Shown here piece after piece: positions 1 through 64,000 of a stretch of DNA of 64,000 nucleotides. Where the stretch lies: contig OY740788.1 of NCBI GenBank assembly GCA_963514005.1, forward strand, positions 16,926,001-16,990,000, read 5' to 3'. Below the pieces are notes generated by a model. It ran no database searches. It was given only the letters and a program-made list of their open reading frames with translations, and was not told the DNA's origin. The position numbers and the translations under genes were made by a program. Origin of the DNA: Raja brachyura (lineage: Eukaryota). Each line of letters starts with the position of its first letter. Within the stretch, counting starts at the first letter, position 1.

Positions 1-320
1 CTGATCGATCCAAAGGAACAGCAGGGCCATTACAGTTTGGCACCAGCGCCGTCACAGGAGCTGAAAGAGCGAGGTTGTAGACAACAACGAACTACCTTAG
101 GGGCTCCGACTCCTGGTTTTCTTGAGGTTTACTCCTGGAGCCTTTTCCATGACGGGGTATGGCCACAAGGCAGTGGAGGTTTTAAATCAGAGTTTTCTCT
201 CTCCTAGATGGACTACCTTCCTAGGCTGACGAGCCCCATCTGTCCGAGACTCGTGGGGGCGGGAGCGTCTACCTTCCCGTGCAGGTCTATAGCACCTGCC
301 CACTGCCCATCCAGGCACTT
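1..320 (-). mobile_element. 5' UTR portion of an RTE-clade LINE (continues off the left edge of the window)
   Basis: The minus strand reads GATGGGGCTCGTCAGCCTAGGAAGGTAGTCCATCTAGGAGAGAGAAAACTCTGATTTAAAACCTCCACTGCCTTGTGGCC, which I recognise as the leader motif of vertebrate RTE elements. No ORF lies in the window and the right boundary is approximate. Confidence 0.55.
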
Positions 321-480
321 GACACTGTGATCATTCTGTAGGATTCCATGTGACGTCCAGTTCCTGCTCTAATTCCTGTTACTTCCAATATAATTTAATG
401 GAAATTCAGGTGAGAGAGACATTTAACCACTACTGGAGGTTTAAAATATCCTTGGCTTATGTGCCATGGGTTCAATTGAC

Positions 481-3400
481 ATTTCATTTCGGAGTAACGC
501 GAGTGATTCCGTGAAGAAGCCGCCAGCCCGCATGCGCGACAATATGCCGACGCATGGCGCAATGCTGACTGGCAGGCGCGCTGCTCCTGCCAGCGGTAAG
601 TTTAAACCTGAAGGTAAGTTTTTAGACTTTTCAGGTCAGGCTTCCATTGCAGGAATCTCTCTTACAGAGTTTCCTGCTGGATTTCGGGGCGAAGTCGGGA
701 CCGCGGGGAAACCTTGATGGACCGCGGGGAATCCCAGTCATGGACTGGTGTGAATCCTGGTCATGACCTCGGGTAATCCCGGCCTTGGACCGCAGGGAAC
801 CCGCTACGACGACCGCGGGAAACCCGCTACGGAGACCATGGGGAACCCGCTACGGGGACCACGGAAGTGCGGGTAGCGGCGGCGGTCAAATTCGCCTTCA
901 CAGTCACTGCCGGTGGAGTCAGCGGCTTCAGACTCACGCCGGCAGCACCTTGGCAAAACCCACTCGGAGGGCAGCCACGGAGAAAGTATGTGCGGCCCGT
1001 TGACTCAAACGAGTCGGGCCAGGAGGATTCCTATGGAGAGGATCCCCTCCTTTAATGGGTAACGTTCTTTGGACGTCAAACCCACATGGAGCACCTGATG
1101 GAGAGGTGAGGCTCCAGGGAGGGAGTTATATCACCACGGGTCTCTGCGGGGCCCGCGGCAACAGCATCTGTGTACAGGGCTGCACACTGTCTCCCTCTCT
1201 GAAGAGGGGAGCAGTCGGGGTCAGTTCTGTCTGACTCGGAGTTTGGAGGTATTGCCAGGAGCATACCACGAGGCACGAAGGATATGGTCCGTGGAGGATC
1301 AGCACAGGTCTCCTTAGGGCCTGCGGCAACAGCAGCTGTGGACAGTGCTGCACACTGACACCCTCTCTGAGCAGGGGAGCAATCGGGGTCAGTGTGTAAC
1401 TGACTCCAAACACGGAAGTATGTCCGTGGCACATACTGGAGTTCCTGAAAGTACCGGCAGTGAACAGTGCTATCAGGGGTGACGTTGGAGGGGCATGGTA
1501 CCCCAGGAAACCAGCCGCCGTATCTGCTATTCAGGTAAAACCTATTCAACAGGTGAGACCTGCATGAGGGAGCTAAAACTATTGAACTACAAGTACAGCC
1601 TCATCATTTCGGCGACAATACACCCCACACCTCCATCGACAGCAAGCGGTTCACTGAAGCTGGTGGCAGCCAGCAAGCTGGGCACAGGGCTTTAGGTCAA
1701 GGCCCAAGCCGATCTCAGGTAAAATATGGGATCCACGTACCGTACCAGTCCTCTCCAACCAAGGATGGAAATAGAACTCCATGAGGAGCCTTTGGGCTTA
1801 CCATACGACCACCGGTAGCCATGAAGGTAGGTGGGTCTGGTTCTTTCCGAAACATGGGGTATGTGGACCATTTACAAGTTGGAAACACTTGTAAAAACCT
1901 GCAAACAACCTTGTTGTTATGAAGCAGCCTCTATTCATCAAGAGTATTGGCAATATAGTGGCTGTGTTTTCAGCTGTGCATTTCGACCTTTGCATTATCA
2001 GTGCCATATAGGTCGTTATTAACAGACCTATTCCTATTACCAGCTGAAGCTATCAAAGTCACAATGGTGTATTCTACATTGCACCTGTACCTTTGCTCAG
2101 TAACTCTTCAGTTATATTGCAAACTGATACTAATACTCAAAGATGAAAAATTACGAATACCATCTCTAGTTACGGAGGTGATGTGCTTTGCATGCTCAAC
2201 TCCAAAATGATACAATTTGGTGGGGGCATTTGACGCTGGTGTATCATCACGTAAAAATCTATGACAACACAGTATGGATGCTGTATCACAACATATTTAA
2301 AGACATTGTGGTTCGATGGAACACCGAATATCAATATGTTTGCATCCAGGCTCTATCACCATTGCAAAAATATGTGGCACAGTGGCAAAAGATGTATTCA
2401 CGCCACACTGAGGAGGAATGTTCTTTATGTCTTTCCTTCATTTTGCCTCATCAGTCGGGTCTTGCACAAAAACCAGCAAGACCTCGCCTCAGGCATTTCA
2501 TACTGCCTGACTGGCCTATGCAGCCATGGTTCCTGCTAAATGTTGGGGATGATTATAGGACCTTATATGGTTGGCCTAAACACAAAAATCAGGTGGTTCA
2601 CCCCATGACTGAGGAAATCAGCATAATAAAATCAATTTATAGACGTGGAGTCTCCGAGAAGACCATTCGGCGGCATGGATTGCCAGACCGATTCATGTAC
2701 GTGCTCACTGCAGAATGCAGGGATAGCACCAAGAAAGCAGCACATTGTTTCCTCATTAGGAGATGGGAAGTGTTTTGGTTTTAATGCCAATGTTCCATAT
2801 AATACGGCACGGATAACTAACGTGTCGGAATTCATTTCAGATGAGTCTTTGACAATCAATTAAGTTATAGTACCATCAACTGTGCCAACGTACTTTCTCA
2901 TCATAGTAGCTGCAGCGATCAGGACCCACTCTGTCGGGTCACATTCTCTGATATCCAGATTTATAAGGATATCTTTAACAACATTCTCCCAGGCCCAGGT
3001 ACTCGGAGATATGGGATGTTAGCATTGTTCTTAAACTGCTTCGACAGTGGGGCCCAGCTACATCTCCATCCCTGGTCAAACTCACTCACAAAGTGTTTAT
3101 GTTCATGGTGCTAGTCTCAGCGCAACTGGTCCAGCCACTACTTACTGCGACTGGACAGGATGGTTACATCTGCTAATAATATAATATTTTATGTTTATGA
3201 TGTAGTTAAGCAGAGCAGACCAGGGGTGTCAGGTCCAAACTACTTCTCATTGGTTGTCTGTAGTCACTCATTTACAACAATACGTCAACGTTACCAAGAG
3301 ATTTAAGAGGATCTGCACTAGCAATGGTTGTTAGTTACTAAAAACCTCATAAAAGGTATCTATCCAGACCATCTCTAGGTGGTCAAGCAGGGTTTTGGCT

Positions 3401-4095
3401 AATGCAGAAGTAGATACTATATCTTCTATCTCACTCCACTAGCAGCAAGGGTCATGTACGTTCCACTGGATCACACCCTAACGGCCGCAGGATGGTCCAA
3501 CAAATGAACTTTCCAACATTTTATGATAACCCATTGCCAGACCGGGGGTATTTGCCAAATTCCATTTATGATTTGTTTCATAGTTTCCCCCAGGATGGAA
3601 GGGGTCACTATTATTCTCCTTTGATGATTAAAGCATCAGCATTTTAACAAACTATGTCATGGCTGAATGCATTAATATTTTTCACTCATCCATGGTCAAT
3701 TGATGCAGTGTGTGACGCCTGGACTCGTATCCGGCATGAAATCACAGAGCTTTGAAGTCTTCACGGAATCACTCACGTGACTCCGAAATGAAATAGTAAG
3801 ATTAAACGAGAACTTATCAGTTTGAAGTTTGATCTTTATTTTATGAGGAGTTACGATGAGCGATTACGTGCCCATCGCTCCCAACCCTCGTATCATAAAG
3901 GTAATCTGGTAGTTCTCAAGTTCTCTCCAATCTTACTATATTCAGGTCAACAACTGTTATCTGTGATTTCACACCACTGGTTTGAAGATTAACGCGCATG
4001 CGAGCTGGCGGCTTCTTCACGTAATCACTCATCGTAACTCCTCATAAAATAAAGATCGAACTTCAAACTGATATGTTCTCGTTTAATCTTACTAT
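481..4095 (+). mobile_element. DIRS1-type tyrosine-recombinase retrotransposon, copy 1 (internally deleted, decayed)
   Basis: Left terminus ATTTCATTTCGGAGTAACGCGAGTGATTCCGTGAAGAAGCCGCCAGCCCGCATGCGC; inverted right ITR about 3994-4020 with a 3' extension ending AATCTTACTAT (4095). The internal complementary region (3759-3870) is complementary to both termini. Relics of the methyltransferase-like domain (INMFASRL; LPDWPMQPWF) and of the recombinase remain; most of the RT core is absent. Confidence 0.93.
690..870 (+). repeat. Imperfect ~21-23 bp tandem repeat (GGACCGCGGGGAACCCGCTAC-like) in the 5'/gag region of DIRS copy 1
   Basis: Recurrent GGACCGCGGGGAA / GGAGACCATGGGGAACCCGCTAC units read directly from the sequence. 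Confidence 0.7.
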
Positions 4096-4479
4096 CCTGC
4101 TTCGTGCCCCCAAAGGCTAATTTCTGCTATGAATTAAAATGTAATCCTAATTGATAACTGTTAGCATAAAATAGATGATGGATATGCACAGCGATTGAAT
4201 TACATAGCTGCATAATCATGAGCAGAATTCCCCTGTGCTCAATCTAAATTTAATGAAGAAAGTAATGTTTTATAATGGTCATTCTAAAGTCTGCACATGT
4301 CACAAAGGAGGAGAGGTTCACAATCTTTTAAAGGGAAAGCCATCTCAAATGGCTGATTAAAGCACATACTTGAATTCTGCACATTGACTAAATATTGAGA
4401 GAATGGAAGAAAATGATCTGAGAATGCCCTATTGCATACCATATGGATTTAAATCACATACTCTATATCTAACTTACTC

Positions 4480-5610
4480 TGGAGCAAAGCTTGATCAAAG
4501 TTGAGGGATGATTTATAACTGCAAGATATGTTTCCTGGCTGAAAAATGGTAACCAGTTCCAGAAAATTGTCAGACCATTTCATCAATCCCATTAAAACTT
4601 ACGATTTATCAAGATTATGCCCATAAATGAGTTAGCAGTCAGTCGTCCTGAAAAATATGGTGAAGTTCAAAATCCATGAACATAAATAAGAAGCTGTATT
4701 TAACATAGATGAACATGGATTTAATCAATGAAAGTCACAGGGCGATGTCATCATTGATTAAATTGATGTTCATAATTGTTATGCAATCAACCCGTTGCAT
4801 TGACCAGTTCCCAGTGATACTAAAATGAAAGCCTCACACGGATCTTCTAAAGACAATTGCCAAAAGCATAATGATCTAAAAGCACATGAATTAATAATGG
4901 AAGCATTGGCTTTTTCATTTGGAAACATCAAGTGCTTTATGAAACTTTATGGCCCGAAATCAGAGCACTGCTCTGAAGACCAAATTGTCCTGGAATTTAT
5001 TGATAGTGTTCAACTTGGTCTAACTTCCCCAAAAAAACCCAAAAAGAGATTTGTATAGAGATTAATATAATTCCATGAATGACTGGTGTCGCAATTGTGT
5101 ATGTAGTGGTGAAGGGCTTGGTTACATTTCTGCAGGGGTGTGATTTGACCACGGAAAATGCATTAATGCATTCCACTTTGGAAAAAAATGTTGTTTTCAA
5201 ATATAGTGCATTCAGTGAAGCTTAGCCTGTCAATGTTAGCCTTGTCGGAGTGTGTCTGGGGAAAAGCATATTCACATATGCAATGCGTGGATTAATAAGT
5301 TATGGACCTGTTGGAATCCTAAAAAAATAACTTTCTTTGGTGAGGTAGATAAGAACAAGGTGACATAATATTAAAATTAGAGTAGTTTCATTCAGCGATA
5401 TGAATGTCAGAAAGCACCTCTTCACTGGTGGTAATGGACATCTAGAACATGCTTCCTCAATATGCTGAGGCTATCGAGGCAATGTCATACATTTCAAAAC
5501 CGAGAATTATGTTAGACCGCGAATTATGAAGGATTGCACATCCATGATAAATAGAGCTAAGAGTCAAGACATCTATGATCCAGTTTAGTTGTAGGTCTGA
5601 ATGACCTAAT
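4480..5610 (+). mobile_element. Old, highly decayed CR1-like LINE 3' region
   Basis: Weak resemblance to the better-preserved CR1 3' fragments elsewhere in the window; no usable ORF. Confidence 0.3.
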
Positions 5611-5699
5611 TTTGATTAAAAAGAAAAAATAAACACCAGTTTCTGGAAGTCAGAAATAAAAAACAAACTAAAAACAAAAAAATGCAAAATATTGTCTGA

Positions 5700-6617
5700 G
5701 GTACTACAAATCATGCATATTATTTTTGACGCCCCTATTCAATAAATGAAGAGTGATTTTGAAAATGTACCAGCAGTTCAATTTAAGATATTTTTCCATA
5801 GCATTATGGACTGTAGTTGTATTGATGTTATGCTGAAAGTTACACGAGATAATGTAAATGCTACAGGCTTATAAAGACAGTAAACAAAAAATTCAATAAA
5901 AATCCATTTTAATCAAATTCTTCCATTTTCATTCACAACGTCACAATGGGATACCGAATCTCATCTACATTAAAAAATTGTGATTTTCAAAAACCATCAT
6001 TGTAATCAAATTCATCCGTTTTCATTAACAGATAACATTGTGTTTAGGTTATTTTAAAGCAAAATTGTGGGGGTGTGGGATAGGGCGGAGGTTTCATTTA
6101 AAAAAAATTGCAATTTTCATTGGGGGGGGTGAGATACGGGGGGGGGGGGGAGAGTAGGGGGATAGAGAATGAGGAGGTGGGTAGGGATGGGAGAGGGAGG
6201 GAAAAGTGGGGGGGGAGAGTAGGGGGATAGAGAACGAGGAGGTGGGTAGGGATGGGAGAGGGAGGGAAAAGTGTGGGGGGAGAGGGGTTATGGAGGGAAT
6301 GACTGACGGTAGGGGAAAGGGGAGGGAGAGGTTAGGGACGGGGAGGGGAGGAGGAAAGGGGAAAGAAGGGGGAGGGTGAAGAAGAGGGGGAGGGAGTGCT
6401 GGGGGATGAGGGGGAATGGAGGAGGATAGGGGTAGGAAGAGGAAGAGGAGGCGCAGTTGGGGGAGGGTTTCCGTGACTCGAGTCACAACAGATATAATGC
6501 CACTACTCTGGCATCACAACGGGAACCCCTTTGTGACACCTGCACAGTTGGGGGCTATGGGTCAGTGGGTGATTTTTGCCTTGGGGTAGAGCCCCAACGG
6601 GTCCGCACCTAGTCTAG
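5700..6617 (+). mobile_element. Non-autonomous Helitron-like element (3' end defined, 5' boundary uncertain) with purine-rich low-complexity interior
   Basis: Ends ...GCCCCAACGGGTCCGCACCTAGT-CTAG|T (CTAG 6614-6617), the same 3' terminus family as 9916, 18191 and 38156. The internal GTCACAATGGG motif is shared with the 18191-19244 copy. Confidence 0.6.
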
Positions 6618-6678
6618 TTATAAGTAATTAGCTGTCAAGTGTGCAGTTTTTGTATGAGTTTCAGGTATCTTGAGCATA

Positions 6679-8185
6679 CAGTGGCTTGCAAAAGTATTCA
6701 TACCCCTTGAACTTTTCCACATTTTGTCACATACAAATAAAAAAAACTGAAAAGTGTGGCGTGCAAAAGTATTCAGCCCCCTTTACTCTGATACTCCTAA
6801 ATAAAATCCAGTGCAACCAATTGCCTTCAGAAGTCACCTAATTAGTAAATAGAGTCCACTTGTGTGTAATCTAATCTCAGTATAAATACAGCTGTTCTGT
6901 GAAGGCCTCAGAGGTTTGTTAGAGAACATTAGTGAACAAACAGCATCATGAAGCCCAAGGAACACACCAGACAGGTCAGGGATAACGTTGTGGAGAAGTT
7001 TAAAGCAGCATTAGGTTATAAAAAATATCCCAAGCTTTGAACATCTCACGGAGCACTGTTCAATCCATCATCCGAAAATGGAAAGAGTATGGCACAACTG
7101 CAAACCTACAAAGACATGGCCGTCCACCTAAACTGACAGGCCGGGCAAGGAGAGCATTGATCAGAGAAGCAGCCAAGAGGCCCATGGTAACTCTGGAGGA
7201 GCTGCAGAGATCCACAGCTCAGATGGGAGAATCTGTCCACAGGACAACTATTAGTCGTGCACTCCACAAATCGGGCCTTTATGGAAGAGTGGCAAGAAGA
7301 AAGCCATTGTTGAAACAAAGCCATAAGAAGTCCCGTTTGCAGTTTGCCACAAGCCATGTAAGGGACACAGCAAACATGTGGAGGAAGGTGCTCTGGTCTG
7401 ATGAGACCAAAATTGAAGTTTTTGTCCTAAATGCAAAACGCTATGTGTAGCGGAAAACTAACACTGCACATCACCCTGAACACACCATCCCCACTGTGAA
7501 ACATGGTGGTGGCAGCATCATGCTGTGGGGATGCTTTTCTTCATCAGGGACAGGGAAGCTGGTCAGAGTTGATGAGAATCTGGATGGAGCCAAATACAGG
7601 GCAATCTTGGACGAATACCTGTTAGAGTCTGCAAAGGACTTGAGACTGGGGCAGAGGTTCACCTTCCAGCAGGCCAATTACCCTTAACATACAGCTAGAG
7701 CTACAATGGAATGGTTTAGATCAAAGCATATTCATGTGTTAGAATGGCCCAGTCAAAGTCCAGACCTAAATCCAATTGAGAATCTCTGGCAAGACTTGAA
7801 AATTGCTGTTCACAGACGCTCTCCATCCAATCTGACTGAGCTTGAGCTATTTTGTAAAAAAGAATGGACAAAAATTTCAGTCTCTAGATGTGCAAAGCTG
7901 GTAGAGACATACCCCAAAAGACTTGCAGCTGTAATTGCAGCAAAAGGTGTTTCTACAAAGTATTGACTCAGGGGGGCTGAATACTTTTGCATGCCACCCT
8001 TTTCATTTTTTTATTTGTAATAAAATTTGGAAACCATGTATCATTTTTCCTTCCACTTCACAATTATGCACCACTTTGTGTTGGCCTATCACATAAAATC
8101 CCAATAAAATAAATTTACGTTTGTGGTTGTAATGTGACAAAATGTGGAAAAGTTCAAGGGGTATGAATACTTTTGCAAGCCACTG
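6679..8185 (+). mobile_element. Tc1-family (IR/DR type) DNA transposon
   Basis: TA|CAGTGGCTTGCAAAAGTATTCATACCCCTTGAACTTTTCCAC at the left end and its inverse at the right (...GCAAGCCACTG, 8185). Inner direct repeats GCAAAAGTATTCA occur in both IRs. The left IR carries an internal deletion relative to the ~210-bp right IR. The right flank is CA rather than TA. Confidence 0.96.
6948..7966 (+). pseudogene. Tc1 DD34E transposase, disabled
   Basis: MKPKEHTRQVRD..., [42 protein letters not shown]. One-base frameshift in the A-run near 7020, stops at 7448 and 7685, and the second catalytic D reads A (QQANYP vs QQDNDP). Confidence 0.95.
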
Positions 8186-8188
8186 CAC

Positions 8189-8252
8189 ATTCAGCTTTTG
8201 CATAGTGAGCATGACCTTCACTCAGCTTTTGCATAGTGGGCATGACCTCCAC
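8189..8252. repeat. 31-bp tandem duplication next to the Tc1 right end
   Basis: TCAGCTTTTGCATAGTGAGCATGACCTTCAC is followed by TCAGCTTTTGCATAGTGGGCATGACCTCCAC. Confidence 0.8.
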
Positions 8253-8299
8253 CTAAGAAGAATAAATTAGTAGATTCAACTTTCAGCACACAGATTTGA

Positions 8300-8617
8300 A
8301 CATTCTTTTCAGCTGATACTGCTGTCCTTTTTAGTCAGTGTTGCATTTTGGAAGAGAAATGAAACTGAAGGCCTCAAGCGGATGCAAGAGATCTCTTGGC
8401 ACTATTGTGAAGGATAGCTGTCACCTGTGTAGTGGCATAATATCTATTTTATAGCCAGCACATAAGAACATTGTGACAATACTTTTATGAGTGCATATTT
8501 TGCGCAAACTGATTGCTGTGTTTTCTGTGTTACAACAATGATTATACTTGAAAATGACTTAATTAGTTGTAAAGCACTTTGAATCCTCCGGAAGTAATGT
8601 GCTATATTTATGCAAGT
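8300..8617 (+). mobile_element. Ancient DeuSINE (AmnSINE1/SacSINE1-like) relic
   Basis: Deu-domain-like AAACTGAAGGCC...GATGCAAGAGATCTCTTGGCACTATT and tail TTGTAAAGCACTTTG...GTGCTATATTTATGCAAG; recognised from memory of the family consensus. Confidence 0.6.
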
Positions 8618-9219
8618 TTTAATTTGGCAATTACATCATAGTTGATGGAACAGCATAGTCAAAACCGTTTCCTAGTTAAGGTGATTTTATATATTTTTAA
8701 ACTTGATACCTATCAATTTTTTGTATTCATGAATTTAATGCACATTGAAATAAACACCTAAGGTGGACCTCAAATTCTGTGGAGTTTAATGTAGATGTAA
8801 TGTGAATTAATATATTTTGAATAAATGTTGAACATGCGTATCTGGTTGCAAACAATTATTCTTTTAAGTATTTGACCTCTCGATCATAATTGTTAATGTT
8901 TGTTAGATTATATTCTGGGAGGCAAAAAACGTATTGCAAGATTATTTTAAATTTTGTTTCTTGCTGAATGGGAAATGAAGGATTTTACGTTGCTTGGGGC
9001 ATGTTAAATTATGAATTGTTACAAGACAAGCATTGACAAAACACCACATGATAGTCATGAAAGATTTTCTTTAAAGATACTGCAATACTTTAAAGGATGC
9101 AATTGATATAAATACTCAAACCAGCTTGGGCAAGTCCAATTCTAAATACTCTTGAGAAAAAAACTGCTGGAAGCTTCTAGACCTTCAAGACCTTATTTGT
9201 TCTGTTATAATTGTTTTTT

Positions 9220-9500
9220 GTTTAGAGATTATAGCATAGAAGTCTACGCTGACCATTGATCACCTGTTGGTCTATGTTATCCCAGTTTCTCATACACTTC
9301 CCACACATTAAGGGCAATATATAGAGGCCAATTGACCTACAAACTTGCTCGTCTTTAGGATGTGAGGGGATCTGAAGCAACCGGAGGAAACCCATGTGGT
9401 TACAGGGAGAATGTAAAAATCCCACACAGATGGCACCCAGGCAGGATTGAACTCTGGCGCTATGAGACAGTAGCACTACCAGCTGCTCCACTGTACTGCC
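9220..9500 (-). mobile_element. tRNA-derived SINE (HE1/V-SINE-like)
   Basis: The minus strand begins GGCAGTACAGTGGAGCAGCTGGTAG with a B-box-like GAGTTCAATCC, followed by the central TTCTCCCTGTAACCACATGGGTTTCCTCCGG motif shared with the other SINE copies. Confidence 0.8.
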
Positions 9501-9915
9501 ATAAAAAACATTTTTAAATAATGTTTTTTTCAATGAAGTTGTTCCCCCGTTCTTCTCCCTGCTACCCCGTCCATCCCGAGTTTCTAATCAATTTTATTTG
9601 CCCATCATTGAATGAAAAATTAGGAACAATGATGCAATTGGGCAACACTTTTAAATATGTTATTAAAAATATATATATTTTGTTAAGAAATGCCATTTTG
9701 TTTAATTTAGTGAAAATAGGTTTATACCAAAATTAAAGGGTTTAAATCAGTGTCAGCCCATGAATTCATGAGGATAATTTTAAATGACAGAACTTTTAAA
9801 AAACATATTATTTCTCAATTAAATTAGGAATATCCCTTATTTTAATAAAGCCAATTTGTTATAATGATTAAGAACATATTCTCTGTTTATATCCCACTCA
9901 CAAACATAAAAAATA

Positions 9916-10415
9916 CTAGACTAAGTGCAGACTCATAGGGTCTGCTCCCCATCACAATATTTCACCACTCACCCCTTCCCCCAAACGCAATCTGTTCCCC
10001 AAACGCAATATCCCACCACTCACCCATTGCCCCCAACTGCGCAGGCGCAGCTCATTTCCCTTCGTCCCCCAACACTCAACCTCATCTCCCAGCACTCCCT
10101 TCCCCTTCCTCTTCCCCCTCCCTCTTCTTCCCCCTCTCATCTTCCCCCTCTCATCCTCCCCTCCTCTCTCTCCCTCTCCTTTCCCCTACCCTCAGTCACT
10201 CCCTCCCTCCCTCCCTCCCTCCCTCCATAACTCCACTCCCCTCCCTACCCCCCTCCCATCCCTCTATCCGCCATCTCCTCGCCTCACCCTATCCCCCCCA
10301 CCACGACTATCCCTCCTCGCCTCCCCCACTGCCCTCCTCTGCCTCTATTCCCCACTCCATACCTCCCCCCCCTTCCTCTCCCTCTATTCTCCCCCCCCCC
10401 CTCCTCCTACCCCAC
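9916..10415 (-). mobile_element. Non-autonomous Helitron 3' fragment with pyrimidine-rich low-complexity tract
   Basis: The minus strand ends with hairpin GCAGACCCTATGAGTCTGC, then ACTTAGT-CTAG|T. Confidence 0.65.
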
Positions 10416-11414
10416 AATTATTCTTGACAATGCTTTATTTTGATATATTTATTGCAGCAGCTTAACATTTATAACACAGGTCCTTGAGACATATTTATAT
10501 TTCTATAAAAATAACTAGATGGTTGCACTACTATGAAGTCTCATTGATTGTAGAATAATTGTGGAAGGAATGAGCTCATTTAAACAATTGAGTTCACCTC
10601 TTATCTTTGTAAAAGCAATCCTACCAACTCTTCCCCACAGGGATGTATGCTTTTACTTAAGTATCTAAGAGCTTGTAAGGTGAATGACAATTTAATCTGT
10701 TTTCACTAAAGTCTGACAGTGGATTCTAACATGACTATTCTGGATGAAAATGCTTTCATGTCATCCCTGGTAGTTGTGCCACTCGCCTTAAATCTATCTC
10801 CTCAAGTTCTTAACACCTCCAGCAATGGAAACTGCTATTCCACTTTATGGTCTTTAGACCACTGTGATTTTGAATACTTCTATCAAATCACCTCCTTTTC
10901 TGTGCCTGAGGAGAAAAATTCTGGTTTGATTTATCTTTCTCCCAAACCCTGGATCCCATTAATACCCCCTTTTTTTAAGACTCGACATGCAGGACCGAGA
11001 AAGCTCTCCTGAACATGCTTTGTAAATTCTTCCTCTCTTTGCCCTTATTGCAATTCCGTAATCTGTAATGAAAGAGTCTCATGCTCATTACTTAATTGTT
11101 CTCACACCTTTCTGTAATCTCCGTTTAAATTTCCATTGCTATCTCCATGTCATTTTTGGTAGACAATAGATTAAATTGTGAAATAACACACTTACCATTT
11201 ATTAACTCTTTCTCTAGATTATCTTCTTGATCATCACTCTGTCCCACTTTAAAAACACCCTCTCTCTATAACACTGCAACATTCTCCTTAACTCATTCCT
11301 TCCAAATTTCTCCTTGATATCCTATGCTCAGGAATATTAAGCAGTTAATTATTTCATATTTTATGCAACTATTTTCACCACCACATCATAGTCCAATGCA
11401 GGCCTCTGTGATAT

Positions 11415-12015
11415 AAGAGCATATATATCGGCAAGACCAAGCAAAGACTTGACGATCATTTCGGTAAAAAAACATGCTTAGTCCGCCTTGGTCTACGCGA
11501 AATCCCACTTGTCAAACATTATAACTTGCCTTCCCAATGCCGCACTAACCTTTCTGACCCGGGCTTCGTCCACTGTCAGTGAGGACATGTGCAAATTGGA
11601 GGAACAGCACCCTCATATTTCTCTTGGGCAGCTCACAATCCAGCAGTAACCCAACCCTGAGTTACTCCAGCTTTTTGTGTGTATCCAGCGGTATGAACGT
11701 TGATTTCTCTAATTTCAAGTCTCCTGCATTCCTCCACCCTAGTCCTACTAGTTCCACTGTTTGCATCCTATGTTACCCTTAGCACATCTTCCCCAGCCAA
11801 ACAATGGGCCATTATCTACTCCACCTTTCTGAGATCAGCTGTTGCTAGTACTGTTTTGTTCTTGCCTTCTCTATCTTATAGTGTGAAGAAGGGTTCTGAC
11901 CCGAAACATTACCTATTCCTTTTCTCCGGAGATCTGCCTGACCCACTGAGTTAGTCCAGCATTTTTTGTCTATCTTCGGTATAAACCAGCATCTGCAGTT
12001 CTTTCCTACACATAA
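11415..12015 (+). mobile_element. Penelope-like element 3' fragment (GIY-YIG relic plus terminal-repeat sequence)
   Basis: YIGKTKQRLDDHF at about 11425. Downstream lie a degenerate hammerhead core GTGAAGAAGGGTTCTGACCCGAAAC and the CTGAGTTAGTCCAGCATTTTTTGTCTATC tail repeated at 15930, 16340 and 60620. Confidence 0.75.
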
Positions 12016-14079
12016 AAGAACCAATGCTCATCAGCTAGCATAGAAGGTTTCGTTTATAGTGACATTTAAAAAAAAAATGTTGTAACGCTTCTTACCTGAA
12101 AGTCTCACTTTTCTAATTTGGCTTTATGCAACAGTCTGAGATCTGGGTTATTTTCGACACAGGGTGGAAGATTCTTATTGTTTCTGATTTTCCAGCGATT
12201 GCCAAAGGGCCAGATCGAATGTTCTTTTGGCTAATGGTATGTAAGAGAACTGTTAATGATGTCCTTCCTGGGGGATGTTAATGATGTTCATCAATACGCC
12301 TATCCATGCATTGCAGTGTGAAAAATTGAACCTGCAGGAGGTCTTATGTTGATATTATGAACTCCTGTTCCGCTGGTGCACTGAGTTCAGGGGACATTCC
12401 AGTTTGTTCTGAATTGAGTGGCCACCAAGATTTATTCTGTTGTTTGAATAGGATCACTGATCTTCATTAAAACCTTGCACTGTTCATTAATTAAAATTAA
12501 TGTATTTTTAACTACTGTTTCCAGTAAATTGCCATTTGAGAAACAATTGAAATAGCTGTCAGAAGGCCATCTGGGAGGTCTGAGGGCAAGGTAAAGGTTA
12601 TGTTGCCTGGGGCATATTCTCTGCTGATGGGCTGCTGCACTTTGTGGGATGTAATGGGGGTCTTGTGAATGCTGGGAACCAAGCAGTTCCAAAAAGGCTG
12701 TGTTGGAGGAAATATTGCAAGGAACGGCTTCAAAGGGAATATTACTGGATTTGTGTATGTATGCATGATACATTTGTACAACTCCTCAAATATGTGTTAA
12801 CATATATACTAAAAATGGTTATGTAACAGTGCTTTTATTTGCTGGTTGTATATTAATGTATTGAAATATAATTAGCTGAAAGCATATTTGTAAACATATC
12901 TATAGTTCATGAAGCCTTTCATCATTTGTGATCTTCAGGCTAAAAGTAGATATAACTGTTTCAAAGACCATACTGTATAAATCCCAAATGTTCAAAATGT
13001 ATCTCAGATTTTACCTTGCCAAATATCATCAGTAACAGGAATCAGTGGAGATATTTTCAGTAGAAATTGTGGAAAAGTGTAACCACATATGAAATGGGTA
13101 AATGGAAAATATTCATGTATTTGGGGTTAAAAGACTATATCATGAGTGCTCAGAATGGGGTCGATCATCTGCAGATACTCTGGAACAAAATAGCCTCATA
13201 TTCTGTCATTCAGTAATTTGATCTCCAAATCACCACTAAGTGGAATATGAATGAAGATTGTAACAACATATTATCAGTGAATACCTTACACCTTGTGTTC
13301 TGAAATGGGGTTGTCATAATGGAATTATTTAAGCTGAGGAACAAAGAAAATAATTAATTGATTTATTTGGTAATTTCAATGAACTCAACTGAAAAAATGA
13401 ATCGATATTTCATTTTTCATAATAGTCTTACAGTACCATTGCATTACATCCCAATTGCAGTTTTTAAGGACATAGAAGAAGAAAGCATTGCTATTTATCA
13501 GATGTGCTTTATTTGGTTCAACGGTATCCATACATTTACAAAGAATACTGAGCATCCTTTCTTTTTAAAGATTGACTCTCAATGGTTTTCACCTATTTTG
13601 TATAGTATATATTGCTGTGATACTTTTTTCCCCAGAGATATATGCTTAATATCACCGAAGGGAAACCAAGTCAATGCTGGGTAAAATGAGTCTTGATTTG
13701 TATCCGAAGGCAGGTCTTCGCCACAAGAAATTGAACATGTGGAACACTGGTCATGATCAGGTTTACTAATTTAATCAGTGCATTTTAGTGTCATATGATC
13801 TCCTGCAAGTAATCCAATAGCCATGTGGTATCTTTGTCTGCCAATGCTTGCTAGAGTGCCTGGTTGCTAACCATTTTAATTTCATTCCCACTCACATACC
13901 TATCTTTCTGTCCTTGCCAGAGTGGGGTCATATGCCGATTGAAAGAACCTCCTATTCCTTGGGCATCTTATAGCCCAATGGTATGAACACTGCATTCTCC
14001 AATTTCAAGTAATATCCTGCACACATTTTTTCCCACCATCTCCCACCCCTCAGTCACCCTGCGCCTTCCCCTCCTCCAT

Positions 14080-15497
14080 CAGATTCAGATTCAGATTCAA
14101 TTTTAATTGTCATTGTCAGTGTACAGTACAGAGACAACGAAATGCATTTAGCATCTCCCTGGAAGAGTGACACAGCAAATGATTTGGATAAATAACAATA
14201 AGTGTCCGGGGGGGGGGGGGGGGGGGGGGGGGTGATTGGCAGTCACCGAGGTACGTTGTTGAGTAGCGTGACAGTCGCCGGAAAGAAGCTGTTCCTGGAC
14301 CTGCTGGTTCGGCAACGGAGAGACCTGTAGCGCCTCCCGGATGGTAGGAGGGTAAACAGTCCATGGTTGGGGTGAGAGAGGTCCTTGGCGATGCTGAGCG
14401 CCCTCCGCAGACAACGCTTGCTTTGGACAGACTCAATGGAGGGGAGCGAGGAACCGGTGATGCGTTGGGCAATTTTCACCACCCTCTGCAATGCCTTCCG
14501 GTCGGAGACAGAGCAGTTGCCATACCAAACTGTGATGCAGTTGGTAAGAATGCTCTCGATGGTGCAGCGGTAGAAGTTCACCAGGATCTGAGGAGACAGA
14601 TGGACCTTCTTCAGTCTCCTCAGGAAGAAGAGACGCTGGTGAGCCTTCTTGATCAGAGTTGAGGTATTGTGGGTCCAAGAGAGGTCGTCGGAGAGGTTGA
14701 CTCCCAGGAACCTGAAGCTAGAAACACGTTCCACCTCCGTACCGTTAATGTGGATGGGGGTGTGCGTGCCGCCCCTGGACTTCCTGAAGTCTACAATGAG
14801 CTCCTTGGTCTTCTTGGAGTTAAGGGCCAGGTTGTTGTCAGCGCACCATGCTGCTAAGTGCTGGACCTCCTCCCTGTAGGCCGACTCATCGTTGTTGCTG
14901 ATGAGGCCAATCACCGTTGTATCATCTGCATACTTGATGATGGTGTTAGTACCATGTACAGGTGTGCAGTCATAGGTGAAGAGGGAGTAGAGGAGGGGGC
15001 TCAGCACACAGCCCTGTGGAACGCCGGTGTTCAGGGTGAGGGTTGAAGAGGTGTGCTTGTCTAACCTAACAGACTGGGGTCTGTTGGTTAGAAAGTCCAG
15101 TATCCAGTTGCAGAGGGAAGGAGCGATGCACAGATTACCGAGTTTGGCGATCAATTTTGATGGTATAATGGTGTTGAATGCTGAGCTGTAATCGATGAAC
15201 AGCATTCTTACGTAAGTGTCTCTGTTGTCGAGGTGAGAGAGGGCGGAGTGAAGTGCCGTTGAGATGGCATCCTCCGTACTCCTGTTCTTGCGGTAGGCAA
15301 ACTGATAGGGATCCAGTGTGGGGGGTAGGCAGCTTTTGAGGTGTGCCAGGACCAGCCTCTCGAAGCACTTGGTGATGATGGGGGTAAGCGCAACTGGGCG
15401 GAAGTCGTTGAGGCTTGCCGCAGTGGAGTGTTTTGGCACTGGCACGATGGAGGTGGTTTTAAGGCACGTGGGGACAACTGCCTGGGCAAGTGACAGG
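14080..15497 (-). mobile_element. Rex1/Babar-type non-LTR retrotransposon, 5'-truncated, young
   Basis: Open RT frame, 3' tail (TGAATC)3, and a possible short TSD (T)CCAT on both sides. Confidence 0.9.
14243..15497 (-). CDS. Reverse transcriptase (C-terminal part of LINE ORF; no native start in window)
   Basis: Uninterrupted ~418 codons: [51 protein letters not shown]. The ORF-track N-terminus (15498-15553) is flanking DNA. Confidence 0.9.
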
Positions 15498-15635
15498 TCC
15501 ATATGCTCATCTATCCCCATATTTCCCCTTTCATCCCTCTTTCCCATTGCCACTGTCCAATTCCATCCATGTCCCTCTGTTCTGTTTTATATTTCACACT
15601 TTTGTCTACTTTTCACCTTCAGCCTTTGTCAGTTA

Positions 15636-15830
15636 AGGGCCTGTCCCACTTGGCCGTCATTTGTGCGCCATTTACGTGACCTGGTAGCGTGTGGGTAGCA
15701 CAGGACGGGCTAATGGAGTGGCGTGGAGGGGTGTGGAGTTGCGAGTGGTATCGCGCAGCGCGCCAGGATTTCGTGCTGCACAAAATCTTCGCGCACCACC
15801 TGCCTGTCGCGTAAATGATGGCCAAGTGGG
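15636..15830. mobile_element. PIF/Harbinger-type MITE (right TIR truncated)
   Basis: TTA|AGGGCCTGTCCCACTTGGCCGTCATTT ... AAATGATGGCCAAGTGGGA. Confidence 0.8.
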
Positions 15831-15854
15831 AAAGGGTGACGTTTCAGGTCGACT

Positions 15855-15890
15855 GGGTGACGTTTCAGGTCGAGACCCTTCTTCAGACTG
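15855..15890 (-). ncRNA. Minimal Penelope-type hammerhead ribozyme motif
   Basis: Minus strand CAGT-CTGAAGA-AGGGTCTCGACCT-GAAAC-GTC-ACCC: CUGANGA and GAAA boxes, a stem II, and a palindromic ACGU in place of stem III. Stem I is very short. Confidence 0.6.
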
Positions 15891-16189
15891 AAACAGCATC
15901 CATTCCTTCTCTCCAGAGATGCTGCCAGTCCCGTTGAGTTACTCCTGCATTTTGTGTCTATCTTCAATTTAAACCAGCATCTGCAGTTCCTTCCCACAGA
16001 TGAATTTGGTCTGCAGCTTGCTACTTTTCATTCACCTCTTTGTTTTGAATAGGGGCATTACATCTGCAGTTTTTCCAATTGCTAGCACTCTTGAGTGGTG
16101 CTAGTTTCTTAACTGGAACATTTTAGAAAATCACCATAAATATCATAAACTGGGTAAATATCATAAACTGGGCATTCAAATGACACTTA

Positions 16190-16630
16190 ACAGGTCCAGC
16201 AGCATCTCTGAAGACCATTAATAGGTGATGTTTTGGGTTGGGACCCTTCCTCGAAACATCACCTATCTGTGTGTAAGAAAAAGGATGTCGACCCGAAACG
16301 TCACCCATTCCTTCTCTCCAGAGATGTTTCCTGTCCCGCTGAGGCACTCCAGCATTTTGTGTCTATTGTCACCTATCTGTTCTCCATAGATGCTGTTTGA
16401 CATGGTGAGTTACTCTAGCACTTTTGATGCTTTTGTGTAAACCAACATCTGTAGTTCCTTGTTTCACATATCACTTGTCAAACATTGTCCCATCCCCACC
16501 TCTCTTCTCCAGCTTCCCCTCCCCCAACTCCAATAAGTCAGAAGAATGGTTCCAACCCAAAACGCAAATGTGTCCATTCCCCCCACAGATGCTGCCTGAT
16601 GCATTGTTCCTGCAGTGCTTTGTATTTGCT
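16190..16630. mobile_element. Cluster of inverted and tandem Penelope-like terminal-repeat fragments
   Basis: Repeated GACCCGAAACGTCACCCATTCCTTCTCTCCAGAGATG modules occur in both orientations. Confidence 0.7.
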
Positions 16631-16849
16631 CATATCTTGCTCGACCGAAATAGACCTTCCGTGTCCACCTTTTTCATGCTTAATGAAGTGAAAAACTGCA
16701 ATTATGAAATTCAATCTTCCATGTCCACCAACACTGCCCTTCTCATGACACTTTTTCATGCAACCACGGGAGACACAGAACTTAACATTTCACCTCATCC
16801 AGTCCTTCTAGATGAAGCGGGGATCAAAATTGCACTTCTTTCAATCCAG

Positions 16850-18035
16850 CATCTTATAATTGTTGCTCATTCTATAGTTTTTTCCATTTTGGGGAAATCA
16901 AATGGTGACTGGTTGATCTCTTTGCAGAACACCTCAGACCGTCTAGAGGGCAACCTTGAGTATTCATTTGAATGTCACTTCAATTCCCATATCACTCCCA
17001 TTCTGACCTCTCAGCCTTTGTATTATGGTTTTTGAAATTTCTACCAACCCCAATAAGGTTGTACCGCTACACAAATATGTCCATTCATCTTTTAGCATTT
17101 CAAAGGAATCACTCCCTTCATGACTCCCTGATGTGGTCTTCTGTCCCTACCTACTAGTCCAACTTTTATGGACTTTATCACGCAATCACAGGAGATATAA
17201 TACTTGTCTATCAACTTTTTATTTTCCACATCCAGGGACCCAAAAGCAGTGATTCGTTTACAGTTCTTCTAATATAGTGTGCTGCATTTGGTCTTTACGA
17301 TGTGGCCTCCTCTGCATTGGAGAAATCAAATGCAGAATGAATGTGGAGGTGCTTTGTGGAGCACCTGTGCTGCCTGCATTAGTGACCCTGAGCTTTTGGT
17401 TGCCTACCGTTCCAATTCACCATCTTGCTCTCAATGATCATTCTGCCACTGTCTTTGTGCACTGTTGCAACAATGTACAAGACTAGCTTGCGGAGCAACA
17501 TCTCATCTTGATACCCCATCTGGGTACATTTCAGTCTTCAAGACTTCAACTTTAGGTTTGTTGTACTTTCTCTCTGTGTCTATCACAATTGGCCTTTTCT
17601 ACATGTTGCCATCATCATGCCTTTTTTTTCCTCTCTATTTGTGTAGCCTTGCCATTTTGGCATGTACTGCAGTCTTAGTGATATCAACACATTACACTGA
17701 AAAATAAGACACATTTGATCTTACCTGCTACTTAACAGCTATGTTTACTTGTTTGACCTTGCCCTATCAAAGAACTTTCCTTTGATATTCACCCCTCACT
17801 TTCTCTGCTACTGAAAACTAACTGGTTGCTATTTCCCTGTTTTGGTGAAGGATCCCAGACCTGAAATGTTAGACGTTTCTCTTTCCACAGATACTACCTT
17901 TATCTGCTGAATGTTTTCAGCATTTTCCATACTTGTTTTCTCTCATTTCCACATCCTTGACCTGAAACATCAACCCTGTTTTGCTCTTCAGATACCGTCT
18001 GACCTTGGGTATTAACAGCACCTTCTGTTTTTACC
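16850..18035 (+). mobile_element. Old Penelope-like element fragments (GIY-YIG relic)
   Basis: SNIVCCIWSLRCGLLCIGEIKCR at about 17265-17340 resembles the PLE GIY-YIG motif; degenerate terminal modules at 17840-18035. Confidence 0.6.
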
Positions 18036-18190
18036 CATGGACTTTTTTGCCTCAACTTTCACTTGCATTTTACATAAATACATAAATACATTTCATTTAC
18101 ATAATTAATATTCTGTTTTACCTCCTGCCCACTCCCAGAAATAAAATCAAATGGTCTCCCATAACCTGGGTTGGAGCATTTTATATATTA

Positions 18191-19244
18191 CTAGACCAAG
18201 TGGGACCCGTTGGGTCCCGTCCCCTCAATGAGCAGTTGCGGGTGTGTGTGTGTGTGGCGGCCTGTGGCGTCACACACACACTAACCATCCCACCCACTCA
18301 CATACTAACCACCCCCCTTGAAATTATATTAATGTTATTCATTCGCCCCTTTTACCCCATCCCCCGCCCTATCCACTCACGAATAACCCCAACTCGCAGG
18401 CGCAGCTAGACANNNNNNNNNNNNNNNNNNNNNNNNNNNNNNNNNNNNNNNNNNNNNNNNNNNNNNNNNNNNNNNNNNNNNNNNNNNNNNNNNNNNNNNN
18501 NNNNNNNNNNNNNNNNNNNNNNNNNNNNNNNNNNNNNNNNNNNNNNNNNNNNNNNNNNNNNNNNNNNNNNNNNNNNNNNNNNNNNNNNNNNNNNNNNNNN
18601 NNNNNNAGGCGGGCAGAGAGACACAGAGAAAGAGAGCATGGGGGACAGAGAGAGAGAGAGGGGGGGTGCAGAGGGAGAGAGGGGAGAACGGGAGAGAGGG
18701 AGATAGGCAGAGAGGGCGGGGGCAGAGAGGAGGGCAGAGAGAGAGAGGACCTGACCCTAGGACCCGTCAGCTCAGTCCTGTCAGATCGGTCCTGCCCCTT
18801 CAACGAGAGCAGATAGGGGGTACGTGGACTCGGCGAGCAGAGCGGGCCCGACTTGCTCGTTCTTTCTGTGCCTTTTGGACCGGGGGCAGGGCAGAGTCTT
18901 GAATAATGTGGGGGAGGGGGGAGAGGTCGGGGAGGAGATATCACTCACAGCGCGAGGAAGAAGGGCACACAGACCCATTGTGACATCATCAGCGAAAGAC
19001 AGTCGTTTTTAAATTCAAAAATTTGTCAGATTTTTGAAGATGTTCAGTAATAACTAGTGAAATAAAACATGAAATGTTCAGATAAGGCGATTTCGGACAC
19101 AACGGGAAAATTCTCTACCGGAATATGTAAAAATTATGTAAATTTACCGTTAGCGCGTCGTTTTTTCGAGAAGATGTGATTATACACAAACACACTAATA
19201 AACACACATCCAAGATCAGACTTTTAAGTATATAGATAGATAGA
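18191..19244 (-). mobile_element. Non-autonomous Helitron, both termini present
   Basis: The minus strand starts A|TCTATCTATCTATATACTTAAAAG and ends with a perfect hairpin GGGACCC-AAC-GGGTCCC, then ACTTGGT-CTAG|T. This gives canonical 5'-TC, 3'-CTAG, an A|T target and no TSD. Confidence 0.85.
18413..18606. other. Assembly gap (run of N)
   Basis: N run inside the Helitron GA-rich tract. Confidence 1.
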
Positions 19245-19782
19245 TTTAGCCTTAGATTGCTCATCACTCAGAAATAACATTTGAAATAACTTACTTGCAT
19301 TTTCACAATTTTTTGTTGACCGTGGCAATATTCCATTATGCTTCCAAACACAAAGAAAACAATATTTCATGGATCGTTTCTGTGGATTAATTGTGAAAAT
19401 TAAAACATTGAAATAATTCTTGAGCTTTAATTTCTAAAATCATTGTTGCTAAATGTTGGTGCTTCTGTTATATTGACTAAATATAAACAGTCTGGATTTT
19501 TATTTCCATTATTACAGTGCCAGTCTGTCAATTGACTGTTTATGCCTGGTTCCATTTTAACCCCAGGTTACATCACTGATGATGTGTTCAGGAGCATCAA
19601 TAGATGTAATTTAATAAATCACTGTGCTGGTGAAACCAGTGGCGACCATAGACTAGTAGACAACCAAGATGACTGGAGAGATAATGGACAGTTCGCAAAG
19701 ACGGCAACCGATGCGGGGCGGGTTGGCAGCACAAGCCGCATCCTCTGACAGGAGGAGAACCAAATCAAGCTACAGGAAAACG

Positions 19783-22700
19783 CATGGAAAAATACCCCCA
19801 GGGGTGCCCGAGAGGGGGGGAGGATGAGCACCTCAATTTGATGGATCAAAGGCTAACGACTAATGGCAATGGACAACTGACTATGAGTATAAAATGCAGA
19901 CGTGGAAAGGTCTGCAAGAACAGCTGAGGCCTGAAGATTCACCAGACCCGGATAAACTGTTTGGAGGGGAGGGAGAGGGAGTGTCACATCGCACAGGTAT
20001 TTTACCTGGTGAGATGCAGGAGGAGCGGGCCCGGATGCACCCCATAGAGCCCAAAGCCTCCAAGTGACGCAACTAGTCCCTCAGAACAGACCTCCAGAGA
20101 AGGTTCGAGTGAAATGGCCACAGGCCTGCAAGACGGCAGTCTGGCATCAGAGGACGTCGACAATGTGCAAGAAGCAACTGTGAAGGGAGACGTGGATCGA
20201 AGGCTGCGGACGATGACGACAATCATCATCAGCCTAGCTGTGGAAAGGTTTGGAGCAGTGGAGAAGAAGCCGGCCAGAACACCTTTCACCTTGAGCCAAC
20301 GAGCAACAAAGATCCACAAGATCCGGCAGGAGCTGAAGTCCCCCAAGAAGCAGTACAAAGAGGCCAGCGAAGAGCAACGTCCCCCCTTGGCTGAGCTGCC
20401 AAACATCTTGAGGAAGAAGCTGATGAACCTCCGTAGAGCTGAGCGGCACCGAAGACGCCGGAAGGAAACCGCCAGGAAGCGAGTATCCTTCTTAGCCAAC
20501 CCCTTCGGCTTCACCAAACAACTGCGAGGGCAGAAGCGCAGTGGGAGTTTGGCTTGCTCTAAGGAGATCGACCGGCACATCCAGACCACCTACAGTGACC
20601 CCGTCAGGCAGCAGGAGCTAGGCCAGTGCAACATCCTGGTAAAACCACCTCCACCCATCAGGGAGTTTGATAGTAGAGAGCCACTCCTAAAAGAGGTCCA
20701 GGACGTTGTGAAGAGAGCAAGATCGGGCTCAGCCCCTGGCCCAAGCAGAGTCCCCTACAGGGTCTACAAGAACTGCCCCTTGTTACTGAAACAGCTGTGG
20801 AAGATCCATAAAGTCATCTGGAGGAGTGGGAAGGTGGCGATTCACTGAAGGAGTCTGGATCCCAAAGGAAGAAGATTCCAAGAAGATCCATCAGTTCAGG
20901 ATCATCTCCTTGCTAAGCGTTGAAGGCAAGATCTTCTTCAGCATAGAGGCGGGGCGGCTAACCAACTTCCACTCCAGCAATGGCTACATCGACAGCTCAG
21001 TGCAAAAGGGAGGCTTATATGGAGTGCCGGGGTGTCTAGAGCACACGCGAGTGGTGACCCAGCTCATCAGAGAAGCCAGAGAGAGAACAAGGGAGACCTG
21101 ATGGTGCTCTGGCTTGACCTGGCCAACGCCTATGGCACCATCCCGCACAAGCTGATCCAGACAGTCATGGCCAAGCATCATATGCCGGGCCAAGTGGCAG
21201 ATCTCATCCTGGACTATTACAACCAGTTCAGCATGAGAGTCTCATCAGGATCAGTAACATCAGAGTGGCACAGACTGGAGGTTGGGATCCATAGGCTGTA
21301 CCATCTCTGTGATCCTTTTTGCCTTGGCGATGAACATGATTGTCAAGTCTGCTGAGCCAGAGTGCCGGGGCCCACGGACCACGTCAGGATTGCGCCAACC
21401 ACCGATCAGAGTCTTCATGGACGACATGACTGTCACCACTGAGTCAGTACCAGGAGGCAGGTGGATCCTGCAGGGATTGGAGAAACTGATTGGATGGGCA
21501 AGGATGAAGTTTAAGCCAGGAAAATCAATGTGACTGGTGCTGAAGAAGGGCAAAGTCATGGACAGGTTCCACTTCAGCATCGAAGGGACACCAATCCCAA
21601 CTGTCTCCGAAAGGCCAGTGAAGAGTCTTGGCAAGGTGTTTAACAGCAGCCTGAAGGATAAAGCATCAGTCCAGGCAACCTGTCACGAGCTGGAGTGCGG
21701 GTTGAGAGAGGTGGACCAACCGGGGCTTCCCAGCAAGTTCAAGACATGGATTTACCAGCATGGTATCCTGCCAAGGATACTCAGGCCACTGCTTGTTTAC
21801 GAAGTCCCAACTCCATCGTAGAGAGATTGGAGAGGAAAGTCAGCAGCTTTCTCAGGGGGTGGCTGCGACTGCCCAGGAGCCTTAGCAGCATCGCCCTTTC
21901 CGGAAATAACACCAAGCTCCAGCTGCCCCTGAAGTCCCTGGAGGAGGAGTTTAAGGTGACTCGGGCCAGAGAGGTGATGTTGTACAGGGACTCCAGCGAC
22001 CCCAAGGAGGCTCAGGCAGGGGTGGAGGTGAAAACTGAGAGGAAGTGGAGAGCCGGCGAGCCGTACTGCAAGTCGAAGTCTCGGATACGCCACAGAGTCC
22101 TGGTGGGAGCAGTGACTTGGTAAGAACTGGAACTGGAGTATCTTCCAAACACCCCAGTTTGACAAGGCTAAGGGGTAGGAGAGGCGCAGGCTGGTCCAGG
22201 AAGAAGTGAGGGCAGCGGTGGAGGAGGAGAGATGTACCAGAGCAGTTGGCTTGAGGCAGCACGGGGGCTGGACAAGGTGGGAGCAGGCCATGGACCGAAA
22301 AGTCACATGGACTGAGCTCTGGCAGGCTGAACCACAGAGCATCAAGTCCCTGGTCCAGGCAGTGTACGATGTCCTGCCCAGCCCATCGAACCTCTTCATC
22401 TGGGGCAAAGCGGAATCTCCAGATTGCCTGCAATGCTCAGGCAAGGGGACATTGGAACACATCCTGAGCTGCTGTCCAAACGCTCTTGGGCAGGGCCGGT
22501 ACACCTGGCGTCACGACCAGGTTCTCAAACACATTGCAGAAGCCATCAGCATGGGAATCAGCAGCTGCAGATGAGCACGGCCCACTACCCAAATGATCAT
22601 CTTCGTGAAGGCCGGAGTGCAGCTGCCAAGAATCACAGCTGCCAGGAATCCGTCAGGAATCCCGGTGACTGCGCAGGACTTGCAGCTTTCTGTGGATCTG

Positions 22701-23093
22701 GTGAAACAGCTGACGTTCCCACAGTGCATTGCGACAACCACCGTGAGGCCTCACATCCTCCTGGTCTCAGAGGCGACCAAAAACATCGGCTTGTTGGAAC
22801 TGATGGTGCCGTGGGAGGACCGTCTGGAGGAGGTCCACGAGAGGAAGAAGACCAAGTGCGAAGAGCTGGTCATAGACTGCCGTAAGCAGCGCTGGAAGGC
22901 AAGGTGTATGTCTATCGAGGTTGGCTGCAGAGGTTTTGCAGGGCAGTCGCTCTACAATGCCTTGAGTGCACTGGGCATCAACGGAAGGGAGAGGAGAAGA
23001 GCCATCAAGAACACCACAAAGGCAGCGGAGAAAGCCTCGAGATGGCTCTGGATCAGGAGAGGAGGTCCATGGGGAGGAGCGAATGCAACCTGA
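19783..23093 (+). pseudogene. Hero-type polyprotein (zinc finger - RT - CCHC knuckle - RLE endonuclease), frameshifted
   Basis: KC..GKVCKN..GLKIHQTR (about 19891-19960), SAPGPS.VPYRVYK, FRIISLLSVEGK, WLDLANAYGTIPH, GCTISVILF, FMDD, CLQCSGKGTLEHILSCC, RHDQV, RPHILL...ELMVPWE, IEVGCRGF. Multiple frameshifts and stops. Confidence 0.9.
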
Positions 23094-23138
23094 ACACAAG
23101 TCGTGGTCTGATCAACCACGGCTGGGTCGCCTGGGTGA

Positions 23139-23195
23139 GGGTGTCTGATGTTGAAAGACCCGAAACACCCAATGACCCCAGGTTACATCATTGAG
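23139..23195 (+). ncRNA. Candidate permuted hammerhead ribozyme in the Hero 3' UTR (the CUGAUGA box is intact only in the 5' repeat, 19576-19582)
   Basis: GGGTGT-C (23139-45) pairs with GAA-ACACCC (23162-70). TGATGT (23146-51) pairs with ACATCA (23185-90 or 19570-75), which in the 5' repeat is followed directly by CTGATGA. Confidence 0.6.
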
Positions 23196-24160
23196 CATCA
23201 GGAGCATCAATAAATGCATTTTTTAATCAAAATTAAGTGTAAGGATTATAAGAATGGCTCTTTTAATCATCAGCTATAACTTCTATACCTCAATGATTCA
23301 TCGCTTAGAATCATATTTTTCCTTAAGTATTTGGAGTGTATTCTTATTTTTCAAATTTATTTGTCTGAATGTTTTATTAGGTTTTACAAGGGGTTTCACT
23401 TTTTGCATTAATTTTATTGGATCTTGAATTTTTCTACTGTGAGGAAGAATTTGTCTACAATAACTAAACTTTTGCAGTGATACCTCTTAATAATTCTGAC
23501 TGCATTCTTCAACATTCTATCGCTTGGATTGAAGTATATTCTTCTTGGTAGCCTCTGTTGTCTTTCATAGTTGCAGCATAATCTTGAGAGTAATTTAATG
23601 TTATGTGATGTTGAAATTTCATGCCTTTTGTTCTTAAATCATGCATGTCTCAGAACAGCACAATTGGTGTTGTGTTCTTAGCTCACTGCCGGTTTTTAGC
23701 ACACTAGTCCAATTGAAGTTTTGATGTACTATAGAAGGGTTCGGTTATTGAACCTATTGTTCAGGTTTGAAGTGCACTTCTCTTTGCTCTTAAACCTAGC
23801 AAGTCTGTGTTCTTATTTTCTCTTGAGCATAAATGCCTATGAAGATGGCTTTGGGTTGCCTACTTAAACCTTTGGAGACCATTTGCTCTTGCAGTTCTCA
23901 AAATGTTGTATTGTAAGAAAATCCAAGATATCTATTATGTGGCAAGTAAGAAATGGCAATTCCCAAGAATGGAGATATTTTACTTGTTGACTAGTTTGCC
24001 TGCCTCCATCTTCTCGGTCTTTTCCCCTTCAATGCATATTAACATGAAAAGATTCAGAAGGTGTTTGAAACGGAGTGAACTTTATACAAATGGGCTTGAT
24101 CATCACCAGCTTCACCTTATTCATGAATACATCTCTTCTCAATAGCCGTAATCATTGTTA

Positions 24161-24488
24161 AGGGCCTGTCCCACTATACGAGTTTACCCAAGAGCTCTCC
24201 CGAGTTTACCCAAGAGCTCTCCCGAATTTAAAAAAAATCAAACTCGTGGTAAGTACATAGAATGTACGTAGCGGGTACGTCGGAGATCGGGACGTCTCTT
24301 AGCGGCTCGTAAAGCTAACGGCAGGTACTCGGGAAACGCGGTAAGCTCGTGAAGTTTTTTCAACATGTTGAAAAATGTCCACAAGAGCCCCGAGTTCCTA
24401 CGAGCGTCTATTACCGTAATTCTCCGAGTTCGAATCAGGGGAAACTCGGGAGAACTCTTGAATTACCTCGTACAGTGGGACAGGCCCT
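24161..24488. mobile_element. PIF/Harbinger-type MITE, complete
   Basis: TTA|AGGGCCTGTCCCACT ... AGTGGGACAGGCCCT|TTA, with a 3-bp TTA TSD. Confidence 0.92.
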
Positions 24489-25861
24489 TTAGGCTAATTG
24501 CTGTTCTTCTAAGCAAACTGTTGACAAACCAAATCATGACAAACAAACTTTTGTTTAAATCTATACGCTCATTAGCCCAATATTGTGCACTGACATTATG
24601 ATGGCATTGGTGCTTTAGGTAGTTCTTCGACTTTACAGATAATTCTGCAGAGTTCCATCTCAGCTTGTTAACTGAGCTTTTACTGGGCGATACTTTATAT
24701 GCCATGCCTGCTTGACCACTGCTGACATTCCTAAGGCGATATCATGCGCCTGTACAAAATACAGTTTCTTCTCACTGACAGCCCTCCTTGCCAGAGGATT
24801 TTGCCAGAGTGGTAATACATGTAGTACTTAGTATTCAGGGATCAGTCTGAAATGAGCAAAATTATCCACAATGCTTTCATCATTTGGGATTGCTGATTTG
24901 GCATTTTAACCTATCATTGACTAATAAGATTAGGGTTAGGGACATTCATGCTGTTCAACAAGGTTAACAAAACCTTCAGACATTTTGTTTCCGTTTTAGT
25001 TGGAGCCAGTATATTTTCAATAAATTGTGAGATCAGGTGAGAGCAAAATAGATGGCATCTTACTTTCTGCAGTATCATTTCCAGTGAAAAACTGTTCACT
25101 CCTTTCTACTTATTCAATTGAGCTGCTGAAAGAATGTGAAGAACTATTTGTGGCCATTTTGACTGTGCTTTGACACAACTGATACTTGTGCAAAAGCCTA
25201 ACTCAATGAAATTCAAAGTTGCCTTGATCAACCATGCTAATTCCCATTCCCAGAGAAGGAACCTGGAAATGTCAAGAAAAGAAAGTAGCACTTATCCTGT
25301 GCACTTCCTGATTAGTTTTCATTTCCCCTCATCATCATTTATCTAACTAACACTGCCAAACATATTCAAATAATGAGTCAAACAGCACTGACTGTAGCTT
25401 AACGTAGAGTAAAAGCAATTATTGTAATTGAGCAATTTAAACCAATTGCAGTTGTGTAAGAATCACTTTAAAATATATTTTGTCACTTAGTCACGAGAGG
25501 ATATGCTAACGGGCCACAAAGCAAGGCTACCCCGTTAGTCTTAAAATGCCATTTTTTTAAAACAAATTATTAAGCTGGTAGAGGTGTTATGAGAGTAGCC
25601 TTGTTAGTTTGATGCAGTGAATTCTGTAGATAACTTTAGAGCACCTGTGGTTGGAGAGGTTGTTTTTCAACCAAGTGAGCACAGTACTCTCCTGAATGAC
25701 GAATAATAAATTCTTAATTTCATTGATCACATTTATTTTGGCAGTGTCAGAAAGCTTTTGAAGATCATTGTTCTTCTCAGAGTTCACATGGGTTGCTTCA
25801 TTTTCAAATGATATGTGAATTGGACGTTACTCCAAACTGTGCCATTTCTAACCTTCTGTTT

Positions 25862-25995
25862 TCTTGATTAGTACAGGTGTCAGAGGTTATGGGAGAAGGC
25901 AGGATAATGGGGTTAGGATGGAGAGATAGATCAGCCATGATTGAATGCCAGACTTGATGGGCCGAATGGCCTAATTTTACGCCATTACTTTATGA
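25862..25995 (+). mobile_element. CR1 LINE 3' end fragment
   Basis: TTCTTGATTAGTACAGGTGTCAGAGGTTATGGGAGAAGGCAGG...GATCAGCCATGATTGAATG...GATGGGCCGAATGGCCTAAT; the same motif occurs at 34753-34835. Confidence 0.75.
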
Positions 25996-26506
25996 AGGGA
26001 AGGTTGCTGAAGGTACTTGAGCCAATTATACTTCATCAAGGAATCCCAGTGTGGGGTGGGGTCTTTGCCCACCACAACATACTGCCCAACCTGAGAATGC
26101 TTTACATTTTGTTCCATCTATGTCGTTATACTCTCTTATCATTCTCTAATTTTCCACAGATCTGCAGTACCCTATCCAATGGGTTTGATTTTTTTGTAAA
26201 TCATGGCATTTCATTTCTTTATCGTGTTGCTCTACTTTTAAATTCTGTGTTTTTATTAACACAACTAGACATTGAAAACTGCATGTGAATCAGATTAGCA
26301 CACTTATTTCCAAAGGATTTTCATGTGAAGTAATTTGGTTTTTTTACCTGACAAACAAACGGAAATACTAAATTTTTATTAAAGTATCTAATTTACTATT
26401 AAGTTTGTACTTAGTTGATGCCAAATTAAAAATAGCTGTGCTCATTATTATCGAGGAGGGTATGGAATTGCTAATTTGTTCTTATTGTGGTTTGTGGATG
26501 AGGAAG

Positions 26507-27005
26507 TTAAAAGTCCAGTGCATATGGATGCACAGGGAGCCAGCTCCCTGAGCCTGATAACAAGTTTGGAGGGGTGATGGTGTTGAATGCCAAGCTGTAG
26601 TCAATGAACAATAACCTGACGTATGTGTTCTTAGTGTGCAAGTGGTCCAGTGAAGAGTGGAGAACCAGTAAGATCATATCCTCTGTTGCTCTATTATGGC
26701 AGTAGGCAAATTGTAGTGGGTCCAGATTCTTACTAAGGTAGGAGTTGATGTGCACCATAACTAATTTCACAAAGCACTTCATTACAACCGAGATTAGTGC
26801 TACCAGTCAGTAATTGAGGCATGACACCAATAATACTTGTGCATTGAGGTATGATTCAAGTATAATTGATGCCCTTTTGAAGCAGGTGAAAACCTCAGAC
26901 CTTAGTAATGGGAGGTTGAAGATGTATGTGAAAACTCCTGCCAGTTGGCCTGCACAGGTTTTGAGAAAGTGGTCAGGTACACCATCAGATCCAGACATTT
27001 TCCAG
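26507..27005 (-). mobile_element. Decayed Rex1/Babar-type RT fragment
   Basis: SGSDGVPDHFLKTCAGQLAGVFTYIFN and [16 protein letters not shown]...[12 protein letters not shown]. Confidence 0.8.
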
Positions 27006-27867
27006 CCAATTACTTTGAAAAGAGGAATCAGGTTTGGGGTGATTTATTTCAAATATGTATTTTCTTGCTACTCTAAAACATACCTTCTGTACCTGTAAGA
27101 TTCTTTGACACAAACGCCACAATGACTGGCTGAGCTTTTAAAATTCAGTGTCCTGGAACCATACGGAACAGAAACGAGCCCACCATGTCCATGATGACCA
27201 TCAATATCCATGTGTCTGCACTTAGCCTATAGTCTTCTATGCCTGGCAATCCAAGTGGTTATCAAGATCCTTTGAAAATGTCATGAGAGAGTCTGCCTTC
27301 TGGTTCCACCACCTTCTCAGACAATGTGTTTGGGGGGAAAAAAAAGCAACATATTTTCCTAATGCCATAACTGCACTTCCACACAACGATGATGCCTAAT
27401 ACATGAAGGCTTGTGTTTGAAATGAGTGTTCAGAGATGATCTGAGGGGAAAGAAAGAACACACAAAAGCAGTTGCAATCCTTTTTAAATATTTTGAAGGA
27501 ATAGGAGCACTGTTCCCTAGCATTTGAACGTTAAAAAAAAAAGGTTTTTTGAAAGATTGATTCATTTTTATCAAGCCAAGCACCAATGTGGCAAATATTA
27601 CAATTTAATTTCTGATTTGGTCTACTGTACTTTTGTTTCAAACAAGTAGCTTTATTGTAATTCAATCATGCATTGAAGGTGATTGATTGGAGGAAGTACA
27701 CTTTCCAAACATAAAACTGTTACAAGCATTGAATGTGTCTCCCTCCCACGCTCAATATAAAAGTTGCTTTATATTATTGGAAGTTCTCTTCACCTGACCT
27801 AAGTGATCAGTTTTCTAGTTGTTACATGTCTTTGCGCTATATAGTCAAGGATATTATGGCTTCTTGA

Positions 27868-28214
27868 CTGTCCCACATGCAACCTTTACAGGCAACTGCC
27901 AGCACCCGTGAAAGGTGACCATGTTGAAAATTCAGCGGTGACCAGAAAGATGCTACGACTCTTTGGAGACCTCTCACAACCATAGGAGCTGTGTGGTCGT
28001 GAGAGGTCTCCTATGGTCGTGAAATGTCATTTGCGACATGTCGCCAGGGGTCGCCTGTATGGTCATGAGAGGTCTCCTATGCTCGTGAGCGGTCTCCAAA
28101 GAGTCGTAGCATCTTCCTGGTCGCCTCTGAATTTTTCAACATGTTGAAAATTTCGGCGACCTATCACGGGTGCCAGCAGTCGCCTGTAAAGGTTGCATAA
28201 GTGGGACAGGCCCT
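27868..28214. mobile_element. PIF/Harbinger-type MITE (left TIR clipped), long foldback
   Basis: CTGTCCCACATGCAACCTTTACAGGC ... GCCTGTAAAGGTTGCATAAGTGGGACAGGCCCT|TTA; the arms are complementary over most of the length. Confidence 0.88.
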
Positions 28215-29525
28215 TTATTCTGTATAGCACAGGGCTGTGTCATCCTTGGTGCACACTGAGGAAAAATCTCAAAATGTAGACAAAGTAATAAAAATGATTC
28301 TACTTTATATCTGCCACCTCATACATTTCTTCTGCTGTCCTTCAGGAAAAACTAACTATCACATTAAATTACATGACATCACCAAATCCACAAAATGTCA
28401 CTGTTGAATGTGCGTCCACAAAAGCTTTCAAACAATGAATTACAGACCCTAATTGCTATTTAGTAAATGTTTTTCCTCCATGTATCCTTTGGTATTTCAT
28501 CTTAAACTTTCTGACTTGGAGTTTCTGATCTCTCATATTTTGTTAATAGTTCTGTCATATTTCCACACAAACTGAAGTCCTTTATCCCAGGGATCATTCC
28601 ACTGAACACCTACTCTTAAGCCTTTATCTCATTCTTATAGTGGATAGCTAAAGAGTTCATCCTGTTTGATATATTGATTTTCATTATACAAAGATCTTCT
28701 AATGGAAAAGGTTCTGAAATTGCTATTAGAACTTGACGAATGATACATTTCAATGTATCAATGATTTGAGTATTAGCATGGAAACAGACTGTTGGGATGT
28801 GTCCAGATTTAGTGCAACAATGGCTATTAATTCCCTGTGGATTTTTTTTGTCTTATGAACAAGCAGACCACAGGGATTTGAGAAAAAAAACGAGTTACCC
28901 ATTTCAGCTCAGTCTATTTTAAAAGTTAACAAACATTCCTTTGATTTCTTGCGACGTGCTACAAAATCGATTCTATGTGTTAAGGCCACACGTCTGCCTT
29001 AACAGTGCAGCTGCCTTGTCCTTTAATGGTGGTATACTAGTAAGATTAAACAAGAACTTACCAGTTTGAAGTTTGATCTTTAGCATGAGGAGTTGCGATG
29101 AGGGATTTCATAAAGCCCCCGCCAGCACGCATGCGCGACATTCTTCAAAGCAGCGGTGTGGAATCACAGATCACAAGGTGAAAGATAGTAAGATTAAAAC
29201 TTGACTATACCAGTTGAACTTATGATAGAGGGCTGGGAGCGGAGGGCACAAAATCCCTCATCGCAACGCCTCATAAAATAAAGATCAAACTTCAAACTGG
29301 CAAGTTTTTGTTTAATCTTACTATTTTACTTCAGAGTCACGTGAGTGACTTCGTGAAGATTTCAAAGCTCTGTGACTGACGCGCCCTTGACTACGTCCAT
29401 GCTGTCACACAGCCGTAATACTGATGGAGGAAGTTTGTTAATACATTCCAGACTGGGCAGGCTGAAAAATAAATGAATGTTTATTAACACAAATAATATG
29501 ACCCCTAACTCGGGGACAAACAAAA

Positions 29526-30512
29526 TTACGGAGCAGCTCTCAGCACAGCTTCCGCAAACGTTGCGGGGTTAGCCACCAGTTTATTGTAGAACCTTTGAAA
29601 CGTAGATTCATTGGCCCATCCCGCGGTAGCGAGGACATGATCCATGGGCACCTCCATGGCCCTCGCCGCTTAAGTGGATGCAGCCCTGGTAGAATGAGAT
29701 TTTAAAACGTTAGTATCTATACCCGCTGCATCCAGTACTTCCCTGAGCCACCTTGCGATAGTTGAACCAGTCACCCGGTGATGTGGCTTCTTATGGCTGA
29801 TAAATAGCCCCTGTTCCATCTTCCGAATGGCACTTGTATTTTTGATATAGTAGCGAAGATGGGTGACTATGCAGAGGGTGGCGTCTGTGGGATACGCCCG
29901 GAATTCCAACTGCAGCCCTAGAGCACCTTGCCTATGCTGCTTAAGTAATTCTTCGACGAAGAAGGTTACTTTTTGAGGGGTCGAGACCATTCTGTCGAGG
30001 CGCAGTTTCTGTAAAGTCTGCACCCGCTGTGCCGTTGTCAGTGCCATCAGCATTACCACTTTCATGGTAAGTGGTAACTCTGTCATGGGAGACCAGCTTC
30101 TTAATAGGGTCAATACCACCCCAACGTCCCATGTGATGTTATATCTGGGTTGTGGAGGGTTGGTATTAAACACTCCCCTCATGAATTTGAACACCAGCTG
30201 ATTTGACCCCACACCGATGTTGAGGTATGAGGACAGCGCACTCCTGGCGCTATTGATAGCACTGTAGCTGAGACCCTCATTGTAATGAAGGCCCGCCAGG
30301 AATTCCAGGATGTCAGGGATCGTAGCAGAGTTGTACGTTGTAGAAGTCTGTGCGCAGTATGATTCCCATTTTCTGATCTGTGTGAGATACTGCTTTCTTG
30401 TTGATACTCTGCATGATGCGGTGATGAGATCCTTGGCCCTAGGTGAGATCCCAGCCTCCAGAAGTGGTCTTCTTAGAACCTGCAAGCCAACAGGTTTAAG
30501 TGACGATGGCAC
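29526..30512 (-). pseudogene. DIRS tyrosine recombinase (one in-frame stop at 29670)
   Basis: LSYSAINSARSALS, TAQRVQ (R), KSHSTRAA (H-x-x-R), then after the stop ATAGWANESTFQRFYNK (W, catalytic Y). Confidence 0.92.
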
Positions 30513-32207
30513 GGGTGAATTTCCCCAGTAACGTGGTTCGTAACCAATTTAGGGCGTTTTGAAATTTGCACCCATGGGCTTTTGACCATCTGGAGGACCA
30601 CCGGGTACCATGGTTGCGTAGGCCAGTCGGGTATAATCAGTATGCCTGAAGCAGAATCCAATTTGATTTTCTGCAATACCCGACTGATGAGGCAGAATGG
30701 GGGAAATGCATAGCAGAACCATTTCCCCCAATGGAGAGAAAATGCATCCATTGCTACTGCTCGCAGGGTCTGGTTCCCAAGACACATATGTTGGTATCTG
30801 ATGGTTCAACCTAGACGCAAAAAGGTCAATATCTGGTGTACCGAATTTAGCTATTATTTCAGCAAATATTTGCGGGTTCAACATCCATTCGATGTTATCA
30901 TTGAATATACGTGACCTGGTATCCGCCACTGTATTAAGCTTCCCTGGAAGATAGGTTGCTGAGATCCAAATATTCCAGTGCCAAATTGTGTTGACTAAAT
31001 CATCACAAAATACTGACCTGATACCACCCATATGATTTATGTAAGCTACCACCGTGGTATTATCTATTTGAAGACGGACATGTATATGATGTAAACTTGT
31101 GCAATATGCCCATAGCCCATAGAAAACACCTAGCATCTCCAAATAGTTTATCCCTTGTGACTGTAAAAGCGTAAATTCATGAGCATCCCATCTGCCACCA
31201 CAACTGGACACAGTGTCTGTCAGTCACTCCTCACCCTTGGGCGCTTGCGTCGGTTTGTACCACAACTGATGGGCTGGAGACAATGGGTTTATAACAGTCA
31301 CTAATATTGTTAGTCCACCATCTTAGCTCAATTTTTGCCTTTATCGGCATGGGCCTGTCAAAATGTCCAGCATTTGATTTTAATGCTGACATTTTTGCTC
31401 TTTGTACATTTTGATAATGTAGTGGCCCAAATTGTGTAGCAGGAAATGTAGCTACGATTTTCCCAATTACCTTAGCAGTTTGTCGAATAGTCAGTACAGC
31501 AGCGCAAGCAAGGCTGTTACAAGTTTCTTGAATATCAGCTACTTTCCCAGCTGGGATAGTGACAATCATCTGATTCGTGTTAATAGTGAATCCCAAATAA
31601 TCCATGACCTGTGATGGATTGAACTTAGATTTGTCTGGATGGATGACAAATCCCAACTCCTCAAATATTGATATAGTAGCTGCAACTGCCAGCTGAGCCA
31701 ATTCTAAAGTTTCCCCTACTATTTATATATCATCCAAATACGCCATGACGATATGATTTTGTCTCCTGAGGCACGCCAAAATAGGTTTAACGATTTTTGT
31801 AAACAGCCGAGGTGCTGTTGTAATCCCATTGGGTAACGCTTTGTATTGCCATAACTGATCCTTCCAGCCAAATTTCAAGAACTTCCTGTGATGTGTTATG
31901 ATAGGACTGTATAGTATGCATCTTTCAAATCAATGCAGGCCATAAAGCACCCTCTGCTAACTAATTGTTTAGCAGTTTCAAACGTCTCCATTTTGAAATG
32001 GATGTATTGTACAAAAGTATTCAAATGGGTTAGGTCAATGATAATACGACAACCACCATCTTTTTTAGGTCTTGTAAAGATGTTGGACACAAACTCTAAG
32101 GGCTCATGTGTCGTTCTCTCTATCACCCCTTTGGTTTCTAATCGTAAAATTTCTGCATGTCCTGTCTCCATCTCTTTTTGAGAAAGCGCAAACTTGCGAT
32201 GAGGCAC
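30473..32207 (-). pseudogene. DIRS RT - RNase H - adenine-methyltransferase-like polyprotein, frameshifted
   Basis: PKKDGGCRIIIDL, IDLKDAYY, MAYLDD (31730-31747), QTDAS, INYLEM, IDNTTVVAYINHMGG, N.VADTRSR, DIDLFASRLN, DAF..W...YAFPPF. Confidence 0.93.
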
Positions 32208-32265
32208 ATGCTGCGTGGGGGGGAAGTTTGCCTTTAATAAACTCTATTACATAACCCTGAATACT

Positions 32266-33843
32266 TTAACCTTTATAGAAATCTTTAACCTGCTTCGACA
32301 GGTCCTCCCCAAACAGCTGTGTTGGTGGTGGTGTGGTGGAGGTGCGACACAACCCAGCAAACTTTGGGTTGAGGTTGGGCTGAATGGAGCTCTTTTGAAA
32401 ACAATTAATCTCAAACTGTGTGTTACACAGGAGGGCTAATGCATCTTGTTGTTCCTCTGACACATCTGCTCCATCCAGGGCCCTAGCGAACGCCGTTATG
32501 CCCGAAGTGAGTAAATTCAGGATCTTCTGGAGCTTGCCCTCCTGTGCCCTGGTGTTACTACTGATGTTCCCCCAAATCGGCAGGTTGACTTTAGGCACGT
32601 TGAGGGATACACAGTTCGCTGGGGCCTTATATTTTTCCAATGTCTCAGCGACGACATTGTCTTGTAGCTGGTGAGTCGTTAGGTAATTAATACTAGCCGC
32701 TAGTTTGGGATGCAGTGGTTCCCCTACACTGGTTGGCTTCCCAAACTTAGCTACAGCCTCCAGCATGTCTTCAGAGTCTGGAACAGCAGGCTGGTCTTCT
32801 ACCGCTACATCTTCAAAATCACCCATACGCTGACTTCATCTGCTAGCAATAGACGAGGGTGAGACTGAAAGCGGCGGCCTGATCTTACTCCCAGACTGCA
32901 GGGACTCCCGCTCTTGCCGTTCCAGGTCCCTTTGATAGAGCACCTCCACCATCTGCTCCATTCTAGCCATGCGACCGCCGCCGCTACATACGGACGACAG
33001 GTCGACTTCCCCAGGCCCTGCTGAGTCGCTGGGGCTTCTGCCGGTAGATCGCATCTCCACGAGATGCGCTGGCAGGTACTCATCAACACCCGCTCCTGCG
33101 GGGCTGAACGACCTTTGCACGGACAACCTGCTAGTCCACCGTCTTTCGGACCTCAGCGGCATTTTTGCCTGATGGGAAGGCAGAGGAAACGAGTCGGAAC
33201 CGGTCCCCAATACCGGCTCCGCGGTCCTTGCAGGCATGCCATCACCCTTACCCACACGGGTCTGTGATGGCGCATAGCTGGCTTTACCCATAGCAACGGG
33301 GATGCCTAGCCATACTCTGCTGCCACCGGTCTGCGCTCCGGCAGCCTGTTCCGGTGCAGTGCCGGTACCTCCTGCTCCTGCAGGGTATCCTGACGCTCCA
33401 GCAACACGGCCGCCAGCCTGCGACCTCGCAGGTTTCCCCTGCGGCATGTCAACGCCCACCGCAGCAGCGGGGCTCGACTTCAATATGGCTTTTCCCCGGG
33501 TCTGCCCTTGAGGGACCTGTAAAGTAAAAGAGGTACTTGCCGTGCGAGGCACCTTACTCTGTACCTTTTTCCCACCAGCCCTGACTTTGGGCGATGGTGG
33601 GGTGAAGTCAGGGTCTCCTTCCCCCTGCTCCTGTGCGGAATCCCCTCCAAGTGGAAACGGAGGTGAGTCGGCCCCTACCGACTCCATAGGGCCCGACATC
33701 CGCATCTTTTTCCCCGGTCGTACAGGTGCTGCCAGTGCTTCGGTCAGCTCCGAGGAAATTCGCCGCGGTTCGCGGCTCTTGGAAAGTTTTCTTTTTTCCT
33801 CCATCGTTTCTGTAACACAAATGCTACAGAACAACCAGCTCAA
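32266..33843 (-). pseudogene. DIRS gag-like ORF1 (split by a frameshift near 32830)
   Basis: Long open frames at the ORF1 position. GEPLHPKLAASINYLT..YKAPANCVSLNVPKVN..IWG and LFGEDLSKQVK are conserved in copy 3 (56457-56765). Confidence 0.8.
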
Positions 33844-34544
33844 GGTTAATAAAACTTACCAGGAGCCGTCTTTTGAAGGAGCTGTTGGGGAAGCGCACTC
33901 CCCCCCCAGCTTGCCGTTAGAAAATGCGAGCGACGATATGTCGCGCATGCGTGCTGGCGGAGTCTTCACGAAGTCACTCACGTGACTCCGAAGTGCTTTT
34001 TCTGCAAGTTTAGCAACATCACATTGGTGGCTCTCATATGTTTCAGTAAAATTAGTCAGTAAAACAGGCTTGAGTGCCCTGTTTCTCTCACCAGCATGTC
34101 CTTTGCTTGCTTTGCACTTAAATTAAAATTCCATCATTTAAGCAATACTTGGGTTTCTCTCCATTAGCCTAACTGTGTCCTGCAGTCTTTCATTGCGCAA
34201 ACTGCAATTTGTTGATTTAGTAAATAAGAGATTACACCGCCGACTCATGCAGACCATTATGCACCATTTTCTGTCTGCTGCTTCTATGAGTTTACTGGTA
34301 ATTAAGAGAAGGCAGGACATGATTCTATTGCATTTCATCAGTAATTTTCATGAGACAATCGTTTCAATTTTTGCCACTATCAACTCCTGTCCTGCAGTGC
34401 TCAATGGATGATCAGTCACAAGTTTTCCATAAATATATTATTTTATTTAAAATATCATTTGTAGGACAACAAACATATCCGCTATTCAATACATGATACC
34501 ATATATTAAATACATGGAAATTGGAGGGATCTCATTGAAGCTTA

Positions 34545-34836
34545 CTGAATAATGAAAGGCCTGGACATGAGTGGACATGAAGAGGATGTATTCACTAGTG
34601 GGAGAGTCTAGAACCAGGAAAAAAAAGACATACCTATAGCAAGGAGATGAGGAGGATTTATTTTTGCCAGACGGTGGTGAATCTATGGAATTAATTGCCA
34701 CAGATGGCTGTGGAGGCCGTCTTTGGGTATTTTTAAAGCAGACATTGACAGGTTCTTGATTAGTAAGAGTGTCAAAGGTTACAGGGCGAAGGTAGGAAAG
34801 TGGGGTTGAGAGGGAAACAAAGATCAGCCATGATTG
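34545..34836 (+). mobile_element. CR1 LINE 3' fragment
   Basis: GGAGAGTCTAGAACCAGG...GGTGGTGAATCTATGGAATT..TTGCCACAGATGGCTGTGGAGGCC...GATCAGCCATGATTGA. Confidence 0.8.
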
Positions 34837-35619
34837 ACACTCTTATCAGCAATAAACTATATCCATTACAGATAAACTATTGGAGTTGTAATCGGTGATC
34901 AGTGTTTATCAGCTTGAGCCATCTGCTGGCCTTGTGTTTTGTTGACTGTCAGTGAAAAATGCTAGCAATTATAAGATATGTTTGAGATGTTAAGTAGTAT
35001 ATTGCTCCTTGGTGGACTTGGCCTACATTTCTCTGTCACTTCCCATTATTTCCATATGTGGTTGCAATTTGAAAGCAAGAACAGTGAATAAGGGAGTGTT
35101 TGATAGAATTATTTGAAATTGAAGAAGACATAACAACCTGCTAAGTTTTATGTTCACTTTTTCCTTAAATTAACTGAATGGGGCGGGGGGATACAAGATG
35201 TCGGCCTCTTGTACACTACACGTTTAGCATTTATTTGACAAACTATAAAGCTACTTAACTTTCAGAAAATTAAGGGAACTCTTTTGTGCTGATTTTTGTT
35301 TCTGACAAGGACATTGTGAACACGATGAACAAGTATTCCCCATTCCCATGTGCTTTAAATCTGCGAACTAACATCTTATTTATGGCTTTATCAAAGACCT
35401 CTGAAAATCCTTGTAGACAACGTCAATTGCTTTTTGACCTTTTTGATCAGTTACATCTTCGAAGACTTCCAGTAGGTTAATTAAAAACAATTTTCCTTGC
35501 ATATATCCATGCTGCCTGTGTAGTCACGTCCCATCCTTCATAGTGGGTTCTGGCACTTTCCCCATCATCGATGAAAGTACTGTGGTTAGATATAATCTAC
35601 AGTACCAGTGATGATAGGA

Positions 35620-36010
35620 CTGTAGATAGTACCAGACAGTAGTTTCCTGCTTACTTTCCATTTTTAAATAGTGGGCTGATATTTTACTTACACCAATCTG
35701 CAGGGAATGTTCCATCATCCAGAGCATTTTGTAAGATGCCAACCAAATCGATCATTATTTCCAATGGTCCCTTTTTCAGTTTGGTGCAATACAGATTATC
35801 AAGGACTGGGGAACTTGGTTTCAGTGCACTACTTTTTTCTGCACTATTTTCTTACTGACATTAATTTCCTTTAATTCTTCCTTTTCATTAGATTTTGGTT
35901 TCATATCTTTCCTGTTATTTGTGTCCTCTTTTGTGAAGATGGAACCAGAATATTTGTTTAATTACTCTGTTGTTTCTTTGTTCTGCATTTATAAATTCAC
36001 CTATTTCTGA
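35620..36010 (-). mobile_element. Old CR1 RT fragment
   Basis: The minus-strand translation PSSPVLDNL...LEIMIDLVGILQNALDDGTFPADW..NISPLFK resembles the CR1 PGPDG...VPxDW..ANVxPLFK segment. Confidence 0.55.
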
Positions 36011-37594
36011 CTAATTTATATTGGTTCGTGGATATTTCTTTGGTTAATTTATCTACCTCATTATGAATACTTCACACACTGAAACACAGCACTTTCAGTT
36101 GTGTCTAAATATTAGACAGCTTATTATTTTGTTTATAGTAGCCTTAATTCTCCTTATGTCTTTCTCTCTTATTAGCATTTTCCTTTTACCCAAACTTTGT
36201 GTTTGTATGTTGTGTACTTTGCCAACAGAACATGGCCATCCATAACCCAATCACTGCTTCTTTACCTTTTCCTCTTTAACATTCTACGATTGTTCTTCAC
36301 CGGGATTCTCCAAACCCCCCTCCCCCACCTGCTTTATTTAGTTTAAAGCCCTGCCTTCCTCTCTAGTTACTTGATTCTCGAGAATCCTGATTCCTGCATG
36401 TTCAAGTTCAGAACAACCCTTTCCTCATTATTAATGCCAGTACCTGTGAGTTGCTGCTTCCTCAGCTGAATTTTTGCACGTCGTTTGTTTTCTTTGAAGG
36501 AATCAGAGCTGTTCCCACCAGCCCCTTTTCCCCACTTATTTCCCTGCAACCTTTTCTCTCTTGCATGCCCATCAACTTCCCCTGCTTCCGCAAACTATCT
36601 ACACTCAGGGCCAACTTGCAGTAACCAATCAATCAAGCAATACATCTTTGGGATAAGAATAAGTTGAAGTAATAGGACAAAATGTCGACAGCACACTATT
36701 CTTCATCCATCTGCTGATTTGCAATGAAGAGCGACTTTATTCTGGAGTAAGCGACCCAAGACTCCATACAGTCCCTTGTGTGTCAAGAGTGTTGATTATA
36801 CTCACTCCAGCTTCAGGATTTGGGAGTGCTGTTTCTGAAGGTAGATGAATTATATTGCTGATTTCATCATTTAAACATATCAAAGTGCAAAATGTAGTAC
36901 TACATTCTATAAGAAATTTTCTATTGGCAGGAGACATGACAAGAGGCCAGACCCATTGTGTGTGTGTTGCTCGAAAATATGAAGAAAATCGTACTTTGGT
37001 ACAAGTGACTTTTAAACTTATGCGTTATTGATGTTGTGATGAAATGATTGTTTTTCAAAGAGTAGTAAAAATAAATTTATGTAAAGCTGTATGAAATGTT
37101 GGAGTATGGTGATGAAACAATATAAATGTCAAGGTATTAGAATTAATATGTAGTTATAATCCTGTTTAATAAAACGTGGTGCAGATCTATAATTAAGGAT
37201 TAATGCAGCAAAATTACAGAAACTTGGCCCTTTGAGACGTACTATTTCTAAAGCACGTGATTACATTTGAATCTCGCATTACGTACAGGAAAAGCAATGT
37301 AATCCCATTTTTCATGAACTGTTATTTCACTCCTAGAAAATTTATAATTATCCAGTACTGAGATGATGTCCAAGAGATAGCAAGTGAAAATATACCACCA
37401 TCTATATTGTAATTGGCATTGATTTTATTAGCCAAGTATGAAAACAAAACAAGGATGTAAATCATACAAGGAATTTGATTTACCGTATATTGGGTAGCCT
37501 CCTCACAAGATGATCATATTCCCTGAAAACTTGATTTTTATATTAGTCACAAAATGGCAAACTACTTTATTATCCTACTCCCCCCCCCCCCCCC

Positions 37595-37998
37595 CACCCC
37601 CCACCCTGGTCAAATCCCTCCCTACCCATGTCCAAGACACCTCACAAGCTCTTCATCTCCTCCATGACGTGCGTTTTCCAGGCCCCCACGCCCTCATCTT
37701 CACCATGGATGTCCTGTCACTCTACACCTCCATCCCCCACCGTGAGGGTTTGAAAGCCCTCTGCTTCTTCCTCGACCACAGAACCAACCAATCCCCGTCT
37801 ACCAATACTCTCCTCCGCCTAGCGGAGCTGGTCCTTACCCTCAACAACTCTTCCTTTAACTCCTCCCATTTCCTCCAAATCGAAGGCGTAACTATGGGCA
37901 CATGCATGGGCCCCAGCTATGCCTGCTTCTTTGTAGGGTACGTCGAACAATCCTTGTTCGAAGGGTACCGTGGCCCTATCCCCAAACTCTACCTCCGT
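37595..37998 (+). pseudogene. Penelope-like reverse transcriptase fragment
   Basis: LVKSLPTHVQDT...IFTMDVLSLYTSIPH...LVLTLNN..FN..HFLQIEGVTMGTCMGPSYA; open frame. Confidence 0.88.
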
Positions 37999-38415
37999 GG
38001 TTATGGGGTAAAAGGGGCAAATTAATAATAATATAATATCAAAGGGGTTGTTCGCATATGTGTGAGGGGGTAGTTAGTGTGTGTGACGCCGCATGCCGGC
38101 ACTCTCCCCGGCAACCACAGTTTGGGGGACCAGACCCAACGGGTCTGCACTTGGTCTAATATACTTTTAAAACTGTGTGTGTGAGTGTGTGTGTGTGTGC
38201 GCGCGGGCATGTGTGATTTTGCACGTAAACGTATCTCCTCGATAACCAGATGCAAAAACACAGAGATTTTTACCATTTCGGTAGGGACTTTCCTTATGAG
38301 TTCGGTAATGCACCCCTTGGTCAATTATTACCGCAGATTTTGAATAAAATTGATCACAAAACTCAAACAAAACTCAATTTTTAAAATCTAAACTGCTCTC
38401 ACCAGCTGCTGAATC
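37999..38415 (+). mobile_element. Helitron 3' segment joined directly to a Helitron 5' segment
   Basis: 37999-38158 matches the reverse complement of 18191-18360 and ends CAGACCC-AAC-GGGTCTG-CACTTGGTCTA. From 38155 (TCTAATATACTTTTAAAACTGTGTG...) it resembles the 5' end of the 18191-19244 element. Confidence 0.7.
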
Positions 38416-39269
38416 CAGGACCACCTGCCTCCAGCCCCGCTTTGTACCCAATTGGTACTGCATTATTGTTCATTTAGTTTGCCTAATTAATAAATAGATT
38501 TAAGTCGCCTATAATTACAGGTGTATACCCATTGCATGCAGCTCTAAATTTTTGACTCATGCCATCTCTTATGTTACCATTGCTTTTAGGGGGTACAAAT
38601 ACAAGCCCCAGTGACATGTTTGGTGTTCCTTGGCTTCAGCCACTTCAAATCAGGATTTACTGCTATCTTTCCTCACTATTGTATTGATTTCTTCTTTTCC
38701 TAACAAGGTACCTTAACCTTCTTTTCTTTTCATCTTGCGCATTCAGTCCCTATACTTGGAATAACCTGTAGCTATGGCTCCATAGTTGCAGCTATATTAT
38801 CCATCTGTGAGGTTAATTCACTGATCTTACTGCAAATACTTTGCCCATCAAGACACAGCACCTTTAGTCTTGTCCTCTTTATGTTATAATTTGTATCTTA
38901 TTTTGTACGATCACTTGTTTGTTTCTCACCCTCACTTTCTATGACTTTCCCTTTTTGTCTTTTTTTCCAGTGTCGCATTTTTATCCTTTCCTCCTTAATC
39001 TCGCTGCTTAGGTTGCCATACCACCATAATTCTAATTTAAATCCTCTTCAATAATACAGGCAAGGACATTGTGCTACCCGAGTCTAACCTGCCCGAGGGT
39101 AATCCAGTCTCATTCCTCTGCCTGGTCCCCATATATCTCCACCTTTCTTTCGGACACCTATTGAAATCACTTATGACTGCCACAGGGGAATCTGTGTCTG
39201 CTTCTGCAACTATTAGAGCCTAGTTCTTTCAAGTTTAATAATAAAATAAATCCTCATCTCACTCGAGTC

Positions 39270-39930
39270 ATAGTTGTAGCAGTCCAACTTGTCCACGCTG
39301 ACTGTGATGCCAATCTACGCTAATCCCATTTGCCTGCATTTGGCCGATAGCCCCCTGCTCCTTTCCAATTCAAGTACCCGTCCAAATGTCTCTTAAATAT
39401 CATGATGGTACCTGCCTCTCCAACTTTTTCTGGCAGGATCTTCCATATAACCACCACATTCTGCATGAAAAATTCACCCTTTAAGTCTCTTTCAAAGTTT
39501 TCCTCTCTCATCTTAAACATATGACCTTTTGTTTTAGACTCCCCCACTCAAGGATAAAGTCTCTGACTATTTACCTTATCAATGCACCTCAAAAATGTAT
39601 TAATTACAATATGGTTACCTTCAGTATCCTACATTTTGGTGAGAATGAACCCAGTTTATCCAATCTCTCCTCATAATTAAAGTCCTCCATTCCAGGCAGC
39701 ATCTTGATGAATCTCACCCACACTCTTTCGAAAGCTATCATATCCTTCCATAATTTCCAGAACTCTGTACAATATTCCAAGAGCAATGCTTTGTCTAGTT
39801 GCAACACAATATCTCAACTCTTATACTTAATGCCTTTGCCTAAGAAGACAAATGTGCCAACTGCCGCCTTCTCCAGCCTCCCAACGTGTTGTCATTTCAG
39901 AGAGTAATGAACTTGCACCACAAGTCAACA
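39270..39930 (-). mobile_element. CR1 LINE 3' fragment
   Basis: LLEYCTEFW...ERVWVRFIKMLPGMEDFNYEERLDKLG and GESKTKGHMFK...FFMQNVVVIWKILPEKV. Confidence 0.88.
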
Positions 39931-40329
39931 CTGCTGACGTCCATTATAATTACTATATATATATTTATCTAATTTAAGTCCAAAAATGTATTGCCTCAAA
40001 CATGCCTAGATTAAATTCCACCTGCCACCCCTCTTCCTGACTTTTGAACTGATCTATGTTTCTCTGTATTATATCACAAATTTCTTTGCTAGTTTTTACC
40101 CCACCAATTTTTTTTTTGTATCGTCAGCAAACTTACTAATCAGTTCACCTACTGGATCCATGCAATACACGACGTTACAATTTTTAGTCTGCAAAACACC
40201 TCTGCCTTGTAACACCACGACAATTTAGGATCCTGTTTGCCAGCACATCTTGAATACTGTAACTTCTGGACCAGCATATCATGCATGAATTATCAAAACC
40301 TTGTTAAAGTCCACGTTGACCATCTACTT

Positions 40330-40760
40330 TTTTTGGTTCTTTTACCAATTTGTGCTATATGTCCTCTGCTTTTTGACCATGCTGGCAATGGGAATTGTAC
40401 CTTAGAACTAATTCTGTCCACATCTTTTATAATCTTAAATACTATTGTCAGATCCTCATTATGTGATGTTTCAATGAGAACAATCCCAACTTCTCCCAAT
40501 CTATTAAATTTATGAGGATCTAAAGTCCCTCATCTCTGAATATTTTGGTAAATCACTTCTGCACCTTCTCCTAACATGTGGAGTTAGAACTAGGCAAATA
40601 TTCTGTTTGTAGCTGAACCAGTGGGTTTTTTTTGAAGGATCATCAGCACTTCTTTGCTCTTGTGCTCTGGGTCTGTTTTTACAAAGTTGAGGGTTCCACA
40701 CATTTTTAAAACTACTATCTCAAATTGCTCTGCCACACTTAAAAGTCTTGCAGGCATCCA
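40330..40760 (-). mobile_element. Older CR1 3' fragment
   Basis: DLTIVFKIIKDVDRI...FPL..SKSRGH on the minus strand. Confidence 0.6.
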
Positions 40761-40834
40761 CCAAATCGCTTTTGGCGTTTGAGCAAAATAAGAACTACTG
40801 TGGTTTAGAGAACATTATAAATAGGTTGTATATT

Positions 40835-41750
40835 AAGATTGTTTAGCACCTTTCATGACCTCTGAATGCTGCCAAGTGCTTCACAGTCAATAAAGTATAT
40901 CATACGTGTAATCAACATAGTAACATTAGAAATTATAAAACCATACTTATTGAAAGTCAATGTTGCTTTCAGTCATTTGCTCACCAATAAGGAATTCAAG
41001 ATCCATTTAAATAGTGTAAATGTGAAGCCACAAGGGTTGTGTAATATAGGGATAATATGCCAACTCTAAAAACTTGCTTTGCCATATCGATTTAATACTG
41101 GACATTAGCTCATTATTATTGTTCAAATTGCTGGAACTACGAAATCAATCTGCCTAGTTTAATTCTAAACTATGTGAAGTTGCATTGCAAATGCTCATGC
41201 ATGCATCACAAGATGATTCAAAACAAACGTGCGTCTAAAATCCCAAAGGTTCCATTGAACCAAACTTTACATCCATCAATTATTTATGTTAGGGGCTATG
41301 GTTCTTGGAAATGCTTATAACAAGCCTATCACAGGTGTGATTTCACCAAATAAGATGTACATTATGCTGTATCTTATATGGCCTTAGAGCATCACAATAC
41401 TAAGTAATTTTCAAAGCAAAATTATTGCCTATGGATAGTACACTCTTCTCAAACAACATTATGTTTATGCGTACATATCTGTTTTTAATGTATTTTTCTT
41501 TATAAGAATATTAATTATAGGCCAGGACTCTAGGACATCACCAGAGCTTATTTTCAAAATAGTGTCATGGGATCTTTTACATTTAAATCACAGGGCAAGT
41601 TGTCCTATCAGAAAGACAATATCTTTGATCTTGCTGCACTTCCTCAGTTTTGTGCTAGAGTGTCAGTTTGTGCTCGAGCTCAATCACTGGTTGAATCCAA
41701 ACCTCTTGACTTGGAAACAAGAAAGCTATCCATTGAGTTACGGCTGACTA
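40835..41750 (-). mobile_element. DeuSINE (SacSINE1/AmnSINE1-like) relic in two pieces (head/Deu domain 41520-41750; tail 40835-40930)
   Basis: Minus strand: tRNA-like head GTCAGCCGTAACTCAATGGATAGC...GGTTTGGATTCAA, Deu motif TGTAAAAGATCCCATGACACTATTTTGAA, tail TGTGAAGCACTTGG...GAGGTCATGAAAGGTGCTA. Confidence 0.6.
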
Positions 41751-42559
41751 ATAAATCATTATCTTTTCAGTAGCAACAAGAAAGTAGGCACCCGTGGAAT
41801 GTCGATGAAATCTGAACCATTGCAAAATCTGATCTTTTCCAGCCTCATAGTTTAACAAAAGCATTGGCATAGAAACCAGCATTTGTCATTGAAAATAACT
41901 CTTGGCTGGTTTCACAGAGACTCCATTTGGCTTGCATTCAATAGTACTGTAAACTTGTAAAATTCTGACATACTTTTGACTTTCACGGAACTGTCATTTT
42001 TGTTGCTGCTTTTGCACAACCCAAGTCCACACTGGAGCATACTAATTTGTATTGTTCTTGGTTTATTATTGTCATGTGTACCAAGGTGCAGTTGAAAAAC
42101 TTTGCTTTGCCTGAAGTTTGGGCAGATCATACCATCACATGAGTGCAATCATATACATGAGTACAACAAATTGTTCAAAAAGAAAAAGGATACTGAATGC
42201 AGAATATAGGAAATATAACTGTACCTAGGAACATGAAACAAAAAAGTACCAAAGAACCATTGAATTGTGATGATACGCTCATTCTTTCCTCGATGCACCC
42301 CTATATTAATTTCATTTGTCCTGGGTTATTTCTGTGAACCAAGTCCAGTAATGCAGCCTTCCTCTGGTCAAAGACAAGAATGTTCTCTTGCACATAGTTC
42401 AGAAACGCCTTTTTTACACGTGGATAGATGGTCCTTTATCACAGCTCTATGGTTTTTAAATCTATTTTCCCTGTAAATATTTTCTTCACTATCTTTTCCA
42501 TTTGTATGAGCTGCAAAAGAACACCACTGGTGTAAAATTGCACCTTTTTAGTCTCTTAA

Positions 42560-42842
42560 AGGGCTTGTCCCACTTTTTTTGGTGACTTGCAGGCACCCGT
42601 CATAGTCGCAGCAGGTCGCTCAAAATGTTGAAAATCCAGCGGCGACTCTTCGGGCCACTACTCACGACCATACAGACATGTCGCGGGTGACGCCTATTTG
42701 GTTGCGTGCAGTGGCCCAAAAGGTCGTACCTTTTTCTGGTTGCTGCTGGATTTTCAACATTTTGACATTTTTCAGCGAGCTGCTGTGACTATGATGGGTA
42801 CCTGCAAGTTGCCGAAAAATTTGCGTAAGTGGGTCAGGCCCT
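42560..42842. mobile_element. PIF/Harbinger-type MITE, complete
   Basis: TAA|AGGGCTTGTCCCACT ... AGTGGGTCAGGCCCT|TAA. Confidence 0.9.
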
Positions 42843-43686
42843 TAACTCTCAACAGATTATGTCATTAAAACCTATATAAGCCTATATTTATTTAATGCAA
42901 TAAATATAGGCTTAACAGGACACTTCAAATCCATGTAAAGCACACCTTGTGCTGCACGGAAACTTTGAACACATATTTAGAATTCATTCCTGCCCTTTCT
43001 TCACTTAGATCTCTGTTACTCCCACAACATACAATTCTACATGGTTATTTACAACTTCAGTTCTTTGAACATGCCATTTAGTTTTATAGAGATTCTCCAT
43101 AAACACATCTTAGACATGTATTATCTCTGAATCTATCTAAAACCTTGTCCTTCTGCTCAGGCTATTTATTTCTTACAATCTATTTGGAGTACTTTTCTCA
43201 TTTTCTGTGCCAAATGTGTTTAAATTTCGTACCCACCACATCGTAAATAAATCTCCCTGGGAGGACTTTGATCCCAGCTCTGGTTCGATGTAAACTATCC
43301 ATCATGTACAGTCTCACTTCTCCGGCATTGGTCCTCATTCTGCAAGAATTTTAAGCATGTGCTTCTGCCCAATCTCATGAATTTATATACGTTATCTTCC
43401 TACTCCTATGTGCATGGTTCTTGTCACAGGCAATTATCCCAAATTTACCACCTTTTTGAGGTTCTGCTTAATTTCTTTCACAATTCCATTAAATCTGTTG
43501 TTTCTCGTCCCTTCTTCCACAATATTATTGGTACAAATATTGACCATTACCATCCCCCTCTAGAATTTTTCAAGTCACCCGTTGATAGTCCTAATGTCAC
43601 CGTCTTGGAAGGAATGCTCAATCCTGGATAATATCTGCAATCATAGAAATGCTGATCTGCTCCTCCAACTTTAGAATCTTCTATAG

Positions 43687-43919
43687 CAAGAGTTTGCAAC
43701 CTGGGGTAAATTTACCTCAGGTTGTGGTAAATTTGCCTACCCATGGGTAAATTTGTTGATTCTTGATTTGTACGTTTTTTTTCTCATTAACTCACTGTGT
43801 TTGCTTCCGGTATACCGGTATCTGTTCATCATTAATTCTTCATAAATAAGTGAAATAACATTGTTATGTGCTATTAAAGTTGCCAGGGGTAAACGTGATG
43901 AAAAAGGTTGGAACCCCTG
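43687..43919. mobile_element. hAT (Charlie-like) MITE
   Basis: Imperfect TIRs CAAGAGTTTGCAACCT / AGGTTGGAACCCCTG, an 8-bp TSD TTCTATAG / TACTATAG (7/8 match), and repeated GGGTAAA subterminal motifs. Confidence 0.75.
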
Positions 43920-45729
43920 TACTATAGCCTATGCTCTCTTGCCCTTTTTCCTCTCTCCCTTTACATTTAAGCCATTCAAACTGCCACATTAGTTCGAATT
44001 GTACACATCAGGAAAATTTCCCTCCCTCTTTAGTACAGCATTGCAAGCCAAAAGGGTCAATTGTCTAATGCAGCTAGAATTAAACAATGAGATTCATTCT
44101 TGCTGCACTTTCGCAAGGCCATTAATGCAGAAACAGAACAATAATGATGATGTAAGCCCTTCAATTCCCTTTCCACAAACACTTTTGCCTCTTTCTTCCA
44201 CCAATTCTCTGCTTAAAATTATCTCTTTATCATTTCCTTTGGCCATCTTCCCCGATTTCCATGTTGCTATTCTGATGGGATTAATGATCTGAGATACTTG
44301 ATCTTTTTCTCTATGTCCCTGGTGTATTCTGGATTTATTTCAGTCATTTTGCCAATCTGTCCTGTGAAGCACCTGACATCTTACATTATTAGTGGCATTG
44401 TTATAAATAGAGGCTGCTATTCAAAACACCAAATGTGCTTGGCCATCACTAGAAATGAGAATAAAACAAGTCAGTAGTTTTTACCTTGTCTTTTGGATGA
44501 CATGCAGTACCTGGAGGAAGGAGCCAATTAAGTGAACTGCTTTGTTCTGGATGGTGTTGAGTCTCATGTAGAGTTATGGCAGCACAGACCCAAGCAGGAA
44601 TGGAATATCCAGTCACATACCATGCAGATGATGGGAAGGGTTTTTCCACTGTCTCAGTTCTGGAAGTATTCCTTTATTTAAAAAATACATTCTCTGGGTG
44701 GCGAAATATTAGCAATGGATGCACACAATATTTAAGTAAAGCTAAATATTTTCAATCAATTCTGGGCATAGTCAGTACTAGTTCTAAAATGCATTTTGTA
44801 TTGGACGCTGGCAGAAGTAGGATTCTCCTTTTAAGTAATGTGTTCCTAAATGGTGGCAATTTTAATTTATGTAGGTTTTACTGTGAAAAATACCTCAAAG
44901 GTACAATAAGCTTCCACAACGGCAACCTTTAATGAGCAATAAACCAGAGATAATTGGTATGGATTGAACCAAAGCTTGGTTAAAAAAGGCAGGAATCAAG
45001 AAGTACCTATAAAGAAACAGGAACGGTTATTAAAGTGGAAAGATGTATTAACTGACTGCATATTGAACAAAAACTGCCTTCCAGAAATGCTTCCATTGCA
45101 TCAGCATTTTATTTCAAAAAAGAGTATGTTACCTGTCAAACCAGGAAACGGTTGAGTTCACGGCCTCATTATAATCAAAACCATTATTGGAATTATTGAT
45201 TTTTATTGGGGAAAGAAAAACTGACATGAAACTAAGAAAAATACCTATAAAGTTTCTTTCAGATGAGAACATTTTTTTCCCCCACAAATCTGACACTGAA
45301 GTCTTACCTATTGGATTCACTGAAGTCTTGCATTGGTCATCTACAATGAAAGTAAAAGAGAAGTTGGGAAGAAACAAAAGGAAAGACTTGGAAGATTTGT
45401 CTTAATCAAAAGAGGAGGTATCCTTTCAGAATAGTTTGTTAACCATAAAACTCCTTTGTCATTTCAGAAGAGGTCACCTTAAAGAGACGATAATAATAGA
45501 CATTGATTTTGTGGGCAGTTGATTTGATGTTAATTTGCAACAGAAGATCAAGAATAGATTTAGAGCATCAGACTTAGTACAGAATAATTTAGCTGCAAGT
45601 ATCTATTTCTACAGTAATTGTTTCTTATTATGTTTATGCTTACCCAGTGCCTCTGTGTTATTTTTAAATCTGACCTTAAATCTATTGTCCCTTCCGTTCA
45701 TGACTTTCAAACCAATCATCAAATTATTT

Positions 45730-46068
45730 TAGTTTAGTTGATAGATAGCCTAGAAACAGACCCTTTGACCCACCAAGTCCACGTCGACCTTCGACCATTG
45801 ATCATGCGATAATATGGAATGTCGACCGTGCGATAATATGGAACACTAGTTCCATATTATCGCACTTTCAAATCCTACACACAAGGTGGAATTTTCATAA
45901 ACCATTCTGCATGTCTTTGGAAAGTGGGAGGAAACCAGAATACCCAGGAGAAGCCCATGTGGTCACAGGGAAAATGTGCAAACTCCACACAGACAGCACC
46001 CGTAGCCAGGATTGAACCTGGGTCTCTGGCACTATGAGGCAGCAGCATTGCTGCTCTGCCACTGTACC
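45730..46068 (-). mobile_element. tRNA-derived SINE (HE1/V-SINE-like)
   Basis: GGTACAGTGGCAGAGC...AGAGACCCAGGTTCAATCCTGGCTACGGGTGCTGTCTGTGTGGAGTTTGCAC; (CTAAA)n-type tail. Confidence 0.88.
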
Positions 46069-46761
46069 ACAGTAGTAAATTGTTACTACAATCTGGAGTT
46101 TGCTGTATTTTTATTTGCATCCTCATATGAGGTAACCTTTCGGTGAAGTTAAAATCTTTCTTGCATAACCTGATAGCATGGAACCCAAAGGTGCTCACTG
46201 TAATCCCGTTATGCACTTAGGAGATTTTGTATCTCGTACATAAAACCTAATTTTTATTTTATATACTCATGAAAAAAACTGATTTTCATTTGCTTCTCTT
46301 TAAGACAAAAGATGCTTAAGATGCTACTCTTGAAAGTCATATGAATCTTTCCTTATAATTAATCATCTTGTCTCAAAATAAAATTAATATTTTTATATTT
46401 GCATGCTCAATAAGGGGCCATTGTTAAGCAGAACTAGTACAGAGTTAAGCAGAGTTCAGCATCCTAAAGTGATGAATTACAGTGTGGTAGCACAATCTTT
46501 GGCACCTCTGGTTTTCCCTGCACTTGATCTGTCCCTTCATAATATGATAATTAGCAAGAATTTATCTGAGAAATACCCTTTGTATTCTGCACTGTTATTA
46601 GTTCTGACAGCAAGAAGTATAACACTATTCAGGTTATCAAATTGGGAGAACTTTGTCTGCAAATATTTTGTAACTTGGTGTAAAGAACCAAAGGAAAATG
46701 TGAATTTAGGAACGATAATTTGCTGAGCATAATTTAAAAAAAATATGAACATACTTTCAGA

Positions 46762-47095
46762 CTGCATGATGTGGCAGTTAGTACAGCTGTTGCTTTGCAG
46801 AGCCAGAGAACCAGCTTCAATCCTAACCTCAGGTTCTGTTTGTGTGGAGTTTGCATGTTCTCCCTGTGATGTAGTTTCCTTCCGTGCTACTGTCTCCTCC
46901 CACACTCCAAAGACATGCACGCTGGTAAGCTAATTGGCTGCTGTAAATTGTCCCTTGTGTAAACTGGCGATGGAAGTAGTTACAGATTTGGTGAGAATAA
47001 AATAATTGGCATTAATGGAAGATTAGTTTAAATGGGGTTACTGGTCAGTGTGGATTCAGTGGGCTGAAGAATCGGTTTCCAGGCTGCATCTCTCT
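46762..47095 (+). mobile_element. tRNA-derived SINE (HE1/V-SINE-like), diverged
   Basis: GTGGAGTTTGCATGTTCTCCCTGTG...CCCACACTCCAAAGAC...TAAATTGTCCCT and CR1-like tail GTGGGCTGAAGAATCGGTTTCC. Confidence 0.8.
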
Positions 47096-49289
47096 TTCTG
47101 CCTCTATGTACCTTGAATTGTTTTGGAATCCAATAAAACTAATAATAAAACTAAGAAATGAGAATAAACACTGGTAACATTTCTATAACAATGCAGTTCA
47201 ATAATTTTTTTAATTGTTTCTTTCATCCAAAGATAATTCTAACCAAAATTATCAACTTATTCTTTACATTTTTGTATCCCAATGCATGCCTACATCATTG
47301 TCCTCTGGATGTTATTTCAAATAATACATTCCATGAACTAAAAAGAAAAATAAGCGTTGATCCCCAATGTGAGAGGTGGACTAAGATAAAAATGTAATGG
47401 ATTAAATATCAAAAGTTTAATTTGCATAGAAAAGTAGAAGTAGGCATTTGCCCGTCAAACTTTCTTCATCATTCAAAATGTTCATGGTTGCTTATCTCTA
47501 AAACACTTGATCTTTTTTGCCATAATGCATCTAACTCCCTTAAGATTGTTTACATTGATTTGGCCTAGACTGGTTTCTGTGATCGTGAATTGCACAACTT
47601 CACCACTCTTTGGTTGAAAAAATCTTTCCATCATCTCTTTTCCAAATGGTTTTCCTGAATTCTTAGTTTGTGACTACTGGTTCTGGACACCCTGAACATC
47701 AATTACATCCTTCCTGCTTCTGGTCTGTCCAATCCTGGCAAGATTTTATAAACTTCAAATGTGGTTGCCCTGTGTTTCTTCTAACCTTTAGCAGGGAAAC
47801 TAGAGAACGACCAAATTGATGCAAACGCTGCTTACATGAGGATAAATTTAAAAAAATGCATTCAAGCGTATTTTCCAGTGAGTGGACTGTACCTTGCCTT
47901 ATTGGTTAAGTTGTAGGTAACAATTGTTGGAGTTAACAATGTGGATAACAAAGAAGGTTGTTTAAATATACTGGCGGCAGAGATCAGCTGGAAAGCTCGG
48001 CAGAGAGATGACAGATGGAATTAATTCCAGAACAGTGCTAGGTAACGCACTTTGGGCTGCAAGGGCCTGTTCATAATCTGTACGATTTTATGGTTCTCCG
48101 AGAGCACTTGGAACTCTGGATGAAAGGAGAAAGGACTTTAAAGGACAAGTGTTTCTTTTTGAATTAGTTTCCATTTGTTGGGGATTTTTGCACTAGTGAG
48201 ATGTGTGGTGACTGGTTCTTCCCAGCTTCTGCTATTTCTTTTTTCTCGAGATATGCCTTCAGTAGATAGTGTTTCCTCACAAATTATTTTGGACTAAGGT
48301 GAACATATTGGGTTTGGGAATCCAAGAATTAGGCATCTGCAGATTTCAGCACAGTGAACTTGGTGCCTGAGCATTGGCTCAATGCTGGTCGCAAGAACAC
48401 AGAGGTCTGTGCATAGATCACCAATATAATTTAGATGTTTTGCACAGTTCATAGTTGGTAGCAGTTTCCTGGCTCTTTGGTAATGCTCGCACACAGTTGT
48501 GAAACTTATTTGCCTGTGCAGTTGACTTGTATCATACAATTTTCATCAGAATGCCTTCTGTAAAATCCAAAATGAATTTCACTCAGTATTGTTAAATTGC
48601 ACATGTGACAATGAATATCCATTGAACTAATTCCCAATTTAACTGGCAAATCATTGATTAGGCAATTTTTCGGAGGCATCTTATTAGTGCTAACTCACTA
48701 TGCCATCAAACATCTAGTATCACATTATAGTAAATGTTATCCAATAATATTCTTCTCCCATGTCATCAAATTAATGAAATGTTAAATGCTGTACATACCA
48801 AGGCACTGTACATTGTGAACTTGTAGTTTCATTGAACTAGCATTTTATCTGTACCTTTTCCAGTGCTGAAGGAACTTTTATGAACCCTGATAAAGTCTAT
48901 ATCTGTCAGCTGGAAGACATTCAAATAAATAATTTCTCCGATTTATAATTTTCCAATAATAATTTCAAGCTCTTTAAAAGAAAGTAATGGGATGTAAAGT
49001 ACGTCACTGATTTAAGAACCAATATGTGTGTCAGTGCTCGGAGCTTGAGTATTTAATGGCTGAAGAGTTTTACACCTTATCAGACCCCTGCATAAAATGT
49101 CAATATGAAATGATCATATTAATAGATTAAATAGTTTTACTGTCTCCACATTGATTTAACTATTTTTCTGTTGTGGAGAACTTAACTTCAGAACACGAAT
49201 TATGTTTCTCTGGCTTAAATAGATTGTATAGTTAATGGAAGTGGTTTGGTATCTAACTGGGATAATTGTTTTAGTTGCTTTCATTTACA

Positions 49290-49625
49290 GTTATAGTGTC
49301 TTGCAGCATGGAAACAGGCCCTTCGGGCCAACTTGCCCACATTGACCAACATATCCCATCTACATGAGTCTCATCTGCCTGTGTTTGGCCCATATCCCTC
49401 CAAACCTGTCATATCCATTAAACTGTCTAATTGTTTCTTAAACATTGCAATAGTCCCTGGCTCAACTACTTCCTATGTCAACTCGTTCCATATTACCACC
49501 ACCCTTTGTGTGAAAAAGTTACCCCTCAGATTCCTATTAACTCTTTCCCCCTTCACCTGAAACCTATGTCCTCTGGTTTTCGATTCCCCTACTCTGGGCA
49601 AGAGACTTTATGCGTCTACCTGATA
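49290..49625 (-). mobile_element. CR1 LINE 3' end
   Basis: Minus strand GGGGAATCGAAAACCAGAGGACATAGGTT...TTTTTCACACAAAGGGTGGTG...TTGGCCCGAAGGGCCTGTTTCCATGCTG. Confidence 0.88.
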
Positions 49626-50259
49626 GATATTTATAATCTATCTAAAAATAGTTTTATAATCTATTTTAACTTTTCATTCCAGAGTACTAGCCCGGACTCG
49701 ACATTTTGTTTTCATTTCATATTATGTACTTCTAGAATTGATGCTGTGCTTCCTTTAGGATTGGATGCATCCATTGCCAGATCTTTATTTCCCTCACGTC
49801 CTGTTGATATTTCATACAAAGTATTTCTTGACACACAAGCCAGGCAGGTCTGCCAATGCACTCCGGAATGTTCTTCTGTTGTTGTCTGTTCAAAGTCTTC
49901 AGTCCTTTGCAACAGAAAATGACCGTCTTGCTGAAATGTGGTCAGGGCCGGATTTACGTATAAGCTTCACAAGCTTAAGCTTAGGGCCCCGAGATCTAGG
50001 GGGGCCTCAGCCTCGCGTATAAAACTTTTGACATAGTGGCGTTGTTACAAAACCTACCATCAGTGGCGCTGTCCTTGCGATTCTGGAGGCTTTGGTGGTG
50101 GGGAGGAGGGGGGGGTGCGGGATTAAATTGCAGGAGAGGTTTATATTAGTTGTCGGAGAGGATTGACGCTGCCATTCCTGCCATGACCGGCCAGAGCTTC
50201 GAGCTGCAGCCTCAGCACTGAGGTACCATCGCGGAGCGGCCCGCCGAACCCCGTCGCCC

Positions 50260-50485
50260 CACTGGAGCCTACTCACCTCGCCGCCGCACCGGGGCCTACC
50301 CACCTCGCCACTTACTGGGGCCTACTCATCTCGCCGCCTCACTGGGGCCTACCCACCTCACCACCGCACTGGGGCCTACTTGCCTCGCCGCCGCACTGGG
50401 GCCTACCCTCCTCGTCGCCTCACTGGGGCCTACCCACCTCGCTGCCTCACTGGGGCCTACCCACCTTGCTGCCTCACCGGGGCTG
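50260..50485 (+). repeat. ~27-bp GC-rich tandem repeat (ACTGGGGCCTACCCACCTCGCCGCCTC), about 8 units
   Basis: Direct inspection; it gives the periodic RWVGPSEAA peptides in the ORF track. Confidence 0.9.
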
Positions 50486-50639
50486 CCGAACATCGCCGCA
50501 CCACCGACCATCCACCCACCGGTACTTCCCACGCTTCGCCTGCTGACCCGGACTCCACTCCTCACGGTCTTCCACCATTGATTCCACTGACCCTCGCCAC
50601 TCCACCGCCCTCCAGCAGCCCGCAGCCGTCGCCTTACCT

Positions 50640-51150
50640 GAACTCAGCACCGGGCCTGAAGCTTCCATGCTGCAGACTCCCACTCCACTGGGTTTGACTG
50701 CGCTGGGTCCTAGTGCCAGTCCCCCCAACCCTGGTAACATCACTGGCTGTTCCACTGGGTCTTCCCCATCCCCCTCAAACCATGTGATCCCAGCTCATCC
50801 CCACCCACACTACAGTCCTCATACCCCCCTTCCCCCTGACCACCCACCACCCCCCCACCAGACATCGCCTCGGCCTCAGTCCACTCACCTGCCTTCCTCC
50901 AGCCCCAACTCCCATTCTTGTCATGTGTTCACCATCCCCCCCGACCTCCCCCTCTCAGATACCGAACGGTCTGTCCTCAGCAGAGGCCTCACCTTTGTCC
51001 CCTTCTATCCCCACCTCAATGAGTTCCGCACCCACCGCGGTTTGGAGCTCTTCTTCCATCACCTCCGCCTCGCAACATTCTTCCATGGGAAGGAGTCCTC
51101 GCCCCCCATTGATGATCCCTTTTCCCGTCTCCAATGGACCCCCTCCTTTC
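50640..51150 (+). mobile_element. Penelope-like element N-terminal ORF fragment
   Basis: VFTIPPDLPLSDTERSVLSRGLTFVP..PHLNEF...ELFF..LRL..FF matches the PLE pre-RT L(S)xxExxxLxxGLxF motif. Confidence 0.8.
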
Positions 51151-52827
51151 GAGCCCCCCGCAATCAGCGCTATGGGCGGCCCGATGCTCAGGCCCTCTTG
51201 CCGGGATGATGGAACTCCGACGTCGGAATGGAAGAACACCCTCAGTGGCTTGAACTTCCGAATCGGCCACTTCCTACCGGATACCGTGGCCTCCGAAGTC
51301 CAGAGGCTGAGCTGGGCGGAGATTCAAGCTGGCGGACCTCGGCAAAGGGATCCCAGGGCTCCGCGATGTTGAAATCACGCGACCCGAGGCTGGGAGCTCC
51401 ACATACCACAGCTGATATTGAAGCAGCAGGCCCACCACTCCGGAGCTTCAAACAGCGATCCAGGTAAGGCATCGCTCGCTCCGCGGTGAATCCAATATGT
51501 ATTTTAAAACCAACTGTTTAATGACATATACAGTATAATCTAAACGTGTCACACTGTCACTGTCAGGTAGTCATGGTCCTCTAGTCATGGGTGTGGGGGA
51601 TTGGGGGGGGGGGGGGGGGGGCTCACAAGTGAAATAGCCTAGGACCTCTCTTCATCTAAATCCTGCCCTGACTGTGGTGTATCTTTTCTGTCTGACCATG
51701 CTGCAGACCATTTCTGCTTGGAAATGCAGCACATCTTGAATCCTAAACTCTAAGCCGCATAGAGGGTAACGTATCAATCGAGTGATGTTTATCTTCACTT
51801 TAATGCTTTCTGTCTCTTGCATCACCTGGAAAAGTTTCACTTTATGGTGTGGTGAGCTTGTGGTGAACAGAAGGGGTGTAACGTAAAAGATAAAAAGGGT
51901 GATTTAAAAAGAAAGGTTCACATCATGGGATGATGAGCACATGGACAAGTGGTTCAGATATAAACACACTGTAATACCTACAGTTTCCAAGAGACTGCTG
52001 GCGACAGAAATCTGCAACAGCTGCTTCAGTTACGGTAGACAGTCTTCAACCTTGGATGCAACTCAGCTAAACTGCTTCCTTTACTTGTGTTACTCTGATC
52101 TGGGGTTAAGGAGTAATTGTGCAATATGAGTGTCATGCAATGTGCTTCATTGATGTTTCTTAGTTGTATATCTGGCATTGTGTGCGAGCATTAAGTTGGG
52201 AGCCTTGTGACTTGTGAAAAAAAACTGAGAGTGTGGTGAATTGTATAAATATCAGATATGATTCATGATCAGACAAGGGTTTGTGATTAGGAGGTTAGCA
52301 TTGGCAGTCTGGTGCCTGAGGCTAAAGGTACCTTTGGTCAATTAGTTGGTAGAAGTTGCATACAATGGCTTTATTTAATGAACAAGAATGACCTTTTTGC
52401 ACTCCACATCCGACTCTTCAGAAGTTGCACTGGCTGGCCCAGCCATCTCTCCCACCCCAATGAATGTCTCACCAGGATATATTTTGATCTTGTGCATGAA
52501 AATATAGGATAACTCTCATCATTTTTAGTCTACCAGTGCTGCTGTGTTCCTGAAACTTCAATTCCACACTTAAATTATCACCCAAAGGCAATAGCTACAT
52601 CTCCTTGGGCATGCAGGCTGGCTTTAGCGGATCCTGATCATTCATGAAAGTGGTTTTCGACCTGAAGCAGTAGACTGCTCAACAGCTTACTTAGTTTAGA
52701 TGGCACATAACCTTGTAAATAAGTGAACAGCATGAATTTGTTGTTCTGCCTATATCTGATTTTATCAAATGGAAATGTTCTGGTGCAAGTTTTTATTGTC
52801 TATTTGATTGAGCATCTGTCATCCATT

Positions 52828-53630
52828 GCGGCATGGTGGCGCAGTGGTAGAGTTGGGCGAAGCTGTCCCACTTGGGCGTCCTAATTGGCGAGTTTAGAAG
52901 AGTTTGAAAAAATGACATGTTGAAGACCATGTAGAAGACCTCCTTCGATTACGTTGAAGACCAGCTTCGACTAGCTATGACTAACTTCTGGAAAATTGGA
53001 CACCGAATAGTGGAGAGTGAAGACGACCTCCTCCGATCTCCCTTCGACTATAATGAAGACTATCTACGACTACTTTTGCCTACCCTCGATTACCTATGAC
53101 TAACATGCCGACCTACTACGACCTACTACGACTAAACCTACGAATAAAAAAAGTATCGATTTTTTTCCATGGTGGCCTTTTTTTCCATGGGCATTTTTTA
53201 ACATGTTGAAAAAAACATCACAACCTAGCTGAGGCCTCGAGTACGCGGAGACCACTCTCGAGCATGAAGGAGAGTTACAAAGACCTCTTACGACCTCGTG
53301 TCGACCATACTTCGAGTATGAGCCGAGGGCAAACTCGCCAGAACTCGCGGGTTAGGTCGCCCAAGTCGGACAGGCCCATTATACAGTATCAGAGACCCAG
53401 GTTTGATTCAAGCTACGGGTACTGTCTGTACGTTCTCTGAACTCATCTCCTGCGTGGGTTTTCTACGGGATCTTCGGTTTCATCCCGCTCTCCAAAGACA
53501 CATTTGTAGACTAATTGGCTCGGTAAAATTGTAAATTGTCCCTAGTGTGTGTAAGTAGTGTTTTGGGGATCACTGGTCAGCGTGGACTTGGTGGGCCTGT
53601 TTTCACACCGTATCTCTAAACTAAACTAAA
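52828..53630 (+). mobile_element. tRNA-derived SINE (HE1/V-SINE-like) split by a MITE
   Basis: Head GCGGCATGGTGGCGCAGTGGTAGAGTTG; resumes at about 53380 (ACAGTATCAGAGACCCAGGTTTGATTC); tail TCTCTAAACTAAACTAAA. Confidence 0.9.
52862..53378. mobile_element. PIF/Harbinger-type MITE nested in the SINE head
   Basis: CTGTCCCACTTGGGCG ... CGCCCAAGTCGGACAGGCCC followed by ATTA; interior rich in CGACT/CGACC short repeats. Confidence 0.85.
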
Positions 53631-54519
53631 ATCTTTCGGTGTTGTGCATCAATTAGCTTTGTGTGATGAACTTATGATTACTATTTAAAAAATATATTTG
53701 CATACAGGTCATTTATTGAGCATCTGAATACAGCATTAAGTGATAACCAAGTGTAATAATTTAAATATCAGCTGAGCACTGATCTAAAATACACTGGATA
53801 TTGGGGCACCATTTTTTTTTAAACTGGAGGATCGTGAGGATTTTGGATAGATGGAGACAAGACAAAAGAGCATGATTTTAGCACTGCTGATGTCACGACT
53901 GGGTCTCCTTGAATCCGAATTAAATTATAACAATATATGCAAAATACAACGGTATAATTCTTCCTTGAGAAAGAAAAGCTATTAGAAAGTATTTTCAGGT
54001 TGAAATTCTTTAGTCTGCTCAGACAGTTTATGGAAAGTTAAGCTCAATAACTCCAGACTATATGTACAACAAAAAAGCTTGAAGATTACATGTGATTGTT
54101 TATAGTGTGGGACTCACTAGTTCTGGCAATAATGTATGCATGACCTCAAATAACTCAATAACAAATATAGTACTGTGCTGATCAAAACCCTCTACATCAT
54201 ACCATTTGTGGAAGGCTCCTTTTGTGAAGTGCAGAAAACAATTTGCATACCATAATTGCCATTGGCAAATAGACTCCACATACCCATCAACTACACACTT
54301 GCTCCCAATGGAATTGGAATAAGCTCCAGGAGCCGAGTCTTTTTTTCTGGAATTTTAGGCATTTTCCATGTTCTGTGAAACTGTCTGTTGATGATTTAAG
54401 GGTGAGCAAATATCTTGAATTGATCATTCACAACAATCATACAATGGGTGTGGTGATTCCATCACCTTAAACTGGTAGGTCAAATGTTAACGAGCAGGAT
54501 GTCGCAATATAACAGGGCG

Positions 54520-55270
54520 AGGCTAGTAATTAGTTGCACTTGAGTAGCTTCCACCCTTCTTCGAGAGTTTACATGTATAATTGGTCCGAGTGATGGTCCG
54601 GGCTACATCCACAACCCTCGGCTATTTTTTAGTCTTTGGCAAAGCTGTTCCCAAAACAAACTTTGATGCAACCCAACAGTTTGGTTTCTATGGTGCATCT
54701 GTAGAAGTTTATGAGTCATTGAAAACATACTGAATTTCCTAATTTTCCTGAAGAATTAGAGGTATTGGTGTGCCGTGTTGGCTGTCATTTTGCGACAGAT
54801 CATTGGTAATATTTACTCCAAGGATCTTGATGGTCTCAACAATTTCAGCACCATTGATGTTGATTGGGGCGTGTGCACCCCCATGTTTCCTGAAGTCAAT
54901 AACTAGCTCCTTTGTCTTGCTGACATTTAAGGAGAGGTTGTTGTTCAGGCACTGTGTTATTCTCCATAAGCTTCCTGTGCTCTATCTTGTCATTGCTCAT
55001 GATATGGTCCACCACAGTGGTGTTACCTGCAAACTTGTAGATGGAGTTGGAGCTGGATTTGGCCGCACAGTCATGGGTGCATAGGGGGTGTATTGGGGAA
55101 CTGAGATCGGATCCTTGCACCAGCGTTGAGAATTATTGTGGAGGATGTTTTGTCAGCTATCCTAACTGATTGTGGTCTGTAGGTTAGAACATAGAGGATG
55201 CAGAAGCAGAAGGGATGCTGTCTCCTACGTTTAGAGATGAATTTGGGTGGAGTTATGGTGTTGACGGCAT
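54520..55270 (-). mobile_element. Decayed Rex1/Babar-type RT fragment
   Basis: RPQSVRIADKTSSTIILNAGA and THDCAAKSSSNSIYKFAGNTTVV (degenerate KFADDTTVV). Confidence 0.8.
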
Positions 55271-55397
55271 CTACCATTCCTTTTGCTATTTTTTTTGTTC
55301 CCCACCTTTAACATCTTGATTGCTAGTATTTGATCATGGAAGTAATGTATTTATCCTTCTACCTTTGCTTCTGCCATCTTGTATAACCTGGTTATGG

Positions 55398-55690
55398 GGA
55401 TGGTGCGAGGTGCAGCGGCAGAATTGCTGCCATACCGCACCAGTGACCCGGGTTCACTCCTAACTATGAGTGAAGTATAACTGAGTTTGTACCTTCTCCC
55501 TGTGACCAAATGGGCTTTCTCCAGGTGCTCTGGTTTCCTTCCACACGACAAACACGTATCGGTTTATAGGTTAATTGCCTGCAATAAACAAAAATTGTAA
55601 AGTTTCCCTAGTGTGCAGGATAGTGCTGGTGTACCGGGTGATCGCTGGTCAGCATATTCCACGTTAGCCAAATGGCCCATTCTAAAAGTC
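55398..55690 (+). mobile_element. tRNA-derived SINE (HE1/V-SINE-like)
   Basis: GGTGCAGCGGCAGAATTGCTGCC...GACCCGGGTTCACTCC...TTCTCCCTGTGACC...GGTGCTCTGGTTTCCTTCCACAC. Confidence 0.85.
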
Positions 55691-57159
55691 TTAAAAAAAA
55701 GGTTACCAGTCAGCATTTTATTGGTATTGTACTAAAGCAAGATTTTACTTTGGAGTCACGTGAGTGACCACGTGTAGAAGCCCGCCAGCCCGCATGTGCA
55801 CCAATACGCCTAACGCATGGCGCATGACTGGCTGGGAGGAGCGTCGCACCTCCAGCGGTAAGTTTCAAAAGCCTGCAGGTAAGTTGTAAACTTATTCTCT
55901 GGTTGTATTTTTGGTTGGGGGAAAATCTCTTTTACAGAGTTTTCTGTGGATAAGAATGTCCAGGGTGAAATCCAGATGGGCCGTGGCGAAACCGGCTACG
56001 GAGGACCGCGGGAGTGCGGGTAGCTGGCGGACGTCGGGTTCGCCACCCGAGTCGCTAACAGTGCGGTCAGTGACTTCAGACTTTGGCAACCCCGAAAGGG
56101 GGTAAAGCCAAACGGAGTCTGAGAGGTCTGTGGACTCGGCCGAGTCAGGCCAGGAAGGTTCCCCTCCGACAAACATGGGTAGCTCCAGATGGAGCACGTC
56201 ATGGAGAGGATGCTCCATCATGATATGCGCCGTGAAAAGGAAACATATCAGCACAGGTCTCCTCGGGGGCCTGTGGCAGCACCTGGTCCAGGGCTGCATA
56301 ATGACTCCCACTCTGAGGAGCGGAGCATACGGGGTCAGTATTGGACCGAGTCCGATTTCGGAGGTATGTCTGGGGAACATACCGGGATGCGCGACATACG
56401 TGAGGTTCAGGATGCCTGCCACAGCATCAAGGTTCGCGATACCCTCACAAACAGGGGAGCCGTTGCAGGAAGAGCTAGCTGCCAGCATAAACTACCTCAC
56501 GTCACACCAATTGCAGGAACAGATGATGGTGGAAACAACCACAAAGTACCATACACCTATAAATTGTGCATCCCTGAAAGTGCCGGCAGTGAACAGCTCT
56601 ATCTGGGGTTACATTGGAAGGGGCATTAATGCCCAAGAAATGGAACTCCAAAGAATTGCAGGATGCCCTGGCATTGATGTGTATGCACACTTGAAATTGA
56701 AGGCCAGCAATATCGAACCGCCGAATCTTCTGTTCGGGGAAGATCTACCCAAACAGGTAAAAAACCTGGACAGAGGTCTTTTAGGCCAAGGCCTAAACCG
56801 GCCCTAATGGAAAATGCACAATCCACGCACCCCAGCCTAACCCTCCAAACCTCGAGGGCAGAAATAGAACCCGCATCAGGAGCCTTTGTGCCTACCATAG
56901 GACCACCAGTAACCATGGAGGTAGGTGGGTCTGGTTCTTTCCGGAACATGGGGTGTGTGGACCAGTTACAAGTTTGTGGTAGATTACACTTGTTTTTGCA
57001 TGAATGGCAATGGGTGACATCAGATCCATTTATACTGCACAGTATACAAGGGTTCCAAATTGAATTTCTTCCCAAATTCATTGCCACCCACACAACATAC
57101 CCCAAGCTGGGCATTTGTTCATTCCAAACAAGAAGGTTTGGATATACAAGCAATAAATC

Positions 57160-58640
57160 ACAAAAGAAAGATGGAGGATGTCGGATCATCCTTGATTTAT
57201 CACAACTAACTCTTATGTGCAGAAAAGACATTTCAAAATGGAAAACTTTGTTACTGCCAAACAACTGATTTCCAAAGGATGCTTTATGGCATGCATCGAT
57301 CTCAAAGATGCATACTATTTGGTGCCCATTCACAGGGATCACCGGAGATATTTGAAATTTAGCTGGATGGGGCAACTGTGGCAGTTTAAAGCGTTGCCTA
57401 TGGGTCAACGTCAGCCCAGGTTATTTACCAAGTTATTAAAGCCGGTGCTTAGGCCGCTTAGAGCTCAAAAACACATTGTTATGACATATTTGGATGATTT
57501 TCTCATCATAGGAAAAACACTGAAACTGTCTAAATTAGCTGTTTTCAGCCACAAAACTCATATTTAAGACCTAGAGTCATTAGATATTTGGGGTTTTCCA
57601 TTAACTCTATTAATATGTCTGTGACTCTGCCTTGGGGCAAGAGATTAGAATCAATAGAAGCCTGTAACAGCCTTTTGTTATGACACAGCCATCTATTCAA
57701 CAGGTGACTATTCTAATTGGCAAATTAGTGGCTGTTTTTTCTGGCTGCACAATTTGGTCCTTTGCATTATCAGAATTTACAACGTGCACAGGAGCATGCA
57801 CTCAAATACCATTTAGGTCATTTTAACAGACCTATGCTATTACCAGCTGAAGCTATATCAGAATTACAATGGTGGACGACCAATATTCGGCATTTCTCCA
57901 GTAACATTTTGGTCAGTAAAACTCCAGTTATATTACTAACTGATGCTAGTGCTTAAGGATGAAGAGCTACTTATACCATCCCTAGTTGCAGTGGCAGATG
58001 GGATGTGCATGAGTTATCAAATTCTTCAGCTACATGGTATCAACTACCTGGAGATGCTGGGGGCATTTTATTGGTTAAAATCTTATTGTGGGAATATGCA
58101 TACTCTGCATGTTCTAACTACAGATTGATAACACTACGGCGGTGGCATATATTAATCACATGGGTGGAATCAAGTCAGTATCCTGTGATAATTTAGCTAA
58201 CCTTATTTGGCACTGGTGTATGGTGAAAAGCATTTGGATTTCAGCTACCTACTTGCCGGGTAGGTTTAACATGGTGGTGGACACCAGGTCACGCAAACTC
58301 AATGACAATGCAGAATGGATGTTGGATCACAAAAGTATTTAACTGCATTGTTTGCTCGGTATGGAACACCGGAGGGGCAGTGGCGATGGATGCATTCTCG
58401 CTACACTGGGGAGGAATGTGCTTTTATGCCTTTCCACCAATTTGCCTCATCAGTCGGGTCTTGCAAAAAATCCAGCAAGATTCCGCTTCAGGCATTTTGA
58501 TAGTGCCTGACTGGTCTACGCAGCCATGGTTCCCGCTGATGTTGGGAATGATAATAGAACCTTATATGGTTATTTCAAAAACACAGAAATGTGCTGGTTC
58601 ATCCCGAGACTCGGGAAGCCCACCCTCTGCATAATAGAAT
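57160..58640 (+). pseudogene. DIRS RT - RNase H - methyltransferase-like relic
   Basis: KKDGGCRIILDL, IDLKDAYYLVPI, TYLDD, LTDAS, INYLEM, AYINHMGG, YAFPPI, VPDWSTQPWF; many frameshifts. Confidence 0.9.
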
Positions 58641-58649
58641 CGATTTAGT

Positions 58650-59633
58650 GATTTGAAGACTCTAAAAACACTTGTCCTGAGGCTCGGACTGTCAGATTGA
58701 ACCATGGACGTGATCACTGCAGCTTGCAGAGATAGCATCAAGAAGCAGTACATTTCCTACATCAGGAGATGGGAAGTGTTTTGTTTAAATTCTAATATAA
58801 TGTATAAATACGGCACGAATAATTGACATTTTGGAGTTTCTTTCAAAATTATTCTTTGACAAAGATTAAGATATAGTGCCATTGACTGTGCCAAAAGTGC
58901 CTTGTCAGCATATTGGCTGCTGGGATTGGGACACCACTCTGTCGGGTCTCACCCTCTGATATCCAGATTTATCGAGGGTATCTTTAATACAAACCGTCCC
59001 AGGCCCAGGTACACGGAACATGGGATGTTAACATTGTGTTAACACTACTTCGCCAGTGGGCTCCAGCTACATCCTTATCGTTGGCCTGGCTCACGTATAA
59101 GGTAGTTATGCTCATGGCGCTAGTTTCAGCACAACGCTCCCAGTCGTTGCATAAGCTACGGCTGGACAGAATGGTTATATCTAACTACAAAATAACGTTC
59201 TATGTAATGAGCTAATTAAACATAGCAGACCGGGGGTGTTCGGTCTAAAGCTGGAATTCTGGCATATCCTATGGACCATAGATTGTGTGTTGTCACACAT
59301 ATTCATCAATATTTTAAGTCTACAAAGAACCTTAGAGGCACTGAGCTGGCAATGTTCATTAGCCACACAAAACCACACAAGAGGGTTTCAGTACAGACCA
59401 TCTCCAGATGGTTAAGACATGTATTGGCTTGTGCAGGAGTGAACTCTGATGTTTTTAAATCTCATTCTATCAGGGCTGCAACAACATCAGCAGCGAGGTT
59501 CATGGGGGTTCCGCTGGACCGCATCCTAGCGACAGCAGGATGGTCGAATGAGCAGACTTTCCAAACCTTTTATAATAAACTGATTGCCAGGCCGGGTCCG
59601 TTTGCTAACTCAATTTTAAGTTCTGTTCAATAA
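58650..59633 (+). pseudogene. DIRS tyrosine recombinase relic
   Basis: MLMALVSAQR, KSHSIRAATTS, ATAGWSNEQTFQTFYNK. Confidence 0.9.
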
Positions 59634-60589
59634 TTTCCTTTCCCGGATGTAGAGATCGCTATTATTATTATCATTTGCATCAGCATGTTTTAAATCTATC
59701 TCATGTCTGAATGTGTTATCTTTTCAATGCAGTGTGTGGCATGGACTCGTGTTCGCGGCATGAAATCATAGAGCTTTGAAATCTTCACGTAGTCACTCAC
59801 GTGACTCCAAAGTAAAATAGGAAGATTAAACGAGAACTTACCAGTTTGAAGTTTGATCTTTATTTTATGAGGCGATATGATGAGGGATTACATGCCCTCC
59901 ACTCCCAAACCTTCTCAAAAAAGTCAGCTGGTAGTTCTACTTTCTCGAATCTTCCTATAATCAGTTTAGCAATTGATTTCACACTGCTGCTTTGAAGGTT
60001 GATGCGCATGCGGGCTGGCGGGCTTCTTCACGTAATCCCTCATTGTAACTCCTCATAAAATAAAGATCAAACTTCAAACTGGTAATTTCTCATTTAATCT
60101 TCCTATTATGGCAGGTAGATTTTTCCCTCAGGATGCTGCATGCTTCCCTCTCTGCAGGGCCTAAGGCAGGTTTTCTCTGCTGTCATTAGCAGGCAGCCAG
60201 AAGTTAAAATCTTTCCTATCAGGTAACAATAGAAAACATAAATAAGGAAAATATAAACAAATTGGCCGGAGAAACCTGAAGCACATGGAAACACATATTA
60301 AAATGGTGCTAGTAGGAACTCGCCCCGTTTTCTTGTAGAGCCCGCATGGAATAGCGAACATAATCACAGTTTCGGATGCCAACATTGTGAATTCAGAGAT
60401 TTTTAGCACATTTACACACAAAAAACAAATCTAATTGTTTTAGATGTCCAGAAGGAGCACACTTTTGGCTGCACCATCTCCAATGTGGCAGAAGCTCTTC
60501 AACATTGGTTGCATCATTGGTTCCAGTGGCAGTCCTAAATTGGTTTGCCCTCTGGGAATGAGGATGTGGAAGTGGAGCTGGACCTCCAA

Positions 60590-60726
60590 AGGTGTAGGAA
60601 GGAACTGCGGATGCTGGTTGAAACCGAAGATAGAAACAAACTGCTGGGGTAACTCAGCGGGACAGGCAGCATCTCTGGAGATAAGGAATGGGTAACGTTT
60701 CTGGTTGAAACCCTTCTTCTTCAGAA
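60590..60726 (-). mobile_element. Penelope-like terminal-repeat fragment with degenerate hammerhead
   Basis: Minus strand CTGAAGAAGAAGGGTTTCAACCAGAAACGTTACCCATTCCTTATCTCCAGAGATGCTGCCTGTCCCGCTGAGTTAC. Confidence 0.8.
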
Positions 60727-61821
60727 TTAGACCTCCAAAGGGATCATTGAAATGGTTAATGGTCATGATTCTTCACCACTACAAAAACAGAAGGCTATAC
60801 TGCTAACATTGGACATATGTTGGGGAGGAATCTATGTTGGTTGTCAGTGACAGTCTCCTGACAGCAGCTCAGGCAAAAAGCAGCCACTTCAACTTACATT
60901 CAAGCATACCCTCGAGTCTCTGTCATCAAGGCTTTATTTTCCAGATCAAAAACCATATGAATGGTTTCTGAAGCGTGCATGAGTGCTTCACTGTAAAAGT
61001 GTGCTGCATATTGATTAATGTCACAACTGTGCACCCAGCAGCCTTTGTACGGAAACACATCATGTGCATGAAAAATTATAGAAGATTGAGTTTTTCATCT
61101 TAGTTTCAGCTTAAATTATATCATACAACACATTTAAAAAATGGGTGCCACGTTGATTTTCTAGACGTGTATTTGTTTCTTTATCCTTCAATATCTATGA
61201 TTACAAAATGAAACTTGCAGGGCCTAGGTTTTAATTTATTGAACATTCTGAAATCCATAGTTTAATTCTAAAAGTGGGTTAGGTTTGAAAACCTCCTTAA
61301 AACTTAGGGAATTTTAATGTAATGCAGGGCTTTTTGGAGATCTGGAAAGTTTTGTGGAATTTGTATGACTTTTTCTTTAATTACTGGCTGTCAATTACAT
61401 TCCAATGCCGAATGTGACAGAGAAAAGCCAGCCAGTGCAATTCTTGATGGGAGGCAGCCAATAAACCTGGTCTGGTTTCTTTTGCTGCACTCAGTAAACT
61501 ATGGTGTCAAGATAGTGTCTGACAATTCTGTTTATGGTGCATAGGACAGAGGCCAGGGGTAGAATATTTATTAGAATATTGAGTTTAAAATCTGCAAGCT
61601 TTCTCTGTAATGCTTAATCCCCCTGCATTCTTTACCGTTCAGGAACCATGTTGTGGCCCCAATAATATAAAGCAGGTGTGTTGAATGAACCATGGAATGC
61701 ATTGTGAGCTTGTCTGAAAGATTGTTATCTGCACCGGACCAAGACGACTTCAGTGCTCTGCAACCTATTGCAGGAGCAACTCTATTTATTGCAATTAAAA
61801 CATTCTATTGTAATTGAAATC

Positions 61822-61961
61822 TTTTCCTCCTTGCATATGGCGTGCACAGCCTAAAGTTGTCGGACAACTTTTTCTATTTGATCTTATTTGATTGTGCACG
61901 CCGGGTTGATTGCATTCGTCGAAACAGGGCGGACCACGCGAAGGTTGCAATCTTCCACCCC
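61822..61961 (-). mobile_element. 140-bp SINE-like retro-insertion headed by an HDV-like ribozyme
   Basis: Perfect 10-bp TSD AATTGAAATC (61812-21 and 61962-71); CpG-rich insert in AT-rich flanks; purine-rich 3' tail GCAAGGAGGAAAA. Confidence 0.85.
61908..61961 (-). ncRNA. Minimal HDV-like self-cleaving ribozyme (54 nt)
   Basis: GGGGUGG(P1) AA GAUUGCA(P2) ACC(P3) UUCGCGU(L3) GGU(P3') CCGCCCU(P1') G UUUCGA(minimal P4 linker) CGAA(J4/2, catalytic C) UGCAAUC(P2'). All helices pair, with the G1.U wobble at the cleavage site. Confidence 0.85.
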
Positions 61962-62724
61962 AATTGAAATCAATGGACCATGTGCACTTCCACTGAATCC
62001 AAACGTTCCATGATGCTTTTAGTACGAGAGAGATTATTCTTCAGCTGGGATTGTGCAAATCGATCCGTTTAATGATGACTGTAGTAAAATTAATTACATG
62101 TTTACTGTACAACTATAAATTTAATAACAAATTAAAAATCATATATTTCTTCCAATAGTAAAACTTGTTTTATTTGAGGATGTTGGTTATTATTGGTTAT
62201 TAGGTTGTCCTGCAATAGCTGAGAATTGACACAACGCTGCTAAATTAAACCTATTTATTGTAAGTAACTTGCGAGTTTCTGCATATTTAACGAACCTTCA
62301 AAATATTAACTCTAGTTCATTATAGTTCCCAAGAATGTCTAATGAAGACTAAGAGTTGAATGCTTCAAGATTAAGAAATGGGCCTCCACTAGTTGCTAAT
62401 TTTTCAGAGTTAAAGTAATTGGTGGTGGCATTTGAGAGAAGATGAGGTGGTGTGAACTTGCTTTCTAAAGTGGTTGAAACCCCGACAATATTTAAAATTT
62501 GTTTGGATATGTGTTTGAATAACTGCTTTGCTGGGCTGTGAATCGATTACTGGAAGATGGGAATAAGTTGTATAGCTCTTTGACTAACAAAGATACTGGG
62601 CTGAACTCCTCTCCAGTGCCATACATATTTTATAATGTTGTTATTTATCAGTCTATACTATGCAGGCACACCCCTATGCAGGCTACTTGTGTAAACACGC
62701 ACTTATGTAAACAATCCTTTAAGC

Positions 62725-63090
62725 CCACTGATACCCATGTGGTCTCCGTGTCAGAGTACCCTCCTGGTTTCCGCATTGGAGCTTCCCCTGTGGTCTCCGT
62801 GTCAGATTTCCCCTGTGGTCTCTGGGTCGGAATTCTCCCATGGTTCCTTGGCGGAGCTCCCCCTGTGGTGCCCTCATCAGAGCTCCCCCATGGTCCTCAC
62901 ATTGGAGCTCCCTCATGGTCCCCACATCAGAGCTCCCCCATGGTCCCCACATCGGAGCTCCCCCATGGTCCCCACGTCGGAGTTACCCCATGGTCCGCAC
63001 GTCGGAGTTACCCCATGGTCCGTACGTCGGAGCTCCCCCGTGGTCCCCACATTGGAGCTCCACCCATGGTCCCCACATCAGAGCTTCCCC
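62725..63090. repeat. 25-bp minisatellite (GGAGCTCCCCCATGGTCCCCACATC), about 14 units
   Basis: Direct inspection; units become more diverged toward the left end. Confidence 0.92.
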
Positions 63091-64000
63091 GTTTGAAGTT
63101 TGATCTTTAGTATATGAGGAGTTACGATGAGCGATTACGTGAAGAAGGCCGTCAACCCGCATGCGCTTCAATCTTCAAAGCAGCGGTGTGAAATCACAGA
63201 TAACAGTTGTTGAACTAACATAGTAAGATTATAGATGACTAGAACTACCGGATGATCTTTATGATATGAGGGTGAGAGCGGTGGGCACGTAATCACTCAT
63301 CGTAACACCCCATAAAATAAAGATCAAACTTCAAACTGGTAAGTTCTCGTTTAATCTTACTATTTTACTTCGGAGTCACGTGAGTGACTACGTGAAGACC
63401 TTGAAGCTCTGTGATTTCATGCCGGATACGAGTCCAGGCATCATACAGTGCATCAATTGACCATGGATGAGTGAAAAAGATTAATGCATTCAGCCATGAT
63501 ATAGTTTGCTAAAAATGCGGATGCTTTAATCATCAAGGAAAAATAATAGTGACCCCTCCCATCGCGGGGAAAAATATGAAACAAAACATAAATGGAATTT
63601 GGCAATTACCCCCGGTCTGGCAATGGGTTATTATAAAATATTTGAAAGTTCGTTCGTTTGACCATCCTGCAGCTGCTAATATGTGGTCCAGTGGAACGTA
63701 CATGACCCTTGCTGCTAATGTAGTCGCAGCCCTAGTGGAGTGAGATAGAAAATATTAGTATCTACTCCTGCATACGCCAAAACCCGTTTGACCACCTAGA
63801 GATGGTTGGGATAGATACCTTTTATGAGGATTTTAGTAACTAACAAACATTGTTAGTGCAGAGCCTCTAAGACTCTTGGTGACCTTGACGTATTGTTGTA
63901 CATGAGTGACTACAGACAACCAAAGGTCCATGGGGTATGCCATGAGAAAATAGTTTGGGACCTGACGCCCCTGGTCTGCTCTGCTTAACTCCATCATAAA
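63091..64000 (-). mobile_element. DIRS1-type retrotransposon, copy 4 (3' portion; continues off the window; extreme right terminus missing)
   Basis: Right extension/ITR 63091-63166, ICR about 63286-63397, YR relic (HSTRAA, AAAGWS). Closely similar to copy 1, positions 3195-4070. Confidence 0.93.

What the first reader, a model, noticed from the sequence alone, without database searches (positions are those of the whole stretch)
19560..23229. Hero-type retrotransposon with terminal direct repeats and a rearranged hammerhead ribozyme split between its two ends
Seen: the 3' UTR contains GGGUGU-C (23139-45), UGAUGU (23146-51), GACCC-GAA-ACACCC (23157-70) and ACAUCA (23185-90). In the 5' copy of the terminal repeat, ACAUCA is followed by CUGAUGA-UGUGUU (19576-88). 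These pieces give all hammerhead elements: a 6-bp stem III ending in the GUC cleavage triplet, a 6-bp stem I, CUGAUGA and GAAA boxes, and a weak stem II (GUGUU with GACCC, one mismatch, an extra U after A9). Their order (GUC, GAAA, CUGAUGA) is not any circular permutation of types I-III, so it would be a pseudoknotted topology. An extra helix CCUGGG (23130-35)/CCCAGG (23177-82) could brace it. The element's 5' end begins with its own 3' UTR sequence, about 30 nt downstream of the predicted cut. Inference: tandem copies are co-transcribed and the ribozyme in the upstream copy's 3' UTR defines the 5' end of the next unit, producing LTR-like redundancy in a non-LTR element. In this copy the 3' CUGAUGA has decayed (TTGAGC), so a complete core exists only if the two ends pair. 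Non-circularly permuted hammerheads may already be reported, so novelty needs checking.
Basis: partly seen in the sequence, partly recalled or inferred. Interest (0 to 1): 0.8.

Follow-up and report, generated by a model that had tools for sequence, protein, structure and literature searches.

The report
Knotted hammerhead ribozyme in Hero retrotransposons
The tail end of a fish jumping gene carries what looks like a self-cutting RNA whose parts are strung together in an unusual, knotted order, which may explain how this element copies itself with repeated ends, although cutting has not been tested and this particular copy is broken.

Summary
19560-23229 is a dead, full-length Hero-like retrotransposon whose 5' end repeats its 3' tail, and every hammerhead motif is where stated. 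'Split between two ends' is wrong as biology. Two distant relatives read as DNA (L003, L004) carry all blocks in cis at the 3' end, and 32 of 40 read-through peptides of relatives are compatible with that. Only this copy's 3' core has decayed. The order S-G-C is Eckert's type SGC, published only from metatranscriptomes. New here: (1) it sits in retrotransposons; (2) the 'extra helix' is a kink-turn arm, with all stems changed compensatorily between window and L003; (3) stem II most likely forms with an upstream strand (23124-28), perfect in both, not with the bases after CUGAUGA. That breaks a block assumed unbreakable and gives a four-block topology outside the six named permutations. Likely role: cutting tandem or read-through transcripts into unit RNAs, probably re-ligated into circles, giving terminal repeats as proposed for Penelope elements. 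Cleavage, the stem II choice and family-wide 5' repeats are untested. No paper on this turned up in ten searches; the Zebulon paper and Repbase were not readable.

The parts
19560..19621 (+). 5' terminal repeat: copy of the element's 3' tail (23175-23229), starting 30 nt past the predicted cut
   Evidence: 4 differences in 42 aligned bases outside the lesion
19570..19582 (+). stem I 3' strand followed by intact CUGAUGA core (shows what the 3' copy had)
   Evidence: same reading in cis in P0104 and P0095
   Evidence: 3 of 5 Watson-Crick pairs, +0.3 kcal/mol
19595..19599 (+). second copy of the stem I 3' strand, 24 nt downstream of the first; possible off-switch
   Evidence: L003 has its own, different second copy 22 nt downstream
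19784..23093 (+). broken single ORF: N-terminal zinc finger (~19886-19950), RT (~20800-21600), CCHC knuckle (~22422-22478), RLE endonuclease (~22746-23060); about four in-frame stops, at least six frame changes
23100..23122 (+). 8-9 bp hairpin just upstream of the ribozyme
   Evidence: -12.0 kcal/mol; a hairpin of unrelated sequence (-17.7) sits at the same place in L003
23124..23128 (+). proposed true stem II 5' strand (G10.1 at 23124)
   Evidence: only 5 of 5 partner among 169 positions scanned; same register in L003
23130..23138 (+). kink-turn arm, 5' strand (23130-35) and non-bulged strand U-G-A (23136-38)
23139..23145 (+). block S: stem III 5' strand and C17; predicted cut after 23145
   Evidence: position 17 reads as C, A or U in 39 of 40 peptides, never G
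23146..23151 (+). stem I 5' strand
   Evidence: two compensatory changes inferred from peptides
23157..23170 (+). block G: stem II 3' strand (23157-61), G12-A13-A14 (23162-64), stem III 3' strand (23165-70)
23171..23182 (+). kink-turn bulge (23171-73), G1b-A2b-3b (23174-76), arm 3' strand (23177-82)
   Evidence: bulge codon 3.05 bits of entropy, next codon D or E in 37 of 40
23185..23199 (+). stem I 3' strand (23185-90) and decayed core: 9 nt where the 5' copy has 14
23200..23229 (+). 3' tail; no poly(A), no unambiguous target-site duplication
   Evidence: best flank match is a 5-nt AT-rich word that also occurs inside the repeat

Best explanation
Hero-type RLE retrotransposons carry one complete, non-circularly permuted hammerhead ribozyme in cis at their 3' end; this window holds a dead copy whose 3' core has decayed. 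SHOWN by comparison (about 0.93): the cleavage block, the GAAA block and the CUGAnGA block lie in that order and keep their stems. Stem III runs into a kink-turn that folds the chain back to stem I. INFERRED (about 0.65): stem II is made with a strand upstream of the cleavage block, so the backbone is broken between A9 and G10.1, and the far ends of stem I, stem II and the kink-turn arm meet in a second three-way junction that replaces the usual loop-loop contact. INFERRED (about 0.85): it cleaves after position 17 (23145 here). INFERRED (about 0.55): cleavage of tandem or read-through transcripts gives cut-to-cut unit RNAs. The 5' product stays held by about 17 base pairs, so the ends can re-ligate into a circle, which also restores the stop codon where the ORF ends at the cut. 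Reverse transcription starting in the tail and running more than once round gives an insertion whose 5' end repeats the 3' tail, as seen here.
For: DNA: L003 has the full core with the same layout and different, complementary sequence in stem I (5 of 6 pairs differ), stem III, the kink-turn arm and the upstream stem II, while G10.1-C11.1, CUGAUGA, GAAA and the kink-turn GA pairs are kept. L004 has the S-G-C order with a conventional stem II and a flank helix like Eckert's. Shuffles: 0 of 3000 each. Chance of the upstream 5-bp match at that register: 0.0016 (window) and 0.0009 (L003); duplex -7.1 against +0.3 and -2.4 kcal/mol for the downstream partners. Peptides (codon inference): 32 of 40 are compatible with CUGA after stem I. 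N7 varies. 4 of 4 peptides with D-to-V in the stem I 5' strand have H-to-Q in the 3' strand against 0 of 14 others, and 2 of 2 with V-to-D have F against 0 of 10 others. 19 of 88 ORFs end exactly at the cleavage-triplet codon. Repeat divergence (4 of 42) fits the ORF's decay (about four stops; 3.7-5.6 expected at 3-4.5%), which fits one insertion event. Circle-templated, more-than-unit copying is proposed for Penelope elements (PMC4209133, passages).
Against: No cleavage data. Only three DNA sequences were compared, and only two have the four-block layout. Peptide evidence is indirect, selected by similarity to the window up to the end of stem I, and covarying peptides are kin (probably one event each). 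I read of no natural hammerhead with a broken A9-G10.1 backbone; only a bulged base there is documented. The base before the upstream strand can also pair with G12 in both sequences, and L003's lowest-energy fold traps the GAAA block that way, as an inhibitor would. The downstream partner keeps its G in 11 of 12 peptide rows, and its energy was computed only on this decayed copy. The 5' repeat was seen in this one locus only (one search found no relative of the junction). In a Penelope element, ribozyme cleavage was dispensable for insertion in vitro (PMC11167929, passages).
Confidence: 0.62

Rival explanations
1. Plain type-SGC hammerhead with a weak stem II formed by the bases after CUGAUGA; the upstream strand is an attenuator that keeps most transcripts uncut.
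For: Downstream G kept in 11 of 12 peptide rows; upstream strand can extend onto G12; hammerheads with a single G10.1-C11.1 pair or no helix II still cleave (PMC544870; PMC3088659; passages); L004 is plain SGC.
Against: In L003 it needs a 3-nt insertion plus a bulge, beyond the one or two inserted bases that PMC10085705 says are known. The upstream helix is far more stable and would always be present before cleavage.
Confidence: 0.27
2. The ribozyme cuts a linear tandem transcript and so defines the next unit's 5' end, without circles; the 3' end comes from an uncut downstream ribozyme.
For: The 5' end lies 30 nt past the cut, inside the stretch this model allows. A second copy of the stem I strand in two lineages could make cutting partial. 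Ribozyme cleavage can promote translation initiation (PMC13725137, passages).
Against: No poly(A) tail or defined 3' signal. Head-to-tail arrays with longer upstream parts (recalled for Zebulon, not read) would not fit.
Confidence: 0.35
3. The fold is kept as a protein-binding 3' signal for target-primed reverse transcription and does not cleave.
For: 19 of 88 ORFs would lose their stop codon on cleavage; cleavage was dispensable in a Penelope element in vitro.
Against: CUGAnGA and GAAA are kept while N7, position 17 and stems vary, across relatives as distant as 33% protein identity.
Confidence: 0.08
4. The core exists only when the two ends of one element pair.
For: True of this one copy's sequence.
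Against: Complete in cis in L003 and L004 and in the window's own subfamily (P0104, P0095). The copy is dead, and the 3' stem I strand would compete in cis.
Confidence: 0.02
5. The 5' repeat is a locus accident: insertion next to an older 60-nt 3' stub, or a template jump.
For: Seen once; one search found no relative of the junction; 4 of 42 differences has wide error.
Against: Divergence fits the same age; the stub runs straight into the 5' leader; P0116 shows two ribozyme units 56 codons apart.
Confidence: 0.2

Closest known systems
Type-SGC hammerhead ribozymes (HRIMA-1 and SGC variant; Eckert et al. 2023, PMC10085705; main text read, supplement searched by terms)
   Same: S-G-C block order; short linker between stems I and II; conserved core. 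L004 matches closely, with a 3-bp stem I and a helix between the flanks of block C.
   Different: The paper reports none of its SGC RNAs in genomes of known organisms and assumes block C is unbroken. Here: eukaryotic retrotransposon, kink-turn arm ('kink' and 'k-turn' give 0 hits in its supplement), and stem II probably from an upstream strand.
Penelope-like elements with hammerheads in pseudo-LTRs (PMC4209133, PMC11167929; passages)
   Same: Retroelement with terminal repeats from partial tandems and a hammerhead in the repeat; circle model proposed.
   Different: GIY-YIG endonuclease and telomerase-like RT; type I or minimal hammerheads working as dimers.
R2 and other non-LTR elements with HDV-like ribozymes (PMC6765202, passages)
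   Same: RLE superfamily (best solved relatives are R2 proteins, E 1e-44); ribozyme frees the element from a co-transcript.
   Different: HDV-like fold at the 5' end and rDNA targeting; here a hammerhead at the 3' end.
HERO clade / Zebulon of pufferfish (clade: PMC4640811, passages; Zebulon partial tandem arrays: recalled, paper not held)
   Same: Single ORF with RT and RLE, mostly non-specific insertion; closest named hits are fish and amphioxus proteins.
   Different: No ribozyme is mentioned for the clade in anything I could read.
Animal non-LTR retrozymes (10.64898/2026.07.22.740005, passages)
   Same: Short tandem units with hammerheads, like P0116.
   Different: Type I hammerheads derived from Penelope elements; 'hero' has 0 hits in that text.

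Membership tests
Hammerhead ribozyme | CUGAnGA, GAAA and UH core bases | tested here: met
   L003, L004 and the window's 5' repeat plus 3' end; not met by the window's 3' copy alone
Hammerhead ribozyme | Stems I and III flanking the core, with covariation | tested here: met
Hammerhead ribozyme | Stem II opening with G10.1-C11.1 | tested here: met
   5 of 5 pairs with the upstream strand in window and L003; conventional 3 bp in L004
Hammerhead ribozyme | Site-specific self-cleavage after H17 | not testable with these tools
   no assay
Types I-III (circular permutations) | Block order CGS, GSC or SCG | tested here: not met
   only the SGC order was found among six; no Rfam match
Type SGC (Eckert 2023) | Order S, G, C with a short stem I to stem II linker | tested here: met
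   linker 5 nt in window and L003, 2 nt in L004
Type SGC (Eckert 2023) | Stem II strand directly after CUGAnGA (unbroken block C) | tested here: inconclusive
   met in L004; weak in window and L003, where an upstream strand pairs better
Type SGC (Eckert 2023) | Helix between the two flanks of block C | tested here: not met
   present in L004 (6 bp); in window and L003 the 5' flank is used by the kink-turn arm
Kink-turn | Canonical stem, 3-nt bulge (RNN), tandem G-A pairs, second helix (as described in PMC12510878) | tested here: met
   window and L003 (L003's first bulge base is C); absent in L004
Kink-turn | Folds into a kink, binds L7Ae-family protein | not testable with these tools
   sequence pattern only
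HERO clade | Single ORF: zinc finger, RT, CCHC, RLE | tested here: met
HERO clade | RT phylogeny with labelled HERO references | not tested
   no labelled references on hand; that Q76IN2_TAKRU (P0057) is the fugu HERO element is recalled
Penelope-like elements | GIY-YIG endonuclease | tested here: not met
   C-terminal domain is RLE-type

The most novel reading that the evidence does not exclude
Hero retrotransposons use a four-block hammerhead outside all six named permutations: the backbone is broken between A9 and G10.1, stem II is supplied by an upstream strand, and a kink-turn closes a cage of two three-way junctions. It cleaves and re-ligates unit RNAs into circles, so an R2-related non-LTR clade retrotransposes from a circular template, convergently with Penelope elements, and a plain SGC form survives in a distant relative (L004).
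Probability: 0.35. Interest if true: 0.93.

Novelty: new variant of a known kind. Interest (0 to 1): 0.85.

Why it matters
Non-circular hammerheads were reported only from uncharacterised environmental sequences, with no known host or role. This places them in a widespread animal retrotransposon family, where many genomic copies allow covariation and biochemical tests. If the upstream stem II is right, the three-block rule behind the six-permutation scheme is incomplete, which would explain why a RefSeq-wide search missed these and would imply more hidden ribozymes. It also gives a testable mechanism for terminal repeats in a non-LTR clade related to R2, the basis of current RNA-guided insertion tools, and a natural kink-turn could let an L7Ae-type protein regulate cleavage.

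Tried and rejected
Rfam, window and loci: no hammerhead match. No second copy of the element in the window. Plasmid and phage collections: no match. Protein search with the P0043 tail gave 1 hit among 2 candidates. Protein search with the 5'-repeat frame found no candidate among proteins of 34-109 residues, so a family-wide 5' repeat stays unshown. The organisms behind the 37 unnamed peptides could not be looked up. L001 and L002 end before the 3' UTR. MAFFT misaligned the four motifs, so pairs were tabulated by core register instead and no covariance model was built. Nested-structure folding cannot give the knotted fold and returned other folds for L003 and L004. No clear target-site duplication. 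Rejected: assembly artefact for the repeat (the copies differ); the split-ribozyme reading; membership of types I-III or of Penelope elements.
Full report
OBSERVATION. The 5' repeat 19560-~19621 matches the 3' tail 23175-23229 and nothing else in the window. Between them lies one broken ORF from about 19784 to 23093 with a zinc finger, RT, CCHC knuckle and RLE-type endonuclease. Its C-terminal domain has 88 relatives at E up to 1e-20 among 542 candidates, the named ones from bony fishes and amphioxus; the nearest solved structures are R2 proteins. I count about four in-frame stops and at least six frame changes. The HERO label rests on architecture and on a recalled identity of P0057; I built no tree. 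There is no poly(A) tail and no clear target-site duplication.

IS THE RIBOZYME SPLIT? No. The 3' copy has 9 bases where the 5' copy has 14, and the new bases duplicate a neighbouring 8-mer, which looks like one slippage lesion. Two lines of evidence show the family is complete in cis. First, DNA. A scan of the genome collection gave 4 loci from 45 candidate stretches; two reach the 3' end. L003 (contig CAMQSH010000302.1; inferred to be eukaryotic host DNA in a bin) and L004 (JAAELP010000067.1; 33% protein identity) each hold exactly one descriptor hit, in S-G-C order only, beside the end of the ORF homology. 0 of 3000 shuffles of each region hit, and the whole window gave none in six orders on both strands. 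The thresholds for the shuffles were set at the observed stem lengths. Second, predicted proteins that read through the 3' UTR: 37 plus 3 (P0069 left out because it ends before the GAAA block). 32 of these 40 are compatible with CUGA right after stem I: 14 end at a histidine there, 11 read on in a second frame, 5 read through, 2 use the third frame; 8 end earlier or diverge. P0104 and P0095 read like this window's 5' repeat directly after the S and G blocks. This is codon inference, stop identities are assumed, and the set was chosen by similarity to the window up to stem I.

HAMMERHEAD-LIKE CONSTRAINT. Position 17 reads as C (21), A (16) or U (2) in 39 of 40 and never as G; this is modest evidence. 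N7 varies while its neighbours do not. Stem I shows two compensatory changes: 4 of 4 against 0 of 14 for pair 3, and 2 of 2 against 0 of 10 for pair 6 (one of the four was missed by the script's anchor and read). Kin share these, so each is probably one event. Between window and L003, 5 of 6 stem I pairs differ and all remain Watson-Crick.

KINK-TURN. L003 has the same pattern with a different arm. In peptides the bulge codon is hypervariable (3.05 bits) and the next codon is D or E in 37 of 40. A kink would turn the chain back to stem I, which follows after only 1-2 bases (inference). L004 lacks it.

STEM II. In both window and L003 the only perfect 5-bp partner among 169 and 171 positions scanned lies upstream, one G before the kink-turn arm (23124-28; L003 963-67). 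Three of five pairs differ between them while G10.1-C11.1 is kept. Chance at that register is 0.0016 and 0.0009; I noticed it in L003 and confirmed it in the window. A four-block descriptor finds only these two sites in the window and four loci. The upstream W-V codons are kept in 34 of 40 peptides, though they were part of the query. If this helix is the working stem II, the chain is broken between A9 and G10.1. PMC10085705 (main text read) explicitly assumes that block is unbroken, which would explain why its RefSeq search found nothing like this. Against: the base before the strand can also pair with G12, and L003's lowest-energy fold traps the GAAA block. The downstream G is kept in 11 of 12 rows. 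Very weak stems II can work (PMC544870, PMC3088659; passages). Only a bulged base at that point is documented in what I read (PMC4209133, passages). I put the four-block form at about 0.65. L004 is plain SGC, with a helix between the flanks of block C as in the paper.

FURTHER SHARED FEATURES. Both window and L003 have a stable hairpin just upstream and a second copy of their own stem I 3' strand 24 and 22 bases downstream of the first. The latter changes with stem I, so it probably pairs with the stem I 5' strand as a decoy or after cleavage (inference).

HOW IT LIKELY WORKS. Transcription through a tandem or partial tandem, or read-through from outside, gives RNA cut after position 17. The upstream product remains paired through stem II, the arm and stem III (about 17 bp), which favours re-ligation. 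In 19 of 88 relatives the ORF's last codon is the cleavage triplet, and the stop is inferred to be the first three bases of stem I, so a cut RNA has no stop unless rejoined. Copying more than once round a circle gives a 5' end that repeats the tail, the model proposed for Penelope elements. The two repeats differ at 4 of 42 bases outside the lesion, matching the ORF's decay and so one insertion event, though weakly. One copy cannot separate circle from linear models, and I could not show the 5' repeat in any other copy. P0116 holds two ribozyme units 56 codons apart, a hint of short tandem derivatives. In one Penelope element cleavage was not needed for insertion in vitro (PMC11167929, passages).

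NOVELTY. Ten searches of the held library found no paper linking HERO elements to a hammerhead, and 'type-SGC' occurs only in PMC10085705. Its supplement was searched by terms, not read through. Passages of PMC13580325, PMC7650587, PMC2684134, PMC4640811, PMC10162972, PMC13725137, PMC12510878, PMC6765202 and 10.64898/2026.07.22.740005 showed no such link; that preprint's supplements were closed. Subscription papers, Repbase and the Zebulon paper (its partial tandem arrays are recalled) were not seen, so the terminal repeat itself is probably known and the ribozyme may be noted somewhere I could not read.

VERDICT. New variant of a known kind; interest 0.85.

Noticed in passing
window 23108-23114: The loop of the upstream hairpin is one base away from the CUGAUGA core and contains a 6-nt palindrome; peptides suggest it is kept in fish relatives, but L003 has a 4-nt loop instead.
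   Followed up: no
window 19564-19612: The 5' repeat folds into a long hairpin (-14.2 kcal/mol for 19560-19620) that hides the core; a possible off state.
   Followed up: partly
window 19602-19606 and L003 1051-1055: The same short AGAUG word follows the second stem I copy in both lineages regardless of stem sequence.
   Followed up: no
P0116 (no DNA held): Two ribozyme-bearing units 56 codons apart, like a short tandem, retrozyme-style derivative.
   Followed up: partly
L003 1-2666: An internally deleted Hero-like copy among tRNA-Ser and tRNA-Thr genes; apparently eukaryotic DNA inside a bacterial genome bin.
   Followed up: partly
L001, L002: Nearly identical Hero fragments in two different bacterial isolate assemblies; probably shared contamination.
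   Followed up: no
L004 852-1260: A distant RLE element with a plain SGC hammerhead about 340 nt past the stop, followed by a TAG microsatellite; host unknown.
   Followed up: partly
window 29670-33855 (-): Tyrosine recombinase ORF (Pfam integrase and SAM-like domains) with neighbouring long ORFs; probably a DIRS-type retroelement.
   Followed up: no
window 14243-15586 (-): Another LINE-type RT fragment (RVT_1 E 1e-33).
   Followed up: no
window 24160-24489: Small element with 52-nt inverted arms (87% complementary), MITE-like.
   Followed up: no
window 22575-23090: The endonuclease domain is 72% identical to an Astyanax protein, high for a decayed copy; horizontal transfer is possible, but the host is not known.
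   Followed up: no
window 18413-18606: 194-base assembly gap about 950 bases upstream of the element; it does not touch the finding.
   Followed up: yes

Follow-up and report, generated by a model that had tools for sequence, protein, structure and literature searches.

A dispersed ~135-nt retroelement with a predicted minimal HDV-like ribozyme head, formed by internal deletion of a Vingi-like LINE

Introduction

The concept of a short retroelement headed by the ribozyme of its LINE is not new, and the class is known from NARTc, RIME, and the R2 SIDEs. NARTc and RIME, which are L1Tc/ingi derivatives, have no ORF and keep the 5' ribozyme head of the LINE (Pr77), with predicted cleavage at +1 (PMC3185411, PMC4035085). 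The R2 SIDEs of Drosophila join a 5' ribozyme to the 3' end of the parent and show TPRT-type variation at their junctions (PMC3414825), and bipartite non-autonomous LINEs of Vingi and RTE, namely the Vingi-1_EE derivatives, Bov-A, and RTE-N2_Lch, combine the 5' and 3' ends of a LINE without a small-RNA head (PMC5786205). Vingi is a sister clade of Ingi with a compact single ORF that holds an APE endonuclease and an RT and no RNase H, and the templates of Vingi-based gene-insertion tools carry both UTRs (PMC13708176). Minimal P4-less HDV-like/theta ribozymes are nested double pseudoknots with the catalytic C in J4/2 and cleavage at G1 (PMC10879173).

The insert described here, which lies in a 64,000-nt stretch of DNA (the window), resembles the elements above in its two LINE-derived ends and its missing ORF, and resembles the minimal ribozymes in its predicted fold. 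We hold with good confidence that it is a ~135-nt non-autonomous element, which a Vingi-like LINE of 3.1 kb gave rise to by losing its interior, and that this element is likely to cut itself at G1 and to be copied by the LINE protein.

Results

The insert consists of two LINE ends between target-site repeats

The sequence AATTGAAATC was located on both sides of the insert, as the perfect 10-bp TSD that the first-pass annotation had described around 140 bp (61822-61961). The element is read on the minus strand, its first base is G1 (61961), and its predicted catalytic C44 lies at 61918. The parts are listed in Table 1.

Table 1. Parts of the insert and its flanking repeats, in window positions and in the order of the element
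Feature	Position	Strand	Remark
TSD, 5' copy	61962..61971	-	10 bp; last base directly precedes G1
Predicted minimal (P4-less) HDV-like ribozyme	61908..61961	-	54 nt
LINE 5'-end segment, element nt 1-77	61885..61961	-	69/77 positions shared with LINE head L369
5' arm of the 10-bp end-to-end stem	61893..61902	-	LINE 5' UTR; begins 6 nt past P2
A-rich short linker where the LINE ends were joined, nt 78-94	61868..61884	-	
Inner hairpin, nt 92-108	61854..61870	-	spans the junction; absent from LINE 3' end
LINE 3'-end segment	61833..61867	-	last ORF codons, stop codon, and 18-nt 3' UTR
3' arm of the 10-bp stem	61839..61848	-	LINE 3' UTR, 2 nt past the stop codon
Decayed (AAG)n tail	61822..61832	-	
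TSD, 3' copy	61812..61821	-	10 bp

Counted from 61961 on the minus strand, the 10-bp stem comprises nt 60-69/114-123 and the inner hairpin nt 92-98/102-108, and the 140-mer folds with z = -2.3. The linker at the junction is a partial repeat of the preceding sequence and differs in length among copies. The inner hairpin likely arose after the deletion, because the 3' end of the LINE lacks it.

The claim that the insert has no tRNA, 5S, or 7SL head holds. ARAGORN found no tRNA in 61500-62300, an Rfam scan of 60000-64000 returned no match, Rfam gave nothing relevant on a typical copy, and the head derives from the 5' end of the LINE itself. No recognised host exon was found near the insert. The HDV descriptor marked a single site in the 64-kb window, whereas the 2.55 Mb of its 40 shuffled versions, scanned on both strands, contained none. 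If the element were instead a conventional Pol III SINE with a small-RNA head, whose ribozyme-like fold arose by chance, this would accord with the lack of a run of four T in the head and with weak words in it that, by eye, we take to be A-box- and B-box-like; against the LINE-derived head, the missing tRNA, and the empty descriptor control, we consider such a SINE extremely improbable.

No empty site was seen, and in organism F, too, contigs enter the element from either flank. Copies of the family are present in run X1, which is probably DNA of organism A, but this locus is missing there, and runs of organisms B-D showed small shares. None of the listed runs with the sequence is an RNA run, which says nothing for or against expression.

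The window also contains other elements. A 447-aa open RT frame at 14243-15586 (minus strand), which we take from its motifs to be Rex1/Babar-like, has a near-identical copy at another locus (L164), and a broken Hero/R2-like retrotransposon lies at 20048-23093 (plus strand). Fragments at 29670-33855 (minus strand), 56106-59633 (plus strand), and 63533-63754 (minus strand), with recombinase, RT, and RNase H-like motifs, are presumably DIRS-like, and those at 37498-38025 and 50547-51372 are presumably Penelope-like RT fragments. About 700 bp from the insert, a tandem repeat array (62690-63170) translates into repeating peptides in several frames.

The head is predicted to fold as a P4-less HDV-like ribozyme

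On the same numbering, P1 pairs nt 1-7 with 30-36, P2 pairs nt 10-16 with 48-54, and P3 pairs nt 17-19 with 27-29, while L3 occupies nt 20-26, G37 follows P1, and J4/2 (CGAA) occupies nt 44-47. Only 7 nt separate P1 from J4/2. Every helix of the nested double pseudoknot proposed in the first-pass annotation was found, and a second wobble in P1 (U5.G) can be added to the G1.U wobble. The helices follow the HDV topology in the order P1, P2, P3, P1.1, with 7 bp in P1 and 3 bp in P3. P1.1 is one C-G pair, intact in 32/32 rows, of which one side was fixed by the selection pattern. C44 is present in 29/32 copies, and all core pairs together with C44 are retained in 16/32 aligned copies, which would restrict the suggested role of each copy as a strand-specific transcript cutter to those that keep the core.

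Rfam does not pick up this head. The 81-nt head scores 14.4 bits on HDV_ribozyme (E 2.8, chance level, vs a gathering threshold of 50), and in the Rfam alignments the P4 part of the models is left unmatched by the window head. In ViennaRNA, which cannot fold pseudoknots, P1, the 10-bp stem, and the inner hairpin find support, and neither P2 nor P3 does. The window copy carries a minority L3, with G at position 23 where most copies have A, and this form permits a competing 3-bp pairing. Two subfamilies differ at the free base of J4/2 (CGAA vs CTAA); their copies lie 5.7% and 3.7% from their own majority sequences, figures that the selection biases low. Compensatory changes in P1 and P2, which had been anticipated among copies, do not rise above shuffles (62/500 shuffles reach the score), which is the pattern to be expected of copies that decay from a few masters; apparent covariation is confined to comparisons between families.

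Thousands of copies share a 5' boundary at G1

At least 9,288 exact matches to a 24-nt core pattern are present in the 2.7-Gb genome, and the reversed control gives 0; the count is a lower bound because only exact core matches enter it. The copy sample was drawn from 40 of the first-listed places on contig C1, picked by the core alone, which yielded 41 matches. Their 5' start is a perfect GGGGTGG in 22/41 and has at most one mismatch in 28/41, and 13/41 have 2-4 mismatches across the first 7 nt. A recognisable tail is missing in 10 of the 41. TSDs were found in 21 of the 31 tailed matches, most often of 11-12 bp (14/21), and they end exactly at G1 in 13/21 and within 1 nt of it in 18/21. The swapped-flank control gave no TSD in this sample, and 0 and 4 in two other sets.

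Upstream of G1, 20 bases are unconserved in 91 distinct copies, except for T at -1 in 44/91, which we infer to be a non-templated base. Three DNA runs show the same boundary: each has 10,769-11,108 contigs placed on the element, with loose ends that pile up at 61961/61962 and at the tail. In run X19, the largest 5'-side piles among those listed are at 61961/61962, with 231 and 222 contigs and an agreement of 0.34. The number of core matches and the differing TSDs bear out the earlier view of a multi-copy non-autonomous retroelement. The suggested genome-wide comparison of copies gave both the differing TSDs and, in 28 of the 41 matches, the GGGGTGG starts with at most one mismatch, and the predicted coincidence of the insertion boundary with G1 is seen in the 18 TSDs that end within 1 nt of it and in the unrelated upstream sequence.

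Some copies are rearranged. At two loci (L079 and L086) and in one joint of run X1, the ribozyme core is inverted between the P2 arms, which form an inverted repeat at the DNA level. Runs of similar, closely spaced copies occur at G000:C1:14.79-14.95 Mb and at C13:2.06-3.21 Mb, and they probably reflect segmental or tandem duplication, not new insertion.

A Vingi-like LINE of the same genome has both ends of the element

A pattern made of the head core and the opening codons of the ORF matched 52 times; 9 of these matches were examined, and at 7 of the 9 loci the same head continues into an APE-RT ORF. One of them (L366) is 3.1 kb long and complete from head to tail. Its intact relative P0001, of 1,019 aa, covers it from residue 19 to 1019, with the RT 78% identical. 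P0001 has APE and RT matches, a weak zf-RVT match, and no RNase H match, and the parent LINE has the Vingi architecture of a compact single ORF with APE and RT and without RNase H. We assign it to Vingi on this architecture and on motifs that we assume to be typical of the clade. In the RT tree, the parent and eight sister families form a group separate from RTE and Rex (97/97); the tree included no named Vingi reference, and its row RTE_L164 is a Rex-type insertion, not RTE. None of the seven head-bearing loci is intact, which means that the genome showed no complete mobiliser, and the JGI metagenome contigs gave no relative of P0001.

A search for LINE 3' ends gave 815 candidates, of which 30 were taken. 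The terminal sequence of the element and its tail end 28 of these 30 LINE copies, and the other two stop slightly earlier; TSDs were found in 6/30, each of 11-12 bp. The window copy matches the LINE at 69/77 positions over nt 1-77 and at 36/41 over nt 95-135 (LINE copy L383, with the first tail bases counted in), and an older-type copy (L352) matches it at 77/80 and 38/42, so that identity at the two ends is 88-96%. The element arose by internal deletion of this LINE: its first ~77 nt are joined to its last ~36 nt and tail, and the ORF is lost. The marks of TPRT, a TSD and a simple-repeat tail, are of the same kind in the element and in the parent.

Three other patterns did not lead to the parent. 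An RT-motif pattern gave 186 matches and led to about nine Vingi-like families, none matching the element, and it missed the parent because the parent's motif differs. A LINE-type 3'-end pattern gave 11 matches, all altered copies, and failed because it left room for less shared 3' sequence than the LINE in fact has. Two matches came from a pattern for heads with a long P4, neither of them such a head.

The first-pass annotation had proposed a LINE as the mobiliser, suggested a search for one sharing both ends, and named RTE as a candidate. The 3.1-kb Vingi-like LINE bears out the first part, and the differing 3' ends speak against the RTE assignment. Derivation from, or movement by, an RTE LINE would draw on RTE-A, which ends in (AAG)n and has a 13-bp TSD in one copy, and on the RTE-A/B heads, which contain P2/P3/L3-like sequence with GACGAA before P2. 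However, the RTE 3' termini are unlike that of the element, the RTE P1 is different and starts with C, the RTE heads have a ~96-nt insert, and both ends of the element match the Vingi-like LINE. We therefore regard an RTE source or mobiliser as very improbable, and RTE as the parent, a candidate found via PF20049, is largely refuted as the origin by its 3' end and P1. The head parser returned no fold for RTE-A (2/2), and the RTE-A fold was read by eye.

The two RTE families (L199-L243) have HDV-like heads that open with a C-G pair and contain this ~96-nt insert, and several of their copies are internally deleted to about 300-800 bp. Among the Vingi-like copies, a short copy with its own TSD sits in the ORF start of a full-length parent LINE (L401; G000:C21:44500800-44505200), and two parent copies (L369 and L370) have their 5' part inverted relative to the more 3' part, in a twin-priming-like arrangement.

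The fold is kept in sister families

The heads of five sister families (V1, V2, V4, V5, and V6) parse on the topology of the parent family (V0) with other P1, P2, and P3 sequences. The parse was motif-anchored and succeeded for 13/16 heads, with no fold for L456. All six families have 6-7 of 7 P1 pairs, a full P3, and C-N-A-A in J4/2 (CGAA, CTAA, or CCAA), and the L3 pattern is kept. The segment from P1 to J4/2 is 7 nt in V0 vs 20-48 nt in the sister families; therefore, the lack of P4 is already a trait of the parent LINE. The sister heads score 24-34 bits on the Rfam models vs gathering thresholds of 35-50: on RF02682 the V5 head reaches 34 bits, which is below the cut-off (E 0.015 for 64 kb), and the V6 head 24 bits on the CPEB3 model (cut-off 35; E 0.04-0.05 in 64 kb and 1e-4 in 131 nt). 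The P2 hexamer pair of V6 is the CPEB3 consensus pair, and the majority L3 and the CGAA junction of the element family equal the Rfam CPEB3 consensus (RF00622). This likeness of V6 and of the family to CPEB3 may reflect convergent evolution towards a constrained fold. V4, V5, and V6 have ribozyme-headed short derivatives of their own, about 145-295 nt in length (L451, L455-L457, L467, and L469).

The kept fold bears on how the 5' end is set. Given the same origin, an internal promoter in the LINE head could set it, with the fold secondary, as a cap-like knot or a protein-binding structure, and a promoter start at G1 would yield identical junctions. The Pr77 head of L1Tc/ingi is both an internal promoter and a ribozyme, which also bears on the first-pass proposal that the element needs no promoter. 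Among the SIDER heads, some showed no cleavage although they fold properly (PMC4035085), and P4 is missing from the head of the element. Yet the six families keep the C-N-A-A of J4/2 and the L3 pattern with differing stems, the subfamilies vary precisely at the free J4/2 position, and phage P4-less HDV-like ribozymes do cleave (PMC10879173). We consider a promoter-set 5' end unlikely and self-cleavage at G1 the better reading.

The two ends of Vingi-like LINEs are predicted to pair

The first-pass annotation had proposed the 3' stem as an RT signal. The 10-bp stem and its hairpin are present as described, but the LINE has no such stem within its 3' end, as one arm comes from the LINE 5' UTR and the other from its 3' UTR. 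The same two segments are complementary over 8 bp in the LINE, where they lie 3 kb apart, and one stem pair is broken in 16/32 copies of the element.

With a 60-nt 5' window, the perfect runs in V0, V1, V2, and V5 are 8, 7, 6, and 8 bp (p 0.014, 0.041, 0.116, and 0.006), and those in RTE-A and RTE-B are 6 and 5 bp (p 0.17 and 0.60). Once these results from four families had been seen, a shorter 5' window of 25 nt replaced that of 60 nt, and the V4 heads were taken from short derivatives. Between the 25 nt after P2 and the 26 nt before the tail, the family's own 3' end is the best of eight partners in 6/6 Vingi-like families, with shuffle p of 0.032, 0.004, 0.006, 0.002, 0.004, and 0.002; the p values for RTE are 0.11 and 0.18. 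The margin is small in V2, and for the 3' end of V0 three 5' segments of other families (V2 and RTE) are stronger partners than its own. The pairing of the ends in Vingi-like LINEs is a prediction from these computed matches.

Discussion

The life cycle that we propose would begin with transcription of the element by read-through or from a promoter inside the head. Self-cleavage 5' of G1 would then fix the 5' end, and the stretch just past the ribozyme would pair with the 3' UTR and join the two ends, likely as part of what the LINE protein recognises. The LINE protein would likely copy the RNA into new sites, with TPRT starting from the (AAG)n tail and leaving 11-12-bp TSDs, sometimes with one extra base before G1. 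We infer self-cleavage and reverse transcription by the LINE from the tested ribozymes of R2, L1Tc, and NARTc (PMC3414825, PMC3185411, PMC4035085).

A wider reading, which we put forward only tentatively, is that the RNAs of Vingi-type LINEs are closed units, in which an HDV-like ribozyme would set the 5' end and the adjoining stretch, by pairing with the 3' UTR next to the stop codon, would create the structure that the LINE protein needs. The 135-nt element would be such a unit reduced to its working minimum and would have the smallest ribozyme. If true, this would explain the two-ended derivatives of the clade, an animal genome would contain P4-less ribozymes that are live by the thousands, and Vingi heads would be indicated as the source of the mammalian CPEB3 ribozyme. 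The predicted end pairing in six families offers a testable answer to why few LINE clades give two-ended derivatives, and the panel of diverged Vingi heads allows a test of the CPEB3 ribozyme as a domesticated LINE end. As a natural template of 135 nt, the element shows minimal cis signals, which bears on Vingi-based gene-insertion tools.

The 135-nt family may already be catalogued, and the supplement of PMC5786205 may hold related elements. The available portions of the literature searched, which included PMC6765202, PMC7761336, PMC5753468, PMC4494074, PMC4455052, and PMC3391268, with Repbase and Dfam outside its scope, contained no Vingi ribozyme, no description of this family, no Vingi end pairing, and no P4-less HDV-like head on an animal LINE.

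Compared with the CPEB3 ribozyme (RF00622), P1 and P2 of the element differ, and the element has no score on the CPEB3 model. The R2 SIDE is 529 bp long, rDNA-specific, and rare (PMC3414825), whereas the element is ~135 nt long, dispersed, and abundant. NARTc and RIME have a 77-nt head, whereas the element, with at least 9,288 copies in an animal genome, has a P4-less head of 54 nt whose first pair is G1.U and whose ribozyme is a prediction. Minimal HDV-like ribozymes are reported to be ~99% confined to Caudoviricetes phages (PMC10879173), whereas that of the element is predicted at the 5' end of a LINE in an animal. An HDV-like fold without P4, otherwise described almost exclusively from gut phages, would head both an animal LINE and more than 9,000 dispersed copies, and about half of the sampled copies keep all core pairs intact.
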